Source: an uncultured Chryseobacterium sp.
Lineage (GTDB): Bacteria; Bacteroidota; Bacteroidia; Palsa-965
Reading direction: 5' to 3'
DNA length: 60,654 nucleotides
NCBI GenBank assembly: GCA_964447465.1
Contig: CAYUTR010000001.1
Coordinates: 1-60,654, forward strand
Shown: one piece after another, positions 1 through 60,654 of the stretch
Layout: every line of letters begins with the position of its first letter
Numbering within the stretch: the first letter of the stretch is position 1
The notes under the pieces: model-generated
What the model was told of the DNA's origin: nothing
Seen by the model: the letters and a program-made list of their open reading frames with translations, nothing else
The model's database searches: none
Program-made: the position numbers and the translations under genes

Positions 1-835
1 CCTGTTTGTGGGACGATCTCTGTTCGGAATGTGGACCTGTCTTGAGAAGAAAAATGCGGTGTACTCCATAGTCGCCGATGACCACATCGTGGTATAGTGT
101 TACATCGAAATAGGGTTCCGACAAGTCGCCGGAAGGGCGCATATCAGCAGAATGGAACCGTCCAGCTGCGTAAGTTGCAGCTGCTTCGGTCGCGTTCACT
201 GCACGCGTCTCAATTTTGTCTGCAACCGTTACCTGCTGCGCCGATTTTTTTTCGTGGCGCAGTGACAACACGAAATGTGCCATGCCGATCCAGCCAAACA
301 GATCGATCGGAAATGCATTGTTTTTTTCTTGTTTGAAAACATGCAACTTGCGGATGGATCGCGGAATACTGTACGCAATTTTAAGTTGATCATATTCTGA
401 TGGAGTGAGGTCAATGTTGCCCGGAGATTTCTTGCTGAAGAATTCATTCAAGCGGAAACCCATTCTATCCCAAACCGATTCAAAGCTGTGTTTGCCCGAA
501 ATTCCAACAAGCAGTATCAACAACTGATTTTCGACCTGAACAACTTTGTCACGTCGTAATTTCAGCTCAGCAACTTTTTCACTGGTTGTTTTATGCAGAT
601 ACTCGAGTGTAATTTCTTTTGCATCAGCTATTGCCTGAACTTTTAAACGATTATCGCAAACGCCCATCACGAGCGGTTTGTATCCAAGAAACAGCGGTTG
701 TTTTTCGAGATCCTGGCGTTCTCCATCGACAACTGCAACACATTTTAACATGCAGGGCAATCCTTCTGCAGAACCGGTTACGTATTCTGATGTAGGAAAA
801 AGCGAAGGAAACAGTTTTCGCAGGACGCGTTTCAT
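1..835 (-). CDS. hypothetical protein, partial (start at 835, 3' end beyond left edge)
   Basis: Absent from the ORF track because it runs off the edge. My reverse-strand translation from ATG 835 (MKRVLRKLFPSLFPTSEYVTGSAEGLPCML...DVVIGDYGVHRIFLLKTG) is stop-free to position 1 (~278 codons). No family recognised with confidence. Confidence 0.5.
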   Translation of the reverse strand, partial: MKRVLRKLFPSLFPTSEYVTGSAEGLPCMLKCVAVVDGERQDLEKQPLFLGYKPLVMGVCDNRLKVQAIADAKEITLEYLHKTTSEKVAELKLRRDKVVQVENQLLILLVGISGKHSFESVWDRMGFRLNEFFSKKSPGNIDLTPSEYDQLKIAYSIPRSIRKLHVFKQEKNNAFPIDLFGWIGMAHFVLSLRHEKKSAQQVTVADKIETRAVNATEAAATYAAGRFHSADMRPSGDLSEPYFDVTLYHDVVIGDYGVHRIFLLKTGPHSEQRSSHKQ

Positions 836-907
836 AACCGGAAGGTGCGAATTTCCGGTGTATTACTGCGTACTGCGCACTGTGAACTGCGCACTTTTGT
901 TACTTTT

Positions 908-1459
908 ATGGCATTGGCACCCGCAGTTAAATATTCCGAAGACCAACTCGTTCAGCGACTCACCGCGCAGGACAAGGATGCGTTCTCTTATCTCTACGAT
1001 AACTACTCGGGTGCGCTATATGGAACGTTGATCCGTATGGTAAATGACGAGGACGTGGCGCAGGATCTTTTACAAGAGGCTTTTGTTAAAATCTGGAAGA
1101 GCTTTCCATCATACAATGCCGAAAAAGGGCGTTTGTATACGTGGATGGTGAATATCACGCGAAATCTCGCGATTGATTACAAGCGTTCGCGCACGTACAA
1201 ATCGTCAGAGAAAAACCAAGACATAGACAAGTCCGTAAGTGCTGTTAACAGGTCGCAGAAGACCGTGTTCAACATTGACCGTATCGGGCTGAAGGAGATT
1301 GTAGAAAAACTCAAACCCGAGTCGAGAGAGATGATCAACTTATTGTATTACTCAGGTTATACTCAAGAAGAAGCGTCGAAGGAACTCAACATGCCTTTGG
1401 GAACAGTGAAGACGCGAACACGCACCGCATTAATTGAATTGAGAAAACTGATCGGGTAG
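908..1459 (+). CDS. RNA polymerase sigma-70 factor, ECF subfamily
   Basis: ORF 845..1459; first ATG at 908 (MALAPAVKY). Region-2-like LLQEAFVKIWKSF and region-4 HTH YSGYTQEEASKELNMPLGTVKTRTRTAL. Its stop overlaps the start of the next ORF by 1 nt. Confidence 0.9.
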   Translation: MALAPAVKYSEDQLVQRLTAQDKDAFSYLYDNYSGALYGTLIRMVNDEDVAQDLLQEAFVKIWKSFPSYNAEKGRLYTWMVNITRNLAIDYKRSRTYKSSEKNQDIDKSVSAVNRSQKTVFNIDRIGLKEIVEKLKPESREMINLLYYSGYTQEEASKELNMPLGTVKTRTRTALIELRKLIG

Positions 1460-2295
1460 TGGATGCAAAGCAATTCATAGAATCCGGAACACTGGAGACC
1501 TACGTAATGGGTTTAGCAACCGAACAGGAAGCTAAACTTGTTGTGGAGATGTCTGCGCGTTACCCGGAAGTGAAAGCTGAGCTGAAAGCTATCGAAGCTT
1601 CTATGGAAAACTTCGATCAGAAGAATGCGGTTGAGCCACCATCACATCTCAAAGAGAAAATTCTCTCGCAAATCTCCACAGCACGTTCAGTTCCTGAAAA
1701 TGGTAAGAGTGATGCGAAAGTGATCTCGATTGCGCAACAGAAGCAGAGCAATTTCTTTAAGTATGCGGCGGGTGTGGCAATTGTGTTGTGCATCGGAAGC
1801 GTTTGGTATGCTTTGTCAGTTCGCGGAGAACTTGCAACGAAGGACAATCAAATTGCGGTTTTGACCTCGGACAACCAATTGTTGAATGCAAACCTCGTGA
1901 CGATGGACACGCTTGCTAAAACATTGGGGAATGAGAAAAATGATTTGCTTGCTGAAGTAAATCTTCTCAAAAAGCCAGGGATGAAAAGCATCGTGCTGAG
2001 CGGAATGGAAGTCGCTCCGGATGCAAAGGCAATGGTGTATGCAAACACAACAACTGGCGATTCTTATCTCGAGATCATGAATTTACCTCCTGCACCCGCA
2101 GGAATGCAATACCAGTTCTGGGGAATTGTCGACGACAAACCTGTTGATGCGGGAATGATTCCGCTCGAAGGAGATCTTTCCGGAATTCATCCAATGAAGA
2201 CGGTGCCGAACACAAAGGCATACGCGATTTCATTGGAACCAGTAGGTGGATCACAACAACCGACGGGGAAGATTTACGCGATGGGGAATTCCTGA
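1459..2295 (+). CDS. anti-sigma factor, RskA-like (single transmembrane helix)
   Basis: GTG start overlaps the sigma-factor stop codon. Central TM segment FFKYAAGVAIVLCIGSVWYAL. C-terminal YAISLEPVGGSQQPTGKIYAMG resembles the anti-sigma-K (RskA) C-terminal domain. Confidence 0.7.
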   Translation: MDAKQFIESGTLETYVMGLATEQEAKLVVEMSARYPEVKAELKAIEASMENFDQKNAVEPPSHLKEKILSQISTARSVPENGKSDAKVISIAQQKQSNFFKYAAGVAIVLCIGSVWYALSVRGELATKDNQIAVLTSDNQLLNANLVTMDTLAKTLGNEKNDLLAEVNLLKKPGMKSIVLSGMEVAPDAKAMVYANTTTGDSYLEIMNLPPAPAGMQYQFWGIVDDKPVDAGMIPLEGDLSGIHPMKTVPNTKAYAISLEPVGGSQQPTGKIYAMGNS

Positions 2296-2372
2296 GCTGC
2301 GCAAACTGTGGCTTCATAGAACGCGGATTGAGCGGATCTGGCGGATTAAACCGGATTCATTTTCACTACAAC

Positions 2373-2403
2373 ATCGGCATATCGGCATATCGGAAATCGG
2401 CAC
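2373..2403. repeat. short tandem ATCGG(C/A)A(T) block, copy 1 of 2
   Basis: ATCGGCAT ATCGGCAT ATCGGAA ATCGGCAC. The same four units occur in permuted order at 9456..9486. Preceded by GCGGATTGAGCGGATCTGGCGGATT-type iterations. Confidence 0.7.
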
Positions 2404-2430
2404 ATTGATTTTTGTACCTTCGGTTCCCCT

Positions 2431-3591
2431 ATGAAAAAGAAAATCATGCTTCTCGGTTCCGGCGAACTCGGAAAAGAATTTACAATCGCTGCGAAACGTC
2501 TCGGTCAACACGTAATTGCTGTTGATTCATATGATGATGCTCCCGCGATGCAGGTTGCTGATGAGCGCGAGGTGATCAACATGCTCGATGGAAATGCGCT
2601 AGATGCAATTGTAGAGAAGCACCGTCCTGATTTAATTGTTCCTGAGATTGAAGCAATTCGCACTGAACGTTTTTACGATTACGAATCGAAAGGAATACAA
2701 GTTGTGCCGAGTGCGAAGGCGGCTAACTTCACGATGAACAGAAAAGCAATCCGTGATCTTGCTGCGAAAGAATTGGGATTACGCACTGCGAAATACGATT
2801 ACGCAACAACTCTCGAACAATTCCGCGAAGCGATTGATGCGATCGGAATTCCATGTGTTGTGAAACCGCTGATGTCTTCATCCGGAAAAGGTCAGAGCGT
2901 TATAAAGTCCTACGACGACATCGACAAAGCATGGCAATACGCTATGAGCGGCACACGTGGCGATCTTCTCGAAGTAATCGTAGAAGCATTCGTGAAGTTT
3001 GAATCGGAAATCACGTTGCTCACGGTTACACAGAAAAGTGGCAACACACTTTTCTGTCCGCCGATCGGTCACAGACAAGAGCGTGGTGATTACCAGGAAA
3101 GCTGGATGCCACATCCGATGACGAATGCACATTTGAACGAAGCAGAGGAGATGGCCGGAAAAGTTACGCGCGCTTTAGGTGGAGCAGGATTGTGGGGAGT
3201 AGAATTCTTTCTCGCAGAAGATGGAGTTTATTTCTCTGAACTTTCACCACGTCCGCATGATACAGGAATGGTGACATTAGCGAATACACTTCCGTTGAAT
3301 GAATTTGAATTGCATTTGCGTGCAGTACTCGGCATGCCGATTCCTGATATTTCATTGCAGCGTGCGGGAGCAAGCGCCGTAATTCTCGCGAACAAAGAAG
3401 GTGTTCCGCACATTACCGGAATTGAAGACGCGCTGAACGAAGCGTTGGTCGATGTGAAAATTTTCGGCAAACCTGTTACGCGTCCGTATCGTCGCATGGC
3501 TGTTGCACTTGCGTGGGACAAGCCGGGCACGGATGTGAAATTGCTGGTTGCAAAAGCACAAGCGGTTGCCGCGAAAGTGAAGGTGCATTGA
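2431..3591 (+). CDS. purT: formate-dependent phosphoribosylglycinamide formyltransferase (GAR transformylase 2)
   Basis: Near-collinear resemblance to E. coli PurT as I recall it: [81 protein letters not shown]. Confidence 0.95.
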
Positions 3592-3905
3592 CTGCGCATT
3601 CTCTTAGAGACTAAGCATCAACATTAACGGAGTGATCAGAATCACCAGCACTAGTACGAGGAGCGGAGGGCAGTTCATGGCTTTTAGGTTTTAGTTATAT
3701 AACCTAAGACCTGCAATACTTAGTCCGGTTTAATCGATTCCGGCGAATCTATACAAGTGGCAAATCCTACCAAACAAGTGGAGTTTATTTGAACCGTCTG
3801 GTACACGAATTCAGCAAGAAAAGAAACAAAGGCCTTGGTGTCCTGGTGAACTAGGTCATGAATTCTTCCAGATATGGTTGCCAGAAACAGTAACGTGCCC
3901 CAAAC

Positions 3906-3932
3906 GAAAAAGTCCCCGCCGAAGCAGGGACT
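3906..3932 (-). terminator. rho-independent terminator of the 3957..5696 gene
   Basis: Hairpin AGTCCC(C)GC-CGAA-GC(A)GGGACT. On the minus strand it is followed by TTTTT (plus-strand AAAAA at 3906-3910). Lies 25 nt after the stop. Confidence 0.7.
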
Positions 3933-3956
3933 TTCCGTCTCAAGGGGTATGCAATA

Positions 3957-5696
3957 TTATTCGATGATCAAACGCTCGGTTGTTTTTACATCGCCGTTAT
4001 AAACGTTCACGAAGTAAACACCTGCTTCAAACGTGCTCACATCAACTGTAGTTGAGGTGCCCATTGCAACTGTAGTGTAAACAACCTGTCCGAGCGTGTT
4101 TGTGATTTCAATCGTCTGATCTTTTTCAGAAGAGATCATCACGCTTTCGTTTGCAGGATTCGGATACAAACCGATGTGTGTTGTTCCCGGAAGTGTTACA
4201 ACACTTGCTGCCGGATCAATTACAACAGGTGCACCCATCGCAGCAATTGGAATGTTCACCATTTGTCCGTTGATTGCTTTCACGTTTGTGATCTGCAGGT
4301 TCAACGTAGAAATGCTCGTAATGCTTGATGAAGCAGTTAAGCGGATTGTTCCGATGTAACCGAATCCGTTTACTTCAGTATGCGTCATGCGGCACAGGGT
4401 AACATCATTCGAACCTGCTGCGAAATCATCATATGCAAAGGCAAGCATTGATGTGTTCTTTACACCGATGAATGATCCAGCGAAAGTTGTTTGCGCAGAA
4501 CCTGATTGCACCATCTGATTGTCATAAGCAACGCTGAATGAAATTCCATACAGGCTGTTAACCGGCATTGATGAATTCGCGAGATAAACATCAGCGTAGA
4601 TAAATCCTCCTGGAGGAACTGTATCACTGATTATATCAAGGTACATTGTTGGAGCGGTCAACGGATCAATTGATTCCTGTGGTCCACCCAAACGGAATGT
4701 ATGAGTCTGTGAATAGTTCAATGAAATTGCAAGCGTATCATTCAGATCGACGATACCATCACCGTTTGTATCAGCGTGTTTGTAGTTTGCTCCGAGTGGA
4801 ACAGACTGTGACCAATCAGTTGATGGTTCTGCTTGCCACGTAGTTGTGCCGCCAACTCGTGCTGTTCCGGTTGCGCCGTAAGCAACACCGAGTGTGAGGA
4901 CGTCAACGTTATTTGCTTGCAAATCGTAATCAGCGTCTCCAGGCCATACGTTCGGAATTCCTGATCCGATGCAGGAAACGTCGATGTACGTGTAGCCAAA
5001 ATGTCCGCCGTAAACGCAATCGGCATTCACGAATTCAACGGTCATGTTTGTACCAATGTATGCCGACAAATCACGACTAAGCGGAGTCCAGCGACGATAC
5101 AGCAGGTCGGGAGCATTTCCTGAAACTATGTAAGGCACAGAAGGATCTCCAGCCCAAATTGTATCATTGCAGCACGTTAACGAATTGCCGAACTGATCAT
5201 AAAAATTGACCATGAAATAAGGCTGGTCGGCCCAAGGATGGCCAGGATCCTGCATTACGCTGGAGTATTGAAACTGGAACCAGGGATTCGCAGCCGTAAC
5301 AGTGAATTGAAATGCAACTTTTTCACATTCAAAACCAATGTTTCCATTGCCAAGACGAATTGATGCTATTCCACCGCCTGGAGCAAGAGAAGTCATTTGA
5401 GTATCCGGTAGCATTGTCGCAGGATCAATGACTGTTGAGTCCAGGTAATTCGTGGTGATGATCGTCTGCCGCGCAGATGGATCATAAGTCAACGCGTTGT
5501 TACCATTAGAAACCATTCCGGGAGTCCATGTTACGGGCACCAGAATTCCACCTGTATTAGAACCGGTTGCACCCGTCCAGTTTACAAAAGTACTGTCGTC
5601 AAAATCCTGATTGTTACACTGCGATTGCGCGTTGACTGCTGAAGCCGCAAGAATGCATGAAAAAGCAATGACTGCTTTGAGTAGAGGTTGTTTCAT
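3957..5696 (-). CDS. T9SS-secreted protein with dockerin-like and cohesin-like segments
   Basis: Signal peptide MKQPLLKAVIAFSCILAASAVNAQ. DTNGDGIVDLNDTLAI is a dockerin/EF-hand-like repeat. C-terminal YPNPANESVMISS...GVYFVNVYNG...LIIE is a T9SS C-terminal sorting domain. Confidence 0.75.
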   Translation of the reverse strand: MKQPLLKAVIAFSCILAASAVNAQSQCNNQDFDDSTFVNWTGATGSNTGGILVPVTWTPGMVSNGNNALTYDPSARQTIITTNYLDSTVIDPATMLPDTQMTSLAPGGGIASIRLGNGNIGFECEKVAFQFTVTAANPWFQFQYSSVMQDPGHPWADQPYFMVNFYDQFGNSLTCCNDTIWAGDPSVPYIVSGNAPDLLYRRWTPLSRDLSAYIGTNMTVEFVNADCVYGGHFGYTYIDVSCIGSGIPNVWPGDADYDLQANNVDVLTLGVAYGATGTARVGGTTTWQAEPSTDWSQSVPLGANYKHADTNGDGIVDLNDTLAISLNYSQTHTFRLGGPQESIDPLTAPTMYLDIISDTVPPGGFIYADVYLANSSMPVNSLYGISFSVAYDNQMVQSGSAQTTFAGSFIGVKNTSMLAFAYDDFAAGSNDVTLCRMTHTEVNGFGYIGTIRLTASSSITSISTLNLQITNVKAINGQMVNIPIAAMGAPVVIDPAASVVTLPGTTHIGLYPNPANESVMISSEKDQTIEITNTLGQVVYTTVAMGTSTTVDVSTFEAGVYFVNVYNGDVKTTERLIIE

Positions 5697-5873
5697 AGTA
5701 ATTTGTGTTTCGTTTGCTGATGCAAAATACAGAATGCGAAGGTGTTTTGCAACCGTCTTTTCGGAATGATTTTGCCCTTTTGTGTTTTCAACTCAAGCTC
5801 GTGTTCGCACTTCACACACGTAGCGACTCCACAAGGTCGCGCGAAGAAATACACATGTTGTCCGGCAAATGTC

Positions 5874-6986
5874 CTAGTTCAACCGAAACATTTTCCCCGG
5901 CAACGACTTCACAACTCCCGCAAATTCCAGCGTCAATAAAATCGCTGCTGTTTTTCCGGAAGGCAATTCTGCCATCAAGCAGATTTCATCAATGTGTACA
6001 TTTCCCATTCCGCGCATTGTAGCAACAACTTTTTCTTCTTCGCCGGAAAAGAGTTGAATGCTCGACTGCGATACCTGCGATGCTGCGTCTGGTTTTTCCC
6101 AGCCCATTGCATATGCAACATCATCGGCTGAATCGATAAGTGCTGCTTTATGTTTTTTAATAAGCTTATGACAACCTGCTGAAGCTGCGTCACCAATTCT
6201 TCCCGGGAATGCAAACACATCGCGATTGTAGTTCATCGCAAATTCTGCGGTGATCATGGAGCCACCTTTCTCACCTGATTCAACGACAATCACTGCATCA
6301 GAAAGTCCAGCGACAATGCGGTTTCGTTGCGGAAAATTTTCACGATCAGGGTTTGTTCCGCAAGGAAAATCGGTGAGCAATCCGCCCTGGGAAATCATTT
6401 TCTTCGCTGTGCCTGCATGCACGCGCGGATAAATTTCATCGAGGCCATGTGCAAGAACTCCAACTGTATCGATGTTCTGATCGAGTGATGCGCGATGCGC
6501 ACATACATCAACTCCGTATGCAAGTCCACTTACGATGAGTACGTTGTATTTCACCAGATCAGCAACCAGTTTTTCGCACAGTTGTGTTCCGTAATCGGTG
6601 ATGTTACGTGTTCCGATAATGGAAACAATCCGCTTCGCATTTAAATTCGCTGAACCTTTGTAGTAGAGTAGAGGAGGGCTGTCGTAACAGTGTTTCAGTC
6701 GCGAAGGATAATTTGCTTCCGTGAAATACAACATACGTATTCCCGATTTCTCAATGCGCTTCAATTCTTCTTCCGCGCGCTTCCTGCAATCGCGATTGGC
6801 CACCAGTTTGGCCGTGATTTTTCCAATGCCCGGAATCGTTTCCAGCAACTTTTTCTTTTCGCGGAAAACCGCTTCTGCACTTCCGCAATGAAGCACCAGC
6901 TTCTTGGAGATCACCGGTCCAATGCCCGGAATCATGGTCAGAGCGATACGCCCTGCATATTCGTCGAAACACATAGCAGTTAACAA
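5874..6986 (-). CDS. dprA: DNA-processing protein DprA
   Basis: IIGTRNITDYG, SGLAYGVDVCAHRASL, VVESGEKGGSMITAEFAMNYNRDVFAFPGRI and a C-terminal winged-helix tail are typical of DprA/Smf. Confidence 0.9.
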   Translation of the reverse strand: MLTAMCFDEYAGRIALTMIPGIGPVISKKLVLHCGSAEAVFREKKKLLETIPGIGKITAKLVANRDCRKRAEEELKRIEKSGIRMLYFTEANYPSRLKHCYDSPPLLYYKGSANLNAKRIVSIIGTRNITDYGTQLCEKLVADLVKYNVLIVSGLAYGVDVCAHRASLDQNIDTVGVLAHGLDEIYPRVHAGTAKKMISQGGLLTDFPCGTNPDRENFPQRNRIVAGLSDAVIVVESGEKGGSMITAEFAMNYNRDVFAFPGRIGDAASAGCHKLIKKHKAALIDSADDVAYAMGWEKPDAASQVSQSSIQLFSGEEEKVVATMRGMGNVHIDEICLMAELPSGKTAAILLTLEFAGVVKSLPGKMFRLN

Positions 6987-7023
6987 ACTTTTATTTTACA
7001 TTGCAAAAACAATCGCTGTCTTG

Positions 7024-9369
7024 ATGAAGTCAATATTTTACCTAACGAGCTTTCTTGTTGCGAATTTCCTATTTCTTTCGGAAATTAAATCACAACAAAC
7101 GTTTGTAAACGGTTATGTTTCGGATAGTGCCTCAGGAGAGGCTTTAATCGGCGTTGTGGTGAACACTTCCCAGGCAAAAGGTGCTGTAACCGACATCAAC
7201 GGAAACTTCAAAGTGGAAGTAACGCCGGGCACGGTGACCTTCACATTCAATTATATCGGCTACCGGACTTTTACTGACGTAAAGGAAATTACTGAAGGCG
7301 GCGAATACAATTTCAAATACGTGATGGCAGGCACCAGCAAAGAGTTGGGCATTGTTGTTGTTTCTTCCGGACGTTATGAGCAGAAAATTGAAGAGGTTCC
7401 GATTTCGATGGAAGTAATCAGGCCAGCGTTGATTCAGAATAAAAACACAACCAACATCAATCAGGTGATTGATCAGACACCGGGCGTGAATGTTACTGAT
7501 GACCAGGCAAACATTCGCGGCGGAAGCGGTTACAGTTATGGAAGCGGATCCCGCGTGTTACTTGTAGTAGATGATATGCCGATGCTTTCTGGCGATGCGC
7601 AGGATGTGAAATGGAATTACCTGCCGATTGAAAACGTATCACAGATCGAAGTTATGAAAGGTGCTTCGTCGGCACTGTTCGGTTCTTCTGCACTAAATGG
7701 AGTAATTCATTTCCGTACTGCATATCCAACGAGTAAGCCTGCGACAAACATTACGATGTTCTCTGGATTTTACGACAGTCCACAGCGGGCTGAACTGAAG
7801 TGGTGGCCCAATGCGAATCCAATGTTCAGCGGAATTAATTTCGGTCACTCGCGACAGATCGGGAAAAACTTTGATCTCGTTCTCGGCGGACATATTTTCA
7901 ATGATGATGGTTATCGCTATCTTGAAACGGAAGACCGCATGCGCTTCAATATCAACACACGTTACCGTTTCAAGAAGATTGATGGACTTTCAGCTGGAGT
8001 GAATATGAATTTCATGCGCACCCGCGGCGGATTATTCATTCTGTGGCACAGCGATTCGCTCGCCTACACGCCACTCGATTCTGCGATCCAGAATTACAAA
8101 AACTTCCGCTATAACATTGATCCGTTCATTGTGTACCATGGACCACGCGGTCACAACCACTCGTTGCGTACGCGCCTGTTTGTTACCGACAACAACAACG
8201 ATACGGAGCAAGGATCACTCGCGCAATTCTATTACGGCGAATACCAGTACCAATATCACTTCGAAAATAATCTGGCCGTTACAGCTGGATTAGTTGGAAC
8301 ATACACGCACGTTGTTTCGGATCTGTACGATGACTCGTCATCAGGAACATCGATTGACAGCGCAGCGCCACGCATCGGACGAAATGTTTCTACGTATTTG
8401 CAGATGGACAAAAAATTCTTCGATCGTCTTTTCGTTACGATTGGCGGACGATTCGAATACTATCGACTCGATACATCTGTAACAGAATACAATCTGGTCT
8501 TGAGCAAGTCAGATACACTCACGCTTCCTTTCCGTCCAGTAATGCGCGTCGGTGTGAGTTACAAATTGGCGAAGGCAACTTTCATCCGTACTTCTTACGG
8601 ACAAGGTTATCGCTTCCCGTGCATCGCAGAGAAATACATTCGCACAAGTGCTGGCGGACTTGAAATTTATCCCAACAACAAGTTGCAACCGGAATATGGT
8701 CAGTCGGCTGAAATCGGTATCAAGCAGGGAATTAAGATCGGCAACTGGAAAGGATTCGCTGACGCTGCAATTTTCTGGATGCAGTACACGAACATGATGG
8801 AATTCAAGTTCGGTGCTTACGGAAGTCCTATCACCGATCCATTCTTCGGTTTCGGTTTTCAGTCGGTGAATGTAGGAACTACGCGCGTGCGTGGCGTTGA
8901 TTGTTCGATCATGGGTGAAGGTAAAATCGGAAAGCTGGACATCACGTTACTCGCCGGTTACACGTACATGGATCCTCGTTCGCTGGAGTATGATGAAGCA
9001 CGTGATACTTTGTTTTCTACTGCGAATTACAATGTACTAAAGTATCGTTATCGCCACATCGCAAAATTTGATTGTGAAGTGAGTTACAAAAGGTTTTCTG
9101 TAGGATTGAGCTCGCGCTACAACAGCTACATGGAAGCCATCGACAAGGTGTTCGTTCAGCTCGGAAACATTGTTCCGGGAATCGGACCTTACCGCGATGT
9201 ACACAATCGCGGCGATCTGATGTTCGATTCACGCATGATGTACCGTGTGAATGATATTCTTCGCTTCTCGCTCATCACGAATAACATCTTCAATACGGAA
9301 TGTTCATCGCGTCCGGCAGATGTGTTAGCGCCGAGAAATTTCGCGGTGCAGATTCAAATGAAATTCTAG
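7024..9369 (+). CDS. TonB-dependent receptor with N-terminal carboxypeptidase-regulatory-like domain
   Basis: ORF 6904..9369 trimmed to ATG 7024 (MKSIFYLTSFLVANFLFLSEIKSQ signal), which removes the overlap with dprA. VNGYVSDSASGEALIGVVV..TDINGNF is the CarbopepD_reg part, IRGGSGYSYGSGSRVLLVVDDMPM the plug, and the C-terminal residue F fits a beta-barrel terminus. Confidence 0.85.
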   Translation: MKSIFYLTSFLVANFLFLSEIKSQQTFVNGYVSDSASGEALIGVVVNTSQAKGAVTDINGNFKVEVTPGTVTFTFNYIGYRTFTDVKEITEGGEYNFKYVMAGTSKELGIVVVSSGRYEQKIEEVPISMEVIRPALIQNKNTTNINQVIDQTPGVNVTDDQANIRGGSGYSYGSGSRVLLVVDDMPMLSGDAQDVKWNYLPIENVSQIEVMKGASSALFGSSALNGVIHFRTAYPTSKPATNITMFSGFYDSPQRAELKWWPNANPMFSGINFGHSRQIGKNFDLVLGGHIFNDDGYRYLETEDRMRFNINTRYRFKKIDGLSAGVNMNFMRTRGGLFILWHSDSLAYTPLDSAIQNYKNFRYNIDPFIVYHGPRGHNHSLRTRLFVTDNNNDTEQGSLAQFYYGEYQYQYHFENNLAVTAGLVGTYTHVVSDLYDDSSSGTSIDSAAPRIGRNVSTYLQMDKKFFDRLFVTIGGRFEYYRLDTSVTEYNLVLSKSDTLTLPFRPVMRVGVSYKLAKATFIRTSYGQGYRFPCIAEKYIRTSAGGLEIYPNNKLQPEYGQSAEIGIKQGIKIGNWKGFADAAIFWMQYTNMMEFKFGAYGSPITDPFFGFGFQSVNVGTTRVRGVDCSIMGEGKIGKLDITLLAGYTYMDPRSLEYDEARDTLFSTANYNVLKYRYRHIAKFDCEVSYKRFSVGLSSRYNSYMEAIDKVFVQLGNIVPGIGPYRDVHNRGDLMFDSRMMYRVNDILRFSLITNNIFNTECSSRPADVLAPRNFAVQIQMKF

Positions 9370-9455
9370 GCTCTGGATTGCCACCCTTCGGCGGAGTTCA
9401 TGCTGAGCGTAGTCGAAGTGCTCAGTCTGACAATCCGCAGCTAGCACCAAGTACA

Positions 9456-9486
9456 ATCGGCATATCGGAAATCGGCATATCGGCAC
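9456..9486. repeat. short tandem ATCGG(C/A)A(T) block, copy 2 of 2
   Basis: ATCGGCAT ATCGGAA ATCGGCAT ATCGGCAC, the same units as 2373..2403. Preceded by GCTGAGCGTAGTCGAAGTGCTCAG, a REP-like motif related to 10836..10898. Confidence 0.7.
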
Positions 9487-9666
9487 ATCTTTTCGGGTTT
9501 TAAAGCGGTGTATAGTCTCTGTTTTCACCGCTATTAACAGTCGGACCGCAAACACTTATCCTCCCAAACCGTTACACTGCTAACCATCCTGCCCCAATTG
9601 CGGAATTCACCCTTCTATGTGAGGGCTTTTGGCGCAAATTGGTAAGAGATTAGCTAACACACCAGC

Positions 9667-10341
9667 ATGAACACCGTCCCAAGCCCGCTGAAAATCACTT
9701 TGAACACGACCCTGAAGATTATCTTCTGGGTGCCGACCATTTTTCTGAGCCTGCTGCTGGTCTGGAATACCATTCCGTATTTCACGTTCGACACACAAAT
9801 GAAATTCCTGGTTGAGCGTTCGTTGCTGATGGAAAAAACCGTTTGGAAGGTTTGTTTCTACTCTCACATTTTTGCGGGTGCGATCTGCATCATTGCATCA
9901 CTCATTCAGTTTTCTTCCTGGATACTGAAGAAGCGCAAGAAGATTCACATCATGTCGGGTAAAATTTACGTGTTCGTAGTTCTACTCATTGGTGCACCAT
10001 CCGGATTGTACATGACCTACTTCGCAAAAGGGGGTTACGCCGAGCGCGGTGCATTTCTCGCAATGGCGGTGTTCTGGTTCTTTACAACCTACAAGGGATT
10101 TGTAACGGCAGCCCGCGATAAGAACTTCGTTGCACACAAGCACTGGATGATCCGCTCCTATGCAATGGCACTTACCGCGGTAACGTTCCGCATCTATCAC
10201 ATACTTTTTGATGAAATGGGAATGAGTTCATTCAATAACTACTCACTTTCACTTTGGATCAGCATCATCGGCAACTGGCTGGTGGCAGAATTCATAATCT
10301 ACTTACAAACGAAAAACTACCTTAAAACATATCTCTCATGA
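9667..10341 (+). CDS. integral membrane protein (DUF2306-like, tentative)
   Basis: About 6 hydrophobic helices. HKHWMIRSYAMALTAVTFRIY resembles the DUF2306 family as I remember it. Confidence 0.5.
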   Translation: MNTVPSPLKITLNTTLKIIFWVPTIFLSLLLVWNTIPYFTFDTQMKFLVERSLLMEKTVWKVCFYSHIFAGAICIIASLIQFSSWILKKRKKIHIMSGKIYVFVVLLIGAPSGLYMTYFAKGGYAERGAFLAMAVFWFFTTYKGFVTAARDKNFVAHKHWMIRSYAMALTAVTFRIYHILFDEMGMSSFNNYSLSLWISIIGNWLVAEFIIYLQTKNYLKTYLS

Positions 10342-10640
10342 AAAAGTTCCTCACCATCTGCATTGCCCTGATGTTTGTTGCCGGAATTTATGGTGCAACC
10401 GACATGACCCATGATATCAAAACCGGTCGACTGATTGAATACGAACACGTGCGCGAACGTCACGCGAAGAATTTGCTTTTTATCATCAAGACAACAGGAT
10501 TAGGCACGTACAAATTCCGTGGTTCTCCGCAGGGCGGAAGTACTAAGCCGGCTGTAAAAATCCAGAAAGAAGAAGTGAAGGAAAAGAAGATGATTGAGTA
10601 TTTCGAAGATTTCAGTAGGGGCGATTGCAGCGATTGTTAA
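10338..10640 (+). CDS. small secreted hypothetical protein
   Basis: ATGA overlap with the upstream gene. Signal-like MKKFLTICIALMFVAGIYGA. No family recognised. Confidence 0.5.
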   Translation: MKKFLTICIALMFVAGIYGATDMTHDIKTGRLIEYEHVRERHAKNLLFIIKTTGLGTYKFRGSPQGGSTKPAVKIQKEEVKEKKMIEYFEDFSRGDCSDC

Positions 10641-10761
10641 AATCTCAAACGAGTTGTAACTAATCGTATCCACCGTTGTTATACTAATGGCGACCACGGA
10701 ACTGCTATCGGTCGCCGGTGGGCCTGGCAGGGACCGCAGCCTTGCCCCACAAAAAAAGAGA

Positions 10762-10800
10762 CCCGTCGGGATGTCCTCCTTGACGGGCTTTTTTATTTTT
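10762..10800 (+). terminator. rho-independent terminator
   Basis: CCCGTC-(14 nt)-GACGGG hairpin followed by CTTTTTTATTTTTTTTT. Confidence 0.65.
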
Positions 10801-10835
10801 TTTAATTGAACCTTGTGCGTTGTGCGTTTTGTCAC

Positions 10836-10898
10836 TTCGAGCGCAGTCGAGAAGTCAGCAAAACGTTGGCAACTGTTGAGTTCTCGACTGCGCTCGAA
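10836..10898. repeat. perfect 18-bp inverted repeat (REP-like palindromic element)
   Basis: TTCGAGCGCAGTCGAGAA (10836-10853) and TTCTCGACTGCGCTCGAA (10881-10898), with a 27-nt spacer, 14 nt beyond the gpmI stop. Related CACTTCGA-containing motifs occur at ~9398 and ~55610. Confidence 0.8.
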
Positions 10899-10911
10899 CT
10901 GACAGTTGCGT

Positions 10912-12417
10912 TTACACCAGTGAAACTCCCGTCATCTCCACCGGCGTTTCAATCTCCATCAACCTCAACAACGTCGGCGCTATATCCGCCAATCGTCCAT
11001 TCTGAATTTTCGTGTAGCGATCATCCACCAAAATACACGGAACAGGATTCGTGGTATGCGCCGTATTCGGTGTTCCATCCGGATTCACCATGTAATCTGC
11101 ATTCCCGTGATCGGCGATGATGATGAATGAGTAGTTGTGTTTCTTTCCAGCTTCCACAACACGTTTGAGACAAGCATCAACAGTCTCGAGCGCTTTCACG
11201 ACTGCGGAGAAAACTCCGGTATGACCAACCATATCGGGATTCGCAAAATTGAGACAAACAAAATCTGCAGTTCCGTTTTCAAGTTCAGGAACAATTTTGT
11301 CCGTGACTTCAACGGCACTCATCTCCGGTTGCAGATCGTACGTTGCAACTTTCGGCGAAGGAACCATCAATCGTTTTTCTCCAACGAATTCTTTTTCTCT
11401 TCCGCCGGAGAAGAAAAAAGTAACGTGCGGATATTTTTCCGTCTCGGCAATGCGAATCTGTTTTTTGCCGCCGGCTTCAATCACTTCTCCAATCGTGTTA
11501 CGAAGATCTTCCTTCGAATACACCACGTTTACATTTTTATACGAATGATCGTAAATCGTCATCGTGGTGTAATGAAGCGGAATGGTTTTCATTCCCTGCT
11601 CCGGCATATCTTTCTGCGTGAGTACGGTTGTAATTTCACGACAACGATCTGTTCTGAAGTTGAAACAGAAAACCGCATCGCCTTCTTTGACCAATCCTTC
11701 TTTGTTCAGAATGACCGGAAGAATAAATTCATCAGTTACATTCTTCGCGTATGAATCACGGATTGCATCTTCAGCTGATAGTGCTGTTGTGCCGATTCCA
11801 TTTACCATCGCATCATAGGCAATCTTCACCCGTTCCCAGCGCTTATCACGATCCATTGCATAATAGCGACCGGTAACTGTTGCGATGCTGCCGGTTGATT
11901 TTTTCAGGTGCGCATCAAGTTGAGAAATAAATCCAAGTCCGCTTTTCGGATCTGTATCGCGTCCATCTGTAAATGCATGCACGAAAACTTTCGTTAGACC
12001 ATGAGCTTTACAGATATCGAGAATGTGATGCAGATGTTCTTGCGAAGAATGCACACCTCCATCTGAAACCAATCCGGGCAGGTGAAGAGATTTGTTATTC
12101 TTCTTCGCGTATTCAATCATCGCGAGAATAGCAGGCTCTTTGTCGATCGTATTTTCTCTGCACGCGATGTTAATCTTCGCGAGATCCTGATACACCACGC
12201 GACCGGCACCAATGTTCAGATGGCCAACTTCCGAATTTCCCATCTGTCCATCAGGCAAGCCAACATCTTCACCCGAAGTTTTCAATGTACTCCATGGTCG
12301 CGTCCCAATGAGTTCATTGTAAAACGGAGTCTGTGCATGTTTGATCGCATCCGAATGTGATCCATCTCCGATTCCCCATCCGTCGAGAATGATCAAAGCC
12401 GCTTTTCTGTTACTCAT
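10912..12417 (-). CDS. gpmI: 2,3-bisphosphoglycerate-independent phosphoglycerate mutase
   Basis: LIILDGWG, NSEVGHLNIGAGR, SDGGVHS, FTDGRDT, NFANPDMVGHTG and ADHGNA are iPGM signature segments across the full 501 aa. Confidence 0.95.
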   Translation of the reverse strand: MSNRKAALIILDGWGIGDGSHSDAIKHAQTPFYNELIGTRPWSTLKTSGEDVGLPDGQMGNSEVGHLNIGAGRVVYQDLAKINIACRENTIDKEPAILAMIEYAKKNNKSLHLPGLVSDGGVHSSQEHLHHILDICKAHGLTKVFVHAFTDGRDTDPKSGLGFISQLDAHLKKSTGSIATVTGRYYAMDRDKRWERVKIAYDAMVNGIGTTALSAEDAIRDSYAKNVTDEFILPVILNKEGLVKEGDAVFCFNFRTDRCREITTVLTQKDMPEQGMKTIPLHYTTMTIYDHSYKNVNVVYSKEDLRNTIGEVIEAGGKKQIRIAETEKYPHVTFFFSGGREKEFVGEKRLMVPSPKVATYDLQPEMSAVEVTDKIVPELENGTADFVCLNFANPDMVGHTGVFSAVVKALETVDACLKRVVEAGKKHNYSFIIIADHGNADYMVNPDGTPNTAHTTNPVPCILVDDRYTKIQNGRLADIAPTLLRLMEIETPVEMTGVSLV

Positions 12418-13372
12418 TGGTGTTCGGAATATCTACTGTAAAAATACTGCCCTGTGGCTTATTATCAGTGATGCCAATTTTCCATCCATGCATTTCCGCA
12501 AGATAATTCGCAATGTATAATCCGAGGCCGGTTCCTTTTGTGCTACGCGTCTCTTCACTGCCTGTTCGATAGAAGCGTTCGAACACAGTTTGCTTAAATG
12601 AATCCGGAATCCCTTTGCCTTCATCCGCAATGGAGAGAACAACATTTGTTTCCTTGTTCACCAATGAAACTGTTATTTCACTTCCGACTTTCGAGTACTT
12701 GGCTGCATTCTCCAGAAGATTGGCGATGATAGAGTGCATCGCCACATCATCAAATTCTATTTCAACTTCCTGTTGCACCTGCAGATTGAATTTGTGTTGC
12801 TGTCCAACACCGTGTGCAATTTTATCGGTGAGCTGCTCCACGAAAGCGGAGAGATCGCGTTTGCTTTTCTGTAAAGTAAATTCCGCCGTGTCAATGCGCG
12901 CTGCTAATAGGATGTTTCCAATGAGCGCATTTAACCGCTCCGTATCTTCAAGCACATTGGAAAGAATCTGCATCTGTTTTTCTTTCGGAAGATCGCGCTT
13001 GATCAGGGTTTCAGCCTGGAGACCGATAGAGGCAAGTGGCGAACGTAACTCATGGGTGACCGATAACAGGAAATTTTTCTGTCGCTCGGCCAACATGGCT
13101 TCTCTGCGGAATGCCACCCGTGTACGTTGAATTGCCCAAACCAGTAAGATCATAAATACGGCACCTTCACCAATGATCATCAGTGTGCGCTTATTCAGAT
13201 CGCTTTCAATCTTTTCCGGGGCAACCAGTGATACAGTATTCTGTCTCTGCAATTCTGCAACGTGATTGTTTGTCCGGATCAGTAGGTAGGCCCACCACGA
13301 AAACTGAAGAAGTACATACACCACGAGCACGTAAAAGAGCAACAGTGGACGCGGTGTTTGGGGTTTGTTCAT
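12410..13372 (-). CDS. sensor histidine kinase (two TM helices, HisKA + HATPase_c)
   Basis: ORF 12410..13420 trimmed to ATG 13372 (MNKPQTPRP) because the terminator at 13393-13413 lies upstream of it. H-box SVTHELRSPLASI, N-box IANLLENAAKYS, G-boxes IADEGKGIP and GTGLGLYI. Overlaps the gpmI start by 8 nt. No response regulator is adjacent. Confidence 0.85.
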   Translation of the reverse strand: MNKPQTPRPLLLFYVLVVYVLLQFSWWAYLLIRTNNHVAELQRQNTVSLVAPEKIESDLNKRTLMIIGEGAVFMILLVWAIQRTRVAFRREAMLAERQKNFLLSVTHELRSPLASIGLQAETLIKRDLPKEKQMQILSNVLEDTERLNALIGNILLAARIDTAEFTLQKSKRDLSAFVEQLTDKIAHGVGQQHKFNLQVQQEVEIEFDDVAMHSIIANLLENAAKYSKVGSEITVSLVNKETNVVLSIADEGKGIPDSFKQTVFERFYRTGSEETRSTKGTGLGLYIANYLAEMHGWKIGITDNKPQGSIFTVDIPNTNE

Positions 13373-13392
13373 CGGGGCAAAGGTAGGAAATG

Positions 13393-13413
13393 AAAAAGTC
13401 CGCCGAAGCGGAC
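13393..13413 (-). terminator. rho-independent terminator of the 13474..13917 gene
   Basis: GTCCGC-CGAA-GCGGAC hairpin, followed on the minus strand by TTTTT. Confidence 0.7.
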
Positions 13414-13473
13414 TAATCAAAGGGGAATACTGTAGTGAACAAACCCATGAAAACTACACCCGTTCCCCAATCT

Positions 13474-13917
13474 CTATTTCGTGACTTTTGTATTTACTTC
13501 TTCGTTCAAACCGTGGCGGATAATATCGCCGTCAGTCTGCAAAGCTGTTATATCGTTCTCCAGTTCTGTAATCTGCAGTTCATTACGAGTCTGGTTAGTA
13601 GTGTCGGCCTGTATTAGCTGCAGACGGTGGCTCTCCAGTTTCTCGTGATAAGTTGCAAGAATTTCATTCTGCTTGCTAATCAGTTCCAACCCGTTGCTGT
13701 TGCTCGTTACGCCCATTTCCTGACCGTATGCGGTAACATTCGCCTGCTGGATCTTCTTCAGTTCTGTCAGTAATTGGTCGAAGCGTGCAATGTCTTCGCG
13801 GATCTGAACCGCGCTTCCCGTTGCTTTGCTGTCAGCTTTACTCTCCTGGCACGCACTATAACTGATTCCAAAAAATGCCATCATTATCGCGGCAACCGGA
13901 AGTAGTATGTTTTTCAT
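13474..13917 (-). CDS. lipoprotein, coiled-coil, unknown function
   Basis: ORF 13474..14181 trimmed to ATG 13917, where a lipoprotein signal begins (MKNILLPVAAIMMAFFGISYSAC). The upstream 88 codons look like non-coding read-through. Confidence 0.6.
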   Translation of the reverse strand: MKNILLPVAAIMMAFFGISYSACQESKADSKATGSAVQIREDIARFDQLLTELKKIQQANVTAYGQEMGVTSNSNGLELISKQNEILATYHEKLESHRLQLIQADTTNQTRNELQITELENDITALQTDGDIIRHGLNEEVNTKVTK

Positions 13918-14363
13918 TTGCTCGTGTGAAATTGACGTTACAAAAATAACTACAGATTGATGTAGCGACACAGTTATTAGACGACGCGTGAGCAGGAATG
14001 GACGGAGGGCAGGAAGTATGCGATGAGTGTTTTGTCTGGTTTTACATTTCGGCCGGACAAAATCCGGACAATAGGAATTCCATGCCATTCCCCGACTTTT
14101 TCGGGTTATCGGATTTCTGTGACCGGTTATTCCTCGAATGGCGCAACACGTTTTTTGTGCAAACATCCTATGAATCAGCACAGCGAAAATGTCGTGTAAT
14201 TACTCTACGAAATGAGTTGCAATTTTCACCACATTATTCGGGGGGAGTTGCATAATTCGCTTCCAATCCGTCAACGATCGGGCGTAATTTTGATTGTATC
14301 GTTTTGTCCGATGATTGCGAAGTTGATCTGCGTAGAACTGACAACGATATTGATTATAGAAAA

Positions 14364-15029
14364 ATGACCCGATTCTACCTACTTATTTTCAGCCTTATAA
14401 TATGGGCTCATACAAACGCTCAGGAACCGGGATATTATTTCGGTCCCCGTCTTGCCATGGGCCAATGCCAATTCACTGGTCTTAGCGGCTTCTACAACGG
14501 ATTTGGTATGCAGGTAGGACTTTCGTCGAGTCGCCAGTTTACTGAAGAATTTGCTTTGCAATTCACACCCTATATAGGCATGTACAATGGCGCACGTCAA
14601 AATGGCGAAGGTGACGGAGTTCATGCGAATGGTACGCGGAAAATTCTTCTGTATCGTGACAACTACAATATCTACAGCGTAGAGTTTCCCTTGATGGTCA
14701 AATTCAGCGGTGGTTTCGGCAGGGCGAACTTTTCCATTTTCGGTGGACCTTCGCTTGGTTACATCATGGGTGGTACGCGCTCAAAACAGTACCAGGATGA
14801 ATCGTACAATGCGATCAATGGTTATTCAGGCCATGGCATGGACGACCTGAAGCGTGGCATGTACGGTGGTGACATTGGTGTTGCAGCAGAACTTGCAGCA
14901 ACGCGCGGACTTGTGGCAATTGATTGCAGGATACATCGCAATTTCAGTCCGCTTGGAACCCTCGAAGGCCAGTACTTCTCTGCACATATGGTGACGGTAG
15001 GGCTTGCTTTTATGTTTAATGCAAGGTGA
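14364..15029 (+). CDS. outer-membrane beta-barrel (porin-family) protein
   Basis: ATG 14364 gives the signal MTRFYLLIFSLIIWAHTNAQ. Alternating aromatic/glycine beta-strand pattern. The C-terminal VTVGLAFMF is a typical terminal strand. Confidence 0.6.
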   Translation: MTRFYLLIFSLIIWAHTNAQEPGYYFGPRLAMGQCQFTGLSGFYNGFGMQVGLSSSRQFTEEFALQFTPYIGMYNGARQNGEGDGVHANGTRKILLYRDNYNIYSVEFPLMVKFSGGFGRANFSIFGGPSLGYIMGGTRSKQYQDESYNAINGYSGHGMDDLKRGMYGGDIGVAAELAATRGLVAIDCRIHRNFSPLGTLEGQYFSAHMVTVGLAFMFNAR

Positions 15030-15143
15030 CGATGGAATCGATGTCGCCAATGTTAGCAATGTTGCCGAAGTCATTAAATAAGTAAAGATCACAGCCTCAG
15101 TACGGTGCGAATTCGGCGCAATTTCAACAAAAAACAGGCTTTT

Positions 15144-15174
15144 TTTGCAGATTCAAACCTACCTGCTATATTTG
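15144..15174 (+). promoter_or_regulatory. Bacteroidota-type promoter of the (now split) host tRNA-Val gene
   Basis: TTTG (15144-15147), a 19-nt spacer, then a perfect -7 box TATATTTG (15167-15174), 13 nt upstream of the tRNA 5' end. Confidence 0.6.
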
Positions 15175-15187
15175 CACCCCAATTCAA

Positions 15188-15227
15188 GGGAGCTTAGCTC
15201 AGCTGGTTTAGAGCATCTGCCTTACAA
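15188..15227 (+). pseudogene. 5' half of host tRNA-Val(UAC), truncated in the anticodon loop (attL)
   Basis: GGGAGCT-TA-GCTC-AGCTGGTTTA-GAGC-A-TCTGC-CTTACAA, then non-tRNA sequence (ACAGAGTGAGTG). The acceptor strand GGGAGCT is complementary to AGCTCCC at 55553-55559. Confidence 0.85.
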
Positions 15228-15292
15228 ACAGAGTGAGTGAACCATCAAGCCCTTGACAATCAAGGGATCGTTCTTTAGAAAATAATGATGTG

Positions 15293-15308
15293 CATACTTT
15301 GTACATAC
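15293..15308 (+). repeat. arm-type repeat near attL (CATACTTTGTACATAC)
   Basis: Identical 16-mer in the same orientation at 55389..55404. It lies 66 nt inside attL and 115 nt inside attR, so it is a candidate integrase arm-binding site. Confidence 0.6.
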
Positions 15309-15332
15309 TTATCTGCATATTTGCATTCAAAT

Positions 15333-15407
15333 GGGGGCTTAGCTCAGCTGGTTCAGAGCATTTGCCTTACAAGCAAAGGGTCATAGGTTCGAATCCTATA
15401 GCCCCCA
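15333..15407 (+). tRNA. tRNA-Val (anticodon TAC), complete, element-borne
   Basis: GGGGGCT-TA-GCTC-AGCTGGTTCA-GAGC-A-TTTGC-CTTACAA-GCAAA-GGGTC-ATAGG-TTCGAAT-CCTAT-AGCCCCC-A. The cloverleaf folds perfectly by hand. 75 nt, CCA not encoded. Confidence 0.9.
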
Positions 15408-15412
15408 CAAAA

Positions 15413-15438
15413 AGCCGGTCAATTTGATCGGCTTTTTT
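15413..15438 (+). terminator. terminator after the element tRNA-Val
   Basis: AGCCGGTCA-ATT-TGATCGGCT hairpin (one mismatch) followed by TTTTTT. Confidence 0.6.
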
Positions 15439-15619
15439 CTTGCCCTTCCTTCACTTCAAATATACGGCTAAAATGCCATATTGAGCCTGTAAATGGCCTT
15501 AGATCAGCCCATTTGCTTTACCCCCTGCCGTGACCTTATATTAGCCCTCCCAGTCGTCCCCTAGCGACACTTTGAGCTACCAGACTGGGCATACTAGAAC
15601 CCTAATAGAAAATCGTGAT

Positions 15620-15970
15620 ATGGTACATGGAGAGTGGCTCCAGCTTCAGGAATTCCTGTTTGGCTGGAAACAAGGACGAGCGAGAATAACCCTCACCTGT
15701 GGGGAGGCATTTGATTGTGAATTTAAACTGACCTCTGGAATACAACGTTCGGAACAAATTCTCCGCATCGTAGTTATGACCTCGGAAATAAGGATCATTG
15801 AGAATTCCCCACACGTCTGGCGTGCGAAGGAAGGAAGGTTTCCAGTTACTCACCAGGAATTGCCGATCAGTTCGATTTGGGTAATCGAACCGAATGATCC
15901 GCATGGTGAATTGAGATGGGAGCGGAAACGGTTGTTGTTTCCACTTCAGAAGTTCCAACAACTAAATTAG
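15620..15970 (+). CDS. hypothetical protein (strand ambiguous)
   Basis: ORFs 15572..15970(+) and 15602..15961(-) are codon-for-codon antisense to each other. The plus frame uses GGA/GAA/TCG/CCG codons like the confident genes here, while the minus frame is rich in the locally rare TCC and GGT. ATG at 15620; the track's start at 15572 is TTG. Confidence 0.3.
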   Translation: MVHGEWLQLQEFLFGWKQGRARITLTCGEAFDCEFKLTSGIQRSEQILRIVVMTSEIRIIENSPHVWRAKEGRFPVTHQELPISSIWVIEPNDPHGELRWERKRLLFPLQKFQQLN

Positions 15971-16079
15971 TTCCGTTCAAGAAAAAAAGGAATCGGTAAC
16001 GTGACAATGATTGCTTTCGCTGATTAATCGTCATATTTTAGATATTCTAATTCAACTTAAACAACGAAAAAAGAACTAC

Positions 16080-16406
16080 ATGGACGTAAAAGCCTTCATC
16101 AAAAAAATGGATGACTTCCAAAAGCAAGGGATTGCTAACTACAAATTTGCTAATACGGAAGATATTGTATTAATAATTTCAGGTCTAAGGGGATTACGTC
16201 AATATGATACAGCAATTGAATTATATAAGAAGTACGAAAATCTCTTACGCGATTCCGATATTTATCCAGTTGCACTGATAAACATTCTTGAAGTTTGTAA
16301 TGAACAGAAGAACATCCCGTTACTCATTGAATATGCGCGAGAATTAAAAGCAATATATCCCGACTTTCCCCTAGTACTTGAAATTGCAAAGTATCACTCC
16401 CTTTAA
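16080..16406 (+). CDS. small helical (TPR-like) hypothetical protein
   Basis: ATG 16080 (MDVKAFIKKMDD). Helical-repeat composition. Followed closely by the next plus-strand ORF. Confidence 0.45.
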   Translation: MDVKAFIKKMDDFQKQGIANYKFANTEDIVLIISGLRGLRQYDTAIELYKKYENLLRDSDIYPVALINILEVCNEQKNIPLLIEYARELKAIYPDFPLVLEIAKYHSL

Positions 16407-16425
16407 TTTATTAAAAACAAACCCA

Positions 16426-16938
16426 ATGGAACATTTAACACTAGCGACACCAGCACCGATTACGTTAGAGAGAATCTCATACTTAATCAACACGAAAGGA
16501 ATTAATCCCATTATTGCGAACGTTGATTTGGAGATGGTCAAAATGAAACTCCGGGATACTGACGAAGGGTTTGGCTGGACGGTTGAGCAAAGTGACGAAG
16601 CTGAGATTGAATACAAGCGATATTTACACCTGACAAAGAAATTACCCGGTGCTTCGCTTGTACCTCATTCAATCATGGATGATATGTGGCATCAGCACAT
16701 TCTTGACACCAGGGCATACCACAAGGATTCGGTTTTGATTTTCGGTGAATACCTCCATCACTATCCGTACTTCGGACTACGCAGCGAAGAAGATCAGCAA
16801 AATTTGATTTCCTCATTTGAAGAAACACAAAAACTGTACGAGGCTGAGTTCGGTGAGAAAATGGTTAAAGACGAATCAAGCCATTGCAAACGAGCTTGTC
16901 CCAGTTATTGCAAACGTGCCTGTAACACGAAACAGTAA
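16426..16938 (+). CDS. DUF1399/GRDP-like protein with Cys-rich tail (tentative)
   Basis: ATG 16426 (MEHLTLATP). MDDMWHQHILDTRAYHKD...HHYPYFG resembles the glycine-rich-domain-protein (DUF1399) core. The C-terminus has a duplicated CKRAC motif (HCKRACPSYCKRACNTKQ). Confidence 0.4.
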   Translation: MEHLTLATPAPITLERISYLINTKGINPIIANVDLEMVKMKLRDTDEGFGWTVEQSDEAEIEYKRYLHLTKKLPGASLVPHSIMDDMWHQHILDTRAYHKDSVLIFGEYLHHYPYFGLRSEEDQQNLISSFEETQKLYEAEFGEKMVKDESSHCKRACPSYCKRACNTKQ

Positions 16939-17514
16939 CTAAAATTGCATTCCCCATGATAGTCCCTTGCTTTTCAAAAATACCTCTACTTCGTCGGCAC
17001 TACCCTTGCCGCAATTCCGAAGTTTCAAAAAGTCTTGTCGAGTAAATGTGACAAGGTGGCCAATCATAAGAACACGCTCATGAGCGCAAATATTTTTTAC
17101 TCTAACGGACAAACTTGTTTCCTGAATTGAAAGAGGAAGCAGCTTACGTATTCTTACTGGTATCCGCTGTTTACGTTCGGCTTTCCGCTCAACAGCCACT
17201 ACTTTTTTTGTAACACTCGCCAACTCATTTCTAGCAGCACTCAATTCTTGAAGAAGATTATTGTGTGAATCTAGTTTTACCCGAATTTCATCCGCTCCAA
17301 TGGTAAATTGTCTGATTGCTCTGTCAAATATTTGCCCAAGACGGTGCGCAGTTAATTGATAGACGCTGTTTAGCTCAGTGAATTTTTTATTATTAACCAA
17401 AACCTCAGTTAGAATTTCATACTCCATCTTGGTCATTAAGTTCCTGCCAAGAAATACTATGTGTGGAAGTATCCTTTCAATGCCCTGCTCCCTCACCGTC
17501 TTTTTGCTGCTCAT
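16939..17514 (-). CDS. DNA-binding protein with RpoA alpha-CTD-like C-terminal domain
   Basis: C-terminal SLSVRVKNICAHERVLMIGHLVTFTRQDFLKLRNCGKGSADEVEVFLKSKGLS matches the helix-hairpin-helix pattern of the RNA polymerase alpha C-terminal domain (LSVRxxNCL...DL...L..IxNFGKKSxxEI). N-terminal HTH-like YEILTEVLVNNKKFTELNSVYQLTAHRLGQIFDRA. Confidence 0.5.
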   Translation of the reverse strand: MSSKKTVREQGIERILPHIVFLGRNLMTKMEYEILTEVLVNNKKFTELNSVYQLTAHRLGQIFDRAIRQFTIGADEIRVKLDSHNNLLQELSAARNELASVTKKVVAVERKAERKQRIPVRIRKLLPLSIQETSLSVRVKNICAHERVLMIGHLVTFTRQDFLKLRNCGKGSADEVEVFLKSKGLSWGMQF

Positions 17515-18221
17515 TACTGAATTGTTTTTCGTACCACCACTCCACCGGAAGCATCTTTCCCAATCATAATGTAGGTTGCAGGAGGCAATTCAATTCTCTC
17601 TGTCATCAACCACCCGTTGTAAGAACCTGCCCAAACTAATCTTCCTGTAAGATCGAATATTTCAACCGTCAAAAGGTTCGAGAACAATTCCGAATTTTCA
17701 GGAATGTCAAGAGGGTCTTGTATAAGTGTATCAACACAACTTTCACATCCAAAAGTATCAATCACGCAGAATTGATACGTCCCAGCGCCAACTCCAGAAA
17801 TATTGTATAGCCCGAAACCAATTGGAGGCATCCAATACGGGTAATATCCCGGAGTTCCTCCGTTAACGCTACCCCCTGCGCTACCATCATTACATCCAAC
17901 GCAGGATGGACTTGTTGCACTTGAAATCCAAACATTCAGAATCGGTGAACCATTTATAGTAACACTGTCAATCGTAACACAGCCTAAACTATCTGTCACT
18001 GTTACCGTGTAAGAACCGGGACAAAGATTTGAAATCTGTTGTGTTGTTTGCCCTCCTGGTTGCCAGAGATAAGTAAATGGTGCTTGTCCTGTTGGGTATG
18101 CAGTGGCAGTACCGATGCAAATCAAACCACAGTCCGCAGTACTATCGATGTACAGAGTGCATGTCTGTGATTTAAGCAGCACACTTGAATACATTACGAC
18201 GATCAGAAGAATTAAACGCAT
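17514..18221 (-). CDS. secreted SprB-repeat-like protein with T9SS C-terminal domain
   Basis: Signal MRLILLIVVMYSSVLLKSQ. C..G.ATAYPTGQAPFTYLWQPGGQTT..ISNLCPGSYTVTVTDSLGC is an SprB-type repeat. C-terminal beta-sandwich tail. Confidence 0.55.
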   Translation of the reverse strand: MRLILLIVVMYSSVLLKSQTCTLYIDSTADCGLICIGTATAYPTGQAPFTYLWQPGGQTTQQISNLCPGSYTVTVTDSLGCVTIDSVTINGSPILNVWISSATSPSCVGCNDGSAGGSVNGGTPGYYPYWMPPIGFGLYNISGVGAGTYQFCVIDTFGCESCVDTLIQDPLDIPENSELFSNLLTVEIFDLTGRLVWAGSYNGWLMTERIELPPATYIMIGKDASGGVVVRKTIQ

Positions 18222-18317
18222 CTGTTAAATAAGTTAGTCAATAAAAAATCTCTACTATCCATGCGCTACAGCGAATTTTCCAGTTGAACACGTCATTTCA
18301 AAGTGAAAGCATACATC

Positions 18318-19271
18318 TTAAAAGTCTACTTCAGTAACATAAGTCCCATTAACCTTCATCGTGTAAATTTTACTTTCGATGTGCAGTGAATTTGTTTCAT
18401 AATTCAGCATCCGGGTTTCGTAACAGTTAGCAATCAGTTCGAGGCCATCCGGCGACACATCCAGAGAAAAGAAATCTCGTGTATCGCAACTTGAAATAAT
18501 TTTTTTGGAAGAACCAGTGGATAAGTCATGGCTAAAAATTCCCCACCCATTGCACCAGTAAACAAATCTCGAATCCGGGGAAATTACAATATCCCGAATA
18601 TGTTCATTAGTCGGATCGCCTTCACCATGCCCGGGAATAGTTGAGGTACTACCTGATGAGAAAATATACATTTCCAGATCCGCTGTAAACGGAGAACTAA
18701 TGAGAAATTGATTATTGCGTGACCACGCAGTATGTTGCCAACCGTATCCGGAAATCGTATCTAAATGTTGCCCTTGCGGATTACAAATAATAGTTCGGTA
18801 CGTTGACCCAATCACTTGTCGGAATCCGTACTTGTCGCCATTTCCATTCCAAAAAGGGTCATAGCTTGATTGATCAAACGTGAGCTGAGTCAAGCTATCT
18901 CCATTCGATTTCACTTTCCAGATGTCATTCCCACTAAGATTGAAAGCTAACCAGCCAGACGTACTTGCACTAATCTCACTCCAAGATACTCCAGAGCAAA
19001 CAACCGATTCGACGCCCGACACCAAGTTTCGTTTGTGAATTTCGCTGAGGCCGCTGGATCTTATTGCGAACAAATAGAATATCTCATCTTGCACAAGTGG
19101 ATTATATGTAGGCGTACTCCTTACGGTATCTGGTTGCAAATAATTTAGAGCTGGTCCATTTGGATTATATTCAATTTCTTCACAGGGGTAGCTTCCAGGA
19201 ATAGGCGGGTCCTTCTTGCAATTTGCAAGTAGAACCACGCCTATAATCCCTATGTACCAGTATTTCAACAT
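18318..19271 (-). CDS. lipoprotein, TolB-like beta-propeller
   Basis: Lipobox VVLLANC. Repeated ISPDSRFVYW / VSPDGLELIA WD40-like propeller blades. Confidence 0.5.
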   Translation of the reverse strand: MLKYWYIGIIGVVLLANCKKDPPIPGSYPCEEIEYNPNGPALNYLQPDTVRSTPTYNPLVQDEIFYLFAIRSSGLSEIHKRNLVSGVESVVCSGVSWSEISASTSGWLAFNLSGNDIWKVKSNGDSLTQLTFDQSSYDPFWNGNGDKYGFRQVIGSTYRTIICNPQGQHLDTISGYGWQHTAWSRNNQFLISSPFTADLEMYIFSSGSTSTIPGHGEGDPTNEHIRDIVISPDSRFVYWCNGWGIFSHDLSTGSSKKIISSCDTRDFFSLDVSPDGLELIANCYETRMLNYETNSLHIESKIYTMKVNGTYVTEVDF

Positions 19272-19273
19272 CC

Positions 19274-22200
19274 TTACCGTCGAACAATAAATTTTTGTCT
19301 GCCAACAATATCAGCTCCGATTATTTCCATTATGTACACTCCTTCTGCAATGTCTGCTATGGAAATTACTTCAGTGTGCAAACCAGCAGACTGATTTGAA
19401 GGTACTGAACTTTTCACTATTTGCCCAGTCATCGAGTAAACGTTAATTACAACATCTTCATTGCCTTCAACATTATACGAAACATTCACTATGTCGCTTG
19501 TAGGATTTGGATAAACCTGCATTCCAGAATTTGGAATGTTTTCATCAACACCTACCGCACTTGCATCGTAGGTATACAGGGTAATTCCCACCTTCGTTTG
19601 GTAACTCGGACAAGGAATATCATCGTTAATGAGGATTTGTCCAGACAAATCTGAAATGATATGATACATATAAGTTTTTACTACTGCTTGAGTTGAAGTT
19701 GCAGATACAATTGTACATGCATCATCTCCAATTCCTAAGGTGGAAGTAAAAGGCCATCCGATTGTTCCGCTTGCACGAGTCCACGTAGCGAGAATTTGTT
19801 CATTCGGCCCGATAGAATAATTTAACGTGTGGGTTGAAGAATAAATATCGGCAATGTACCAACCAGATAACCCTTGATATGGTTGGTCTATGAATACATT
19901 GGTTTGAGACGCAATCAAAGTTGGAACCACCGAAAAAGAAGTAACATTTGTAAAAGTTCCGAAATGCCGCACTTTGTAGTAAGGATATTCAATTGCAGCA
20001 AGTGCCGCACCACCATCAATCAGTCCCCATCCCGTCTCATCATCATATCCCGCTGGGAATTTATCAATACAAGTCCTTTCGATGATCTGTTCAACGTCTT
20101 CGTGGCAGAGATTAGAATTCGTAGGGAAGGGTTGATCATAGTAACTCGCCATCAAAGCTGCCAGTCCTGCTACATGAGGTGTTGAAGCAGAAGTGCCATT
20201 AAACCCTCCGTAATTGCCAGTGGTTGACTCCGTAGTATAAACTAACAGATTAGTTGCAGGAGCGATGCAGTCGACACCTTCTTTGGTCATAGCTTGTCCT
20301 GCATCCACTGGATCATTTGGATTTCCATTGTTTGTGCTCTTCCATTCTCCATCGCTGCCCGACCCTCCACAGTTCAGAACAAGATCATCTCGGAAACATG
20401 CGGGATAAATTTTATCGTCAAGGTCCGTGCCTTGATTGTTTGGGTAATTGCCTCGTGCGGCGCACACAATCACACCATTTTTATTTGAAAAATGCACCGC
20501 GTCGTGTATTTCCATAGAAGAATTTGGACCTCCCCAGCTATTGCTCATAACCCATAAACCGTAACCACCTGCGCTCTGAGAAGTTGCTCCTGCAACAAGA
20601 GCATTCGCAATAGTATTCAACGGAGCAAAACTTGACGCATCGCTAATTTTCATGTCATAAAGCTCAACACCCGGATTAGCTGCACTGTTGTCACCTCCTG
20701 CGATACCTGCACCTTGAAACGCATTGTTACTTTTCGCTCCAATAATACCTGCGCATCTTGTGCCATGATTTGAATTGTCGTAAGGAACTCCGAGCGATGT
20801 TCCATTAAGGAAATTGTATCCGCTTAAAGGCACACCACCGAAGTCAGGATGATCTTGATCTATTCCGCTGTCATAGACACCGACTTTCACGAATGACCTT
20901 CCAGTGCTAAAATCCCAAGCTGGATAAATATTTATACCGCCATTTGGATAACCGGGAGACGCATAATAGCTATTCTGACTTGGTATGTAAGGGTCATTCG
21001 GCACGCTATATAGTTCATACAGAAAATTCAACTCCGCTTTCCAAACTTGCGCTTGGCAGCGATTAAGACTATCTGCTGCAACGTGATCTTGTATCCCTGC
21101 TGAGTATAAAACGAATGTTGCCCAAAAATTAGGAATGCGAACATCTTCACCTTGACGCGATATTGAAATAGTATCTGTCGATTTCAACCAAGGGTAAATT
21201 TTAACAAGAGTCCACTTGGTAACGTCAACACCGAGTTTTGCATTCATCTTTGAAATTCCTACTGCATCCACGAACGTAGAGACTTGACCGAACTGAATGG
21301 CGTCGTCATCGACATTGCTCATGATCAATACGCTTGGATCGAACTGAATTACGATTTGATTAGCCGCATGATACACTCCATTTGTATTATCAACTGTGAA
21401 GTTTGTTTGCCAGGTAGAATATTTTATTGTTGTGTATTCTTCAGTCGCTCCTTGTGTCGTCTTGCCACTAACTACAATGTCATTTCCTAACATATTAATT
21501 GCATACGCGCAATCATTTCCATTGCCTGAACCATTGAAATAATTCTCCCACATCTTTGTTCCTGTAGCATCATACATGATCGTCAAATAATCTTTTGCAG
21601 ATTGAGTAGTCATTTCTCCAGTGACCACCACACCTCCGTTCCCATCCGCAATCATTTTATGCACTGCCCCAAAGTCCACAGGATTTGTTGCGGATTGTCT
21701 TCTATCCCATAAAATTGATCCTGATGAGTTGTATTTTAATGTCAAAAAATCTTTTCCTCCGACTACTTTTTTCACATATCCTCCAATGAAAATGTTCCCG
21801 ATAGCGTCGATGTCAAGGCATGTGCCTTCATCGGTTAGTCCTTCGCCATCATAATCATCACTCCATACTAGACTTAATGAACTATTATATTTGATCAACT
21901 GCGTATTACTCTGACCGATCAAATGATTTGTACTTCCTACAACGTAAACATTTCCAAGATTGTCTTTCTCGATTCCACGCGCTTGATCAAGTGCATTTCC
22001 TGATACAGTAAACCGATGGACTGCAAGTTGAGTTCCTGAGTTGCTATACTTCACTGTGGTAATATCAGAGTTCGCCAAGCTGCTCGCGCTGGTTCCGGTA
22101 ACCAAAACATTATTGGTATTGTCAAGTAAAATACCAACTGCTAGATCGGGCATTCCTGCGAAGTTGTAACGCGAGGCCCATTGCTGCACGCCACTGCTGT

Positions 22201-22753
22201 TGTATTTAATTGTTGCATAATCCAGGTTCAACGGACTCCCTGTTCCTTTACTAGCACCGGTTACATATACGTTTCCAGAATTGTCAACGACAATCCCTGA
22301 TGTAACATCATAGCTGTTGCCGGGACCATTGTATGAAACTGACCAGAGTTGCGTTCCTCCTGGACTGTATTTGATCGTCATATAATTGTAACCTTGAGCC
22401 GCGTTAGCATAACTTGCACCTGTAACGTAAACGTTCCCGCTCAGATCAGTTGTAACTGCCGTGCCATAATCGCTGCCATTGGCAGTTCCGTTAAACTGTT
22501 GCTGCCACAGAACTGCTCCGTACTCATCATATTTTACCGTAAGAAAATTACTTCCTTGCCCAAACGCAAGTGTATTGCCGGTCAGGATAATATGATTGTA
22601 GTTATCAGCGACGGATGCCGTAATGTCAACTGTATCAGGAGAGGCATTGGTTGAAACCCATTCCCGGTTATATGCGCACTGAGAATTCGCTGAGAAGGCT
22701 GAACACAGCGCGACAGCAGCTAAGAGAGATTTTAGTTGAGTAAGGTTTGTCAT
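19274..22753 (-). CDS. S8 subtilisin-like serine protease with N-terminal SBBP beta-propeller repeats and T9SS C-terminal domain
   Basis: Repeated SGNVYVTGAS-type SBBP units. Catalytic triad contexts VGVYDSGIDQDHPDF (Asp), NHGTRCAGIIGA (His), GTSASTPHVAGLAALM (Ser). C-terminal VYPNPTSDIVNVSY...GVYIMEI. Confidence 0.85.
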   Translation of the reverse strand: MTNLTQLKSLLAAVALCSAFSANSQCAYNREWVSTNASPDTVDITASVADNYNHIILTGNTLAFGQGSNFLTVKYDEYGAVLWQQQFNGTANGSDYGTAVTTDLSGNVYVTGASYANAAQGYNYMTIKYSPGGTQLWSVSYNGPGNSYDVTSGIVVDNSGNVYVTGASKGTGSPLNLDYATIKYNSSGVQQWASRYNFAGMPDLAVGILLDNTNNVLVTGTSASSLANSDITTVKYSNSGTQLAVHRFTVSGNALDQARGIEKDNLGNVYVVGSTNHLIGQSNTQLIKYNSSLSLVWSDDYDGEGLTDEGTCLDIDAIGNIFIGGYVKKVVGGKDFLTLKYNSSGSILWDRRQSATNPVDFGAVHKMIADGNGGVVVTGEMTTQSAKDYLTIMYDATGTKMWENYFNGSGNGNDCAYAINMLGNDIVVSGKTTQGATEEYTTIKYSTWQTNFTVDNTNGVYHAANQIVIQFDPSVLIMSNVDDDAIQFGQVSTFVDAVGISKMNAKLGVDVTKWTLVKIYPWLKSTDTISISRQGEDVRIPNFWATFVLYSAGIQDHVAADSLNRCQAQVWKAELNFLYELYSVPNDPYIPSQNSYYASPGYPNGGINIYPAWDFSTGRSFVKVGVYDSGIDQDHPDFGGVPLSGYNFLNGTSLGVPYDNSNHGTRCAGIIGAKSNNAFQGAGIAGGDNSAANPGVELYDMKISDASSFAPLNTIANALVAGATSQSAGGYGLWVMSNSWGGPNSSMEIHDAVHFSNKNGVIVCAARGNYPNNQGTDLDDKIYPACFRDDLVLNCGGSGSDGEWKSTNNGNPNDPVDAGQAMTKEGVDCIAPATNLLVYTTESTTGNYGGFNGTSASTPHVAGLAALMASYYDQPFPTNSNLCHEDVEQIIERTCIDKFPAGYDDETGWGLIDGGAALAAIEYPYYKVRHFGTFTNVTSFSVVPTLIASQTNVFIDQPYQGLSGWYIADIYSSTHTLNYSIGPNEQILATWTRASGTIGWPFTSTLGIGDDACTIVSATSTQAVVKTYMYHIISDLSGQILINDDIPCPSYQTKVGITLYTYDASAVGVDENIPNSGMQVYPNPTSDIVNVSYNVEGNEDVVINVYSMTGQIVKSSVPSNQSAGLHTEVISIADIAEGVYIMEIIGADIVGRQKFIVRR

Positions 22754-22829
22754 TTTCGTAGAGGTTGTAGATTAATTGTTTTACTATTCTATTGTGCGCA
22801 ACTATCAGCGTGCGCAAATGGGAGTAAGA

Positions 22830-23810
22830 TTAGTGTGCTAACACCAATTTTCCGGACTTCAAAGTAACACCCGATGAGTGAATGCGGTATAGATAAGCGC
22901 CATCAGCCAGCGTCAGAAAAATAGTTTGCGAATGATTTCCGACTGGAACTTCGTTGTAATACACACGCTGACCGAGCGCGTTGAACACCTCGAATTGCGT
23001 ACCGTCAGGGAAGTTTCCGCTAAGAGTAATTTCCCCGCTGGTAAGACTTGGCGTAAGTGAAAATTCAGGATAAGTAGGGGGTTCCGAAGTATCAGACGTG
23101 CAATCAATGCAATGAACGTCGAAGTTATCAAAGTAATAATATGCAAACGTCGAAGGGTTCAGAGAATCAATCAAATAGTATTGTGCTTGGGCAGTGTCAA
23201 AATTTCCCACAGTCAGATACAATTCACCGCCATTGCCAATGATGGTATCTTGAATAGCCACCCAGTTCAAAGTGTCAAGGATAAAATTTCCAGATGGGTT
23301 GCTCATAGCTGGTTGAACGTTTTCCAAATAATAATCTAACCATGAAACCGTATCATACTCAGCAAGACTTGAATCGCTTAGTTCAATTTGGATTAAGTCA
23401 ATTCCCGACCTAGAAAAATTGGAAAGTGAAACATAAAAACTAACAGCATATCTTCTCCCTGTCCGCAACGAATCAGTTAACCGGATTGAAAAAAACTCTA
23501 GTCCATCTGTAAGTGCGCAACCGACGTATGCCTGGCCTTCATAAGGAACCTGATAGCCTGCATTATTTGCATATCCCCCGCCCCCCCAATTCGCAGGCCA
23601 TTGATCATTGCAAGGTTGATTTAACTGGGTTGTTGGGTAAAAGTAGTCTGGACTGCCAATAGTCGGGGTAAACCATTCACGCGCTTTGACAATAGTGCTG
23701 TCATAAGAACAATGTATGGTGTCCTCAAAACCCGGATTTGGAACAAGATTTACCTGCCCGTTAATAAAAACAGGTAAAAGTGAAGCGAAAAGGATCAACT
23801 GGGCTTTCAT
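22830..23810 (-). CDS. T9SS-secreted protein, unknown function
   Basis: Signal MKAQLILFASLLPVFINGQ. N-terminal NLVPNPGFEDTIHC...SPDYF is common in Bacteroidota secreted proteins. C-terminal sorting-domain-like tail (FEVFNALGQRVY...GAYLYRI). Confidence 0.6.
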   Translation of the reverse strand: MKAQLILFASLLPVFINGQVNLVPNPGFEDTIHCSYDSTIVKAREWFTPTIGSPDYFYPTTQLNQPCNDQWPANWGGGGYANNAGYQVPYEGQAYVGCALTDGLEFFSIRLTDSLRTGRRYAVSFYVSLSNFSRSGIDLIQIELSDSSLAEYDTVSWLDYYLENVQPAMSNPSGNFILDTLNWVAIQDTIIGNGGELYLTVGNFDTAQAQYYLIDSLNPSTFAYYYFDNFDVHCIDCTSDTSEPPTYPEFSLTPSLTSGEITLSGNFPDGTQFEVFNALGQRVYYNEVPVGNHSQTIFLTLADGAYLYRIHSSGVTLKSGKLVLAH

Positions 23811-23879
23811 TTTTAGAAAGCAAGTTCCGGGAAATACACCCGAAACTTGCTTTGTTATACGCTTATAACCAAAGTTAAG

Positions 23880-26800
23880 TTATTTAACGATGACAAGGCG
23901 TTGCCCTTCCGTCACCTCGCCGTCCACCACTACGTGCAGCATATACACTCCACCCGGTAATACCGCCGTGCTAATGGTATATACTTCTTGGTGCGGAACA
24001 AGTTGCTGACTAAGGACAAGTTTCCCTGACAAGTCGAAAATTTCAACCTGCGCGTTTTGTCCTTCGTCTACACCGTACTCTAACTTTACAGATTCACTGG
24101 CAGGATTTGGGTAAACACTCAGATCGCTTTGTGTATCAGGAGTGCTCGTTTCGTGACCAAGACGCTGGGAACTTGCGCCGTAATAATCAATCTCAAGGTC
24201 AAGCATAACCCTTGCACTATAAACAGCAGTACCACCGTTAGACGGGTCTTGTAATGCGATGTTTAATAGCGTAGCCGAATCAGACGCTGAAAACTCCATG
24301 ATACCCTGCATCCACGTCGCTGCATATATACCGTACACCACTTTGGCGTTGTGCTCAATGATATTTGAACACGCAAGCGCGCTACACGCAGAAGCAACAA
24401 ACTGATAACCGCCGGTGTCCGCTGCAAGTTCTACCTGACGCAATGTTCCAACGTTAGTCGGGTTATAGCTGTTATAGAAATTTTGGTACAGCGTATCATC
24501 CGGGAAACCGAGATTTAACCACGAAGGTGTTTGCGTCAGTTTACGGTGAGCGTAACGACGAAGCTGATAACGGTTTTCGGCAGAGGTATTTGTATCAGAA
24601 GCAGAACGTAATGTTGCACCTACTTGTTGATCTCGCTCAAATTGTGCTTGTGAAAAGAAAAAGAAGTTGCAAGCATTGTATGAGACAGACTGCATTGTAA
24701 TTCCCGTTGCACTGGCACTGGTTGGTGGTGTCACGGTGTGGTAGCGCCAAAAAATAGCGGGCACAACCACTCCATTTATATCTTCACTCGCATTTTGCGT
24801 CGCAATCCAAGTATTTCCGGTTGCTGACGGTATGAAGTTTGGATCGACAATTTGATCGCCAATATCGCAAGTATCAAAAAACACCCCGTTATAGCATCGG
24901 CTCATTGTGTTGCACGCGAGTGTACTGGATGATGAAATATCCATTCCATAAAGTCCGCTACCTAAGCGCAAGAAAACGTTATCCGTTGCATAGGTCACTG
25001 GACTGTTTTCAATACTGATTCCACGCAGGCGTTGAACCATTGTTGAAATTGGATTAATCACTCCGGTTTTTGTAATACGATTGGTATCACATCTTACCGT
25101 CGCACAACCTTCTAAGCGAATTCCGTAATGCGCAGTCGAATATGCAGCGTTCGGTTTTGCAAAATTCACTACGTTACCTCCAATGAACACTTTGTTTTTC
25201 CCGACAAGGTTTTGCACCCAGATCCCGGTACGAACCCTATTGATAGAGTTGTTGCTCTGAATGCTCACCGTCATATCCGCCGGAGACACACAAGAAACGC
25301 GAATGCCAGTGCCGGTTTGTCGTGCATAAGCAGATGTAGTGTCCGCTGTCTGCAAGATGCGGTTGAGATTAATGTTAAGTGTAGCATCATAACATTCCAG
25401 CACGAGGATCGCGGTATTAAACGCGTAGTTCACCGCTTGGTTAGTGATGCGATTGTCGTTAATATTGATGCTTCGACCGACTGCACGTTGAACACGCACA
25501 CCGTAAAAACGTATGTCTGAGATGTTGTTGTTCAAAACTGTTACGTGCAATACTTCCCTCGCGTCAATCGCCGTTCGCATATTCACAAAGACACACCGGC
25601 GAGGGAGCGCACCTCCCACAGTGATTTGTGGTTGGTAAAGCGCATTCTTTTGTCCGATTGCAACAACACCAGTTCCTGCATCTGGAACATTAAATAACTG
25701 CACAAGGTTAGGTGTGAAATTCGCGAAACGACAGTTGAAAACGTTGGTTCGTGAGTTCTTAGAACGAACACCTACAAGAATGTCGGTGAAATTATTCTGC
25801 ATCACCGCCGCCGTTGGATCGCCAATAGTAATATCTGCGTTGTCTTCGATTTCAATGGCGCAGACCGTGCGGGTATGACCGAACGGTAAGGACGGAAATA
25901 GCGCGGGAAGGAACGGTTGGTTCATCGTGAAGTTGGTGCGACGAACTGTTCCAGGATGTGTGCCGGAGTAAGCCTTTACCACGATGTCCTTGTAATTATT
26001 TCGCAGGGTGGAGTTGTCGACATTGTACCTGCCGCCACTGATCGACACCACAGTGTTACGCGCTTGTTGAATATTTGAGTTGTTAATGATGTTCACTGTT
26101 GACGTTACACCGTTCAGATAGATACCATCCCACATATATCCGCACGCGGTTTGAGTTCGGCTATTGTTAAGCGTAAACGTTTCATTAGCCAATACTTGTA
26201 TTTGCGCATTCGCCCCCATATTTATGTTGAAGCAATTCAGGAACGTGAACGTGGTGTCAATAATGAATACTCCATTTATTGTAATGTTCGCCAACCCCGC
26301 CGTGAAGTTTGTCCCGATGATGTACGGGAAGAACGCAGGATCGTTCAACACAGACGACGCCGTTCGGTTATCAATACGTAGTGCGGTAGTATCGTCACAA
26401 CATGGCGGAATGTTGAGTGTGTCTTTCGTTACACAATCCGTAATCGTATCAAATGCAGTGAGAATAATATATCCACCAGCATTTGACCAGGAGACATGGA
26501 ATTGGCAGTTAGAAATTACCGTTCCTGTTCCTCCACTAGCAACCCATGTGTAGACTACATTCGTTTCACAATCCGAGGTATAAGAAAGAACACCGCTACC
26601 ACAGTTGTTTGTAGCTGCACCTGTTATAGCTGAAGATGGTCCACCGGGCTGAATAACCGAAAGCTGACAGGAAATCGTGTCGCCAAAAGTTGTTACAATA
26701 AAATGAGTAACTAAATACGTGTGACCATCTAGTGCGAATATGTGCGTCACATTTGGTCCGACCGCTGTAAACCCGTCGCCGAAATCCCAAAGGTGACTAG

Positions 26801-27974
26801 CTATTCCTTGCGTACAGGTTGATGTGTCCGAATAAAAACGAACACGACACGTAGCCTCATAAGTAAAACATGGATTTGGATTGTTAATGAAGAATGTGAC
26901 GGCAACACTATCAGTGCCACACTGATTTGTTACGACGAGGGAAGCAGTATGCAAGCCGGGAGCCAAGGCAGGATTACCAATATTACCATCAGGAAAGCAA
27001 ACAACTGAATCACACCCGAACAATGGAGGAAACGCACAGTTCTGAACTTGTACCCCGTCAACATAGAACGCAAGACCATGCACTCCGTTACCTACTGAAG
27101 TCAAGCACACAGTATCTCCTACACAATAACCCGTTTGATTCAGAACGAGATTAGCAACAGGAGGAGCTTGCACCAAGATTTGAAACTTCACGCCTGTTAG
27201 AAGCAGCGGTGGTCCATTCGGATCATCCCAAAAGTAAGCAAGTCCAATGTTGTAAACGCCTGGTGTATTGTAGGCACATGCCCACGACATAAACGTAGTG
27301 TCAATATAAGTTCCCGCACATGATCCTCCTTGAAATTGCCATACACCAAAAAAAGTATCATTCATTGGATAGTTCTGATTTGTGATTGGATGCACGAGGT
27401 ATATGGAATCGCCGGGGCAAATTGTATCAACCAGTTCGCAATCGTGCGCCATATAATCTGTACCTAAAATATCAGCATCATAACAGCAAAAAGTAATGTT
27501 CCCGTTCTGATCGGTCATGCAACCACCCCAATACGCCAGTACAGGTGGTGTTGTCGTCAGACAAAGATTGAACTTCGCATTTGGGTTGGAACCTGCGCCC
27601 GGTGCAGGACGTTCAAGTTTGACGAAATAGGTCAGGCCCACCGAAAGGCCATGCAACGGCATCCAAATAATGTGTTCGTTGGAAGGTGAAAGCGACCCGT
27701 TCGCGAAAGCAGTAAGCGAAGCGCACGCACCCGAATAAACGGTCATCGTTTGAAAATCAGAATAACCTAATTCGGTTACGGTGTACGACATGATATGCGT
27801 TGTAGACGTTGCAGTAAACGAATACCACGCTTCATTATCGGTTGTTGTTACACCGTTAAAGCAATTGTCCGATGTCATCGGAATTGCATCGGCGCAGGTT
27901 GCACCTGTTTGTGCTGTTGCAAAGCTGGCAAGCATAATGCCGAGCAATGCGAATAGTCGGGAGAGAGATTTCAT
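23880..27974 (-). CDS. large T9SS-secreted protein with PKD-like and parallel beta-helix repeats
   Basis: Signal MKSLSRLFALLGIMLASFATAQ. HLWDFGDGFTAVGPNVTHIF is PKD-like. Many N-rich beta-helix turns (NNNISDIRFYGVRV, INDNRITN). C-terminal VYPNPASESVKLEY...GVYMLHVV. Confidence 0.75.
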   Translation of the reverse strand: MKSLSRLFALLGIMLASFATAQTGATCADAIPMTSDNCFNGVTTTDNEAWYSFTATSTTHIMSYTVTELGYSDFQTMTVYSGACASLTAFANGSLSPSNEHIIWMPLHGLSVGLTYFVKLERPAPGAGSNPNAKFNLCLTTTPPVLAYWGGCMTDQNGNITFCCYDADILGTDYMAHDCELVDTICPGDSIYLVHPITNQNYPMNDTFFGVWQFQGGSCAGTYIDTTFMSWACAYNTPGVYNIGLAYFWDDPNGPPLLLTGVKFQILVQAPPVANLVLNQTGYCVGDTVCLTSVGNGVHGLAFYVDGVQVQNCAFPPLFGCDSVVCFPDGNIGNPALAPGLHTASLVVTNQCGTDSVAVTFFINNPNPCFTYEATCRVRFYSDTSTCTQGIASHLWDFGDGFTAVGPNVTHIFALDGHTYLVTHFIVTTFGDTISCQLSVIQPGGPSSAITGAATNNCGSGVLSYTSDCETNVVYTWVASGGTGTVISNCQFHVSWSNAGGYIILTAFDTITDCVTKDTLNIPPCCDDTTALRIDNRTASSVLNDPAFFPYIIGTNFTAGLANITINGVFIIDTTFTFLNCFNINMGANAQIQVLANETFTLNNSRTQTACGYMWDGIYLNGVTSTVNIINNSNIQQARNTVVSISGGRYNVDNSTLRNNYKDIVVKAYSGTHPGTVRRTNFTMNQPFLPALFPSLPFGHTRTVCAIEIEDNADITIGDPTAAVMQNNFTDILVGVRSKNSRTNVFNCRFANFTPNLVQLFNVPDAGTGVVAIGQKNALYQPQITVGGALPRRCVFVNMRTAIDAREVLHVTVLNNNISDIRFYGVRVQRAVGRSININDNRITNQAVNYAFNTAILVLECYDATLNINLNRILQTADTTSAYARQTGTGIRVSCVSPADMTVSIQSNNSINRVRTGIWVQNLVGKNKVFIGGNVVNFAKPNAAYSTAHYGIRLEGCATVRCDTNRITKTGVINPISTMVQRLRGISIENSPVTYATDNVFLRLGSGLYGMDISSSSTLACNTMSRCYNGVFFDTCDIGDQIVDPNFIPSATGNTWIATQNASEDINGVVVPAIFWRYHTVTPPTSASATGITMQSVSYNACNFFFFSQAQFERDQQVGATLRSASDTNTSAENRYQLRRYAHRKLTQTPSWLNLGFPDDTLYQNFYNSYNPTNVGTLRQVELAADTGGYQFVASACSALACSNIIEHNAKVVYGIYAATWMQGIMEFSASDSATLLNIALQDPSNGGTAVYSARVMLDLEIDYYGASSQRLGHETSTPDTQSDLSVYPNPASESVKLEYGVDEGQNAQVEIFDLSGKLVLSQQLVPHQEVYTISTAVLPGGVYMLHVVVDGEVTEGQRLVIVK

Positions 27975-28299
27975 GGTTTGCAGCGGTGTTAGTTAATGTT
28001 CGTGTTATTGGTTTGTGTGTATATCATTTGTTTTCGTCATTCAGTTTTCGATTCCACGAGGAGCCTATCATAAATGGAAAAACAACCCCATGCGGATCGT
28101 AATGGTCTTCCCTGCATTCTTCGCGTTCGCTTATTTCCTTTTGAGTTTTCAGTTTGGTGTGACTACTTGCCTTGTTCATGCCGCGTTGTGTTTTTTTCTT
28201 TTTTTTCATAATAATTGAAGGGTGGGGAGATAGCAATATGCCATCTCCCCATGAACGACGGGGGGCTTTCGTTCATCCTGCCTTATGCGTGTGCTTGTA

Positions 28300-29883
28300 T
28301 TAACTTCTAAATAGTTTTTTGGATTTACTGTTGTGAATCATTCGTTCCTCTTGATCTGGCTCCCGTTCAATTTGAAAGGAAGGTATTTCTTGAGCAAAGT
28401 TTTGGTGAGAGACTTTTGCAAAAAACCATTGATGAAAGATTATCACCTCAGAAGATTTTATTTCCCACTGCAATTCACCAGCTTTTTCGCGGAGCATTTC
28501 AAATGCTGCTTTTTGCTCGTGATAAATAGCTTTAAAATTGTAACCGTTATAGCTCAGACTATGGAGAACGCTGTGAATAAGTTTGGCGCGATGATTTGTC
28601 GTTCCATTTCCATTAGCAAAATATTTTCTTAATGCTTCAATCTTTGCCGTTGCATCGTCAAAGTCGTTCAACTCAATCGCGGTCATAATCTGCAAAATCT
28701 TTATTCCCAAGTTCCAGCCTTCCTTATCGGCTTCAATCGGATTAATTAGGGAAAGGTGCTTTGCCGAATATTGAAAATCCTTCATCATAAAGAACGTTGC
28801 AGCTAGAAAGTAACCGCGTTTCCCTGCTCTGAAATTGCCTGATTGTTCTTCAGAAGGAATGTATTCACAAAGTATATCATGTCCGATTCCATATTTACCA
28901 CCAAAGAACTTAGCATAAAACATTAGTTCTACACATATCTCATAGTTATGACTTCCTTTCTCTGACAAATTCAGAGCCGCAAATGCTTTTTGATAAGCGC
29001 GTTCAAATTGTCCTAAGTAAAGATCATTGTCGGCTAAATTCATCATTACCCCAATGAGTTTGTCGTGTGTCTTGATCGAAGGGTAATTTTGAATCAGCTT
29101 GTAATTGTTCAATAATTCTATTCGGGCCTTTTTGTAATCGCGGGAGCTTTGATAATTCTGCGCCTCAAGTTGTAAGTAATAGTAACCCACAGTTGCCGAG
29201 TCGGTGGTTTTAAAATCGTCTCGCATTGTATCAAGCATATCACGAAGCTCTTTTTGATTGATCTTACCTTCGGAATGAAAGTCACTGGGCGCAGTAATTT
29301 TTGTGAAGTATATCTCTGCTCTTACAACGGCATTTTTCGCAGTATCCGACTGTAAGTATTTTTTTACTAGGAGTGGCAAATTCTTGTCACCTTCGACTAA
29401 AACCCTGGATCGAATTAATATTCGCAAAGCAATAAGTTGCTCCTCGTAGAGTTCGTACTTCCCACATTGCTCTACTACACTCTCAAACATTTTTTTTGCG
29501 AGTTTGATTTTCCCTCTGCGGTGAAGAATTTGCGCTTGCGTGAGCTTCTTTCTGACTTCTATATTTACTTTGACTCTTTCGGGATACATACCCTCGCGAT
29601 CAATGTTTACATCAATGATTAAGGCGTCAAGCACTTTAATCCTGGTTCTGTTCGCTAACTTTTTTAAAGCCGGTTTATTGGGCTTCTTGTAAATAGCCAG
29701 TTCAATCTCATCGACTGATGCGGTACTATTTTCTAATGCTGTCAGAAACCCGAAAAGTTGAAGTCCTTTATTCGTCTCACTCTTCCACTCCAGGACAAAC
29801 GTCTTTAGATAGGTTCTAACAGAAACCTTTTCCTCTGAAGTCAGAATGCTGATAACGTCTTGCAGTGTTTTAATCGCTTCCAT
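28300..29883 (-). CDS. all-helical TPR-like repeat protein (possible sensor/regulator)
   Basis: 527 aa with no signal peptide or TM helix. Repeated ~34-aa helical hairpins (YYYLQLEAQNYQSSRDYKKARIEL, FERAYQKAFAALNL, YFLAATFFMMKDFQYSAKHL). Divergent from the 30801 operon. Confidence 0.45.
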   Translation of the reverse strand: MEAIKTLQDVISILTSEEKVSVRTYLKTFVLEWKSETNKGLQLFGFLTALENSTASVDEIELAIYKKPNKPALKKLANRTRIKVLDALIIDVNIDREGMYPERVKVNIEVRKKLTQAQILHRRGKIKLAKKMFESVVEQCGKYELYEEQLIALRILIRSRVLVEGDKNLPLLVKKYLQSDTAKNAVVRAEIYFTKITAPSDFHSEGKINQKELRDMLDTMRDDFKTTDSATVGYYYLQLEAQNYQSSRDYKKARIELLNNYKLIQNYPSIKTHDKLIGVMMNLADNDLYLGQFERAYQKAFAALNLSEKGSHNYEICVELMFYAKFFGGKYGIGHDILCEYIPSEEQSGNFRAGKRGYFLAATFFMMKDFQYSAKHLSLINPIEADKEGWNLGIKILQIMTAIELNDFDDATAKIEALRKYFANGNGTTNHRAKLIHSVLHSLSYNGYNFKAIYHEQKAAFEMLREKAGELQWEIKSSEVIIFHQWFFAKVSHQNFAQEIPSFQIEREPDQEERMIHNSKSKKLFRS

Positions 29884-30331
29884 TCAGGTGGTATTCAACT
29901 AATTAGAGTTACTGTCCCGATGCCACTTATTTTTCCAAACAAATAGCTGTCCCACTGGTGATTTTTGGATGATAAATAATCTAAAAATCATTCTTATGCC
30001 ACTATTTGATCTTATCTGTGCAATCATTAAAGTCGTCCTATCCATCATTAACTTCGATGATGTAGGTTTCTGAAGGTGTAATTCGGCTTGAATTAAGTAT
30101 CAGTTTATTGATTAGTCTGAATGCCTCTACCATTCGGAAGGGGCATTTATTTATTAATATTTAAATGATACTTATTGAATACCGTCAAAGTAAAAGCACC
30201 ACGGAGCCATTTCAAAATTTTTGTTTTTTGGAAATTTCGGTTTACATATCAGAGGAAATGGCACATAATCAACTGACATTCAATTCAATATGGTTGAAAT
30301 TCACGCAACCTACTTTTGAATGAAGACAACG

Positions 30332-30351
30332 TAGCCGTTTGTAAACGGATA
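30332..30351. promoter_or_regulatory. 20-bp palindromic operator-like site O1
   Basis: TAGCCGTTT-GT-AAACGGATA, located 13 nt downstream of a perfect -7 box TACTTTTG (30311-30318). Confidence 0.5.
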
Positions 30352-30724
30352 GCGTATTTCTAAAGATTTGATAGTAAGCTGTTTATTTATTTAAGCAACT
30401 CGCACACGTTGGAAATGTGGGACAGTAAGAAGCTGTTTTTTGAGGTTGCGTTGTAGCAATAGAATTCCACCACAAACATTGGGGCGTGGGACATTTGCGA
30501 ACCAGGACAGAGGAACCGCGAAGTCCCAACACCAAGTAACACAAAGCCCACGCCTTGACGTGAGCAATTGCGCTTCTTTGGTGTATTGAAATTTCGCGGT
30601 TTTCTGTCCCAAGAAACAGCAGTTGCTGTTTAGATATGTTGTTCCTTTTATTCTCTCGATAGTATCAGTTTGATTCTCAAAAATACGACGTTTAGCTGTT
30701 ATCCTCCAAAGGAATACTGAAGGT

Positions 30725-30754
30725 TATCCGTTTACAAACGTTTACAAACGGATA
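30725..30754. promoter_or_regulatory. operator-like site O2 (same palindrome with a 10-bp internal duplication)
   Basis: TATCCGTTTACAAACG+TTTACAAACGGATA. Removing one TTTACAAACG gives TATCCGTTT-AC-AAACGGATA. Lies 17 nt upstream of the -7-like TACTTTTA (30772-30779) and 46 nt upstream of ATG 30801. Confidence 0.5.
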
Positions 30755-30800
30755 AGATGGGCTTATCATCCTACTTTTACACTTACAGCAATCCAAAACG

Positions 30801-31877
30801 ATGAAGGAATTAATCACAGACATTCATAAGACACTGGAGGATTACCAGGAGGGCACAGGGCACGAGATCACGCCAGAGAGAATTGAGAAGTGGATCAGTC
30901 AATTTGATGAGGACGATCAGGAATTTATACTTCAAGAACTTTCTCCAATTCTAAAGGACCGGTACGTGTCTAAGAAAAGTATCAAGGTGTTTCTTAGAGC
31001 AGTTATTGTGAAGCTCCAAAAGAATTACGAATACAAAACACCGCAGAAGTTTTTGAAGGATACTGTTTTTCTTGATCTCCAGGATACCGGTAAGAGTCAA
31101 ACAGTAATGCTCAAACTCCTCGATGAGATTTTGCAAGCTGAATTTGATCTTAAACTTGAAGATTGCGGTAGCGTGAATCAAAAGTATCACATCTATATGG
31201 ATGATATTCTTTGCACCGGGAATACATTCTTTTATGATATAAAAAAATGGGCCGGCAAAGGTGAAGGTTCAAATGAAGAGAAGGTGCGAAAGGGAGAAAT
31301 TGAATTGATTATTTGTTACGTGTTTATCCACACGACTAATTTTCACAAGGTCAATAAAAGATTTAAAAGAGACATATCATCTGGCTTTGCCTCAAAGTAT
31401 TCTTTTTGGAGGTTGAAGGAAATTGACAATGGCAATTCAACAAGTTCAGCTTACGAAACTTTAATGCCTATTGAAGACGATCAATCTGACGAGGTGGTTG
31501 CTTATCAAGAGCAAATCACCACAGAGGTGGACAAATACACAAAGAAAAGCGATTATGAAGTTGATGATGAATTCTACCGGGCCGGTTCACGACCGAAGGA
31601 AGAAAAGTTCTTTTCCAGTCCTGACAATCGGATACGCTTTGAAAATATACTTTTGAATAAGGGCATAGAGATTCTTTCTAAGGCGAGTAGTCAAAAACCT
31701 AATATCCGTGCGTTGGGCTACGAATTACCTTCACATAAAAATTTTGGATTCGGTACTCTTTGTTTTACGTGGCGCAATGTTCCTAATAATACTCCACTTG
31801 TATTCTGGTATGCAGGTGGTGAATTCTTTCCGTTGTTTGAAAAGCGCAGGGCAATACCTACATTTAGATTTGCATGA
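30801..31877 (+). CDS. phosphoribosyltransferase (PRTase)-like domain protein
   Basis: KYHIYMDDILCTGNTFFYD fits the type I PRTase PRPP-binding loop (hydrophobic strand-DD-hydrophobic-x-TG-x-T). About 130 aa precede it and about 210 aa follow it, neither recognised. Stop overlaps the next start (ATGA). Confidence 0.45.
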   Translation: MKELITDIHKTLEDYQEGTGHEITPERIEKWISQFDEDDQEFILQELSPILKDRYVSKKSIKVFLRAVIVKLQKNYEYKTPQKFLKDTVFLDLQDTGKSQTVMLKLLDEILQAEFDLKLEDCGSVNQKYHIYMDDILCTGNTFFYDIKKWAGKGEGSNEEKVRKGEIELIICYVFIHTTNFHKVNKRFKRDISSGFASKYSFWRLKEIDNGNSTSSAYETLMPIEDDQSDEVVAYQEQITTEVDKYTKKSDYEVDDEFYRAGSRPKEEKFFSSPDNRIRFENILLNKGIEILSKASSQKPNIRALGYELPSHKNFGFGTLCFTWRNVPNNTPLVFWYAGGEFFPLFEKRRAIPTFRFA

Positions 31878-32593
31878 AAGGCCAAACCAACAAGAACGAG
31901 GAGAGAATCTACACCTACTCCTCGTCCTGTACATTTAGAAAGACCAAAGAAAATTTTGGCGGACTATCGAATATGGCAAGTGGCTTTCCGCTTGAGATCA
32001 ATGGCATCCATATTTATTCCTCTGAGGCCTTATATCAAGCGTGTCGATTTCCACACTTGCCTGAAGTACAAAAAAACATACTGGAGCAGAAAAGTCCAAT
32101 GACCGCAAAAATGGTTAGCAAGCCATTTCGGGAAGAATCCCGAAAAGATTGGATGCAGATTAGAATAAAAGTGATGCGATGGTGTTTGAAAGTAAAATTG
32201 GCTCAACACTTTGATTCCTTCGGCAGACTTATCGAAACGACAAACTCAAAGGACATTGTAGAGGAATCATCGAAAGATCCATTTTGGGGAGCTATTCGGA
32301 TTAATGAAAACGAGTTGAAAGGTGTAAATGCTTTAGGGCGCTTGTTGATGGAGCTGAGAAATGACTACAATTCGATTAAGAGATTTGAATTGCTCATCGT
32401 AAATCCTCCAGCGATTCCCAGGTTTAATCTGATGGGAAAAAAAATAAAGCGAATTGATGAAAGAAAGAAATTTCTCAAGGATATGAAACAAAAAATTGGC
32501 TTAGAGAAAAATAAAAATTCAACATCCATAAAAGTGCAAGGTGGGAAGTCTATTCAGGAGCGGGAGAAAAGCTCAGAACTCTTACTCTTTTAG
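31874..32593 (+). CDS. NADAR (YbiA/DUF1768) family protein
   Basis: FGGLSNMASGFPLEINGIHIYSSEALYQACRF, W..IRIKVMRWCLKVKLAQH, IVEESSKDPFWG and GVNALGRLLMELR follow the NADAR consensus blocks in order. K-rich C-terminal tail. Confidence 0.75.
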   Translation: MKGQTNKNEERIYTYSSSCTFRKTKENFGGLSNMASGFPLEINGIHIYSSEALYQACRFPHLPEVQKNILEQKSPMTAKMVSKPFREESRKDWMQIRIKVMRWCLKVKLAQHFDSFGRLIETTNSKDIVEESSKDPFWGAIRINENELKGVNALGRLLMELRNDYNSIKRFELLIVNPPAIPRFNLMGKKIKRIDERKKFLKDMKQKIGLEKNKNSTSIKVQGGKSIQEREKSSELLLF

Positions 32594-32595
32594 AA

Positions 32596-33630
32596 ATGTC
32601 TGAAATTGATTGGAAGAAACTTCTGCTTAAATCAGGTCTGCCATTTGAGTATGAAGTGAAAGAGTGTTTCGTGAAGCAGGGCTGTACTGTGTGGGATGAA
32701 TATTCCTACGTCAAGGAAGATGAAAATAATGTCGAAAAAGAATTTTCTCACGATCAGCAAGCGAATACCTGGATAGGTGGAAATTCTGTTGACTTTCTAA
32801 TAGAGTGTAAATACAAAACCGAACCGACTAAATGGTTTTTTTCTCCTGACCCATACGCATACCAGGACGAACTTACGCGAAATGATTTTTTACATCCCGT
32901 CGATCATTTCATCGATAATAAATTTCCATTCACGGAATCTCCATACGACAAAGTTCAGGATGCACTTGGGCCATTCTGTTTAAAGGGCGTAGAGTTACTC
33001 GGCAACAAGTGCAATGACCTGACGATTTATAAGGCAATCAATCAATTGTCCTACGCATTTGTTCACCACTACATGAACTCGATTGAGAACCAAATGAGTG
33101 ACGGACAATTTGGCGGAGGAAGGTATTTCCAGATTCCTGTTATCATTACTAACGCAGAACTGTATTTAATCAACGAAGGGGTAACGACAAAAGACATTGC
33201 ACAGTCAAAAAGTATTGAAGAAATATCCCACCGTGAGAATTTTTTGATCTTTCACAATAAAATTGGACAACAATTAAGGGCACACAACTACGACAAGGTT
33301 TATGCTTTTTTCAATAACCTTCCCATGACAGATAGGTTCAAGGCGAAAAACAAATCATTCACAGAAGACATTAGTCAGTTTATTAACATCGTGGCAAGCG
33401 TCTTATGTCCACAGGCCATTTTAGTGATGCACCACGATGAAGCTCATCAGAATTACAAAAAGCTGTTTGATTACATCACCTTTTTTATGGTTCAGTCTCC
33501 TGAGTTAAAAAAGCGAGTGAAAGAGGAAATGGAAAAATTGCAAGAGACATTGAAGCAAATGGAGAGTAAGCCACGCAAAAACAAGAAAGAGGGGAAATCC
33601 TCAACTAAAACACCCAAAAAGCAGTCATAA
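32596..33630 (+). CDS. PD-(D/E)xK nuclease-fold protein with long helical C-terminal extension
   Basis: Starts 2 nt after the upstream stop. LPFEYEV ... FSHD ... NSVDFLIECKYK gives the E / D / ExK arrangement of restriction-endonuclease-like folds. Lys-rich tail. Confidence 0.55.
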   Translation: MSEIDWKKLLLKSGLPFEYEVKECFVKQGCTVWDEYSYVKEDENNVEKEFSHDQQANTWIGGNSVDFLIECKYKTEPTKWFFSPDPYAYQDELTRNDFLHPVDHFIDNKFPFTESPYDKVQDALGPFCLKGVELLGNKCNDLTIYKAINQLSYAFVHHYMNSIENQMSDGQFGGGRYFQIPVIITNAELYLINEGVTTKDIAQSKSIEEISHRENFLIFHNKIGQQLRAHNYDKVYAFFNNLPMTDRFKAKNKSFTEDISQFINIVASVLCPQAILVMHHDEAHQNYKKLFDYITFFMVQSPELKKRVKEEMEKLQETLKQMESKPRKNKKEGKSSTKTPKKQS

Positions 33631-33722
33631 TCTGCCAACAATTGTCAACTACACTTTTGCGGGAATTGGCGTAACTTCTTTTTCTTTAGCGTCTTACAAT
33701 GAAAATGACGCGATGTGATGTA

Positions 33723-33749
33723 TGCCACATTCTGCCACAAATTGCCACA
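33723..33749 (+). promoter_or_regulatory. three direct TGCCACA repeats at exact 10-bp phasing
   Basis: TGCCACA at 33723, 33733 and 33743, 45-70 nt upstream of ATG 33794. A -7-like TATCTTTA lies at 33782-33789. Confidence 0.45.
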
Positions 33750-33793
33750 ACCGATCAACAAGAATTCAATCTACTGGATATTATCTTTACAAG

Positions 33794-34594
33794 ATGACTG
33801 TTGACAAAGGAGAAGCTGGCGTTTCGATTATTAAGTCATTGCTCAGTGCTGTGCCTTATGTTGGCACAGCTTTGGACGAAGTGTTTTTTGAATACCGGGG
33901 ACGGATCAAGCAAAAGCGCATTGAAAAATTCATTGAGATTTTTGCAGAACTCGTTGGCAGCATTAAGCAAGAACAGTTTAACCTGGACAGTATTAAATCG
34001 GAAGATTTTAGTGACTTTTTTGAAGCGTTGCTTATTCAGGTATCAAAAACATCATCGGAGAAAAAACTTGAACGCTTCAAGCAACTGCTATTAAAAGAAC
34101 TCATTGATCCGTCACCGGTCGATTATGCAGAACTGTATTTGCAGATTCTTAGCGGCTTGCATGAAAAGCAAATAATAATGCTTTCGGATTATGATGATGT
34201 ACGAGGGTCAGAGTATAATTCCGCTGTGGGAGAAAGAAATATTACCGAAGCGGAAGTAACAAGGATAGAGAAGCAACTTGAAATAGCATACAGGGCAGTG
34301 ACCGATACTACACCGGCGGAAGAGGATCAAAATATCCAAAACCTCTTAGGCTTAAAGCAAGATATGGAGAGACGGTTTAAATGGCTTGACGAAAAAGTTA
34401 GTGATCTGAGCGTTGAGTACGCAAGCGTGGAATATGGAATGGATACTGAAGAAAGAATGTATTTCATTCAGGACTTGTGCAGCAAGGGTTTACTCCGAGA
34501 TATTGGAATGGAATACCCTGGGACAGCTTCCGGGGTTCTTGTCGAAATTACGCAGCTCGGAAGTGATTTGGTTAAGAGAATTCAGGATCAATGA
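33794..34594 (+). CDS. hypothetical protein with C-terminal winged-helix-like segment
   Basis: ORF 33722..34594 trimmed to ATG 33794 (MTVDKGEAGV). Helical N-terminus (SIIKSLLSAVPYVGTALDEVFFEYRGRIKQKRIEKF, faintly Abi-alpha/DUF4393-like). C-terminal YFIQDLCSKGLLRDIG...VEITQLGSDLVKRI is wHTH-like. Confidence 0.4.
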   Translation: MTVDKGEAGVSIIKSLLSAVPYVGTALDEVFFEYRGRIKQKRIEKFIEIFAELVGSIKQEQFNLDSIKSEDFSDFFEALLIQVSKTSSEKKLERFKQLLLKELIDPSPVDYAELYLQILSGLHEKQIIMLSDYDDVRGSEYNSAVGERNITEAEVTRIEKQLEIAYRAVTDTTPAEEDQNIQNLLGLKQDMERRFKWLDEKVSDLSVEYASVEYGMDTEERMYFIQDLCSKGLLRDIGMEYPGTASGVLVEITQLGSDLVKRIQDQ

Positions 34595-34604
34595 ACCGGG
34601 CACA

Positions 34605-34635
34605 AAAAAAACCGCACAGAGGCGGTTTCTTTTGC
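34605..34635. terminator. bidirectional rho-independent terminator between convergent genes
   Basis: AAAAAAAACCGC-ACAGAG-GCGGTTTCTTTT: an A-tract, a 6-bp GC-rich stem, then a T-tract. Confidence 0.65.
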
Positions 34636-34646
34636 TTTGGCGGCAT

Positions 34647-36212
34647 TTATTCTCTCGGATCAGCAAATCGTACCAGTTCGCCAGTATATCCCTTGAATCG
34701 GCCTTTTCCGAATGCAGCTCCAAATTCAGGGAATTCGACAATGTGTGCTGCATCATGCACGTACTCATTCGCTCCCCGGTGCTGCCCATCCTTCGTAGCA
34801 TGAAGGATCGCAAACAAAGTCGTGTCAGGGCCGAGTCGTTTTTGCAAGGCTACCAACTGCTTCGGATTAAGTCCGAGTCGGCTTACGCTGTCCAGAAATA
34901 CAAATTTATAGTCGCGAAGATCGCCTGGATTAGCAGGTAAGTCGTCGTCAACGTACAGGTTTGGATTTGCCGCCTGCGTCTGTTCAAACTTGTCCTGGAA
35001 TGTACCTGAGAGTTCCTCTTCCTTTTGAATGAATAGCACCGGTCCGTGATGAGTTGAAAGGTATCCGGCAAAGTCAACCAGCGTCGTTGTTTTACCGAGT
35101 TTTTCTTTGGAGAAAACAATCGTATGTTTTCCAGGTTCAATATGTCCGAAGACCTTTACCCAAGGCTCGGCGATTGTATAACATGGAAACTTCTGTTTCA
35201 TAAATTCCGTGCTCGGTATCGGCCCTTTGGATTTCCGCTGAACGTTTTCTTCGTCGTGTGAAGCATTCACTTCCTTATCATAGGTTTCAGGGTACTCAAT
35301 GCCGTTCAGTTCCTCCGGTTCCTTTTCGCAACCACAACCGAGAATGCCACTCAGTTCGGCAGGTAAAAGCGGTAATAGAGCTTTTTCATTTTTCTTTTCG
35401 TCGTACTTCTTCAGCACTTTCATGGCTTCGATAATCTGGCTGAAGTACCTGTCATCCTCCGGGATGTCTCCCTTTTCAATTGCGTTAAACATTCCGTTGT
35501 AAAGTCTCCTGACTTTTTCCACCGTGGTAGATTTTTCTGCTTGACCTGCGTATTGTGACAAGAGTTGAACTGAACGCATTTTGTGCTCATCCTGGATTAA
35601 AGCCTCAATAGCTTTTCTTTCGCCGGCAGAAATATGTACCATCGCCATCGCACCTTTCGTTGTGTTGACCAGCTTTACAATGTTGTCGCGCATCTTTTCT
35701 ATATGCGCGGAATATTTGGAAGCCTTGCGCAGAACGCGGGCGTTGATCTGTCTTGCAAGTTTCCTGGCAAAAGATATTACGCGACTCGTTGGAACTTCCT
35801 TCTTTGAAAGATTGAGATACTGACCAAGCAGTACAATATGCGGATCAAGTGTTTCAACCGCCTTGCCAGATTTGTGCTTTGGCAGACTGACAGAACGCCT
35901 AACCACCTGCCGGGACTGAGGTTCTTCGTCCGGAGTTTTTTGCTTTGATGTTACAGGACCGTGTGATTTTGTTTCTGCCTTTTTGGGTGGGGAACTCTTT
36001 TCACTACCCTTTGTCTCCATCATTTCATCGAGAAGGGCAAATTGCTTAACCATCGCCGACCTGATCGTTTCGTTGCGATCATACAGCTTCCAGTTACTTC
36101 CGCTTTCCGTAGCGTTGCGGATGTAATCATGCGCCTTCTGCATCTTGTCTGAAAGGTTCTTAGCACCAATCTCACGGATGCGCTCAAAATAATTTTCTTT
36201 TGATGTTTTCAT
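34647..36212 (-). CDS. protein with C-terminal RadA/Sak4-like RecA-fold ATPase domain
   Basis: Walker A-like FSKEKLGKTT, Walker B YKFVFLDS, then LFAILHATKDGQHRGANEYVHDAAHIVEF...KGRFKGYTGE, which parallels RadA GHVTKEGxIAGPRxLEHMVDxVLxFEG...KNRFG. The ~340-aa N-terminus is unrecognised. Confidence 0.5.
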   Translation of the reverse strand: MKTSKENYFERIREIGAKNLSDKMQKAHDYIRNATESGSNWKLYDRNETIRSAMVKQFALLDEMMETKGSEKSSPPKKAETKSHGPVTSKQKTPDEEPQSRQVVRRSVSLPKHKSGKAVETLDPHIVLLGQYLNLSKKEVPTSRVISFARKLARQINARVLRKASKYSAHIEKMRDNIVKLVNTTKGAMAMVHISAGERKAIEALIQDEHKMRSVQLLSQYAGQAEKSTTVEKVRRLYNGMFNAIEKGDIPEDDRYFSQIIEAMKVLKKYDEKKNEKALLPLLPAELSGILGCGCEKEPEELNGIEYPETYDKEVNASHDEENVQRKSKGPIPSTEFMKQKFPCYTIAEPWVKVFGHIEPGKHTIVFSKEKLGKTTTLVDFAGYLSTHHGPVLFIQKEEELSGTFQDKFEQTQAANPNLYVDDDLPANPGDLRDYKFVFLDSVSRLGLNPKQLVALQKRLGPDTTLFAILHATKDGQHRGANEYVHDAAHIVEFPEFGAAFGKGRFKGYTGELVRFADPRE

Positions 36213-36229
36213 TTTAACCTCCTTTTGGG

Positions 36230-39200
36230 TTATTCTTCATCCAGTTCTAGCATAAGCAAAATTGCCTCCGCTTCCAGTTCCAATTCTCTTTCGAGCAGCG
36301 TTTCATCTTCTACCACTTCGGGCAGCATTTCAAGGTCAGGGAAACTTTCCTGTTCCTGTTTGTCTGTGAACTCCTTGTAAATCTTATCAAACTGCAATGG
36401 AGTGACCGCGACAGAAGTGCCTAAATCGCTCTCCAAAATTTCCAGCACTTCTTTAAGTTTAGTTGAATCGAAATAGGCAACCATCTTATCGCTTTGCTTG
36501 CTGAAGTTGTTATCGTCAATGAGCTTCAATAGGTTTTCATTCAGAAATATTTCACCTCCCTTGCTCTTTGTTCCTGAAACAACTACCATGAAACGTCCGT
36601 CACGTCGGAACAACGAAAGATGTTTTCCGATCACCACATGACCTCCTTCTACTAATGATTGTAAAATGGAATATGCTTTTGTTGCAGGAACAGCTACACC
36701 TTTTTCTGCGTCTTCATCCGGAGTCCAGTATTCAGGCATAAGGATTCCTTTTGCAACAGATCCGTCTTTGGTAGTGTAGTTGATGAGTTTGCCCCGGTAG
36801 CGACCAAGGGCCTGAAGAATATTTCCAGTAATAATGTACCTGCTTGCCCGGTCTGATTGGCGCTTTTGTGTTGTCTCTGACCAAATATCAGCGACCTGTT
36901 CAAAACCTCGCTGTGGTATATCAAAGCTCTCACCCTTTATACGCTGAATTGTCTCAGCCTTACTTGCAGGAATAACCAGGTATCGCAACCCGCTCGCAAT
37001 CGCAAAACGAAGTTTGATAGCACTTGGCGTAAAAGGATTTTTTTGATTTCGGTCAATTCCGAATCCAATGAAGACCGCTAGTATCTTTATCTGCCCTTCG
37101 TCCAGCGTCCTTGCAGGATAGTACAACAAGCGACCAACGTAGAAAAACGCAAGCGTTGATTTGGCAAAGTCGTTCCTACGTTCATAGTTGTATTGGGCTT
37201 TTTCTTCGCGGGATTTACGCTCGTCTTTGATAACTGCTTCCGCCTTATCTAATGCTCTTTCATACACTTCCCATCCATGCTTTTCAAGCATCTTCTTTAA
37301 TCGTGCCGAAGTTTTGAGTTCGTCAATTGAACGTGTGTATTGCTCCTTAGCCTGGAGCAGTTCATCATCAAGCATTTTCTGGCTTGCTGTTTTGAATTCA
37401 TCAAGGAGCATTCTGCTCTGTTCGGTAGCGGACAGTCCATCAAGTGACTGTCGTAGCATTACTCCCAATTCGTCAGCCTTCATCGGCTTACGCAATACAT
37501 TCACTTCGACAGTTTCCAAAACGCTGTCTTTTCCAAAGGAACTTCTTCCACCTCGACCCATTATTAAAACCTTGCGTTGTTTGGTTTCAGCATCGAGCTT
37601 CATTTCCTCAACTTCAAGATCGTATTCGCCGGTTTGCTTCATGTATTCAACATGGTCATTGTACCTCCGAACGACCTCATCATAAAAGTCCTGTTGCTCC
37701 TTTGAAGAAAGAACAGCTACACGACCGGAAACCATGAACGCTGCGTCATCTTTGCCGCGCTTCAGTTCCTTCGGTTCCTTTCCTTCCTTCTCTTTTTCTT
37801 TAAGTCCTAGAGGGTCTTGCAGAGCATCATTTATTTCAGGGTGATCTACCATGTATTCTGTCACGACTAAATCACCATACTTGTTCAGAAAATCAGGCAC
37901 GTCGAGAATCCTCGTACTCTGTTTTTGATTCGATGTTGTGTTCGCGTCCAACGATTTTAACTTTCGTTGAAGCATCATCATCAAGCGTTTTTCCGCAGGA
38001 ATTGCAGACGAAACATAATCGTAGATAGGTTTATATACCTGACCGGTGCGATTGACCCTGCCGCGCTTCTGTACCTCTGTACTAATATCAAGTTCTGGCT
38101 GCAGCACGATCATTACACGTTGCTTCACCTCCTCAAAAGGAACTTTGTCTGTTACGATTGCATGTGCTGATGCGCCTGTTGAACCAGATTGATTGATAAG
38201 CAAGACATCAATTTCATTGTTGTTGAATTTTCGGAAAGCCTCATTGGTAAGAATTTTTTTACGCGGATGGATGCGCCCCATGAGTTTGGTTCGCTTACCA
38301 AATGCTTCTTCCAGGTCAATGCCTGGGAATTCATCTTCAGCGGTGCTTGAAAACTCAATACCGCTTTCTGTTTTCACCTCGTTGAGTTCAACCGAAATTC
38401 TTCGCCCGGTAACTTCAGCAACAGAATATCCGGCCTCACGGATTTTTTTGACAATCACATCAATTGGCGAAATGCTGATCCCGGTTGAAACCGTTTCAAT
38501 CTTCTCGATGATATTCCAATATGCAAGTTCCGCCTGTGGCCCGAGTTCTTTGGCCGTAAAGGTTCTTTGTTCAACTCTTCCATTGGGGAGCGTGAGGGTA
38601 TATCGCATGATACTTGATAAACCGCGTTTAAGCACCTCCGAAAAATCAGCGGCGATAACGTCACCAGCTTTAACAGGCTCACCGTCTTCATTCGTCATGG
38701 ACTCAATAAATGCAGCCATTGTGCTGGAAAAAGCGATCACCGGTTTTTTCCCTTCCTTCAGGCGCATGATTGCACGTTCTGCCACCGCGTCAGCCTTAAT
38801 ACTGAAAAGCATTTGATTGATAACATTAAATACCCTTGAGAAGTAAGGGTCATTGCTCACCCCTGCCTGCTTCGTTCCTTTCCGTAACTCAACATTCACG
38901 TTGGCTTCGGCAAGTTCATCATCAAGACGCTTCACTTCCTTGCTTACAAAATCCTCCTGGAAACGGATGGTGTCACGAAGTACTTGGGTAACAGTATCAG
39001 CGATTGCCCGGTGTTCGTCCTCCATCTCGTCGAGGGTAATGTAATTGACTTCTACACCTTCATAAGAACGTTCACGGCGCACCATTTGACCTTCCTTGAC
39101 CAACTCGCTGGAAATAACTTCCTGCAACGGCACACCACCGGCCCTGATTGCCCAAACAAGCTGTTCACGATTCATGTTGCTTTCGCTCATCAGGGTTTTC

Positions 39201-42200
39201 CTTGCATACAATGGGAGGTTTGCAGGTTTCTTTGCGAACGTCGCTGATAGATACAGAACTCCTTTACAATGTGAGATAAGACGCTGAAAGAATGCTCCTG
39301 TATTCCCTTCGCCACTCGCATTGTGTGCCTCATCCATGATGAGAATATTCTTATTAGCAACAGCGTTGAGAAAACGTTGCTTTGCGGAAAGTTCGTTAGA
39401 GCTGAACTGGCTATATGTTGCAAGCAGAAAATTGAATTGCGCGGGAATCTCCGCATCATCAAATATTTCAGCTTGTTCCTTTTGCGAAAGTGCCTCGTAC
39501 ATCGTCTCACCGTATTCATCAAGAATATCAGTTTTGTCGTCCTTAGCATTTACAATAAATGGACGAAGGCTTCCCGATCCGATTGCCTTTAGATCGCGAT
39601 ACAGGTCAGAGAACAGGTTTGGTTTTTCCGTGAGGAAAATTGGCTGATAACCTCGTTTAACCCCATACCGAATTATTGCTGCCGCCACGCGACCTTTACC
39701 AATTCCGGTCTGATCGCCTTCTATTGCTCCCTGTTCTCGGGCTTCGATATTGTAGATGGCAATTGCTACCGCGTCGATCTGTTCGGCTGCCAATGCAGCG
39801 CACAATTCTTTTTTTGATCCGTAGCCTAATCGGTTGCGAACAAATTCATCAATGTCACCACCTATTGCATCATTGACTTTTTGTAATGCCTGGTGCGTTT
39901 CAAAACTCATTGCATCCGGTACAACAGTATCCAGCACAACACAACCCTGGGAAGTAGGAACATAAGTAGCTCCAAGACCGTTCAGGTTTTCCGGTTGGTC
40001 TAGTGACTGAATGCTTTGTACAACAACGTTGTTTCCGAAATTGTCCTTGAAGGAATGTCTTAACTCACTGTCGGCCCAACGTTGAGCAAGATAGTCCGAA
40101 TGAAAAGCCTTGAACGCGACGAATTGAGAATAAGGAGGCGTATTCAGCTTAAAAATGATCTTGTAATTTTGAGCGCGTTCTTTCCTGTGTAGAAAGTCGT
40201 GAACCGCAATTGCTTCGTTAAAGTGTTTTTTGGGTGTAGATCGTTTGTGATCGTCCGCAGGCTTTTCTTCCCAAGTGGATTTTTGTTCTTGCTTTGGCTT
40301 AGTATCATCATCGTCCAAAAGATTAAGGATGCTGCTTGCATCATCTTCAAAATCCTTTTCACTTTTATCGACTTTTATATTTCGGAATAAATCAGGGTAG
40401 CTGATTCGTACATCGTATGGCAATTCTATCCTTTCATCAATCGCCATTTTTACAAAGTTCCTGTGCTGTTCCGTGAATTCTTTTTTTGTTGGAGGGACAC
40501 TATCTTCTGAGTGCAATGTTGTTTGCCAACGGATCCATTCAGTCAGGCTTAAATAGTGTGCGGGAACCATAAAGTTGCGATGCCTCATTACCCGCTTGTA
40601 CAGCTCGTCGAAATCTCTGATCGGTGTATCGAGCTTTTCAGAAAAGGCAGGAGCGGTTGCATCAAATATTCTTTGCCGTTTGGAAATAAGAATCAGTCTT
40701 GCATCAACGCCACTGCCATGACTGGAGTACAATTGTTTGTCAATCGGTATAATATCAATAACCCGGTAGTGCTTATACAGGTAATCAAGGAAGGTGCGAT
40801 TTGCTCCTTTGCTGATACGCCCTTTGCCATCGTAGGAAGTATGTCCGCCGAGTATAATTGCTGCGTTGCCTAAGTCGTGCATACATTCAAGCGCATTCAG
40901 CACCATGATGTGCTCAAGTGATTTTATTTCATAGTCCCCATAGCGAACTGCGTGATCCATTTTGCCGAGCGGAGGATTTGCAAGTACGCAAGCGAACTTT
41001 TTATCAAGGCCAATAAAGGGTTTTGTTGCGTCCTGGCTTGTTACACGGAAATAACCTTGTGTGCGTAGATGCTGAACCCTGAGTTTGTCAACTTCGTTGA
41101 CGATTGTTTTATCAGGAGAGGAAGCAATTGTAAGAAGTCCATTGCCAGCGCAAGGCTCAAAAATGCTTCCGTACATATCAGCTCCTGTAATGATCCCCGC
41201 AAGAAAGGAGATGGGAGCCGGTGTACTCTGCTGCCCTAATAACTTGCTTTGACCTGTGGGATGAAACAAGTTGAGCTGCGAACTGTACAACGATATTAAT
41301 TCATCGTAACGGTTCCGATAGGTCTTCTCCTGGTGCGCTAATTCTCTCGCACAGATTGTAACTGCCAACTCGGTGAGTTCATTGATTAAGTTCTTGTCGG
41401 CGATCTCAAAATCCTCCGCAACGTTTTCGTAATACAAACGACTGCGAACATTTCTCTTTTCAAGATCATTAATTACAAATTCAACGAACTCCCGATGCTC
41501 CTGCTTAAGTTTTTCAAGCGAAAGTCCTTCAAGTGCATCATTATCTTCACCGGTTTCCATGCCGTTTAATGTTTTTGATTGGGTTGGCGCAAATCGCAAA
41601 AGGATTCTGAATATTTCTTCGGCGACTTGCGGGACAATTGCATTTCCTAATCCTTTAAGTCTGTCCAGCCTACGGGGTATCCCATCAGCCACTCTACCCA
41701 CTCCGGGTTCAGTTGGCCATTTGGACGTTTCTGTTTTATAGCTTCCCTTCGCGCCATTGCGGAGAGCGATTTGCTTTGTTGCGAATTTCCCTTTAGCCGG
41801 TACTTGTGTTCGGATGCGGTAGGTGTCGGATAAAACTGAACGAACAGCATAAGGTTTTGCTGTATTTTTTTTCCAGTCCTTCGATGAAAAAGAGTCTGGT
41901 TCCATCTCCTTGGTGTTTCTCCATCCTTGTCCACCATGTCTCTTGCGTTTCTCTCGAACTGCGTTGCCGTTGGTGTAGGCAAGAATCCAAACCCTGTCTC
42001 TCCGATGGGGTGCATCCTTGGCGCAAGCTGGTATAACAAACGTTTCTGTGGTGTAACCTTCATTCTCCAATTGAGAAAGCACTTGGTCGAGTGCCAGGTT
42101 GATGATTCCAGAAACATTTTCACCAATGATGAAACGGGGCCGTACTTCTCTGATAACTCTAAGCATCTCAGGCCAGAGGAAACGGAGGTCTTTTTTCCCT

Positions 42201-42445
42201 TGTTTTTTTCCGGCGACCGAAAAAGGTTGGCAAGGGAAACCGCCTGTGAGGATGTCAATTTTACCCCTGAAAGGTCTTCCCTTAAAGTCTCGTATGTCTT
42301 CAAATCGTTTCGCATCTGGAAAGTTTTTTTCAAGCACTTCTAAACACCATTTATCATTCTCCACCTGGAAAACAGTTTCAATCCCAACGTTCTTCGCGGC
42401 TAGATCGAATCCACCAATACCGGCAAACAGGCTTCCGAGCTTCAT
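36230..42445 (-). CDS. giant fusion: DNA C5-cytosine methyltransferase + N6-adenine methyltransferase + strawberry-notch-like SF2 helicase + ~600-aa unknown C-terminus
   Basis: C5-MTase motifs FAGIGGFD (I), GGFPCQPFS (IV), GENV (VI), RRDRVWI (VIII), GNAIVPQV (X). N6-MTase FEPCAGNG and ANPPLG (residues ~430-495). Helicase GDQTGIGKGRVAAAII (Walker A), IMDEAHNASG (DEAH), LYLSATFA, LLINQSGSTGASAHA, EVQKRGRVNRTGQ (motif VI), resembling strawberry notch. Confidence 0.8.
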   Translation of the reverse strand: MKLGSLFAGIGGFDLAAKNVGIETVFQVENDKWCLEVLEKNFPDAKRFEDIRDFKGRPFRGKIDILTGGFPCQPFSVAGKKQGKKDLRFLWPEMLRVIREVRPRFIIGENVSGIINLALDQVLSQLENEGYTTETFVIPACAKDAPHRRDRVWILAYTNGNAVREKRKRHGGQGWRNTKEMEPDSFSSKDWKKNTAKPYAVRSVLSDTYRIRTQVPAKGKFATKQIALRNGAKGSYKTETSKWPTEPGVGRVADGIPRRLDRLKGLGNAIVPQVAEEIFRILLRFAPTQSKTLNGMETGEDNDALEGLSLEKLKQEHREFVEFVINDLEKRNVRSRLYYENVAEDFEIADKNLINELTELAVTICARELAHQEKTYRNRYDELISLYSSQLNLFHPTGQSKLLGQQSTPAPISFLAGIITGADMYGSIFEPCAGNGLLTIASSPDKTIVNEVDKLRVQHLRTQGYFRVTSQDATKPFIGLDKKFACVLANPPLGKMDHAVRYGDYEIKSLEHIMVLNALECMHDLGNAAIILGGHTSYDGKGRISKGANRTFLDYLYKHYRVIDIIPIDKQLYSSHGSGVDARLILISKRQRIFDATAPAFSEKLDTPIRDFDELYKRVMRHRNFMVPAHYLSLTEWIRWQTTLHSEDSVPPTKKEFTEQHRNFVKMAIDERIELPYDVRISYPDLFRNIKVDKSEKDFEDDASSILNLLDDDDTKPKQEQKSTWEEKPADDHKRSTPKKHFNEAIAVHDFLHRKERAQNYKIIFKLNTPPYSQFVAFKAFHSDYLAQRWADSELRHSFKDNFGNNVVVQSIQSLDQPENLNGLGATYVPTSQGCVVLDTVVPDAMSFETHQALQKVNDAIGGDIDEFVRNRLGYGSKKELCAALAAEQIDAVAIAIYNIEAREQGAIEGDQTGIGKGRVAAAIIRYGVKRGYQPIFLTEKPNLFSDLYRDLKAIGSGSLRPFIVNAKDDKTDILDEYGETMYEALSQKEQAEIFDDAEIPAQFNFLLATYSQFSSNELSAKQRFLNAVANKNILIMDEAHNASGEGNTGAFFQRLISHCKGVLYLSATFAKKPANLPLYARKTLMSESNMNREQLVWAIRAGGVPLQEVISSELVKEGQMVRRERSYEGVEVNYITLDEMEDEHRAIADTVTQVLRDTIRFQEDFVSKEVKRLDDELAEANVNVELRKGTKQAGVSNDPYFSRVFNVINQMLFSIKADAVAERAIMRLKEGKKPVIAFSSTMAAFIESMTNEDGEPVKAGDVIAADFSEVLKRGLSSIMRYTLTLPNGRVEQRTFTAKELGPQAELAYWNIIEKIETVSTGISISPIDVIVKKIREAGYSVAEVTGRRISVELNEVKTESGIEFSSTAEDEFPGIDLEEAFGKRTKLMGRIHPRKKILTNEAFRKFNNNEIDVLLINQSGSTGASAHAIVTDKVPFEEVKQRVMIVLQPELDISTEVQKRGRVNRTGQVYKPIYDYVSSAIPAEKRLMMMLQRKLKSLDANTTSNQKQSTRILDVPDFLNKYGDLVVTEYMVDHPEINDALQDPLGLKEKEKEGKEPKELKRGKDDAAFMVSGRVAVLSSKEQQDFYDEVVRRYNDHVEYMKQTGEYDLEVEEMKLDAETKQRKVLIMGRGGRSSFGKDSVLETVEVNVLRKPMKADELGVMLRQSLDGLSATEQSRMLLDEFKTASQKMLDDELLQAKEQYTRSIDELKTSARLKKMLEKHGWEVYERALDKAEAVIKDERKSREEKAQYNYERRNDFAKSTLAFFYVGRLLYYPARTLDEGQIKILAVFIGFGIDRNQKNPFTPSAIKLRFAIASGLRYLVIPASKAETIQRIKGESFDIPQRGFEQVADIWSETTQKRQSDRASRYIITGNILQALGRYRGKLINYTTKDGSVAKGILMPEYWTPDEDAEKGVAVPATKAYSILQSLVEGGHVVIGKHLSLFRRDGRFMVVVSGTKSKGGEIFLNENLLKLIDDNNFSKQSDKMVAYFDSTKLKEVLEILESDLGTSVAVTPLQFDKIYKEFTDKQEQESFPDLEMLPEVVEDETLLERELELEAEAILLMLELDEE

Positions 42446-42450
42446 GGCTA

Positions 42451-42648
42451 TTATTTATTTTCACGCAACACATTTTCCAAACTATCTGCGCGGTGATGGT
42501 AGTACAACATTTTTTCCACGCACTCCACGCATTCAGGACTCCGATATCCGCCTGATATAATCATGTTCAGCACGAACAGGATACTGCCGATGAAACTCAT
42601 TACCGTTATCCAAAACGAAATCTTAGCACGTTTCTCCTGGGTGAACAT
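42451..42648 (-). CDS. small single-pass membrane protein
   Basis: 65 aa with TM ISFWITVMSFIGSILFVLNMII. Tightly packed between neighbours. Confidence 0.45.
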   Translation of the reverse strand: MFTQEKRAKISFWITVMSFIGSILFVLNMIISGGYRSPECVECVEKMLYYHHRADSLENVLRENK

Positions 42649-42652
42649 GACT

Positions 42653-42973
42653 TCAGGTGTTGTGTGGTTTCTTCAGGTTGTGGGATTTTCTTTTCGGGTC
42701 TTTCAGCAAGCGGAAAATCAGATACGTCCCTGCGTAGCCAGTAAAGAAGGCTTCGAGAAGTCGGTACTTCGGAAAGTATTCGTGAGTCAGGGTAACAGCA
42801 AGTGTCAGGAAGAACAGCGACCAGATCACACCGATCAGGTTTTCGTTGATCCACCTTCTCATGGAAAATTCATTTACACCGATGAGGCGCACAAGTAACA
42901 GACAGATAATACCGATGAAAGCTACAGCCCAATGCAACAGGCCACATGATTCAAGAAAAGTGAGAGTTTTCAT
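42653..42973 (-). CDS. three-TM small membrane protein (holin-like by position)
   Basis: 106 aa, three hydrophobic helices and a basic C-terminus (KDPKRKSHNLKKPHNT), immediately downstream of the lysozyme-like gene. Confidence 0.4.
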   Translation of the reverse strand: MKTLTFLESCGLLHWAVAFIGIICLLLVRLIGVNEFSMRRWINENLIGVIWSLFFLTLAVTLTHEYFPKYRLLEAFFTGYAGTYLIFRLLKDPKRKSHNLKKPHNT

Positions 42974-42993
42974 AGTTAAAATGTTTTTGGGTT

Positions 42994-43719
42994 TTAGGCG
43001 ACTCGCCTTTTGTTTTGATTTTCAGAAATGAAATACACAGCGAGGGTAGTGGCAGCTATTGCACCTCCTGCCAGACTGAGGAGCAGGAATTTTCTTGCGG
43101 CACGTTCAACTATTCGCAAGGTGGCATAGGTGAATTCATTCAGCTCATTAAGGCGATTAAGCCATCCTCGGATGTAAGTTGGATTGTTAAGCGAGATGTA
43201 GAATTGGCGATAGTGCTCGATCAGTTTCTCCTGCACCCGCTTTTCTCCGATTGCGGTCTTGGTGATCTTGTGAAACAGCTCACGGATTTTACCGGCGTTC
43301 TCCAGACTGTAACTGCTTGTGGTGATCGGTAAATTGCTACCGTAGTTTGCGTTCAGAAATTTTGCCAGTTGCCGGTGAGCACCACCGATTCCCGATCCCC
43401 ATGCGAATGAAACGATGATGTCGGCGATGGATTGAGACCGGTAACTATCAAGCAGAAACTTGTCCCAAAATCCGTGCTTGAATATTTTGAGCCATATATG
43501 ATCCGGCATCGAAAAGAAATTTGCACAAGACGGATTGTAACCAAGTTTTGCGTTCATCTCAAACGTTCTGTAAATGATCCCTTTGTTGGTGTGCCAACCG
43601 ACCTGACCATTATAGACACAGGGAGCAGGATAAGAAGCGGGGCCGATGTCACGCGGATCATTGCTCAATCCACCTTCCCACTTCTTAATGAACTCAATTT
43701 GATTTCTGTGATCGGCCAT
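42994..43719 (-). CDS. GH108-like lysozyme (N-acetylmuramidase) with C-terminal membrane anchor
   Basis: IEFIKKWEGGLSNDPRD, HTNKGI and SIADIIVSFAWGSGIGGAHRQL follow the glycoside hydrolase 108 pattern (EGG...D..G.TK.GI...D.AVN.G). C-terminal TM LLLSLAGGAIAATTLAVYFI. Confidence 0.55.
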   Translation of the reverse strand: MADHRNQIEFIKKWEGGLSNDPRDIGPASYPAPCVYNGQVGWHTNKGIIYRTFEMNAKLGYNPSCANFFSMPDHIWLKIFKHGFWDKFLLDSYRSQSIADIIVSFAWGSGIGGAHRQLAKFLNANYGSNLPITTSSYSLENAGKIRELFHKITKTAIGEKRVQEKLIEHYRQFYISLNNPTYIRGWLNRLNELNEFTYATLRIVERAARKFLLLSLAGGAIAATTLAVYFISENQNKRRVA

Positions 43720-43731
43720 TGCTCGCAGTGA

Positions 43732-44790
43732 TTATTTGTCAAACACAATTGCACTTGTCCGCACGTACATGGTGCGATCATCCAGCGTCCGAAAACGCGT
43801 GTATCCATTGCCTGAAGACAACCACCGGCCTAAGAGCGTGAACGATGGAATTTCCACGCTGATATTAAATCCGTCGGTGATAATTGTTTTTGTGATGGTG
43901 CGGATGTTCTTAGTTACAGCACCCAAACCTGAAAGTGCCCATGAAGAATCGTAATTATTCGGATCGCTGTTTTTGACAGTTTCCTTCAATCCCATGCGAC
44001 GGAACTGCTCACGCAACTTCGCTTTATTTGCAGGAGAATTTTTGAACGCATCAAGCAACCCGGTTACGAGTGTGTAGCGACGAATACCGGAATAAGGACG
44101 TAATTGGAAACCTTCGCTGGCGAAACCGTAATCAACCGTGTTATTAACCTTTTGTAGTAGCGCAACCGTTGAGTTTATGTCTGATGCCTTTGCAGTATCA
44201 AAAATCTGCCACCCAATAATGATGTAAGGATTCGTTACCCATGAAGGAATGACAGATTTGATAACGCTGGTGACAAGTCCGGATGATGCAGTTGTTTTCG
44301 GAGGAAGGGAAGTCTTTGCTCCGCCGAAGTTGCCCGTAACGTAATCAGTGAATGTGGTGTTGTCAATTACCGTTTTCAGTCCCTTGCTTGTAAGTGCGGT
44401 CGTTAGCTCCGATCCCCAGATACCATCCGCGCCCCATTTTGGCAAGATGGATGCACCGAATTTTTGCATCAGCGCATTCTGCAAATTCTTCACTTGCTCG
44501 CCGCGACTTCCTTTCTGAATTGGGAAATTAGTGCTGCCGCTGCCAGAGGAGTATCCAGAAGATGGTGGTGCTGAATAAGTCGGTGCAGGTAATTCAGGAA
44601 CAGATCGTGAAGCACTGTCGAAGGCATTTGAATCTCCTTCGTCGCTCTTACCGAATTTTCCACCTTCGTTTCCGTTACTGTTTCTCCTGAATAGCCAAAT
44701 GCCACCGCCGACCAATCCAATACCTGTTGCGGCTATGCTGAGAAGCACCCAACCACGTTTATACCAGGGCTTTTTTTCTTCGTTTGCCAT
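43732..44790 (-). CDS. membrane-anchored peptidoglycan-binding domain protein
   Basis: N-terminal TM WVLLSIAATGIGLVGGGIWLF. IQKGSRGEQVKNLQNALMQKFG...WGADGIWGSELTTAL is PG_binding_1-like. Confidence 0.55.
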   Translation of the reverse strand: MANEEKKPWYKRGWVLLSIAATGIGLVGGGIWLFRRNSNGNEGGKFGKSDEGDSNAFDSASRSVPELPAPTYSAPPSSGYSSGSGSTNFPIQKGSRGEQVKNLQNALMQKFGASILPKWGADGIWGSELTTALTSKGLKTVIDNTTFTDYVTGNFGGAKTSLPPKTTASSGLVTSVIKSVIPSWVTNPYIIIGWQIFDTAKASDINSTVALLQKVNNTVDYGFASEGFQLRPYSGIRRYTLVTGLLDAFKNSPANKAKLREQFRRMGLKETVKNSDPNNYDSSWALSGLGAVTKNIRTITKTIITDGFNISVEIPSFTLLGRWLSSGNGYTRFRTLDDRTMYVRTSAIVFDK

Positions 44791-44801
44791 GTCTGTAATT
44801 T

Positions 44802-45566
44802 TTATGCTGTGATTCCTTTTTTCGATAATTCTTCTCTGAAGTCATAATCACCTGAGCTAACGTCGTCGTCGAGGTCATCAAGGATGTCCGCAGAGTATTT
44901 TGATTCGTAGGCTTGGCTTACATCGTCCCAGGATTTCTGATCCGGGATTTCACGCACTACCTGTTTTATTGCTTCCAAATCGGTTCCCCACATTAATCCC
45001 CACGTTTGAAAATTCACCGCTGCATTTATGCGCTCGGCCCATGCGTAGGGATCGTAGATCGGCTGGCTGTTCTTTCCTGCTTTCTCCGGTTTGATGCGGT
45101 AGATAGCAACCATCTCCTGCATCTCAGTGGATTTCAAATGCTCGTTCAAATCCGCATATAAATCCACTCCGTACTGATTGTGATAATTGGTCACAACCTT
45201 CCTGAACATTGCCTTGTCAGGGATGTCCACGAACGCTGTGCGGATCTGTTGCGTGTTCGTCCCAAGCCAGTTGTCATTGTCAATTCCCATCTTGATTTGC
45301 TGCGCGTAGTATGCTGGTTCACCGGGTTCAAGTGATCCCTTCGCTGCGTGTCTGGAAATAACTTTAGTAACAACCTTGTAACCGAAGTAGCCCACAGTAA
45401 CAACGACCACCGTTCCAACCAGACCCCAAACCACATAAGTTTTGAAGCTGTCAGAGTCGCTGGAACCGGGTTGAACGATATAAGTAGGCTCTCCCGCTTG
45501 ATGTGAAGGAGCGTTCTGCTTATGGCGTTGCCCCTGCCTTGTTGTGCTGTGGGCTACCGTTGTCAT
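44802..45566 (-). CDS. membrane-anchored protein with two annexin-like repeats
   Basis: TM YVVWGLVGTVVVVTVGYFGY. Repeats LGTNTQQIRTAFVDIPDKAMFRKVVTNYHNQYGVDLYADLNEHLKSTE and WGTDLEAIKQVVREIPDQKSWDDVSQAYESKYSADILDDLDDDVSSGDY fit the annexin repeat (GTDE..L..i...R......i...Y...yg..L..dl....SG). Confidence 0.5.
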   Translation of the reverse strand: MTTVAHSTTRQGQRHKQNAPSHQAGEPTYIVQPGSSDSDSFKTYVVWGLVGTVVVVTVGYFGYKVVTKVISRHAAKGSLEPGEPAYYAQQIKMGIDNDNWLGTNTQQIRTAFVDIPDKAMFRKVVTNYHNQYGVDLYADLNEHLKSTEMQEMVAIYRIKPEKAGKNSQPIYDPYAWAERINAAVNFQTWGLMWGTDLEAIKQVVREIPDQKSWDDVSQAYESKYSADILDDLDDDVSSGDYDFREELSKKGITA

Positions 45567-45748
45567 TACAAGCGCATGTATTTGCGTGCTGTGGCGAGTA
45601 CCGAAGGTTCGTAGAGCACGATTTGGCGTAAGCGATCAATCTCTTTTGCTGAGAGCTTTTCTGCGAGAACTTTCAGACCGTTTTCTTTCATCTCGACTTC
45701 TGCATCTGTTGGCGCAGTAATTGAGAAATCAGTTTTTTTAGTTGCCAT
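45566..45748 (-). CDS. small hypothetical protein
   Basis: ORF 45566..45790 trimmed to ATG 45748 (MATKKTDFSI). Overlaps the upstream gene by 11 nt and the downstream start by 1 nt. Confidence 0.4.
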   Translation of the reverse strand: MATKKTDFSITAPTDAEVEMKENGLKVLAEKLSAKEIDRLRQIVLYEPSVLATARKYMRL

Positions 45749-46559
45749 CGTCTTGTGATTTTTCAAATGCGGACATATATGTTGATTCAATCAATTCAGG
45801 ATTCTCTGTAAGCACGGTGAGAAGTTGACTGACAAGACCACGTTGTACCTTGTCGAATCCTTTGAATAGCCCGGTGAAGAATTTGTATTCTTCATATTCG
45901 CGCTCCGAAATGGCTATTTGAGTTTCATCATTACTACTCGCCGAGTTTGCTTCTGCTTTGCGCTCTTCTTGTTGTTCATTTTCTGCTGTGCCTGATAACG
46001 GGCCGTCTTTGGGCTTGGGGCCTAAGAAGCGATCAAGGGCTTCGCGTCCCAATTCAAGCAACACATTCGTTTGCCCGTTTTCGTCTTGCAGCTTTATCAG
46101 TTCCCCATTTTGCTTTTCCAATTCGTCATTTCTTTTAAGGAGGATGTCGAGTTGTTGCCGCAAGATTTGGTTGTCGCGCTGCACCTTGTCGTGATTATGC
46201 TTTAAGGTGACTTGCTCAACTTGCTTTTGTACCCTGTCTTCAAAAGATACTGTGGGGCCTTCTTCAATACCATGAAAAGTTTGACCGTTCAATTGTTTTG
46301 GACCGTCGAAATAAAAACAGGTATTGTTGCGGTTGCGTGTATGGCCGATATATTCAGAAATGGTAATCCACTTTGTTGTCGGCCCAATCAGATCGAAAAT
46401 GCTCTGAAACAAAGTCGCGTCGGTGGTCTTTGGAATTATCTCCAGATCGTCGATAGTGACGGCGTAGGAGATGGGTTCTCCAATGCGAGAGTGGTTCTCC
46501 AATCGAATGCGGATCGCCTCGACTTTTGCGTTGTCGTATGGAATCTTTTGGAAGCTCAT
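45738..46559 (-). CDS. coiled-coil hypothetical protein
   Basis: 273 aa with a central heptad-rich segment (QILRQQLDILLKRNDELEKQNGELIKLQDE) and an acidic region. 4-nt overlap with the upstream gene. Confidence 0.5.
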   Translation of the reverse strand: MSFQKIPYDNAKVEAIRIRLENHSRIGEPISYAVTIDDLEIIPKTTDATLFQSIFDLIGPTTKWITISEYIGHTRNRNNTCFYFDGPKQLNGQTFHGIEEGPTVSFEDRVQKQVEQVTLKHNHDKVQRDNQILRQQLDILLKRNDELEKQNGELIKLQDENGQTNVLLELGREALDRFLGPKPKDGPLSGTAENEQQEERKAEANSASSNDETQIAISEREYEEYKFFTGLFKGFDKVQRGLVSQLLTVLTENPELIESTYMSAFEKSQDDGN

Positions 46560-46888
46560 CTTTTCTGTTTTTTATGCTGTGGAATAACCTGGATAAACAG
46601 CACACTTGCCGTTGCTCCTGTGTCGTTCGATACCCGAATGATTCCGCTATGCTCGTGTTGCTGAATATTTATCACTGCGTCTCCCAGGTTAAAAACCCCT
46701 CGCTCTGATTCCACTTTTATATCCAAAACTTCTGGTTCAATGAACAGCATGAGTTGGTTGTATGCTTTGAAAGTTGTTGCGGCTTTATCAGCAAGTCTTA
46801 TCTGCCGATACCTTACCACATAGCGTTCTCCGAAACCTAACTCCCGCATCCGACGCGGGATATAATCCAAAGCGAAGGCGAGGTTCAT
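46556..46888 (-). CDS. small beta-rich hypothetical protein
   Basis: 110 aa, with 4-nt overlaps on both sides. Confidence 0.45.
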   Translation of the reverse strand: MNLAFALDYIPRRMRELGFGERYVVRYRQIRLADKAATTFKAYNQLMLFIEPEVLDIKVESERGVFNLGDAVINIQQHEHSGIIRVSNDTGATASVLFIQVIPQHKKQKR

Positions 46889-47328
46889 GGCTGTTGCATT
46901 TTTAGGCGGAGATAAATCCGCACGGTGTAGTCAATGTTATCGGTCAGTAGTACACCTACACGATCTTCGTAGTAACCATCTATCAATGTGCTATCAACGG
47001 GTTGGTAAGTGTCAAGCATCTCATAGTTTGTTCTCCACCACCATTGTTGCGTGTCTATATATTTTTCACCGACTTTTTCCCATGCTTCAACTTTGAATGA
47101 AGCGTAAAGTGTGTGAGCAAAAAATCTCTCACCTTTATCGGAAACAAAAAGGCGTAAGTAACCCGCCTCTCGTTGAATCTTAGGTTGACCACCGACATTG
47201 ATAAAGTGTTTGTCGCACGTCACCGCAATCCCGGTAATGCTTTCTGCATTTTCAGGCAGTATAATCTGAAAGAGTTTCTTTTGAAATCTCTCCTTGATCG
47301 ACAACGTATGGACTATGAACTTTTCCAT
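46885..47328 (-). CDS. small beta-rich hypothetical protein (paralogue-like of 47332..47742)
   Basis: ENAESITGIAVTCDKH and YTVRIYLRL echo KNADKIIGVAVSSNRD and MFLYVYSTL of the neighbouring gene. Confidence 0.45.
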   Translation of the reverse strand: MEKFIVHTLSIKERFQKKLFQIILPENAESITGIAVTCDKHFINVGGQPKIQREAGYLRLFVSDKGERFFAHTLYASFKVEAWEKVGEKYIDTQQWWWRTNYEMLDTYQPVDSTLIDGYYEDRVGVLLTDNIDYTVRIYLRLKMQQP

Positions 47329-47331
47329 GAA

Positions 47332-47742
47332 TTATTCAGTTGGTTGCACGGCGAGCGTGCTATACACGTAGAGAAACATTTTGTGCGGGAGAAATTCTAC
47401 CACATCGGCGTTTCCTGAATCGGTGTAGATCATCTCTACTTTACGATTTCCCGGTTCAATTCGCCCTAATCTGTAGTAGCGTTGATTGGGCGGAACGTTA
47501 AGACCGCTCATCAGGTACTTGCTTTCGTAGTTCTCTGGGAAGAATTCTTCGTCGTTAATTTTGATAGCCTGGCTTCCCCGGTAGTATGCGATGTCGTCAC
47601 GATTGGAGCTGACGGCCACACCAATTATTTTGTCGGCGTTTTTGTCCACTTCAAATGATCCTTTATGGACTTCTCCTTCGACAGTTATGTCAAGTGAGAA
47701 AACTTCTTTGATTATTTTATTCTGCTTAGCCATTTTATTCAA
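47332..47742 (-). CDS. small beta-rich hypothetical protein
   Basis: 136 aa. See the paralogue note on 46885..47328. Lies downstream of a strong hairpin. Confidence 0.45.
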   Translation of the reverse strand: MNKMAKQNKIIKEVFSLDITVEGEVHKGSFEVDKNADKIIGVAVSSNRDDIAYYRGSQAIKINDEEFFPENYESKYLMSGLNVPPNQRYYRLGRIEPGNRKVEMIYTDSGNADVVEFLPHKMFLYVYSTLAVQPTE

Positions 47743-47763
47743 GCCTTAGAAAGTTTAAGGAAG

Positions 47764-47796
47764 GGCCGTCCCGTCATTGCGGGACGGCCTTTTTTT
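47764..47796. terminator. strong GC hairpin between 47808..48557 and 47332..47742
   Basis: GGCCGTCCCG-TCATTG-CGGGACGGCC (10-bp perfect stem). The T-tract (TTTTTTT) is on the plus-strand side, so it is a canonical terminator only for antisense (plus) transcription. On the minus strand it could act as an attenuator or stabiliser. Confidence 0.5.
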
Positions 47797-47807
47797 CCTT
47801 CTGCCAG

Positions 47808-48557
47808 TTACGGCGTGGTGATAGTACCGTTCAGCTCAACCATAATGTGAGCGTTAGCGGCTACCCCATCCATCGAACCGAGTTCCACCACAAACTCGAT
47901 AAGTTCCTCATCGCGGATCATGCGTGGGTTATGCAGTTTCCAATAACCCAGGCTAACCGTTTGGTTATTGTCGGTTGCGAAAACCCGGTTGCTTTTACCT
48001 TCAGGAATAATCTGACGCTTGTTGGCTTTCAGATAAAATTCCCCGTTGGCAATTGCAGGAACCGCTTTGATGCTGCCGAAGTCGATGACTTTGATCTTGT
48101 CATCGGTAAGGTCTGCCGCAGTTCCTACAAGCATTGTGATTGAACTCACCAGGAGAACCATTCCTTTCGGAAGTTTTCCCTGTGCAATCGAAGTCCCTCC
48201 GGTTACTTTTGCATCACTGGTCTCAAAAATTTTAACCGTTTTGCTCGTAACACGCTTCACACCACGAATGTTGTAATCCGCAAGGCGAAGTTTTCCGGCG
48301 ATAACTTCTTCCCGGATTCCATCAGGAAGCTCTTTGAAGTGCTTCTCGAATTCCGCACGGGAACCAATTGAAGGCGGCAAACTTTTCGCTACGCGGGCCA
48401 CCGCTTGCGCCTTCTGGATCGGATTCAGGCCCGACAGGTAAGACAGGAATCCTCCGCCAAGTCCGGCGTCGATACCAAGCAGCTCACCTGCATTGTTGTA
48501 CTCGGCGAGTACATTCTCCCAATTCTCGTTCATTGTTGAAACGATTAGGAGTTGCAT
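47808..48557 (-). CDS. hypothetical protein, beta-rich C-terminal half (candidate structural protein)
   Basis: 249 aa, with an alternative ATG at 48533 (MNENWENV). No family recognised. Position before the strong hairpin suggests high expression. Confidence 0.45.
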   Translation of the reverse strand: MQLLIVSTMNENWENVLAEYNNAGELLGIDAGLGGGFLSYLSGLNPIQKAQAVARVAKSLPPSIGSRAEFEKHFKELPDGIREEVIAGKLRLADYNIRGVKRVTSKTVKIFETSDAKVTGGTSIAQGKLPKGMVLLVSSITMLVGTAADLTDDKIKVIDFGSIKAVPAIANGEFYLKANKRQIIPEGKSNRVFATDNNQTVSLGYWKLHNPRMIRDEELIEFVVELGSMDGVAANAHIMVELNGTITTP

Positions 48558-48618
48558 CCGGACCTCGCTTTTTGGGTGCGGGCCTTATTGGATGCTCAAC
48601 TGTTTTTTCTGTCAGTTA

Positions 48619-49236
48619 TCAGATGATGTGAGGCAGTTCATCAAGTTCTACCCCGACACCGTTCACCGGCGCGTAAGCTCCACCGTCGGCAGCAGTCCTG
48701 TTCTTGGCTTCGTATTCGATACCATCGGAAAGGATTTGCTGATCGAAGGAAGTAAGCCTGTCGAGCGTTGCTTTTTCTACTCCCGGATCAAGTCCGTTCA
48801 CAGTAGGTGTGTCGGTTTCTTCTGCGGGTGCATCAGCAGGTTTGTTCTTACCCATGAATTTGTTGATGAAGAACTTTTCTTTAAGCATTTCGATATAGTC
48901 CTTCGACCGTGCTTTTCCTGCTTCGTACTCTGCTTTGAGACTGAAACCGGAATCCGCTGCTACCCGTAGTGAAGATTGTGTATCACATGGAGCGGCAATA
49001 CATCCGATTCCCAACGCTGAAAGCCACCGTTGACCTGTTGCGTGTCCAACAACGCTGAGTGTCAAACCAACAGGTATAGACCATTTTCCCAGAAATGAAC
49101 CCCCATAGCCACCGCCTACACCAGCACCTACATCAACCAGGGTGTTGGTGGCCACTTCAGTCCAGTCCTTTGTTTTCGGTTTTATCACCGCTGCTTTCCA
49201 CGGCTCTTTGGTCAGCAGTTTCTTGGCACTTTGCAT
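48619..49236 (-). CDS. glycine-zipper membrane-associated hypothetical protein
   Basis: VDVGAGVGGGYGGSFLGKWSIPVGLTLSVVGHATG hydrophobic/glycine-rich segment. Confidence 0.45.
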   Translation of the reverse strand: MQSAKKLLTKEPWKAAVIKPKTKDWTEVATNTLVDVGAGVGGGYGGSFLGKWSIPVGLTLSVVGHATGQRWLSALGIGCIAAPCDTQSSLRVAADSGFSLKAEYEAGKARSKDYIEMLKEKFFINKFMGKNKPADAPAEETDTPTVNGLDPGVEKATLDRLTSFDQQILSDGIEYEAKNRTAADGGAYAPVNGVGVELDELPHII

Positions 49237-49271
49237 TTTCGTTTCTTTTATGTTTTTCTTGGGGTTGGAGC

Positions 49272-51065
49272 TTATTTCAGGCGGCTCAACCTTAAATCCC
49301 GCAGGATTTTGTCACCTTTATTTCCTTTGCTTTTCTTGCTCTGGTCATTGATTTGTCCACGAGCAGCCTTAGGAATACCATTTGTGGTTTCCGCCCTGCT
49401 ACCACCGTTGCCTTTGCCTTTCTTCTTAGCGAAAAACTTTTTGTAAACGATCACACCTCCGACAACTGCGGCAACTGTAACAGTTCCGATAATCAATGGT
49501 TTTTTGTTTTTGACCATCCAATCCTTCGCCTTATCAAAAAACGAGGCTTCTGAATCTGGAGCAGGGTCGCCTCCCGATTGATCTCCATCTGAACTATCAG
49601 CGGAAGGTTCATCTTCATTCCGTTCAGTGCTGTAATCACCCTGATCTTCTCCGCTCGGTGCGGTTTCATCCGGTGCGGAATCTCCAGCTTGTTGGTCGAG
49701 TGCATCCATTCCAGCGTCGGAGCCTGGTTCACCTTTGCCAAACAGATCTCCGATGTTTTTCAAGATGCCAGCAATCGTTGCCAGAAGACCGCTTGCTACA
49801 GCTGTAACAGCGGCAGTTTCTACAATACCCAAGCCGTGCAACTCAGCGGACTTTTCTTCGGGAATTTCATCGGAGTACATCTGTGATCCGATGATCTGTT
49901 CCACCGTATTGTTTCCCGTCATTCCCAAGCCAGAGAGAGCATACCCGGAGAGGGTAACTTTATTATCCTGGTTGCCTTTTCCTGTAAGAATTGCTTCCTT
50001 CAGGTTTTCAGGTTTGCCCCCGGCGTTGAAAAATATTTTCTCCAGTTTAGCGCGTAACTTTTTGTAACGCTCAAAACGTTTTGGGTTTACTCCACGTTTC
50101 TGTGCTTCTGCATCGGTTAAATAACCATAGCGAAGCTGACCAGCCACACCAAAAAGATTTAGTTTCATCCCTGCCAGCAGACCAAGCCGCAATGCAGTCG
50201 TAGCCGGATTGATTCGGTTAATGACGTGAACACCTTTGCTGATTACCGTCCCGACCTTCCTCACCGTTTCTTTCACGTTCTCTTTGATGTTCTGTGTCGC
50301 GGTCTTGACGTTCTCCTTCACGGTTTGCACTTTTTCCTTCACGTTCTGGATTTTCTCCTTCACGTTCTGGAACAAGTTCAGTTTACCTACCGATTCATCT
50401 GTTGCCGATGGAAGCTGACAGGAAAGCATATCCTGCGCGTCGATGCTCATGCCGCCATTGCGAGCGAATTCATCAGGATCAATGCCATCTAAAAACTCCA
50501 AATCCATGTCTATGTTTTTTATTTTTACATACGGGTGCTCGCGGTTGAAGTAGGGTAGTACAGCGTCAATAGTGATCTCCTTCCCACCGGAAGGAACAAC
50601 TACGTACACATGCCCATAACTTCCGGACACTTCGTCGTATGATGCAATTCTGAATTGGTGCGGAATCCTCAATACAGAGAGAACACAGCTTGTGAAAAAA
50701 CTAAAGCAATCACAGTCTCCGATCCGATCACTCCAAAGTCTGCGTACACTTCTTACCTGTTCCTTGCCCGTCTGATCGGGATTATATGCAATGTGATCGG
50801 TAAGGAATTTCCAGATGTTATAGCACGTATCTCCAACCTTGTTATCAATGTTGCGCATTGCCGCCGCAATCCTCTGCGCCTGGAACTTGTAATCGCGCAC
50901 CTTGGACGGGAGCATCTTCATTGTGTCAGCGAGCGTTGCGCCTTTCTTTATGGATTCATTTATTCCGGATGCCGGATCGAATAAACAATTGTAGGCAGCA
51001 CCATCTTCCTTGATGCCCCTTTGTTCACCTGTCCCGTCTTTTTTTATACCACTCAGGAATTCCAT
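49272..51065 (-). CDS. transglutaminase-like cysteine protease domain protein with heptad-repeat region and C-terminal TM/basic tail
   Basis: ORF 49272..51101 trimmed to ATG 51065 (MEFLSGIKK), which removes the overlap with the upstream gene. RIGDCDCFSFFTSCVL...GHVYVVV...IDAV is a Cys-His-Asp transglutaminase core. NVKEKIQNVKEKVQTVKENVK heptads. TM LIIGTVTVAAVVGGVIVY. Confidence 0.55.
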   Translation of the reverse strand: MEFLSGIKKDGTGEQRGIKEDGAAYNCLFDPASGINESIKKGATLADTMKMLPSKVRDYKFQAQRIAAAMRNIDNKVGDTCYNIWKFLTDHIAYNPDQTGKEQVRSVRRLWSDRIGDCDCFSFFTSCVLSVLRIPHQFRIASYDEVSGSYGHVYVVVPSGGKEITIDAVLPYFNREHPYVKIKNIDMDLEFLDGIDPDEFARNGGMSIDAQDMLSCQLPSATDESVGKLNLFQNVKEKIQNVKEKVQTVKENVKTATQNIKENVKETVRKVGTVISKGVHVINRINPATTALRLGLLAGMKLNLFGVAGQLRYGYLTDAEAQKRGVNPKRFERYKKLRAKLEKIFFNAGGKPENLKEAILTGKGNQDNKVTLSGYALSGLGMTGNNTVEQIIGSQMYSDEIPEEKSAELHGLGIVETAAVTAVASGLLATIAGILKNIGDLFGKGEPGSDAGMDALDQQAGDSAPDETAPSGEDQGDYSTERNEDEPSADSSDGDQSGGDPAPDSEASFFDKAKDWMVKNKKPLIIGTVTVAAVVGGVIVYKKFFAKKKGKGNGGSRAETTNGIPKAARGQINDQSKKSKGNKGDKILRDLRLSRLK

Positions 51066-51069
51066 GACT

Positions 51070-51531
51070 TCACAGATTGATTGTTTGTTCGTAAGGCACA
51101 CTTACAATTTGTCCTGCTACTTCAACCGGTACAGTTGCCCGCACCAGAATTGGAGCGGAGCCTTGTTGCGTTTGCAGAATATGAAAGAGGTCAACTGCCA
51201 GAGTAGGCAGGGAAAAAATGCTGACTTCAACCATGATCTCTTTCAAATTCATTTGCTGAAATGGGTCAAGCGTGTAATCGAAATTTTCCACGTTGGATGT
51301 TCCGATAATCTGCTTTTTATATTCCAGCGTTACCAATGGGTGCTTGAACTTGTAGGCATTCTTAGTGGGATTTTTAACCGTTGCCACCACCGCGATGGTA
51401 AGTTTGCTGAAACTGAGTTTATGAACCCGTCCGCGGGTAGAAACAATGAGTTTGTCGCTACCCTTCGCCCAACCAACTGCTTTGCCAATCAACAAAGCCG
51501 CCGCACCGATGCCGATAATTTCAAGTATCAT
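51070..51531 (-). CDS. membrane-anchored LEA_2/WHy-like beta-sandwich protein (tentative)
   Basis: N-terminal TM ILEIIGIGAAALLIGKAVGW followed by a ~120-aa beta-rich domain (TIAVVATVKNPTKNAYKFKHPLVTLEY) that resembles LEA14/NDR1-type folds. Confidence 0.35.
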   Translation of the reverse strand: MILEIIGIGAAALLIGKAVGWAKGSDKLIVSTRGRVHKLSFSKLTIAVVATVKNPTKNAYKFKHPLVTLEYKKQIIGTSNVENFDYTLDPFQQMNLKEIMVEVSIFSLPTLAVDLFHILQTQQGSAPILVRATVPVEVAGQIVSVPYEQTINL

Positions 51532-51800
51532 GGCTTTACGTTTTCTAATTTGTCGCAGCGTGAGGAGAGTCTCCTAACCTGTCGTTGTAAATAACCAACC
51601 CGATGGTCAATGGTATGATCAAAATTTTGGGAGAGGGAAACGTGCGTGTTGTGTTCTGAATAAAGTGTATTAACACGCTCTACCATCTGTTTGAAATCCT
51701 TATGCAAGTCCTTCAGGAAGTACCCGATAATCAAAAACATCACGCTCAAAAAGGAAAGCAGAACGCTGTTTACGATGAGAAGAATTTGAACCTTGTCCAT
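51528..51800 (-). CDS. small single-pass membrane protein
   Basis: ORF 51528..51869 trimmed to ATG 51800 (MDKVQILLIVNSVLLSFLSVMFLIIGYF). Confidence 0.4.
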   Translation of the reverse strand: MDKVQILLIVNSVLLSFLSVMFLIIGYFLKDLHKDFKQMVERVNTLYSEHNTHVSLSQNFDHTIDHRVGYLQRQVRRLSSRCDKLENVKP

Positions 51801-51940
51801 AATTGAGTATTTTATTTGTAGGCCTTGATGCAGATTGCTATTACTCTTATTACGCCCTATTAAATGCACCGTTATCGGTATAGTAGAGGACTGTTTTGAA
51901 ATGATGGATTATGTAGAGGAATGTTGAATTGCATAGCAAA

Positions 51941-52147
51941 TCACATTTTCTTATTTCCTCTCAGAATGTTCCAGATCCGTTTCAAGTCGTCTTTAGTATG
52001 CTCACAGTATTCTTCAATGAGCAGATTCTTTTTCCCCTCTACTATCGCCTGGCGAATAGACAGGTGGGTTCTGGCTGCAGAACTGTAATCCTGACCGGTG
52101 AGCTTCATCAGATCATGGATGGTCATATAGAAAGCATTGCCTTTCAT
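51941..52147 (-). CDS. small HTH DNA-binding protein (Bacteroidota mobile-element type)
   Basis: MTIHDLMKLTGQDYSSAARTHLSIRQAI...IEEYCEHT resembles the short HTH proteins found beside integrases of Bacteroidota elements (I.DIq.LtG.S.rtA.r....Ik......it..EFceY). Confidence 0.45.
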   Translation of the reverse strand: MKGNAFYMTIHDLMKLTGQDYSSAARTHLSIRQAIVEGKKNLLIEEYCEHTKDDLKRIWNILRGNKKM

Positions 52148-52158
52148 AGTCAGTTCGG

Positions 52159-52611
52159 TTAGAGTTGGTTGATGTCAGGAGGGCTAGGCAAGTGCCTCTT
52201 TCTTAGTTGAACCGGTTTAATGCGGCCACGGTCCCGATGTTCACCCATTTTCAGGATGTAACAAACACAATCAAGTATCCCGTTCAGCTCCAGTAGCACA
52301 AGGGCATTTCCCAGGATCAATTTGTGGTCACATAGTTGTATGGCTCTTAATAATTGCCCTTCTGTCCACGAATATTCTTCAGTAAGGCCTTCGAGAGACT
52401 TGACAGCGTTGAATTCCTCTAGGAAACCAGGGTACGCTTTCCTGATTGCCTTCTTGATTTTAACATGGCAGATGTATGGACTGATAATTTCTCTCCTATC
52501 GAAAGGTTCAGGGTTTATCTCAGGTGAATCATCCTCGCATCCATCTTCACTGATGAAATAATTTTCTCTGAAAATTTCCCATTTCTCGTTTTTGTTTTTT
52601 GAGGTTTCCAT
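52159..52611 (-). CDS. hypothetical protein
   Basis: 150-aa ORF, co-directional with its neighbours. No motif recognised. Confidence 0.4.
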   Translation of the reverse strand: METSKNKNEKWEIFRENYFISEDGCEDDSPEINPEPFDRREIISPYICHVKIKKAIRKAYPGFLEEFNAVKSLEGLTEEYSWTEGQLLRAIQLCDHKLILGNALVLLELNGILDCVCYILKMGEHRDRGRIKPVQLRKRHLPSPPDINQL

Positions 52612-52624
52612 TGCTCTAAATTGT

Positions 52625-52894
52625 TTAGTGAGTTTTTGTAATGTGTTTCATTAAAAACCTGTTGATGCTTTGCCGGGAATACTTGATAATTCTCCCGTGC
52701 TGACTGAACAAGATTTCTCCGGAATCGCGCAACTGTTGCAGCTTCGATTTGCTTTTGATTCCTAAGAGTTGTTTGGCGTCCTCTGGCGACAGCCATTCTT
52801 CCTGCTTGACTTCTGCTATGGCATCCATCAGCATTTTCCGAAACTCCAGCACTAGTTGCTGGTATGCTTCATCCTGGAACACGATCAGTTTCAT
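52625..52894 (-). CDS. excisionase-family HTH (HTH_17/MerR-like) protein
   Basis: WLSPEDAKQLLGIKSKSKLQQLRDSGEILFSQHGRIIKYSRQSINRFL is the typical helix-turn-helix plus wing of Xis-type proteins. First gene of the long minus-strand block. Confidence 0.55.
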   Translation of the reverse strand: MKLIVFQDEAYQQLVLEFRKMLMDAIAEVKQEEWLSPEDAKQLLGIKSKSKLQQLRDSGEILFSQHGRIIKYSRQSINRFLMKHITKTH

Positions 52895-52968
52895 TGTTTG
52901 ATTTGTTAAATCCTACAACAAAGCTGGCTTGGATAAAAAGTAAAAAGAAGGTACAACGGGGACGGAAA

Positions 52969-52982
52969 GGGGTATATACCCC
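52969..52982. promoter_or_regulatory. perfect 14-bp palindrome in the divergent promoter region
   Basis: GGGGTATATACCCC, between the Xis-like gene (start 52894) and the plus-strand 53176 gene. Confidence 0.4.
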
Positions 52983-53175
52983 CAGCCAAAATGCAGTGTT
53001 GCAATTCGTTACAGCGATGAGATTCTGAAATGTTTTCTTATTTCGAAAACCGCTTTAACATTTTTGTTTGAGTTCTTAACAAACTTTTTACACACATCTG
53101 CGTTATATAAACAAGTTCTTGGACTTCCTGACATCCGAAGTTTTTCAGACCCCCCTACGTGAAAAATAAGTGATT

Positions 53176-53979
53176 ATGATTCCCGAACAATTCAAGGGTA
53201 TCAGGTTCATCGAAATTGCAAGTAGGATTAAGGCAAAAAAGATAGAGAGTACAGAAAAGAAAGGTGTAAAGTATTGTACTGTATATAACAGCCACAATAC
53301 GGTGAGGGACTTCGTGCGAGAGATAAAAGCCCTTTTAATTGCCTTTAAGTATGAGCTTCTAATGTTGCCTTTGATCTACTCAATCGCTGGTAACCGACAG
53401 ACCTTTATACACCATCTCCACGAACACTTCTTCGTGGTCAACGAAAGATTGGAAATCTACCAGTCGTTTCTGAAAGCGGAATTTCCATACGTTTCGCATA
53501 TAACTGCTCTTAATGAGCAGGATATTTTTCCTCGCTTGTTTTCAAAGGAAACACATCCGAGTGTTAAGGACTATGAAAATCACAAAATCCATTATATCCA
53601 TTACTACCACAAGTACATTGTAAATTGTGCTATTGAAGAAATAGAATGCTACTCGCAGAACGAGGGATTTGTTTTTAATGGTCAGGCCTTAAATGGTAAG
53701 GAACGAAAGACGGAAAAATTGCAGCATCATTTCAAGACAGATCTTTCAGTAGACCAATTGGCGTACCTGTTCCAAATTTTCACCGATGTTTTTTGCAAGG
53801 GGGTAAATAAAACGGAACTGGCGAAATTTCTTTCAGCTACGTTCCAAACTACGAAGGCATCAAATCCGAGTTATATCCAAATTAAAAAAGCCTTTTACGA
53901 TGTTGATGATCATACTCAACAAGTCGTAAAAGGCTTGATACTGGAAATGCTGAAACGTGTACAGCAGTCTAAGCGGTGA
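53176..53979 (+). CDS. RteC-like regulatory protein (tentative)
   Basis: First ATG at 53176 (the track start 53170 is GTG). C-terminal LSVDQLAYLFQIFTDVFCKGVNKTELAKFLSATFQT...VVKGLILEMLKRV loosely matches the RteC C-terminal winged helix. Convergent 11-nt overlap with the integrase. Confidence 0.3.
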   Translation: MIPEQFKGIRFIEIASRIKAKKIESTEKKGVKYCTVYNSHNTVRDFVREIKALLIAFKYELLMLPLIYSIAGNRQTFIHHLHEHFFVVNERLEIYQSFLKAEFPYVSHITALNEQDIFPRLFSKETHPSVKDYENHKIHYIHYYHKYIVNCAIEEIECYSQNEGFVFNGQALNGKERKTEKLQHHFKTDLSVDQLAYLFQIFTDVFCKGVNKTELAKFLSATFQTTKASNPSYIQIKKAFYDVDDHTQQVVKGLILEMLKRVQQSKR

Positions 53980-55327
53980 TCCGCATATTTATTTCATCGG
54001 TTTCTTCTTTGTCAAAACTATCTAGGTAAATCTGCGTAGTCGTGATTTTTTCGTGTCCCAATCCTTCGCTGATTAACCCAAGCGATATTCCCATTTTCTT
54101 GGCAATATCAGCCCAAGCGTGTCGCGTCACATAGGACGTTAATTTCTGTGAAATCTTACAATCAGCCTGGATAATACTTAGGTAATCGTTATGAGTACCG
54201 CGGGTTTGTTCAGCGATCCGCGAAATTTCATTTCCATCGTCTTTGAGATCGTTAGGCAGGATAGGAAATACATAATCATCGGCACCTTTATCCTTCATGT
54301 AATGGCCTAAGATGGCAGCGGCTTCCGGAGTCAACTGGATATTGTAGTAACGTCCGTTTTTACTTCGCTTGTATTCAAGCCTTCCATTTGCGATCTGCTT
54401 GCACCGAAGTTTAGCAATGTCAATCCAGTTCATCCCTTTCAGATTGAACATGAAAAGAAAGTAGTTCTTATTGTGCCAAATGGGTGAAAACTCCTCATAC
54501 TGCATCGCCCGAATCGTTTGAATGGCTTCTTTGCGTAATCCTCGTTTAGCCGTTTTCTCCGATGGGATCGAAATGAAATCAAAAGGTGTCCTGAAATCTT
54601 TAGGTAACAGCTTTTCGTCACGTTCCTTCATTGCCTTGCCAATGATTGCGCTAATAGCCCGTAAACGCGCGCCAATGCCATTTTGTTTGTGCTTTAAGAC
54701 ATCTTTCAGATGCAGCATAAATTCGTCCAGTAGAGCAGGGGTTATCTCCGTTATCAGGACGTCTGTGGTCAGATCAAGGTTGTAATTTTCACCCTCACCC
54801 CATTTCCGTTTGGGAATATCACTTTCCGAGCCGCGGAGATAATACAGGAACTGAGTTATCCCGTCCTTATACCACATCGCTGTTTTACGTTTTTGGTGCT
54901 GCCGTTTCAGGTTGATCCATTTTTGAGCGTACTCTCCAAGCATTGCCCCACCGCGTATTTTTTTCTGTTTAGTTGGTTCAATATTCAGTTGCTCTGCTAA
55001 TTGATTTTGTTGCTCGATTAACTCACGGTTAATTTCTGCTTCAAACAGGTCTTTGACCTCAGCGGGTGAAAGAGTCTCCAAGATAGGGTCAGCTTTCAAA
55101 AGGTAGGCTTGGGCCGTTAACCATTTGCGCTGAACTTCGTTGTTATGCCTTTTAAAGTTTGGGTAACCTGTGATCTGCTCCTTTTCTTCATCCCATTGCT
55201 TAGTTGTTAGGCGCAGTCCTAAACCGATATAAACCTGTTGACGTTTGTGGGTTATGCGTATTGTTAGCGGACATTGAGGGTACTTACTAATTCTCCGTTT
55301 GTCGAGGCCGAGAAATAAGGTTGCCAT
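53969..55327 (-). CDS. tyrosine site-specific recombinase / integrase
   Basis: N-terminal Bacteroidota arm-binding type (LTIRITHKRQQVYIGLGLRLTTKQWDEE), SAM-like core, catalytic C-terminus with LTSYVTRHAWADIA, GLGHEKITTTQIYL (R..H..R..Y context). 190 nt from attR. Confidence 0.9.
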   Translation of the reverse strand: MATLFLGLDKRRISKYPQCPLTIRITHKRQQVYIGLGLRLTTKQWDEEKEQITGYPNFKRHNNEVQRKWLTAQAYLLKADPILETLSPAEVKDLFEAEINRELIEQQNQLAEQLNIEPTKQKKIRGGAMLGEYAQKWINLKRQHQKRKTAMWYKDGITQFLYYLRGSESDIPKRKWGEGENYNLDLTTDVLITEITPALLDEFMLHLKDVLKHKQNGIGARLRAISAIIGKAMKERDEKLLPKDFRTPFDFISIPSEKTAKRGLRKEAIQTIRAMQYEEFSPIWHNKNYFLFMFNLKGMNWIDIAKLRCKQIANGRLEYKRSKNGRYYNIQLTPEAAAILGHYMKDKGADDYVFPILPNDLKDDGNEISRIAEQTRGTHNDYLSIIQADCKISQKLTSYVTRHAWADIAKKMGISLGLISEGLGHEKITTTQIYLDSFDKEETDEINMRITA

Positions 55328-55388
55328 AATTCTGATTTTATACTGTTAACTGATAATTTTACGTCCTGTTAGATGCGGGGTTCGTGTA

Positions 55389-55404
55389 CATACTTTGTAC
55401 ATAC
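55389..55404 (+). repeat. arm-type repeat near attR (CATACTTTGTACATAC)
   Basis: Identical to 15293..15308. Here it is preceded by TGTA, giving TGTACATAC-TT-TGTACATAC. Confidence 0.6.
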
Positions 55405-55518
55405 ATTGTAAAGGCTCAAACAATCTCTGAAAAGCCTTAACCGCCCGAAACCCTGATTTTATTCAGAAATTCGCACTTTAGAAGATTTTAGGAAGTATCA
55501 AAAGACTTGAAATTCTGT

Positions 55519-55560
55519 CTTACAAGCAGAGGGTCACAGGTTCGACTCCTGTAGCTCCCA
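55519..55560 (+). pseudogene. 3' half of host tRNA-Val(UAC) (attR)
   Basis: CTTACAA-GCAGA-GGGTC-ACAGG-TTCGACT-CCTGT-AGCTCCC-A. GCAGA pairs with TCTGC at 15216-15220 and AGCTCCC with GGGAGCT at 15188-15194. Confidence 0.85.
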
Positions 55561-55570
55561 CAAATCAAAA

Positions 55571-55594
55571 AGCCATCCTTCGGGGTGGCTTTTC
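55571..55594 (+). terminator. original terminator of the host tRNA-Val
   Basis: AGCCATCC-TTCG-GGGTGGCT hairpin followed by TTTT. Confidence 0.65.
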
Positions 55595-55702
55595 ATTTGC
55601 AATTCTGCGACGCACTTCGACAAGCTCAGTGCAAGCTCCGGATCAACGCAGGTAATCCTGTTCTTTTCGTTTAGCCCGTGCACACTACCACATTGGCAAA
55701 TT

Positions 55703-56995
55703 CTACAACGCTTCTGCAACCACAAAAGTTGAACCTCCCACGAAGATGAGGTCGTTCTTGCTTGCTTGATCTTTCGCTGCCTTCAGCGCTTTTTTGACAT
55801 TCGCGAACGCTGCACCTTTCAATCCGAATTCTCCGGCTGCAACCTGTAATTCTTCCGCGTTCATAGCTCTCGGAAGGTCGAAGCTGCAGAAATAGTACTG
55901 TGCGTTCTTTGGAAGCAACGCAAGAATCTTCCCGGGATCTTTATCGTTCACTACACCAATAACCATGTGCAGTTTTTTGAAAGCTGTGCGTTTAAGCTGT
56001 GCAACAATTTCCTGCACTCCACCCTCGTTGTGACCGGTGTCTGCAATCACCGGCGGATTTCTTCCAATCGTTTGCCAACGTCCAAGGAGTCCGGTTGTTT
56101 CTGCAACATCACGAAATCCTTTTCGCATCGCGAGATCATCTACATTCCAGCCGAGACGTTTCATTTCATCGAGCACAGCAATTACTGTCACGAAATTTTT
56201 CTTCTGGTATTCGCCGATGAGTGAAGAGCGCAACGTAACGCGGAAACCTGTTCTTCCACCCACGTCACAAACAACGTGCGGAGAAGGAACATCACTCACA
56301 TCCCATTTACGGATAGAGAAAACTTTATCAGCAAAAGTAATTGGTGCTTTCAGTGATGCCGCTTTCGTTACAAACACGTGAGAAATATCTGGTTGCGATT
56401 CTCCAATGATCACCGGCACATCGCGCTTGATGATTCCCGCTTTCTCTTTCGCGATTTTCTCCAGCGTATTGCCGAGAATGTTCATGTGATCGTAAGAGAT
56501 GTTCGTGATCACCGAAACTTCCGGAAGCAGAACATTCGTGGAATCGAGTCGTCCGCCTAATCCGGTTTCAACTATAGCGATGTCAACTTTCTTTTCGCGG
56601 AAATGATGAAACGCCAGCCCAACTGTCCACTCGAAAAACGAGAGATCAATTTTTTCGAAATCGTTTTTGTACTGCTCTACGAACGCAACTACTTCATCTT
56701 TGCTGATCATTTTTCCGTTCACACGAATGCGCTCGCGGAAATCTTTCAGGTGAGGAGAAGTGTACAGTCCGGTTTTGTATCCTGCAGCCTGCAACACGCT
56801 CGCAAGCAAATGGGAAGTTGAACCCTTCCCATTTGTACCTGCGATGTGAATGCTTTTGAAACTTTCTTCCGGATTGCCCAGCAACTTACAAAGTGCAATG
56901 GTATTCGAAAGATCTGCTTTGTATGCGGCAGGACCGATGCGTTGAAACATCGGCAGACGGCTGTATAAATAATCCAGCGTCTGTTGATACGTCAC
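55703..56995 (-). CDS. folC: bifunctional folylpolyglutamate synthase / dihydrofolate synthase
   Basis: YLYSRLPMFQRIG, HIAGTNGKGSTS (P-loop), TSPHL, ETGLGGRLDSTN and GHNEGG are Mur-ligase/FolC signatures. Confidence 0.9.
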   Translation of the reverse strand: MTYQQTLDYLYSRLPMFQRIGPAAYKADLSNTIALCKLLGNPEESFKSIHIAGTNGKGSTSHLLASVLQAAGYKTGLYTSPHLKDFRERIRVNGKMISKDEVVAFVEQYKNDFEKIDLSFFEWTVGLAFHHFREKKVDIAIVETGLGGRLDSTNVLLPEVSVITNISYDHMNILGNTLEKIAKEKAGIIKRDVPVIIGESQPDISHVFVTKAASLKAPITFADKVFSIRKWDVSDVPSPHVVCDVGGRTGFRVTLRSSLIGEYQKKNFVTVIAVLDEMKRLGWNVDDLAMRKGFRDVAETTGLLGRWQTIGRNPPVIADTGHNEGGVQEIVAQLKRTAFKKLHMVIGVVNDKDPGKILALLPKNAQYYFCSFDLPRAMNAEELQVAAGEFGLKGAAFANVKKALKAAKDQASKNDLIFVGGSTFVVAEAL

Positions 56996-57810
56996 TTCGT
57001 GAGTGTGAAGTTAAATGTGATCACGCACTGCACTATTTCCGGACGATCATCGTCTGAATTGAAAATCACCTTGTATGCAGATTGTGTTGCGGTAGATTTC
57101 AGAATTGGATTTCCCGTGGTTGATCCGGCGTTCACCGCTTCCGCTTTGGTAACCTTTCCAGTGCGATCAACAGAAACGCGTACGGCAACAGCTCCTTCTT
57201 CCTGAGTTGGATTTGATACATCCGGAGAAAACTGAATGCGTATGGTTTTGTTGGAGCCGGTTCCGCCTTGTCCGGGAATACCGCCATCACCAGGACCAAC
57301 GCCCGGTCCATTGTCATTGCCAATACCACCCGAACTATACGGTCCTGAACCTTGTCCTCCGTTCATGTTGACTGCGGTATTGTTTTTCTTGTTCTTCATT
57401 TTGTCGAGGAGCTTTTGAGTCTCATCGCTTACTGAAGCTTTGTCAGATCCCGGAGTTGGATGAGCTGGTGAATAGGCTGCATCCGAATTTTCGTTGGTAA
57501 TTGCACCGGGACTAGAAGGATTTGCATCGTTTGGTGTTGGTTCAGAGTTCTGTGAACCCGCATGACCGGTATTGCCTTGTGAGCCTCCGCCCATTTCCTG
57601 ATTGGTTCCTCCTTCGAGGGCGCCTAAATCGAATAACTCCATTGTTGGTGTTTCTACATCCGGCGGAATAGGTGGAATCGGCGTATAGATTTTAATGAAC
57701 CAAAGTAAGAGCAATAATAATATAGCGAATCCCAAAGTAATCAGCCCCGCGGTAGTGTGGGCTCGTTTGTCTACCGTCGGCATCTGGAAATCTACAACTG
57801 CGCTTGGCAT
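56992..57810 (-). CDS. energy transducer TonB-family protein
   Basis: N-terminal TM LITLGFAILLLLLLWF, a Pro/Gly-rich linker, and a C-terminal beta-alpha-beta domain (GAVAVRVSVDRTGKVTKAE). 4-nt overlap with folC. Downstream of exbB-exbD. Confidence 0.65.
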   Translation of the reverse strand: MPSAVVDFQMPTVDKRAHTTAGLITLGFAILLLLLLWFIKIYTPIPPIPPDVETPTMELFDLGALEGGTNQEMGGGSQGNTGHAGSQNSEPTPNDANPSSPGAITNENSDAAYSPAHPTPGSDKASVSDETQKLLDKMKNKKNNTAVNMNGGQGSGPYSSGGIGNDNGPGVGPGDGGIPGQGGTGSNKTIRIQFSPDVSNPTQEEGAVAVRVSVDRTGKVTKAEAVNAGSTTGNPILKSTATQSAYKVIFNSDDDRPEIVQCVITFNFTLTK

Positions 57811-57816
57811 GGTATA

Positions 57817-58215
57817 TTATTTTGAGGGGTTTACCGATAACGCAAATTTTATTTTCAGGTTGGCGCCGATCTGCATCACATCGGCAACGTCCTGAACTGT
57901 CAGTGTTTTATCCATGAACAGAATAACACTCTTGGTTTCTTTCGCGTTCGTCTCTGCTAATAAAATAGGTTCGAGCTGATCGAATGTTACAGGAGCATTA
58001 TTCACATAGAAATTATGTTGTGCATCAACCGCCAGAGTAACCGTTCCTTTCGTAAGTGGTGACGTATCTCTCGAACTCGGTGGATCCAGATTAATCATAT
58101 TCGGATTCACCAACGTTGAAATGATAATGAAGAACAACAACAGGAAGAACATGATATCGTTCAACGAGTCTGTAAAGACTTCAGCACCCTCTTTATTTTT
58201 TCGGCGGAGATTCAT
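57817..58215 (-). CDS. exbD: biopolymer transporter ExbD/TolR
   Basis: 132 aa. DIMFFLLLFFIIIST TM segment followed by a periplasmic domain (VILFMDKTLTVQDVADVM). Confidence 0.8.
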   Translation of the reverse strand: MNLRRKNKEGAEVFTDSLNDIMFFLLLFFIIISTLVNPNMINLDPPSSRDTSPLTKGTVTLAVDAQHNFYVNNAPVTFDQLEPILLAETNAKETKSVILFMDKTLTVQDVADVMQIGANLKIKFALSVNPSK

Positions 58216-58232
58216 GGGAATGTCGCGTTAAA

Positions 58233-58961
58233 TTATTTAGAAGGCTCGTTGATCGTATCGAGGAACTCCAGACTGCATCGCTCGATTTTCTTCGCGATGT
58301 TGTCGACCATTGTGTTCAGGAAGTGGTAAAATATAAATGCGATTACTCCGATAACAAGACCAGCACCTGATGAAACCATTTTCTGGTAGAGGCCGCCGGA
58401 AATTGATTTGATACTGATATCACCGGAAAGTGATATATCATAAAAAATGGTAACAACACCTGCGATGGTACCGATGAATCCCAACATAGGCGCAATACGA
58501 GCAGTCATGCTGATGATGTGCAGGTTCTTTTCTACGCGTGCAATTTCTGTTCTGCCGTGAGTCTCCATCGCTTCTGTAATCTCGCGGCCAGGTTTTCCAA
58601 GACGGGATATTCCTTTCTCAATTGTACGTGATACAGGCGAATTCGTTGCGCGACAGAGTTCGCGTGCCGAATCAATTTTTCCGGAAAGGAGATAATCCTT
58701 GATGTTGTGCATGAAGTGACGATCCAGCTTTCCAGCTTTCGAGATGACAATAATTCGTTCGATGGCGAAGTAGAGAGTCAGCAAAAGAAGAAGCAGTAGC
58801 GGTATCATTACCCAGCCACCTTTCATCACGAGTTCCATTGGAGTGATTGCAACTTCTGCAACGCCCGGGGCAGCTGCGGTTGGAACTACAGTGTTTGTAG
58901 CAACAGTTGCTGCCGAATCAGTAGCAGGATTGGTAATCTGAAGGAGAATGTAATTTAGCAT
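58233..58961 (-). CDS. exbB: MotA/TolQ/ExbB proton-channel protein
   Basis: Three TM helices. IARVEKNLHIISMTARIAPMLGFIGTIAGV is the conserved ExbB core. Confidence 0.85.
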   Translation of the reverse strand: MLNYILLQITNPATDSAATVATNTVVPTAAAPGVAEVAITPMELVMKGGWVMIPLLLLLLLTLYFAIERIIVISKAGKLDRHFMHNIKDYLLSGKIDSARELCRATNSPVSRTIEKGISRLGKPGREITEAMETHGRTEIARVEKNLHIISMTARIAPMLGFIGTIAGVVTIFYDISLSGDISIKSISGGLYQKMVSSGAGLVIGVIAFIFYHFLNTMVDNIAKKIERCSLEFLDTINEPSK

Positions 58962-59155
58962 CGAACGTTGTCTTAGATATATAACGTGGATTATCCTTCG
59001 AAATTATCTAAACAAAAAGGCTCCCGGGGAAGGCCCTGAGCCGATTGTCAACACTTGCGTGTTGATTCCCCCGGAAGCTACAGTGCAGTGTCTAGCATGC
59101 TGCACCTGTCGCGCGACAATCATCTCCTGATTTTACTCAGGAAATTCCATTAAGC

Positions 59156-59956
59156 TTAGTGGGATAGCTGAAACCTGATCGGTTTACGCATAATGAAGTC
59201 CACGAGCTCACCCTTGTCGTCTTTCGCGGGTGTCCACTTCGGCATTACGCTCATTACGCGCAACGCTTCCCTGTTCATCGCAGCGTGTGCGGGAATAACC
59301 ACCTTCACATCACGATAACTTCCTCTTGTGTCCACAATGAACTCAACGTACACTACTCCTTCAATGCCTTGTTCGCGGCACATATCGGGATAACGTATGT
59401 TTTTCATCAGGTAAGCATCTAGTTCAGGACATGTTGGTGGATACATACACCAGTCCACAATGCGGATCGGCACAGAATCTTGCTTCGGGCAATTTAAACA
59501 CTCACCCGGGTTAAGATTCGGATTCACCGGACCAGTTCCTCCGACAACACCATCAGGAGCTTTTCCAGTTTCGAGATGTTCAGGAGGTGTGGTTTCGGCT
59601 TCTTCAACCACTTCAACCTCCGCTGTCAGGTCAGGAGTTTTCGCTCCTTTGTCGGGAGGAGTTTGTACTTCATTCTCCTGCTTCGGTTGTTCCGGTTGCT
59701 TCGGTAATTTCGGATCACCCGGATCCATTGGCGGAAGTTCAATTACATCAACTCTGTATCTATCTGGTCCATGCTCAGGTGTTGCCACGTAAGCCCACGT
59801 AATAGTACCACAGGTGAAGAAAAGAATTGCACAGGCTCCGGCAACCAATGCGTAGCGTCCATACGTACGCCGGATTTGATACGCTCCATACTTCTTGTTT
59901 CTCTTTTCGAAAACAATGTCGTTGAAGCTTTGTGAAAGGACAAATTTGTTATCCAT
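59156..59956 (-). CDS. energy transducer TonB (second copy)
   Basis: The N-terminus FEKRNKKYGAYQIRRTYGRY is typical of Bacteroidota TonB. Pro/Glu/Lys linker (PKLPKQPEQPKQE). C-terminal GIEGVVYVEFIVDTRGSYRDVKVV is a TonB_C domain. Confidence 0.8.
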   Translation of the reverse strand: MDNKFVLSQSFNDIVFEKRNKKYGAYQIRRTYGRYALVAGACAILFFTCGTITWAYVATPEHGPDRYRVDVIELPPMDPGDPKLPKQPEQPKQENEVQTPPDKGAKTPDLTAEVEVVEEAETTPPEHLETGKAPDGVVGGTGPVNPNLNPGECLNCPKQDSVPIRIVDWCMYPPTCPELDAYLMKNIRYPDMCREQGIEGVVYVEFIVDTRGSYRDVKVVIPAHAAMNREALRVMSVMPKWTPAKDDKGELVDFIMRKPIRFQLSH

Positions 59957-60532
59957 AACGATCTGTTTTTATCAGGTTAAACATTACTGTTTACAGTTGC
60001 TCGGGGAAAGCTAACTGTCCTGTATCTCGATCCAGGGTGTGCACTTAGTTGCGAAGGATGTAGGGATGCAACTTTATGTAAGAACCAGGTCAGGAGTAGA
60101 ATCAGATCATAGATGTAGTTAGATGTGCGTTTCCATAAGTTCACCGTTATTAAGTTCACTGTTCACCGTTTTATGGTTTGAAGTTCGTGGGGTAATCTGA
60201 AACTGCGAACTGCAAGCATGCAACGATGACTGATAAGAAGAACTTAAAGAACGGTGAACTATTATAACTGTGTAACTGTGAACTTTCACTTTGTTTAACG
60301 CAACGTTACGATGGTAGTTACGATCAAACTACATGCTTTTGGTAAGTGGTGAATGCGAAGAAGCAAGTGGAAATCGGAGAGAAAACCACTTGTGTGATGA
60401 AACAAACCAGTGGTCAGCCTGAAACTTCCGGTGAAAGAAGTGAGCAGTACGACGCTGCTCCGATGATTGGGAATGAGGCGTACTACTGTACGTCGATTGA
60501 CCAATCGAGGAGACAAGGAAGTAATGCGAAAC

Positions 60533-60654
60533 TTATTTCGACGGAAGCAATTTGTTCAGCGCGATGCGAAATGCCGCTTGTGCAATACCTGTTTTGGAAG
60601 AATGTGTGTGGTGAGTTTCTTTTAGCGCATCGCCAATCACACGCGATACATCAG
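60533..60654 (-). CDS. C-terminal end of an unidentified gene (5' part beyond right edge)
   Basis: My reverse translation, ...DVSRVIGDALKETHHTHSSKTGIAQAAFRIALNKLLPSK-stop, is open to the window edge. Only 40 codons are visible. Confidence 0.3.
   Translation of the reverse strand, partial: DVSRVIGDALKETHHTHSSKTGIAQAAFRIALNKLLPSK

Follow-up and report, generated by a model that had tools for sequence, protein, structure and literature searches.

What might a protein that joins two DNA methylases to a DNA motor do for the mobile element that carries it? This question is raised by a gene on the reverse strand of the 60,654-nucleotide stretch of an uncultured Chryseobacterium sp. genome analysed here (the window). 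An earlier note, made from the letters of the window, had described the gene as a C5-methylase, N6-methylase and strawberry-notch-like helicase fusion with an uncharacterised tail, in the manner of phage P1 DarB. The gene, P0001, is real, intact and single-copy: its 2071 codons at 36230-42445 (-) form one open reading frame without internal stops, it occurs once in the genome, and, as the earlier note had stated, it is the largest gene of the element. Disruption in related elements, which the earlier note had named as a concern, was not seen, with relatives of at least 1500 aa intact in 79 of 80 genome loci and the remaining one broken by a contig end. By comparing the window with its 92% twin, dN/dS was calculated per domain and per frame, and every domain proved to be under purifying selection (0.016-0.14), codons 158-262 of frame 0 excepted. 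Domain searches supported all three enzyme assignments (C5 core, N6-adenine methylase fold and strawberry-notch ATPase). The parts of the gene, with the evidence that defines them, are as follows.

36230..42445, reverse strand: polyvalent methylase-methylase-helicase protein (P0001), 2071 codons (ORF list and translation)
41591..42445, reverse strand: C5-cytosine methylase alpha chain, residues 1-285 (Pfam, phrog_363, M.HhaI, dN/dS)
41647..42333, reverse strand: putative C5 beta chain, nested +1-frame ORF P0123, 228 codons as listed (translation, dN/dS)
41246..41488, reverse strand: four-helix domain N-terminal to the adenine methylase, residues 320-400, LPD36 position (AlphaFold, conservation)
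40586..41245, reverse strand: N6-adenine methylase domain, residues 401-620 (Foldseek, motifs, dN/dS)
39977..40585, reverse strand: variable linker, residues 621-823 (pLDDT profile, secondary structure)
37607..39976, reverse strand: strawberry-notch SWI2/SNF2-like ATPase, residues 824-1613 (Pfam, motifs, dN/dS)
36326..37606, reverse strand: conserved folded tail, residues 1614-2040 (AlphaFold, homologue coverage, dN/dS)
36233..36325, reverse strand: C-terminal acidic-leucine helix on a flexible tether, ELELEAEAILLMLELDEE (pLDDT, relatives)

The C5 methylase and its nested reading frame

The N-terminal region matches DNA_methylase PF00145 in Pfam (residues 1-187, 4.1e-47, reaching only profile positions 1-178 of 324), phrog_363 in PHROGs (residues 1-284, 1.3e-74) and M.HhaI in a PDB sequence search (residues 5-160, 1.3e-19). 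Motifs I, IV (PCQ, with Cys72), VI (ENV) and VIII lie within residues 1-157 of frame 0 and motif X (LGNAIVPQV) at residues ~258-274; neither motif IX nor a recognisable target-recognition domain was found in frame 0 by Pfam or in the translation of this ORF. The complete set of C5 motifs that had been ascribed to one ORF is in fact divided, with motif IX and PTPTA repeats in the +1 frame. There, P0123 probably starts at the ATG at 42315, giving 222 aa, and holds LPTPTA and YPTPTA repeats and motif IX (LNPEWVEWLMGYPVGWT), with EWLMGYP at 41674-41694. As read directly from the translations, EPGVGRVADGIP in frame 0 is the codon shadow of NPEWVEWLMGYP in the +1 frame. Selection follows the same division: dN/dS is 0.10 for the C5 core in frame 0, and for codons 158-262 it is 1.16 in frame 0 versus 0.17 in the +1 frame. 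Codons about 158-262 of frame 0 are unselected filler, which in the domain layout occupies residues ~158-255. The same +1-frame protein was found in the DNA of P0003 and P0005, as well as in three phage methylase genes, unrelated and from other phyla, and in Paenibacillus phage Leyra the nested beta chain is annotated as a second CDS.

These features point to a two-chain C5 enzyme, in which a nested beta gene would supply motif IX and the PTPTA repeats, and selection on the +1 frame suggests that the beta ORF is translated. M.EcoHK31I offers an experimental precedent for such a design, as passages of its description indicate (PMC2836561). An alternative is that the C5 domain is a relic in decay, with only frame 0 translated and the N-terminal 285 residues at most binding S-adenosylmethionine or DNA. 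The motifs missing from frame 0 would fit this idea, as would the fact that P0123, searched alone, matches no Pfam family and no PADLOC model. However, purifying selection acts on the catalytic core, and selection on the +1 frame coincides exactly with the stretch where frame 0 shows none. Moreover, the +1 ORF stays open and conserved where the host protein has diverged by 50% and in distant phages, and its ATG, at a (F/W)P(D/N)(A/V) site, is retained in six lineages, GC-rich phages among them, all of which renders decay very improbable.

The dual-methylase combination that had been singled out is present but not singular, a C5 domain occurring in 7 of the 120 best homologues, in two unrelated types, with an extra N6/N4 methylase in others. 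In this lineage the variable N-terminal slot is filled by the C5 alpha chain.

The methylase-motor cassette

Downstream of this slot, the core of the protein is best described as a cassette of ~1650 residues, apparently made up of the four-helix domain, the adenine methylase, a translocase, the folded tail and the tethered helix. The four-helix domain, modelled by AlphaFold with helices H20-34, H41-50, H56-75 and H81-94 at pLDDT >90, is kept across the family alignment and has no match in Pfam.

The adenine methylase carries a TP motif (407-409), motif I FEPCAGNG (429-436) and motif IV NPPL (490-493; AAT CCT CCG CTC), and is covered by no Pfam model. When an AlphaFold model of residues 296-830 (pLDDT 84) was used as Foldseek query, the top matches were type I HsdM (2okc_B, 6.9e-9) and EcoKI M (2ar0, 6e-8), followed by BsaXI, PacII, TaqI and CamA. 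The model thus predicts an EcoKI/TaqI-type N6-adenine methylase fold, which agrees with the AdoMet/NPPL module proposed earlier. Motif IV reads NPPF in 119 of 121 relatives versus NPPL in P0001. In this enzyme class, the aromatic residue of motif IV stacks on the target adenine, and since P0001 has none there, its adenine methylase may be weak or altered. Despite NPPL, the domain is under strong purifying selection (dN/dS 0.034). A DNA-recognition domain for it was not found, the tail having no HsdS-like or other fold match.

The linker that follows (dN/dS 0.061 in frame 0) is built of helices, a disordered stretch of acidic and basic residues (~716-755) and a small alpha/beta domain (~741-814). 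It is limited to the subfamily of P0003-P0014, P0040 and P0122, and shorter relatives do without it, often having a ELEAEALALELELL helix at its position.

For the motor, Pfam reports AAA_34 at 885-1147 (9e-19) and Helicase_C_4 at 1394-1613 (7.7e-19), with ResIII and DEAD also matching the region. Walker A (K917), the DEAH box (1038-1041) and motif VI (1459-1469) are in place, and the three motifs from which a strawberry-notch-like helicase had been proposed (GDQTGIGKGR, DEAH and QKRGRVNRTGQ) are invariant columns in a 50-sequence alignment, in keeping with a dN/dS of 0.016-0.031.

The tail, previously put at ~600 residues of coiled coil or unknown region, does lack a known fold, but it spans ~460 residues (1614-2071) and is mostly folded. 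AlphaFold models one long helical hairpin with beta-rich and alpha/beta domains (mean pLDDT 81.9), for which no fold match was found in the PDB (best E 0.037, TM <0.2) or BFVD and no match in Pfam. Its dN/dS is 0.064, and homologues on plasmids, in phage BS-TP4 gp3 and on IMG/VR contigs cover it: the tail belongs to the conserved core of the cassette across phyla and is not a lineage-specific appendage. The terminal helix (pLDDT about 90) follows a tether of pLDDT 51-60; its motif stands at the C-terminus in 113 of 121 relatives, with a second, internal copy in 44.

Relatives of P0001 occur in at least 544 species genomes, and the module was conserved in all 80 loci sampled from these (at least 544) relatives; it is also found on plasmid pPP10. 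The cassette is common to conjugative plasmids and giant virion-type phage proteins, and 176 IMG/VR contigs carry a homologous one. P0001 is the signature gene of this uncharacterised element family.

Element context and proposed role

The surroundings of the gene comprise the following features.

34647..36212, reverse strand: partner gene P0002, 521 aa (phrog_6891, RadA profile match)
42451..52894, reverse strand: upstream co-directional module of small, partly membrane-anchored proteins and peptidoglycan hydrolases (context only)
53969..55327, reverse strand: tyrosine integrase at the right end of the element (Pfam Phage_integrase, Arm-DNA-bind_5)
15289-15308 and 55385-55404: att-like direct repeat D6, copies 40,096 bp apart
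15333-15408: tRNA-Val

P0002 begins 17 nt downstream of P0001 (36212 versus 36230), the spacing given earlier for a RadA/Sak4-like ATPase gene. It combines an N-terminal region of unknown kind with a RadA/Sms-like RecA-fold ATPase (about 334-516), matching phrog_6891 (6.8e-15) and, through its family profile, RadA 5lkm (9.4e-8). Of the 80 loci, 75 have a relative of P0002, which in 74 immediately follows the homologue in the same orientation. On the other side, P0001 belongs to a tight co-directional block with cell-wall hydrolases (including GH108 at 42994-43719) and membrane proteins; in 54-56 of 80 loci the homologue likewise has six genes of this module upstream, with gene order also kept. 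The integrase and att-like repeat bound the element, a context consistent with an integrative mobile element. Family searches detected no VirB4, coupling protein, relaxase, terminase, portal or capsid family in the element, and more generally no conjugation or tailed-phage hallmark family. A validated defence cargo (PRTase-CE/NADAR) lies 3 kb from P0001.

As a whole, P0001 is best explained, with a probability of roughly 0.6, as a polyvalent protein of a Bacteroidota mobile element that couples the cassette to a two-chain C5 methylase for protective marking. The earlier note had rightly placed it among giant methylase-helicase proteins, and its architecture is that of the "polyvalent" class outlined in parts of Iyer et al. 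2017 (PMC5512222). The best reading of its predicted role is protective methylation that would guard against restriction. The predicted methylation targets, motor-coupled methylation, anti-restriction and delivery with the DNA would fit together as follows. The C5 beta chain would be made as a separate product of the +1-frame ORF, which lies within the first 0.8 kb of the gene. The ATPase would move P0001 along the double-stranded DNA of the element while the tethered methylases mark it, and restriction systems of a new host would then spare DNA so marked. Should P0001 travel with the DNA, its adenine methylase and motor may work on entry or afterwards; C5 methylation depends on the free beta chain and is therefore likelier to take place in the cell that expresses the gene. 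The RadA/Sms-like ATPase would be an obligate partner that probably works on the same DNA.

Two other readings start from the motors. P0001 and the RadA/Sms-like ATPase might form a DNA-processing or establishment machinery (replication, recombination-dependent circularisation or integration, or a transfer motor), with methylation as secondary marking or regulation. No replication initiator, relaxase or packaging ATPase can be recognised in the element family, and the only nucleic-acid motors recognised in the module are encoded by the two ATPase genes, its most conserved large genes, which are neighbours in 74 of 75 loci; SMS/RadA domains have also been suggested to help incoming DNA circularise or integrate (Iyer et al., PMC5512222, in part). 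Yet strawberry-notch/SWI2-SNF2 ATPases are treated in the same source as double-strand translocases, not replicative helicases. The same cassette also occurs in phages and plasmids with replication and packaging genes of their own, and methylase catalytic motifs are strongly conserved throughout the family, which speaks for methylation as a central function; this leaves the reading unlikely, though worth keeping in mind. DISARM, BREX and type I/III systems likewise combine a methylase with an SNF2-like motor, and P0001 might be an element-borne defence or exclusion device of such a kind, marking self and interfering with other invaders. The PADLOC models DruM and DrmMII do match the C5 core, and defence cargo is close by; but the PADLOC matches listed (best 25 of 55) all fall within the generic C5 core (residues 1 to ~208), Pfam reveals no nuclease or effector domain in P0001 or P0002, and the tail has no known fold. 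P0001 is, moreover, a fixed backbone gene in a structural or transfer-like operon, outside the variable cargo slot for defence genes, and a defence function is improbable.

Comparison with known systems

Phage P1 DarB is a head-packaged protein of 2255 aa that serves in defence against restriction. P0001 is similar to it in size and domain order (N6-adenine methylase, then SF2 ATPase), and the same role is proposed. The earlier comparison holds for architecture and fails for sequence: the only BLASTP alignment (best E 0.21) runs in the TP / motif I / motif IV register, and DarB has SNF2-rel_dom and Helicase_C, a Pfam-detectable N6_Mtase/Eco57I and no C5 domain, whereas P0001 has AAA_34 and Helicase_C_4 and a methylase invisible to Pfam. 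DarB was thus rejected as a homologue and is alike in architecture only.

The two-chain methylase M.EcoHK31I was reportedly described by Lee, Kam & Shaw in 1995. According to passages of PMC2836561, it is a heterodimeric C5 methylase whose beta chain lies in another frame inside the alpha gene, and P0001 shares its layout, with motifs I-VIII and X in alpha and motif IX in a fully nested other-frame ORF. The likeness is one of layout: unlike the stand-alone enzyme, the alpha chain of P0001 forms the N-terminal domain in a motor protein of 2071 residues, and its putative beta chain additionally bears PTPTA repeats.

Iyer, Burroughs, Anand, de Souza and Aravind 2017 (PMC5512222), in the sections drawn on here, describe a DNA methylase-helicase dyad prototyped by phage P1 DarB, with a TP motif and NPP(Y/F), mention strawberry-notch versions, propose an anti-restriction role for the architecture and report SMS/RadA domains in polyvalent proteins of Bacteroidetes. 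Like this dyad, P0001 has a predicted EcoKI/TaqI-type adenine methylase with a TP motif, then a SWI2/SNF2-type ATPase; the variable extra domains of its relatives (N-terminal RadC and MutS-I, further methylases) and the neighbouring SMS/RadA ATPase also match the account given there of Bacteroidetes. It differs in that the LPD36 GxGU signature is not evident, motif IV is NPPL and the host element has no recognisable conjugation or virion genes; a nested two-chain C5 methylase was not found described in those sections (PMC5512222).

Sequence homology extends further to plasmid "strawberry notch C-terminal domain-containing" proteins (Acinetobacter, Xanthomonas and cyanobacterial plasmids, and Persicobacter pPP10), which align over residues ~320-2000, including the tail, at 28-44% identity and, unlike P0001, have no C5 domain. 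Among them, pPP10 keeps the surrounding module as in the P0001 element; its methylase and motor are encoded separately, and both proteins end in the terminal helix. Residues 353-2012 of P0001 also align, at 34% identity, with Bacteroides phage BS-TP4 gp3 (5391 aa, adjoining the portal gene). In gp3, as in related giant proteins from IMG/VR, the cassette makes up an inner stretch of a far larger tailed-phage protein of virion type, whereas in P0001, on an element without tailed-phage genes, it forms a stand-alone gene.

Gene integrity and domain identities of P0001

The methylase-methylase-helicase gene P0001 comprises 2071 codons without a stop, as seen in the ORF list and its translation, and occurs as a single copy in the 5.08-Mb assembly (genome search). 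It heads the ORF sizes of the region, as expected from the earlier note, which had called it the largest gene of the element. Disruption in related elements, which had been named as grounds for doubting its function, is not seen: the ORF is intact, with at least 1500 aa, at 79 of 80 sampled loci of relatives, and at the remaining locus it runs off the end of the contig. The following features of this gene are considered here:

36230-42445 (-): P0001, the complete ORF
40967-40978 (-): motif IV of the adenine methylase, NPPL (AAT CCT CCG CTC)
~39977-40225 (-): small domain in the methylase-helicase linker, residues 741-814
36233-36325 (-): terminal helix (also in relatives P0003-P0122, and at L008 7980-12856)

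Pfam assigns residues 1-187 to DNA_methylase (4.1e-47), 885-1147 to AAA_34 (9e-19) and 1394-1613 to Helicase_C_4 (7.7e-19), with ResIII and DEAD matches overlapping the first ATPase lobe. The C5 part is also called by NCBIfam (TIGR00675, 1.3e-35), and phrog_363 of the PHROGs collection covers residues 1-284 (1.3e-74). In the strawberry-notch ATPase, Walker A, DExH and motif VI are all intact; the helicase motifs quoted in the earlier note are present, and columns K917, D1038/E1039/H1041 and Q1459-R1466 are invariant in a 50-sequence alignment. With at least three enzyme domains, a mobile-element host and an N-terminus that varies among relatives, P0001 qualifies as a polyvalent protein.

For residues 296-830, no Pfam model matches even at E up to 5, and a search of PDB sequences with the family profile returned weak matches only, to a type I methylase and METTL5 (E ~0.1). 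An AlphaFold model of this region, built with 50 homologues as input (mean pLDDT 84), was then compared by Foldseek. Each of the best matches was an N6-adenine DNA methylase of HsdM/TaqI type; they include StySJI M (2okc_B, 6.9e-9), EcoKI M (2ar0, 6e-8), TaqI (1aqj, 1.2e-5), V. vulnificus HsdM, BsaXI, PacII and CamA. The region is accordingly modeled as an EcoKI/TaqI-like (gamma-class) N6-adenine methylase fold with an N-terminal TP-capped helix and motif I. Pfam, AlphaFold and Foldseek together back the methylase and helicase assignments that had been proposed for checking by domain searches and structure prediction.

The family signature in the alignment consists of an S-T-P motif (407-409), motif I FEPxAGNG and motif IV NPPFG, with S407-T408-P409 and E430/A433-G436 of FEPxAGNG invariant in the 50 aligned sequences. 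In the "methylase-helicase dyad" of Iyer et al. 2017 (PMC5512222), the methylase is given the same signature. In the window protein, motif IV is NPPL, in which the aromatic residue of NPP(Y/F/W) is absent. This variant is found in the window protein and its closest relative (the 92% twin) only, NPPF being present in 119 of 121 relatives, and the leucine codon CTC is one transition away from TTC. The idea that the adenine methylase decayed once the C5 domain had been acquired was considered and rejected, since the domain is under strong purifying selection (dN/dS 0.034, window vs twin DNA), the C5-bearing relatives P0004 and P0005 retain NPPF, and NPPL is lineage-specific. A four-helix domain occupies the LPD36 position; where a GxGU motif would be expected, the family consensus is GITD and the sequence of the window protein is EIAD.

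Within the methylase-helicase linker, no sign of a second hidden gene was found, and frame 0 is under purifying selection there (dN/dS 0.061). The linker also contains a small, confidently modeled beta-beta-alpha-beta domain (residues 741-814), which is confined to a subfamily of ~1750-2070-residue proteins and sits where shorter relatives have an internal helix copy.

The AlphaFold model of residues 1560-2071 (mean pLDDT 81.9) consists of a long helical hairpin (~1673-1767), beta-rich and alpha/beta domains, a low-confidence tether and a confident terminal helix. Foldseek found no match for this tail in the PDB (best E 0.037, TM below 0.2) or in BFVD, and neither Pfam nor a PDB sequence-profile search returned one; its identification as an HsdS-like specificity module, or as any known fold, was set aside on these results. 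Identity in the tail exceeds 50% through the Bacteroidota family, dN/dS is 0.064 (window vs twin), and coverage extends to homologues on cyanobacterial and Xanthomonas plasmids, to IMG/VR viral contigs and to residues 2566-4146 of Bacteroides phage BS-TP4 gp3 (5391 aa), whose gene adjoins the portal gene. The "unknown tail" of the earlier note is not lineage-specific, being common to the Bacteroidota family, plasmids, IMG/VR viral contigs and phage BS-TP4.

An acidic-leucine helix of the type LELEAEALALELELL forms the C-terminus in 113 of 121 family members; 91 of the 121 end in AA, and in 44 the methylase module also ends in a copy of the helix. The AA end resembles the LAA end of the ssrA degron. 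The window protein ends in ELELEAEAILLMLELDEE and has no internal helix copy, the small alpha/beta domain at ~741-814 being present instead. On the Persicobacter plasmid pPP10, methylase and motor are separate genes, each ending in a basic version of the helix. The terminal helix may act as a docking, loading or turnover signal.

Two-frame selection in the C5 methylase region

Three further features are needed for the C5 methylase, whose frame-0 chain is referred to as alpha:

42015-42445 (-): C5 core of P0001
41647-42333 (-): P0123, nested +1-frame ORF and candidate beta chain
42313-42315 (-): +1-frame ATG, candidate start of the beta chain

Frame 0 carries LFAGIGG (motif I), GFPCQPFS (motif IV, with the catalytic Cys of PCQ), GENV (motif VI) and HRRDRV (motif VIII), and a PDB sequence search matches M.HhaI to the C5 core at 1.3e-19. 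The Pfam PF00145 match ends at profile position 178-180 of 324, and the target-recognition region and motif IX, sought between motifs VIII and X of frame 0, are absent from that chain. Residues ~158-255 of frame 0 are K/R/S-rich, of low complexity and strongly divergent between the window and the 92% twin. Inside alpha codons 38-266, the +1 frame is open for 228 codons, and its translation reads ...GFGFLPTPTATQFERNARD...YPTPTASEHKYRL...LNPEWVEWLMGYPVGWTDLKD*. Motif IX is found in this frame as LNPEWVEWLMGYPVGWT, and motif X, LGNAIVPQV, in frame 0; a composite of the two aligns in register with M.HhaI LHPRECARVMGYP...GNSVV, an alignment that is not significant alone. Read off the sequences directly, the frame-0 stretch "EPGVGRVADGIP" is the codon shadow of "NPEWVEWLMGYP" in the +1 frame.

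Selection changes frame along the C5 region. Between the window and the twin, dN/dS in the core is 0.10 in frame 0 (codons 1-157) and 0.87 in the +1 frame (codons 38-150), and across codons 158-262 it is 1.16 in frame 0 versus 0.17 in the +1 frame. Five further genes encode the same protein in the +1 frame: those in the DNA of the twin (L010) and of a 50%-identical homologue (L176), and the annotated stand-alone methylase genes of Lacticaseibacillus phage R23.9, Mycobacterium phage ShroomBoi and a GC-rich podovirus. In Paenibacillus phage Leyra, an overlapping CDS pair of exactly this layout is annotated. The +1-frame ATG arises where a GAT or AAT codon of the conserved alpha motif (F/W)P(D/N)(A/V) precedes a G, and it is retained at this site in six lineages (including L010, L176, L093, L094 and L095), two GC-rich phages among them. 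Initiation at this candidate conserved start (position 42315) would yield a beta chain of 222 residues.

Across the C5 core, dS is 0.22 versus 0.5-1.2 elsewhere in the gene, and nucleotide identity is 97% versus 87%; the +1 frame remains open there too. Such low synonymous divergence fits either dual-coding constraint on the N-terminal part of beta or recent recombination of the segment.

An experimental precedent is M.EcoHK31I (PMC2836561): its alpha chain has motifs I-VIII and X, its beta chain, with motif IX, comes from an ORF that lies wholly within the alpha gene and out of frame with it, and both chains were shown to be needed. Similarly, alpha of P0001 carries motifs I, IV, VI, VIII and X, and motif IX lies in P0123, which is nested wholly in the alpha gene in another frame, under purifying selection and conserved in relatives. 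Taken together, the sequence comparisons indicate that the C5 methylase of this locus is probably a two-chain enzyme with a nested beta gene in the M.EcoHK31I layout. The "complete set" of C5 motifs claimed in the earlier note is accordingly found at the locus, but not in the ORF. A double programmed frameshift (0 to +1 to 0), giving one canonical chain, was set aside in favor of separate translation because no lineage has a stop in frame 0, the motifs at the junction codons are complete in either frame (RVWILAY, FLPTPTA), and M.EcoHK31I provides a proven two-chain precedent, with phage Leyra annotated likewise. Routine annotation of P0001 overlooks a probable protein-coding gene within it.

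A second C5-methylase-like ORF is present in the host genome (contig C3, 3441-3935 (-), L007); it belongs to a 335-aa open frame and shows 34% identity to residues 1-157 of P0001.

Conserved synteny and the host element

The surroundings of P0001 include the following features:

34647-36212 (-): P0002, downstream partner gene, 521 aa
34647 to ~52900 (-): co-directional block of ~18 kb with cell-wall hydrolases and small membrane proteins
53969-55327: tyrosine integrase
15289-15308 and 55385-55404: 20-nt direct repeat (att-like), adjoining tRNA-Val
15333-15408: tRNA-Val
30801-32593: PRTase-CE/NADAR defence cargo

The RadA-like ATPase gene noted earlier, P0002, does begin 17 nt downstream of P0001, and its family profile matches RadA 5lkm at 9.4e-8 (5lkm/8rxc ~1e-7) over RadA residues 46-264. 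P0002 is thus predicted to carry a RecA-fold ATPase domain related to RadA. The match is limited to this domain, the end of which is the C-terminus of the protein; the N-terminal zinc finger and C-terminal Lon-like domain of cellular RadA are absent, Pfam assigns no family to the first 330 residues, and comparison with phage proteins gave one weak match. A RadA/Sms-like gene is present at 75 of the 80 sampled loci and directly follows the P0001 relative at 74 of these 75.

More than 1000 database proteins match P0001. Among Bacteroidota assemblies taken as one genome per species, at least 544 loci encode a relative, as counted by an alignment-based contig scan (a single-protein query gave 2 loci), and the family marks a very widespread group of elements in this phylum. 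The family core begins at about residue 310 and is preceded by nothing, RadC/JAB, MutS-I, an N6/N4 methylase or a C5 methylase. The C5 domain, present in 7 of the 120 best homologues, is of two unrelated kinds, the two-chain kind in P0003-P0005 and a canonical single-chain kind with RLQGFP in frame in P0031, P0037, P0039 and P0073; the combination of two methylases therefore has more than one origin.

Upstream, six genes are kept in 54-56 of the 80 loci, including those for an annexin-like membrane protein and a 249-aa protein (50% identity), and the same gene order was seen at further loci. The resulting 18-kb module of small membrane proteins, annexin-like protein, peptidoglycan hydrolases, polyvalent protein and RadA-like ATPase occurs across hundreds of genomes from Bacteroidota as well as on a plasmid (L003-L005, L008, L010, L013-L092, L176), namely the Rep/ParAB plasmid pPP10, which is typed as non-mobilizable. 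Pfam and PHROGs searches found no hallmark families of conjugation or tailed phages among the proteins of the block, apart from one weak match of a 609-aa protein to a tape-measure family (PHROG, E 2.6e-4). The conserved 249-aa family matched neither PDB sequences nor phage proteins.

Two local observations may be added. Beside the left att-like repeat, a partial tRNA copy of 46 nt (15188-15233, 89% identical) is found 145 nt upstream of tRNA-Val, which is itself intact. Immediately upstream of the polyvalent gene, L010 (9125-9994) and L176 (9129-9995) have a PAPS_reduct-family gene and small ORFs; the window has no PAPS_reduct gene there, only two small ORFs (42451-42973).

Proposed role, alternatives and comparison with known systems

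Based on the family literature and the anatomy of the locus, we favor, with a probability of about 0.6, a role in which the motor would carry its tethered methylases along the DNA of the element and thereby protect it from restriction. Because the C5 activity would depend on a separately made beta chain, it would most likely act in the expressing cell, and the RadA-like partner would act on the same DNA. Two aspects of context bear on delivery: the operon-like block with its cell-wall hydrolases and membrane proteins, and the occurrence of the cassette (the ~1650-residue core from four-helix domain to terminal helix) inside a virion-type protein of BS-TP4.

Other explanations have been weighed against this protective role. 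A primary function in DNA processing or establishment appears unlikely. That the protein is a defence or exclusion device is distinctly improbable; PADLOC matched the generic C5 core alone (among the best 25 of 55 matches listed), which speaks against a known defence system. Even less credence is given to the C5 part being a relic, a very improbable reading for a region with purifying selection in one frame or the other.

A more speculative proposal, for which the odds are rather poor, is that the host element represents an unrecognised type of DNA vehicle in Bacteroidota, either a virus that lacks a tail and contains a membrane, or transfer machinery with no relation to the known type IV systems. 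If so, the conserved tethered helix ELEAEALALELELL, which in most cases ends in AA, would serve as a loading signal that directs the methylase-motor into the vehicle, or as a docking signal between its modules. With alpha tethered to the motor and beta free, C5 activity would be confined to the donor cell, and the adenine methylase-motor would travel with the DNA.

Many plasmids, phages and integrative elements have a gene for a methylase-motor polyvalent protein in their backbone, and to our knowledge no member of the strawberry-notch type has been experimentally tested. The present locus is a compact, intact example that unites three testable questions: whether a translocase renders tethered methylases processive on incoming DNA, whether a nested gene in another frame supplies the missing C5 subunit even though alpha is part of a 230-kDa protein, and what role a conserved tail without a known fold performs.

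With respect to known systems, the kinship with phage P1 DarB, offered as an example in the earlier note, does not extend to sequence. BLASTP detects no homology to P0001 (best E 0.21), although this one alignment falls in the TP, motif I and motif IV register; DarB has an SNF2-type helicase, a different family from that of P0001, and its N6_Mtase/Eco57I domain is detectable by Pfam. Iyer et al. 2017 (PMC5512222) describe the methylase-helicase dyad with DarB as archetype, together with strawberry-notch variants, RadC and MutS-I, and assign SMS/RadA domains to polyvalent proteins from elements of Bacteroidetes. P0001 shares its architecture and proposed role with these polyvalent proteins.

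Follow-up and report, generated by a model that had tools for sequence, protein, structure and literature searches.

The best explanation for this locus, to which we assign a probability of about 80%, is that it encodes a two-polypeptide C5 DNA methyltransferase of the M.EcoHK31I type in two overlapping frames. We refer to the main-frame catalytic domain as alpha and to the nested protein as beta. The window is the whole 60,654-nucleotide stretch that was analyzed (GC content, 44%), and its ORF listing contains a giant 2,071-amino-acid (aa) ORF on the minus strand (36230 to 42445). Entirely within this ORF, on the same strand and at a +1 offset (beginning at nucleotide 112 of the gene; 112 mod 3 = 1), is a 228-codon ORF with a TTG start and a TAG stop at 41647 to 41649. 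An in-frame ATG at 42315 gives a 222-codon version. The two-frame reading occupies the first ~800 bases of a giant methylase-helicase gene, and the element is phage-like.

The first-pass annotation had reported this out-of-frame ORF, with no strand given, as too long to be expected by chance, and both points held. The +1 frame in the remainder of the giant gene has 81 stops per 1,802 codons, which puts the probability of 230 stop-free codons at ~2.6e-5, and the second-longest open run in that frame of the gene spans 119 codons. When synonymous codons were resampled with the main-frame protein fixed, the probability of a run of at least 230 codons was 0.0025 and the mean longest run was 105 codons. 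The nested frame reads LPTPTATQFERNARD and FYPTPTASEHKYRLKG, then GQLNPEWVEWLMGYPVGWTDLKD at its stop, over the same DNA that the main frame reads as TNGNAVREKRKRHGGQGWRNTKE and then WPTEPGVGRVADGIPRRLDRLKGLGNAIVPQV. These translations contain the duplicated PTPTA motif described earlier, and the nested TAG sits, as had also been described, within the G-L-G codons of the main-frame GLGNAIV.

Table 1. Coordinates of the alpha and beta features in the window
Feature	Position	Strand	Basis
Alpha, N-terminal C5-methyltransferase catalytic domain (~aa 1-290 of the 2,071-aa ORF)	41576-42445	-	PF00145, TIGR00675, phrog_363
Alpha motif I	42410-42427	-	
Alpha motif IV, GGFPCQPFS	42218-42244	-	
Alpha motif VI, ENV	42113-42124	-	
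Alpha motif VIII	41975-42007	-	
Alpha motif X	within 41624-41719	-	
Beta, nested +1-frame ORF, proposed second subunit	41647-42333	-	ORF listing, phrog_1008
Candidate beta start region (TTG 42333, ATG 42315)	42301-42333	-	start site inferred
Beta N-terminal conserved module, aa 25-117, dual-coded with alpha motifs IV-VIII	41983-42261	-	family conservation profile
Beta PTPTA motifs, two copies	41962-41982 and 41812-41832	-	
Beta variable region/alpha K/R/G-rich linker (alpha aa 158-242)	41720-41974	-	substitution pattern, conservation, AF2
Beta motif GQLNPEWVEWLMGYPVGWT, putative motif IX equivalent	41662-41718	-	near-invariant columns, hhalign with Dcm
Remainder of giant ORF, fused in alpha frame	36230-41575	-	PF13872, PF13871, PF04851; phrog_14770

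Alpha is not a full-length monomeric C5-methyltransferase: it has the first half of PF00145 and motif X only. The PF00145 match (E = 4e-47) covers aa 1 to 187 and ends at position 178 of the 324-position profile. Alpha also matched TIGR00675 (dcm) in the NCBIfam scan and phrog_363 (E = 1e-74), and it has the invariant residues F-G-GG, PCQ, ENV, R-R, and GN. The alpha family profile aligned with M.HhaI residues 13 to 179 at E = 1e-37 and weakly with residues 299 to 319 (motif X), while profile comparison of the VIII-X stretch gave no match to Dcm or M.HhaI. In the family alignment, alpha aa 162 to 250 are unconserved, the linker scoring 0 to 2 on a 0-to-9 scale. AF2 placed aa 1 to 160 at a pLDDT of >90 and the linker at <50 with no secondary structure, and on this model the VIII-X linker is predicted to be a disordered tether in place of a target-recognition domain (TRD). 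These comparisons show that alpha has neither motif IX nor a folded TRD. A IX-like motif and a variable, putatively recognizing region sit instead in the +1 frame. A stop falls within the alpha linker in 3 of ~74 loci, so the alpha-linker-X connection is not kept everywhere.

Profile searches with beta gave a mixed result. Scans of beta and 65 beta homologues against Pfam and NCBIfam returned nothing relevant, and the beta profile had zero matches to PDB sequences even at E ≤ 10, but beta matched PHROG 1008 (phage “DNA methyltransferase”) at E = 1.4e-31, with aa 23 to 226 on profile positions 35 to 281 of 329. We found 322 beta homologues in a 5.8-billion-protein set, and relatives span 10,841 protein clusters (E ≤ 1e-3). 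WPTPTA repeats are present in beta together with an L-x-P-x-W-V-E-W-L-M-G-Y-P block, and the columns of LNPxWVEWLMGYP are nearly invariant across the 65 beta sequences. The likeness of LMGYP..W to the segment preceding motif X, proposed from the letters of the DNA, was borne out in position: when hhalign was used to align the beta profile with E. coli Dcm, the one match fell on motif IX, RLTPRECARLMGFE, at a nonsignificant E of 0.31. Beta GQLNPEWVEWLMGYPVGWT overlaps the conserved alpha EPGVGRVADGIPRRLDRL, immediately upstream of motif X, and the beta reading frame stops 2 nucleotides ahead of the G of GNA in that motif at 26 of 40 loci. The N-terminal PGSxxA motif of the family is degenerate in the window beta (RSPEKNKGKK). 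AF2 on beta alone, from a 65-sequence alignment that left out two rows from annotated phage records, gave a mean pLDDT of 63 and a pTM of 0.35, and Foldseek of this model against the PDB gave no significant fold match (best, no better than E = 0.6).

Substitution patterns against the two giant-gene relatives whose DNA was read, L006 and L007, show that both frames are under purifying selection. Compared to L006, alpha has 13 third-position differences in codons 1 to 36 and only 1 in codons 37 to 144, so third-position change nearly vanishes at the nested ORF start. Elsewhere in the giant gene, every 121-codon window has at least 24 such differences (Fisher p = 4e-12). In codons 201 to 260 the differences fall 18:0:2 at alpha positions 1:2:3; that is, changes land on the beta third position. 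Over 41720 to 41974 the corresponding ratio is 40:14:19, with 33 alpha-nonsynonymous/beta-synonymous changes versus 14 of the opposite kind. The rest of the giant ORF shows 95:43:544, and this dominance of the third position indicates single-frame coding. Compared to L007, the alpha third-position rate is 0.23 inside the overlap, against 0.61 and 0.65 beyond it, and identical residues use identical codons in 76% of cases versus 40 to 44% outside. Recent recombination was considered as a reason why the overlap has diverged so little and was rejected because the more distant L007 has the same synonymous-site suppression.

The nested layout extends well beyond the giant genes. Both L006 (228 aa) and L007 (174 aa) have an open, conserved beta frame, and in the latter an in-frame 54-codon deletion preserves both frames. 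Among 74 viral loci examined, ~70 have a beta that lies inside an alpha ORF carrying motifs I, IV, VI, and X; the offset is always alpha +1, and beta was almost never seen apart from an alpha frame. Lacticaseibacillus phage R23.9 and Paenibacillus phage Bloom have the same layout, and Bloom annotates both ORFs. In the variant L088, alpha ends after motif VIII and beta carries IX and X in frame. Genuine dual coding, one of three explanations offered by the first-pass annotation, is thus supported by a frame that is open in close and distant relatives, by conservation of both peptides among homologues, by selection on both frames, by the initiation signals described below, and by the experimentally characterized example of M.EcoHK31I. 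We also checked the long beta matches for monomeric relatives encoded in a single frame. P0163, P0196, P0132, and P0141 proved to be betas that have additional PTP repeats or are extended at the C terminus (P0196 is 869 aa), and P0011, P0114, and P0018 are gene calls on short single contigs that cross from the alpha frame into the beta frame, probably because of indels.

In the window, an A-rich tract (GCTTGAAAAAAACTTTCCAGATG) precedes the TTG at 42333 and the ATG at 42315, and both codons are kept in L006 and L007. A Shine-Dalgarno (SD)-like motif is absent from 36 of the 40 longest ATG-initiated window ORFs; this set is crude, and some of its members are spurious. The host is apparently SD-less, and either codon may serve as the beta start. 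Several real genes in the window have A-rich leaders. Among relatives, 12 of 18 ATGs located 16 to 30 codons upstream of the PGSxxA anchor are SD led, compared to a background of 10% (P = 1.6e-8), which supports independent initiation of beta.

From these data we infer that beta is translated separately, assembles with alpha, and has a TRD role in an active enzyme. In our model, alpha (aa 1 to ~290) would supply the AdoMet-binding and catalytic core, with motifs I to VIII and X tethered by the disordered linker. Beta (~225 aa) would be made from the internal ATG or TTG, ~110 to 130 nucleotides into the gene. By analogy with M.EcoHK31I, its N-terminal module is probably the part that docks on alpha. 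The DNA-recognition (small) domain is probably made up by the PTPTA-repeat region, and the C-terminal LNPEWVEWLMGYPVGWT would act as motif IX, packing between the TRD and motif X. The two chains would then assemble noncovalently into an active m5C methylase, as with M.EcoHK31I.

We weighed three other readings against this model. Beta could be real and separately made yet not be a methyltransferase subunit, acting for example as a regulator, an anti-restriction factor, or a DNA-binding protein. The missing similarity to Pfam, NCBIfam, and PDB entries, a model that fits no known fold, and the long extra repeat arrays or C-terminal extensions of relatives such as P0196 would suit such a role. 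We nevertheless consider it improbable, given that beta is tied to the alpha frame, that its stop is tied to motif X, and that alpha is without exactly what the position and motif of beta would supply; moreover, the L088 beta itself carries motif X in frame, and M.EcoHK31I provides a precedent. Even less likely is that the nested ORF is a nonfunctional by-product, whether a relic of compensating frameshifts, a frame held open by main-frame constraint, or an assembly indel; we give this hardly any weight. The main-frame protein does predispose the +1 frame to stay open, as the resampling showed, but between VIII and X, conservation and a third-position substitution pattern are seen in the nested frame, not in the main one, and relatives occur in thousands of clusters. 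The substitution patterns against L006 and L007 largely refute the by-product reading, and an assembly indel was rejected because three independent assemblies have the same frame structure.

Programmed recoding, with a +1 shift after motif VIII and a −1 shift before X, would yield a single I-VIII/TRD/IX/X polypeptide and leave the upstream nested part untranslated. It had been put forward from the sequence, and the motif order over both frames is indeed colinear with a monomeric C5-methyltransferase such as M.HhaI; the window also has homopolymer runs, e.g., A8 at 41865 to 41872. Yet these runs are not kept in L006 or L007, and +1-frame constraint begins at alpha codon 37, at the nested ORF start, ~120 codons ahead of any useful shift site. 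The beta N-terminal module is conserved family-wide, relatives have SD-led ATGs ahead of beta, and two consecutive efficient shifts would be without precedent. Recoding is therefore disfavored and in our view very unlikely. The remaining proposal, that two compensating frameshifts became fixed in this lineage, does not hold as a lineage-specific event because the layout is family-wide and ancient. As an account of origin it fares better: the DNA order of I to VIII (frame 0), TRD and IX (frame +1), and X (frame 0) suggests that the layout arose via two frameshifts.

The two-subunit reading has close parallels. M.EcoHK31I, from E. coli HK31 (YGGCCR), is an alpha/beta C5-methyltransferase whose beta is encoded wholly inside alpha in another frame; both chains are required, and activity is abolished when the beta starts are removed (Lee, Kam & Shaw 1995, as described in PMC2836561 and PMC3404938). 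The N terminus of its beta is needed to associate with alpha (PMC2836561), and the published description assigns the TRD to alpha. Compared by that description, the window system shares a nested-frame small chain and a large chain with I to VIII and X but not IX. It differs in that, between motifs VIII and X, alpha lacks conservation and is predicted to be disordered, while beta has a variable PTPTA region. In addition, the M.EcoHK31I alpha is ~300 aa, whereas the window alpha is the N-terminal domain of a 2,071-aa multi-enzyme, and no partner restriction enzyme was identified for the window system. In M.AquI (CYCGRG), a split C5-methyltransferase, the smaller subunit gives the distal variable region and motifs IX and X (PMC3404938). 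Motif X is on alpha in the window, and thus L088 resembles M.AquI more than the window does. The phrog_363/phrog_1008 phages (Bloom gp56/gp57 and R23.9) share the nested +1 layout, the beta stop at alpha motif X, and the beta motifs LFP..PGSE.A..MT.TSG, WPTPTA, and LNP.WVEWLMG.P.GWT. Their alphas are stand-alone (~280 to 350 aa), in contrast to the fused window alpha, and their betas are only ~35 to 43% identical to the window beta and keep PGSxxA.

The nested layout is proven once, for M.EcoHK31I in E. coli, and is common yet rarely annotated in phages; a literature search found no description of a widespread nested alpha/beta arrangement. Neither Pfam nor NCBIfam offers standard pipelines a model of beta, so it usually goes unannotated. 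When only the main frame is called, the resulting “methyltransferase” is probably not active and contains no recognizable specificity domain. Recognizing beta would help predict phage methylation motifs and anti-restriction capacity and would be useful for benchmarking gene finders on overlapping genes. Split-methyltransferase engineering, for which M.EcoHK31I has been used, may also benefit. To our knowledge, ~690 nucleotides of conserved same-strand dual coding is among the longest overlaps in prokaryotic viruses.

What is new and unusual about this instance is the context of alpha, which forms the head domain of a giant N6-methylase/helicase fusion. A bolder proposal, which we regard as speculative and rather doubtful, is that beta, not alpha, is the specificity subunit across this family of >10,000 clusters, with a swappable PTPTA-repeat module. 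The arrangement would have been overprinted from a monomeric enzyme by two frame changes, with L088-type genes as a one-shift intermediate, and captured in the window to become the head of a DarB-like giant methylase/helicase. If so, the textbook reading of M.EcoHK31I would be revised, and a single 6.2-kb gene would encode both a multi-enzyme and a specificity subunit acting in trans. Phage P1 DarB represents a giant methylase-helicase class of phages and mobile elements in which an N6-methylase-like module and an SF2 helicase share one polypeptide. The window protein resembles that class in being a very large N6-methylase-like/SF2 helicase polypeptide in a phage-like element and differs in its extra N-terminal C5-methyltransferase alpha with a nested beta gene. 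Downstream of alpha, the giant ORF has an N6-methylase-like module (ANPPLG, 40964 to 40981), a strawberry-notch-like SF2 helicase (Walker A, 39689 to 39718), and a tail of ~450 aa without an assigned function. The helicase part matches strawberry-notch-type Pfam families.

The ORF nested in the C5-methyltransferase part of the 2071-aa ORF is, we are close to certain, a selected protein-coding gene. The host ORF matches PF00145 over aa 1 to 187 (E = 4e-47; profile positions 1 to 178 of 324) and TIGR00675 over its first ~190 residues, and a Pfam scan places strawberry-notch-type helicase domains further along. We refer to the N-terminal methyltransferase part (~aa 1 to 290) as alpha and to the nested ORF as beta. 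Beta has 222 codons if counted from the in-frame ATG at 42315, and its TAG lies within the G-L-G codons of alpha motif X, as the first-pass annotation had stated. All of the peptides quoted there were found in translations of the window, in both frames, and its claim that the nested frame is longer than chance held: the P value for 230 open codons is ~2.6e-5, and 0.25% of trials reached that length when synonymous codons were resampled with the main-frame protein fixed. Elsewhere in the giant gene, the +1 frame has one stop per ~22 codons and a next-longest open run of 119 codons.

Coordinates of the host and nested ORFs, variant loci, and neighboring features
Feature	Sequence	Position	Strand or frame	Remark
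2071-aa ORF	window	36230..42445	minus	ORF listing
Beta ORF, 228 codons	window	41647..42333	minus, +1 frame	ORF listing; TTG 42333 to TAG 41647-41649
DKDGETPRRWNQTLFHRRTGKKIQQNLMLF segment	window	41834-41941		beta aa ~131-166
A8 run	window	41865-41872	coding strand	alpha WKKN, beta GKKIQ
Antisense ORF	window	41927-42343	plus	138 aa
Antisense ORF	window	42099-42560	plus	153 aa
Same two antisense ORFs	L006	2949-3347 and 3103-3519
Interval upstream of giant gene	window	42446-42993		two small ORFs, 65 and 106 aa
Compared upstream region	L006	1597-2994		PAPS-reductase-family gene
Compared upstream region	L007	1257-2995		PAPS-reductase-family gene
BLOOM_56	phage Bloom	1406-2461
BLOOM_57	phage Bloom	1608-2312	+1 frame
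Variant locus	L088	1933-3295		alpha frame stops directly after motif VIII (…VWIIAHTNI-stop)
Beta of variant	L088	2498-3295		PTP region, motif IX, motif X (RLKQLGNSIVPQVA) in single frame
HNH endonuclease ORF	L088	1989-2501		lies inside the alpha frame, ahead of motif IV
Alpha-linker stop	L009	645-951		beta intact
Alpha-linker stop	L014	2344-2656		beta intact
Alpha-linker stop	L050	1101-1371		beta intact
Single ORF, >4,800 aa	L090	3-14498		Bacteroidales MAG (goat omasum)

We aligned the window with L006, a relative carrying the same giant alpha-fused gene (protein identity, 92%; beta, 228 aa). The alignment is ungapped at 87% nucleotide identity, and differences were counted at alpha codon positions 1:2:3. 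Before beta (alpha codons 1 to 37) and in the rest of the gene after codon 330, the counts were 2:1:13 and 95:43:544, the ordinary single-frame pattern. Where beta overlaps motifs IV to VIII (codons 38 to 158), the counts were 6:1:6. Codons 37 to 144 hold one third-position change, and every 121-codon window elsewhere in the gene holds at least 24; the third-position depletion in the overlap has a Fisher p of 4e-12. Between motifs VIII and X (codons 159 to 245; 40:14:19), the pattern is reversed, with changes at the beta-frame third position, and codons 201 to 260 gave 18:0:2. Within the VIII-X stretch, 33 changes are nonsynonymous in alpha and synonymous in beta and 14 are of the opposite kind, with amino acid identities of 49% for alpha and 69% for beta. 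Downstream of the beta stop, the alpha third-position pattern resumes.

Low divergence in the overlap might instead stem from a recent recombination patch. This source was ruled out because L007, a more distant carrier of the giant gene (protein identity, 53%), shows the same suppression: third-position changes occur at a rate of 0.61 ahead of the overlap, 0.23 within it, and 0.65 beyond it, and identical residues use identical codons in 76% of cases in the overlap versus 40 to 44% outside. An assembly indel was likewise excluded, since three independent assemblies share an identical frame structure. The first-pass annotation had asked whether the +1 frame is open in close relatives, and both L006 and L007 retain the nested ORF; beta of L007 (174 aa) has a 54-codon deletion that preserves both frames. 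Recoding, another option raised there, would have ribosomes shift into the +1 frame to read the target recognition domain (TRD). Constraint on the +1 frame already begins where the nested ORF opens, ~120 codons ahead of the useful shift point, which favors translation of beta as a protein of its own over recoding. The option of dual coding is the one that agrees with our data, as the layout is conserved and the substitution patterns show selection on both frames.

Stop codon depletion in two sense frames, rather than gene function, probably accounts for the two antisense ORFs facing the dual-coded stretch. The A8 run inside the dual-coded variable region is not kept in L006 or L007. Slippage or sequencing errors could occur at this run, which shows no sign of a function.

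A profile of 38 alpha sequences matched M.HhaI over residues 13 to 179, comprising motifs I to VIII (E = 1e-37), and weakly over residues 299 to 319, motif X, with no match between residues 179 and 299. In E. coli Dcm, the alpha profile matched residues 88 to 288. Family-wide, alpha shows strong conservation at aa 1 to 158 and 243 to 275 and almost none at aa 159 to 242. The AF2 model has a pLDDT of >90 for aa 1 to 160 and a confident motif X helix, while aa 162 to 250 have a pLDDT of <50 and no secondary structure. The profile gap and the unconserved, low-pLDDT stretch at aa ~160 to 250 thus show that alpha has neither a folded TRD nor motif IX. Beta has a conserved N-terminal module (aa ~25 to 117), a middle in which [WFL]PTPxA motifs separate variable spacers, and a C-terminal block that hardly varies, GQLNPEWVEWLMGYPxGWT. 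The sole hhalign match of the beta profile to Dcm placed this block on Dcm motif IX (HRPRRLTPRECARLMGFE; E = 0.31, not significant alone). In the DNA, motifs I to VIII (frame 0), the variable region and motif IX (frame +1), and motif X (frame 0) are colinear with a monomeric enzyme. Beta alone gave a poorly folded prediction, and a PDB fold search returned no match. The DKDGETPRRWNQTLFHRRTGKKIQQNLMLF segment, where the beta model is most confident (pLDDT, ~90), is seen again in unrelated beta proteins, e.g., P0010 and P0163 (…DKNGEHPTNINQRFYDKKTGRLVQKGL…), and may be a shared recognition submodule.

M.EcoHK31I is an alpha/beta C5-methyltransferase that requires both chains; activity is lost when the beta start codons are eliminated by silent changes, and association is driven by the beta N terminus (PMC2836561; PMC3404938). 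Judged by published description, the window resembles it in architecture: one chain has motifs I to VIII and X and lacks motif IX, and the gene for the smaller chain lies wholly within that of the larger, on the same strand and in another frame. The motif IX of the window's beta is a candidate. However, the literature places the M.EcoHK31I TRD in alpha, whereas in the window's family the variable region is on beta and the alpha VIII-X stretch is a predicted disordered tether. Also unlike M.EcoHK31I, the window alpha is fused with an N6-methylase-like module, a helicase, and an unknown tail (2071 aa). On this comparison, we believe that the window locus is a new instance of a nested two-subunit C5-methyltransferase of the M.EcoHK31I type, here as part of an unusual fusion. 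From architecture and precedent, we put the probability that beta is the recognition and motif IX subunit of the methylase at roughly 0.8.

Of 22 relatives with a recognizable PGSxxA anchor, 18 carry an ATG located 16 to 30 codons upstream of the anchor. A GGAG/GAGG-type Shine-Dalgarno (SD) motif within the alpha coding sequence precedes 12 of these 18 ATGs (background, 10%; P = 1.6e-8). Of the window's 40 longest ORFs that begin with ATG, a rough set with some spurious members, 36 have no SD-like motif, and A-rich leaders precede several of the real genes. L006 and L007 share the beta ATG at 42315, which comes after an A-rich tract. Given the scarcity of SD motifs, the A-rich leaders, and the conserved ATG, we infer that a beta start in the window's host is plausible.

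Searching phages with the distal half of beta (tblastn) gave matches to cytosine methyltransferase genes in 63 records. Both overlapping ORFs are annotated in Paenibacillus phage Bloom, and Lacticaseibacillus phage R23.9 has the same nested ORF, unannotated. Beta matched phrog_1008 (E = 1.4e-31) and had 322 matches in a 5.8-billion-protein set; its relatives form 10,841 clusters at 50% identity with E ≤ 1e-3, 2,908 of them with E ≤ 1e-10. The beta profile retrieved 80 viral contigs, and the C-terminal motif was present in 74 of them. In ~70 of these 74, beta lies inside the alpha ORF in the frame one base upstream, and these alphas carry PCQ, ENV, GN(A/G/S)x, and mostly F-x-G-x-GG. The beta stop is 2 nt ahead of the G of alpha GNA in 26 of the 40 loci passing a stricter motif filter. 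The giant fusion is rare, with just three relatives detected, and the two for which DNA was read both keep the nested ORF. Three metagenomic predictions (P0011, P0114, and P0018), each from one short contig, begin in the alpha frame (motif I; one reaches motif IV) and then switch to the beta frame. Databases thus mix the two frames; the switches are probably indel errors or variants.

In L088, a related locus, motifs IX and X are both on beta, a split that resembles M.AquI, and the locus may be a one-frameshift intermediate. Three of the ~74 viral loci have a single stop in the unconserved alpha VIII-X linker, leaving motif X on a short separate ORF, which could reflect decay, sequencing error, or a three-piece enzyme. 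These variants fit, we infer, an origin of the nested layout in which a monomeric enzyme underwent frame changes and then overprinting.

Directly upstream of the giant gene, the compared regions of L006 and L007 contain a PAPS-reductase-family gene (PF01507, ~289 aa). This gene is absent from the window, where only two small ORFs, also found in L006 and L007, occupy the interval. The helicase part has a distant relative in a Bacteroidales MAG. The L090 ORF shares with the window's giant ORF a core that is N6-methylase-like (ANPPFG) and strawberry-notch-like helicase, has no C5-methyltransferase head, and ends in a tail 32% identical to that of the window; thus, the helicase/N6 module circulates in still larger fusions.

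What the first reader, a model, noticed from the sequence alone, without database searches (positions are those of the whole stretch)
42451..52894. 10.4-kb block of 18 co-directional small ORFs, half membrane-anchored, with cell-wall and membrane-interacting domains but no tailed-phage hallmarks
The genes are tightly packed with many 1-11-nt overlaps, and all are on the minus strand. By eye, nine have TM or glycine-zipper segments. The recognisable domains are a GH108-like lysozyme with a C-terminal anchor, an anchored PG_binding_1 protein, an anchored two-repeat annexin-like protein, a transglutaminase-like protease with a heptad region, and a possible LEA_2-like anchored beta-sandwich. There are also several small beta-rich proteins. 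I found no terminase, portal, tail, relaxase, coupling protein or Tra-type genes anywhere in the element. Its means of transfer or packaging is therefore unexplained. The composition is compatible with an envelope-spanning apparatus or with a membrane-containing tailless virus-like particle, but neither is demonstrated.
Basis: inference. Interest (0 to 1): 0.6.

Follow-up and report, generated by a model that had tools for sequence, protein, structure and literature searches.

The report
Tailless membrane-phage provirus in Bacteroidota
The 18-gene block is most likely the particle-building and cell-lysis module of an integrated, tailless, membrane-containing phage distantly related to the orphan Salisaeta phage SSIP-1, which would tie that lone isolate to a widespread family of hidden proviruses in Bacteroidota.

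Summary
There are 18 tightly packed minus-strand ORFs, nine of them with TM or glycine-zipper segments, and no tailed-phage or conjugation hallmark anywhere in the element.

The block is the conserved core of a 40.3-kb element that split a tRNA-Val gene. It is intact, syntenic and under purifying selection in many Bacteroidota genomes, including two more copies in this genome.

- **Capsid candidates.** The most conserved gene, 47808-48557, models confidently as a helical arm plus one jelly-roll. Its best fold matches are viral capsid proteins. Two paralogous small jelly-roll genes follow it.
- **Capsid-ATPase linkage.** This ATPase co-occurs with the capsid-like gene in 6 of the 7 carrier genomes among 401 sampled, and in none of the other 394.
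- **Lysis end.** The block ends in a swappable, membrane-anchored peptidoglycan-hydrolase slot and two small TM proteins.

Best reading (about 0.7): the morphogenesis and lysis module of a temperate SSIP-1-like virus. No virion has been seen.

The parts
15188..15233 (+). attL: 5' half of the disrupted host tRNA-Val(UAC), acceptor arm GGGAGCT
   Evidence: Sequence read directly. It pairs with the 3' half at 55513-55552. The repeat was found.
15333..15408 (+). Complete replacement tRNA-Val(UAC) carried by the element
   Evidence: ARAGORN. Its acceptor arms GGGGGCT/AGCCCCC are self-consistent and differ from the split gene.
15409..34646 (.). Variable cargo half of the element: T9SS-sorted secreted proteins, a 527-aa helical protein, a PRTase-CE/NADAR pair and others
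   Evidence: Pfam. This region is not conserved in distant relatives.
34647..36212 (-). g20: 521-aa protein with a C-terminal RadA/Sms-like RecA-family ATPase. It is a homologue of SSIP-1 gp40 and the candidate genome-packaging ATPase.
   Evidence: phrog_6891 E 7e-15. Profile A3 against PDB RadA 5lkm, E 1.8e-4. A3 against SSIP-1 gp40, 57 bits, E 5e-18. Conserved next to the giant gene in 5 of 5 related records. Co-occurs with g08.
36230..42445 (-). g19: 2071-aa polyvalent protein (C5 DNA methylase plus strawberry-notch-type helicase). Probably an anti-restriction protein, possibly packaged in the virion.
   Evidence: Pfam DNA_methylase 4e-47, AAA_34 and Helicase_C_4 about 1e-18. Relatives carry RadC, LPD1 or D12 MTase versions. 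SSIP-1 has a 2319-aa virion protein with a ParB-like domain beside gp40.
42451..42973 (-). g18 (65 aa, 1 TM) and g17 (106 aa, 2 TM): holin-like small membrane proteins
   Evidence: Hydropathy. Their position after the peptidoglycan hydrolase is conserved in L002.
42994..43719 (-). g16: GH108 lysozyme with a C-terminal TM anchor, in a swappable hydrolase slot
   Evidence: Pfam 2e-9, phrog_315 2e-17. TM at residues 213-231. The same slot holds Amidase_2 plus Glucosaminidase in L009. In element C8 it holds a glucosaminidase with a C-terminal TM.
43732..44790 (-). g15: N-terminally anchored protein with an endolysin-type cell-wall-binding region
   Evidence: phrog_1493 E 2.4e-5, residues 63-131. 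TM at 15-33. Conserved in all distant loci.
44802..45566 (-). g14: membrane-anchored annexin-repeat protein
   Evidence: Pfam Annexin 26.8 bits. The homologue in L007 also carries a weak Annexin hit. TM at 41-59.
45566..46559 (-). g13 (about 60 aa) and g12 (273 aa, net charge -15, central coiled coil): scaffold-like or assembly candidates
   Evidence: Conserved position and alignment in 7 loci. Charge. The function is inferred.
46556..46888 (-). g11: 110-aa conserved small protein with a basic C-terminus
   Evidence: Conserved in all loci at 29-72% identity.
46885..47742 (-). g10 (147 aa) and g09 (133-136 aa): paralogous small jelly-roll proteins, candidates for a second capsomer subunit, penton or spike
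   Evidence: g09 AF2 model pLDDT 80, an eight-strand sandwich. Foldseek gives only generic jelly-roll matches. hhalign g09 against g10: probability 82%, E 1e-5 over 113 columns. g10 is the most divergent gene and has variable insertions.
47764..47789 (-). GC-rich hairpin directly after g08
   Evidence: -26.8 kcal/mol, z -3.95. A strong hairpin is present at the same position, with different sequence, in L002, L003, L004, L007 (with a U-tract) and L009; L008 has only a weak one (z -1.62).
47808..48557 (-). g08: candidate major capsid protein, with an N-terminal helical arm (about 90 aa) and one jelly-roll
   Evidence: AF2 pLDDT 87, pTM 0.81. Foldseek PDB top hits: EhV-201 capsid 1.4e-4 and SPV1 MCP 4.9e-4, then FLiP penton and iridovirus/Faustovirus/PBCV MCPs. 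BFVD hits are capsid proteins down to 1e-5. It is the most conserved structural gene of the block: 52% identity where neighbours are 25-40%, dN/dS 0.054. 533 clusters at 50% identity.
48619..49236 (-). g07: glycine-zipper membrane protein with an acidic tail
   Evidence: Alignment of 7 homologues.
49272..51101 (-). g06: 609-aa protein with a Cys-His-Asp domain (homologue of SSIP-1 virion protein gp34), a heptad array, two TM segments and a basic tail
   Evidence: Profile A4 against SSIP-1 gp34: 46 bits, E 7e-15. blastp 34% over 93 aa. In the reverse search, SSIP-1 gp34 against the whole 5-Mb genome hits only the three g06-family genes. Invariant DCD, H and D. 21-nt repeats.
51070..51869 (-). 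g05 (153 aa) and g04 (about 92 aa): N-terminally anchored small membrane proteins
   Evidence: Hydropathy. g05 is conserved in all distant loci.
51941..52894 (-). g03, g02 and g01: early or regulatory genes. g01 is an HTH_17 (excisionase-type) protein.
   Evidence: Pfam HTH_17 4e-8. 89-99% identical to L002, whereas the structural genes are 45-88%.
53969..55327 (-). Tyrosine integrase
   Evidence: Pfam Phage_integrase, Arm-DNA-bind_5, Phage_int_SAM_5.
55513..55552 (+). attR: 3' half of the disrupted host tRNA-Val, acceptor arm AGCTCCC
   Evidence: Sequence read directly. The arm-type repeat TGTRCATACTTTGTACATAC lies inside both ends.

Best explanation
The block is the virion-morphogenesis and lysis module of a temperate, tailless, membrane-containing dsDNA phage. 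The provirus is 40.3 kb (about 15234-55519) and is integrated into a tRNA-Val gene.

Proposed working, shown or inferred step by step:
1. The tyrosine integrase and the HTH_17 protein mediate integration and excision at the split tRNA (anatomy shown, activity inferred).
2. After induction, the long minus-strand operon is read. A conserved hairpin after g08 raises the relative yield of g08 (hairpin shown, effect inferred).
3. g08 is a helical arm plus a jelly-roll. Together with the paralogous jelly-roll proteins g09 and g10 it forms the icosahedral shell (folds predicted, role inferred).
4. The nine membrane proteins populate an internal lipid vesicle derived from the host membrane. They include g06, which shares its Cys-His domain with SSIP-1 virion protein gp34, and the anchored annexin-like, wall-binding and GH108 proteins. 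These serve assembly and wall penetration at entry (inferred by analogy with PRD1, PM2 and SSIP-1).
5. The RadA-like ATPase g20, homologous to SSIP-1 gp40, packages the genome (homology shown, role inferred).
6. The giant methylase-helicase g19 protects incoming DNA from restriction and may travel in the particle, as does the giant ParB-domain virion protein of SSIP-1 (inferred).
7. The hydrolase and the small TM proteins g17 and g18 release progeny by lysis (inferred).
For: **Core of the element, not cargo**
- The same gene order recurs with different integrases, lysins and cargo in 9 fetched loci from other genomes and assemblies (L001-L009), in a further metagenome assembly (L026-L028), and in two further elements of this genome.
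- All frames are intact. dN is far below dS, with g08 dN/dS 0.054.

**Capsid-like folds**
- g08 gives a confident model whose top PDB and BFVD matches are viral capsid proteins.
- g09 is a jelly-roll-type eight-strand sandwich, and g10 is its paralogue.
- g08 is the most conserved structural gene of the block and is followed by a strong hairpin at the same position in most relatives (L008 has only a weak one).

**Link to SSIP-1**
- The g06 family matches SSIP-1 structural protein gp34 (46 bits). The g20 family matches SSIP-1 structural protein gp40 (57 bits).
- In the reverse search of the SSIP-1 proteome against this 5-Mb genome, gp34 hits exactly the three g06-family genes. gp40 hits g20-type ATPases: one in element C4, one elsewhere on contig C4 and one on contig C12. 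It does not reach the window's own g20 at E 0.01.
- gp40 is the predicted packaging ATPase of SSIP-1 (PMC4124505).
- SSIP-1 is tailless, has an internal membrane and a 44-kb circular dsDNA genome, and is thought to have two single-beta-barrel MCPs (PMC6260650, PMC4958249, PMC5332951).

**Capsid-ATPase linkage**
- Among 401 Bacteroidota genomes, strong g20-family hits occur in 6, all among the 7 that carry g08, mostly 9-18 kb away (33-41 kb in one genome).

**Lysis-type end**
- Non-orthologous peptidoglycan hydrolases fill the same slot, followed by small TM proteins.

**Other support**
- The genome size of 40 kb is close to SSIP-1's 43.8 kb.
- Two relatives are in IMG/VR.
- An ImmA/IrrE-HTH regulator lies upstream in L009.
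Against: - No virion, induction or excised circle has been observed.
- Foldseek TM-scores for g08 are low (0.2-0.44) and E-values moderate (1e-4 to 1e-5). Non-viral jelly-rolls (Ena3A, BclA, TNF-like) also appear among the hits.
- g09 has only generic beta-sandwich matches (E 7.6e-3 or worse).
- None of the jelly-roll proteins shows sequence similarity to any SSIP-1 protein. Only two genes link the two genomes.
- The ATPase is RadA/Sms-like, a family normally involved in recombination and replication. It could be a replication helicase. Its packaging role is only predicted in SSIP-1 itself.
- About half of the element is accessory cargo, which is more typical of genomic islands.
- IMG/VR membership is a classifier call, not independent evidence.
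Confidence: 0.7

Rival explanations
1. This is a non-viral transfer device. The membrane proteins, annexin-like protein and wall hydrolases load the excised element into membrane vesicles, or form a new conjugation-like envelope complex. The jelly-roll proteins act as adhesins or a fibre rather than a capsid.
For: Nine membrane proteins. A membrane-binding annexin-type repeat. Large variable cargo as in islands. Polyvalent proteins also occur in conjugative elements (LPD1 in C8). Ena pilus subunits appear among the g08 and g09 fold matches.
Against: No relaxase, coupling protein, VirB4-type ATPase or any T4SS family, and no further P-loop. Two core proteins are homologous to virion proteins of a real icosahedral phage. 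The top fold matches are capsid proteins. The lysis-type end of the operon implies release by lysis.
Confidence: 0.12
2. This is a domesticated or defective derivative of such a virus, for example a particle-forming bacteriocin, a gene-transfer-agent-like system or a satellite. It keeps the structural genes but no longer spreads as an autonomous virus.
For: No free viral genome or isolate with these genes exists in 50,697 phage records. All copies seen are chromosomal or of unknown topology. The element carries heavy cargo.
Against: Integrase, excisionase-type HTH, att halves and a replacement tRNA are intact. Several divergent copies sit in one genome (three here, three in G368), and the modules are mosaic. 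These point to active horizontal spread. Distribution is patchy: 7 of 401 genomes and 7 of 180 genera.
Confidence: 0.1
3. This is an ordinary tailed prophage or conjugative element whose hallmark genes are too divergent to detect, or a decayed remnant.
For: Most proteins have no family assignment, so absence of hits is weak evidence on its own.
Against: Every ORF of 90 aa or more in the 40-kb element was scanned. No ORF has the size or P-loop of a terminase. There is no long tail or tape-measure gene. All 18 genes are intact and under purifying selection in relatives. The predicted folds are jelly-rolls, not HK97.
Confidence: 0.03
4. This is a cell-envelope accessory operon carried as cargo (envelope remodelling or defence) with no role in the element's own propagation.
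For: Wall-active and membrane proteins could serve host physiology.
Against: The block is the invariant part of the element family, while the cargo varies. There are no PADLOC hits. It is linked to an SSIP-1-type ATPase and to integrases.
Confidence: 0.05

Closest known systems
[quoted passage not shown]
   Same: Homologous Cys-His-domain protein (g06 and virion protein gp34). Homologous RadA-like ATPase (g20 and gp40, the predicted packaging ATPase). A giant polyvalent-type protein gene beside the ATPase. Genome size about 40-44 kb. Many small membrane proteins. Host in the Bacteroidota/Rhodothermota group.
   Different: SSIP-1 was isolated as a free phage from a hypersaline site, whereas this element is integrated with an integrase. 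Only two genes are detectably shared. No sequence link exists between the jelly-roll candidates here and any SSIP-1 structural protein. The gene order differs: in SSIP-1 the ATPase lies in the middle of the structural genes. The giant proteins carry different domains (ParB-like against methylase plus Sno helicase).
Vertical single-beta-barrel viruses (Sphaerolipoviridae, Matsushitaviridae: P23-77, IN93, SH1, HHIV-2)
   Same: Tailless, with an internal membrane. Adjacent genes for two or more small single-jelly-roll capsid proteins. Temperate members exist (IN93, SNJ1).
   Different: Those viruses have an FtsK/HerA-type packaging ATPase next to the MCP genes and genomes of 17-31 kb. Here the only candidate ATPase is RadA/Sms-like and lies beyond the giant gene. 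There is no sequence similarity.
Portogloboviridae (Sulfolobus polyhedral virus 1)
   Same: The g08 model matches SPV1 MCP VP4 (6oj0_A, E 4.9e-4). The g09 model weakly matches a second SPV1 chain (6oj0_Z). Both have single-jelly-roll shell proteins and an enveloped core.
   Different: SPV1 has an archaeal host and a 20-kb genome, and no shared genes. The similarity is in fold only, with low TM-scores.
Tectiviridae and Corticoviridae (PRD1, PM2) and Finnlakeviridae (FLiP, PhiCjT23)
   Same: An operon of many small membrane proteins, virion-associated wall hydrolases and a tailless icosahedral design. FLiP and PhiCjT23 infect Flavobacterium. The FLiP penton is among the g08 fold matches.
   Different: Those viruses have a double-jelly-roll MCP, and genomes of 9-15 kb. 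PRD1 and PM2 use an FtsK/HerA ATPase. FLiP has ssDNA with a rolling-circle Rep. None of these features is present here.

Membership tests
SSIP-1-like tailless internal-membrane phages | Homologue of SSIP-1 virion protein gp34 | tested here: met
   Profile A4 against gp34: 46 bits, E 7e-15. blastp 34% over 93 aa. The reverse tblastn hits only the g06-family genes in the 5-Mb genome.
SSIP-1-like tailless internal-membrane phages | Homologue of SSIP-1 gp40 (virion protein, predicted packaging ATPase) | tested here: met
   Profile A3 against gp40: 57 bits, E 5e-18. Both best match RadA/Sms 5lkm. The predicted role comes from PMC4124505.
SSIP-1-like tailless internal-membrane phages | Two major capsid proteins with single vertical beta-barrels | tested here: inconclusive
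   g08 and g09 model as jelly-rolls and g10 is a paralogue of g09. No similarity to any SSIP-1 protein was found, and the folds of the SSIP-1 MCPs are not solved.
SSIP-1-like tailless internal-membrane phages | Icosahedral virion with an internal lipid membrane | not testable with these tools
   Only indirect evidence: nine predicted membrane proteins.
SSIP-1-like tailless internal-membrane phages | dsDNA genome of about 44 kb | tested here: met
   40.3 kb between the two tRNA-Val halves. SSIP-1 is 43,788 bp.
Caudoviricetes (tailed prophage) | Terminase large subunit, portal, HK97-fold capsid protein and tail genes | tested here: not met
   No such Pfam, PHROG or NCBIfam hit in any element ORF. 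The two modelled proteins are jelly-rolls. No P-loop was found outside g19 and g20.
Conjugative or mobilisable element (T4SS, CTnDOT-type) | Relaxase, coupling protein, VirB4/TraG ATPase and Tra membrane proteins | tested here: not met
   No Pfam or NCBIfam hits. No Walker A motifs. g08 is absent from 72,556 plasmids.
Bamfordvirae (double-jelly-roll viruses: Tectiviridae, Corticoviridae, Autolykiviridae, FLiP) | [quoted passage not shown] | tested here: not met
   g08 has one beta-sandwich of about 160 aa. The listed full-length family members are about 190-280 aa.
Varidnaviria in general | FtsK/HerA (A32-type) packaging ATPase | tested here: not met
   The only candidate ATPase is RadA/Sms-like. 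No other P-loop protein was found.
Anti-phage defence system | Match to a known or candidate defence protein family | tested here: not met
   PADLOC: no family for 9 of 10 core proteins, and only two sub-threshold hits for g06.

The most novel reading that the evidence does not exclude
SSIP-1 and this provirus family form a separate, so far unnamed lineage of bacterial membrane-containing viruses, widespread in Bacteroidota. Its shell is built from a set of single-jelly-roll paralogues. Its genome is packaged by a RadA/Sms-type RecA-family hexameric ATPase rather than the FtsK/HerA ATPase that defines Varidnaviria. If so, the morphogenetic module was assembled independently and would sit at or near realm level.
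Probability: 0.3. Interest if true: 0.85.

Novelty: new variant of a known kind. Interest (0 to 1): 0.68.

Why it matters
**An orphan phage gains relatives.** SSIP-1 has been a genomic orphan since 2012: one isolate from a hypersaline pond, with almost no database relatives and no family assignment. This finding gives it relatives. They form a family of integrated elements with at least 533 sequence clusters of the capsid-like protein. They occur in about 2% of sampled Bacteroidota genomes, including cultured non-halophiles (sources name Lishizhenia tianjinensis and Parvicella tangerina).

**Open questions become testable.**
- What the SSIP-1-type capsid proteins look like.
- Whether a RadA-like ATPase can act as a packaging motor.
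- How common tailless temperate phages are outside Vibrio and Thermus.

**A gap in annotation.** Standard phage family libraries (Pfam, PHROGs, NCBIfam) and GenBank phage records find no viral hallmark in these 40-50-kb proviruses. Yet they carry defence systems, secreted proteases and a spare tRNA into their hosts.

Tried and rejected
**Searches that found nothing**
- Megablast of the block against phages.
- tblastn of g08 and g06 against 50,697 phage records, and of g08 against PLSDB plasmids.
- NCBIfam on ten proteins.
- PADLOC on ten core proteins, which gave only two sub-threshold hits for g06.
- Sequence and profile searches of g06 against PDB, so 'transglutaminase-like' rests only on the conserved Cys/His/Asp pattern.
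- hmmsearch and hhalign of the g05, g07, g08, g09, g10, g11 and g12 profiles against SSIP-1 proteins.

**Tests that were uninformative**
- I looked for a discrete 40-kb replicon among metagenome contigs carrying identical g08 homologues. Contig lengths vary from 1.4 to 42 kb, so the test says nothing.
- IMG/VR lists both related contigs as linear.

- The original SSIP-1 paper is not held.

**Ideas rejected**
- The Charybdis elements (4.6 kb, archaeal) are unrelated.
- The 'decayed remnant' idea is rejected by intact frames and low dN/dS.

Full report
**1. The observation**

Between 42451 and 52894 there are 18 co-directional minus-strand ORFs. Spacers are short and several junctions overlap by 1-4 nt.

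A hydropathy scan finds TM segments in g04, g05, g06 (two), g14, g15, g16 (C-terminal), g17 (two) and g18. g07 has a glycine-zipper stretch.

The domain calls fare as follows:
- GH108 is solid (Pfam E 2e-9; PHROG endolysin 2e-17).
- Annexin just passes Pfam's threshold.
- The 'PG_binding_1' protein matches only the wall-binding part of PHROG endolysin families (E 2.4e-5).
- 'Transglutaminase-like' has no Pfam or PDB sequence support, although D-C-D, H and D are invariant in the family.
- 'LEA_2-like' has no family support.

No terminase, portal, tail, relaxase, coupling-protein or Tra family is found in any ORF of the element by Pfam, PHROGs or NCBIfam. Six-frame translation of the element shows no canonical Walker A motif inside a real ORF.

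**2. The setting**

The block lies in a 40.3-kb insertion.
- A tRNA-Val(UAC) gene is split. Its 5' half is at 15188-15233 (acceptor GGGAGCT) and its 3' half is at about 55513-55552 (AGCTCCC).
- The element carries its own complete tRNA-Val at 15333-15408.
- A repeat, TGTRCATACTTTGTACATAC, lies inside both ends.
- A tyrosine integrase (53969-55327) sits at the right end. An HTH_17 excisionase-type gene is the first gene of the block.
- Directly downstream of the block, on the same strand, lie a 2071-aa C5-methylase plus strawberry-notch-type helicase (36230-42445) and a 521-aa ATPase (34647-36212).
- The remaining 19 kb is cargo: T9SS-sorted proteins, a PRTase-CE/NADAR pair and others.

Earlier notes of this scan reached the same boundaries.

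**3. The block is the core of an element family, not cargo and not a remnant**

- The 249-aa protein g08 has 170 close homologues, all unnamed and all from Bacteroidota sources.
- A profile search of 1.84 billion representatives finds 533 clusters; the full-length members listed are about 190-280 aa.
- Nine fetched loci from other genomes and assemblies (L001-L009), including two IMG/VR contigs, show the same gene order, as does a further metagenome assembly (L026-L028). That order is g05, g06, g07, g08, g09, g10, g11, g12, g13, g14, g15, a hydrolase slot, small TM proteins, then a giant Sno-type helicase protein.
- The g20 ATPase follows the giant gene in five of five records searched.
- This genome holds two more, divergent copies of the block, on contigs C4 and C8. 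Their neighbours differ.
- All frames are intact.
- Against the nearest relative, dS is saturated for most genes and dN stays low. g08 has dN/dS 0.054.
- The integrase-to-g03 segment is 87-99% identical to that relative, but the structural genes are only 45-88% identical. This is the mosaic pattern typical of phages.
- In a sample of 401 Bacteroidota genomes, 7 carry the family, spread over 7 of 180 genera.

**4. Folds**

- With a 69-sequence alignment, g08 models at pLDDT 87 and pTM 0.81. It has about 90 residues of helices followed by an eight-strand beta-sandwich.
- Foldseek against the PDB ranks the EhV-201 capsid protein (E 1.4e-4) and the Sulfolobus polyhedral virus 1 major capsid protein (4.9e-4) first. 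The FLiP penton, a Helicobacter phage cement protein and iridovirus, Faustovirus and PBCV capsid proteins follow.
- Non-viral jelly-rolls (Ena3A, BclA, TNF-like) are interspersed and TM-scores are low, at 0.2-0.44.
- The viral library gives 30 matches below 1e-3; many are unnamed, and the named ones are largely capsid proteins.
- g09 models at pLDDT 80 as an eight-strand sandwich. Its matches are only generic jelly-rolls (E 7.6e-3 or worse).
- Profile comparison shows g09 and g10 are paralogues (82%, E 1e-5 over 113 columns). There is a weak signal between the g08 sandwich and g09 (21%, E 1e-3).
- g08 is the most conserved structural gene of the block. It is followed by a strong hairpin at the same position, with unrelated sequence, in most relatives, and in L007 the hairpin is a canonical terminator; L008 has only a weak one. 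This fits a product needed in excess.
- g10 is the most divergent gene and carries variable insertions, as expected for an exposed, host-recognising protein.

**5. The link to a real virus**

No protein of the block matches any of 50,697 GenBank phage records by tblastn. Direct comparison with Salisaeta icosahedral phage 1 (JN880423) is positive for two core proteins.
- The g06-family profile matches gp34, annotated as a structural protein, at 46 bits (E 7e-15 in that proteome). The match covers the invariant DCD and H positions.
- The g20-family profile matches gp40, also a structural protein, at 57 bits (E 5e-18).
- In the reverse search of the SSIP-1 proteome against this whole 5-Mb genome, gp34 hits exactly the three g06-family genes.
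- In that same search, gp40 hits g20-type ATPases: one in element C4, one elsewhere on contig C4 and one on contig C12. It does not reach the window's own g20 at E 0.01.
- gp40 is the predicted packaging ATPase of SSIP-1 (PMC4124505). Like the g20 family, it best matches bacterial RadA/Sms among solved structures.

What is known about SSIP-1:
- It is a tailless icosahedral phage with an internal membrane, T=49 and 44 kb of circular dsDNA.
- It is grouped with the 'vertical single beta-barrel, two-MCP' viruses.
- It is unclassified and has almost no database relatives (PMC6356626, PMC6260650, PMC4958249, PMC5332951).
- Next to gp40 it encodes a 2319-aa virion protein with a ParB-like domain. 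That is a polyvalent-type giant protein, paralleling g19 here.

Among the 401 sampled genomes, strong g20-family hits occur in six. All six are among the seven g08 carriers, mostly 9-18 kb from g08 and 33-41 kb away in one genome. The capsid-like gene and the ATPase therefore behave as a linked pair.

**6. The end of the operon looks like a lysis and entry cassette**

- Here the slot holds a GH108 enzyme with a C-terminal TM anchor.
- In L009 the same slot holds Amidase_2 plus Glucosaminidase.
- In this genome's C8 element it holds a glucosaminidase that again has a C-terminal TM anchor.
- One to three small TM proteins follow.

The enzyme is swapped while the anchor is kept. This suggests a membrane-bound wall hydrolase, as in virion-associated lysins of PRD1-type phages. 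That comparison rests on established knowledge summarised in PMC6356626.

**7. Interpretation**

The best-supported reading is that the block is the morphogenesis and lysis module of a temperate, tailless, membrane-containing phage distantly related to SSIP-1.

- Shown: the anatomy, conservation, purifying selection, predicted folds, the two homologies to SSIP-1 virion proteins, and the capsid-ATPase linkage.
- Inferred: that g08, g09 and g10 form the shell; that the membrane proteins sit in an internal vesicle; that g20 packages DNA; that g19 is delivered with the genome; and that particles are made at all.

I put this reading at about 0.7. The rivals are:
- a vesicle-based or otherwise new non-viral transfer device (0.12)
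- a domesticated or defective derivative (0.10)
- an envelope cargo operon (0.05)
- a missed tailed phage or conjugative element (0.03).

The main weaknesses are these:
- The fold scores are modest.
- No detectable similarity links the jelly-roll proteins to SSIP-1 proteins.
- A RadA-like ATPase could be a replication enzyme.
- Half of the element is cargo.
- There is no experimental or read-level evidence.

**8. Comparison and novelty**

- The element fails the tests for Caudoviricetes and for conjugative elements.
- It fails for double-jelly-roll viruses: it has a single jelly-roll and no FtsK/HerA ATPase.
- It resembles Sphaerolipoviridae-type viruses in design but not in its ATPase.
- It meets two gene-level criteria for kinship with SSIP-1.

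I found no paper in the held library describing SSIP-1-like proviruses in Bacteroidota. I therefore rate it a new variant of a known kind.

The more radical reading is that SSIP-1 and these proviruses form a separate lineage with a RadA-type packaging motor, outside the FtsK/HerA-defined Varidnaviria. The evidence does not exclude it. I give it a probability of about 0.3.

Noticed in passing
window 28300-29883 (-); genome contig C8:16110-17678; L018:9758-11296: A 527-aa all-helical protein with no family hit is conserved at about 40% identity in three different elements. Each time it sits next to large secreted genes, T9SS-sorted in the window. It looks like a portable regulator-plus-secreted-cargo module.
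   Followed up: partly
window 51941-55327 against L002:3040-6424: The integrase, the 269-aa plus-strand gene and g01-g03 are 87-99% identical to a Chryseobacterium-labelled MAG. In g01-g03, where dS was computed, it is 0.27-1.4, whereas it is saturated in most structural genes next door. This indicates recent recombination of the lysogeny module between diverged structural modules.
   Followed up: partly
genome contigs C4:17591-26604 and C8:2085-14853: The same genome holds two more elements of this family. Their g08 homologues are 50% and 30% identical. C4 has a separate D12 methylase plus a g20-like ATPase. C8 has an LPD1-domain protein and no Sno helicase. Contig C12 has a further g20-like ATPase near an integrase-like gene.
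   Followed up: partly
window 42994-43719; C8:5344-6114; L009:14795-15869: The wall-hydrolase slot keeps a C-terminal TM anchor while the catalytic domain changes: GH108 in the window and glucosaminidase in C8. L009 has two soluble-looking enzymes instead (Amidase_2 plus glucosaminidase).
   Followed up: partly
L032 (SSIP-1) 26863-33822: The 2319-aa SSIP-1 virion protein gp43 has a ParB-like domain at residues 1820-1940 (PDB Spo0J/Noc/ParB, E 5e-5). It is therefore a polyvalent-type protein packaged in a tailless phage.
   Followed up: partly
window 50297-50369: Three in-frame 21-nt tandem units encode the NVKEKxQ heptads of g06. The array is absent or shorter in the distant homologues (L003, L004, L008), so the coiled-coil length varies.
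   Followed up: no
phage record LR756504.1:200504-200938: The only GenBank phage record with a tblastn match to g20 at E 1e-3 or better is an unannotated 636-kb uncultured phage (30% over 142 aa).
   Followed up: no
L009:445-1536: An ImmA/IrrE-type metalloprotease fused to an HTH_3 domain lies upstream of the block in an IMG/VR relative. It is a typical damage-responsive induction switch. The window's element has no counterpart detected.
   Followed up: no
window 53170-53979 (+): A 269-aa gene overlaps the integrase stop and faces the block. It has no family hit.
   Followed up: partly
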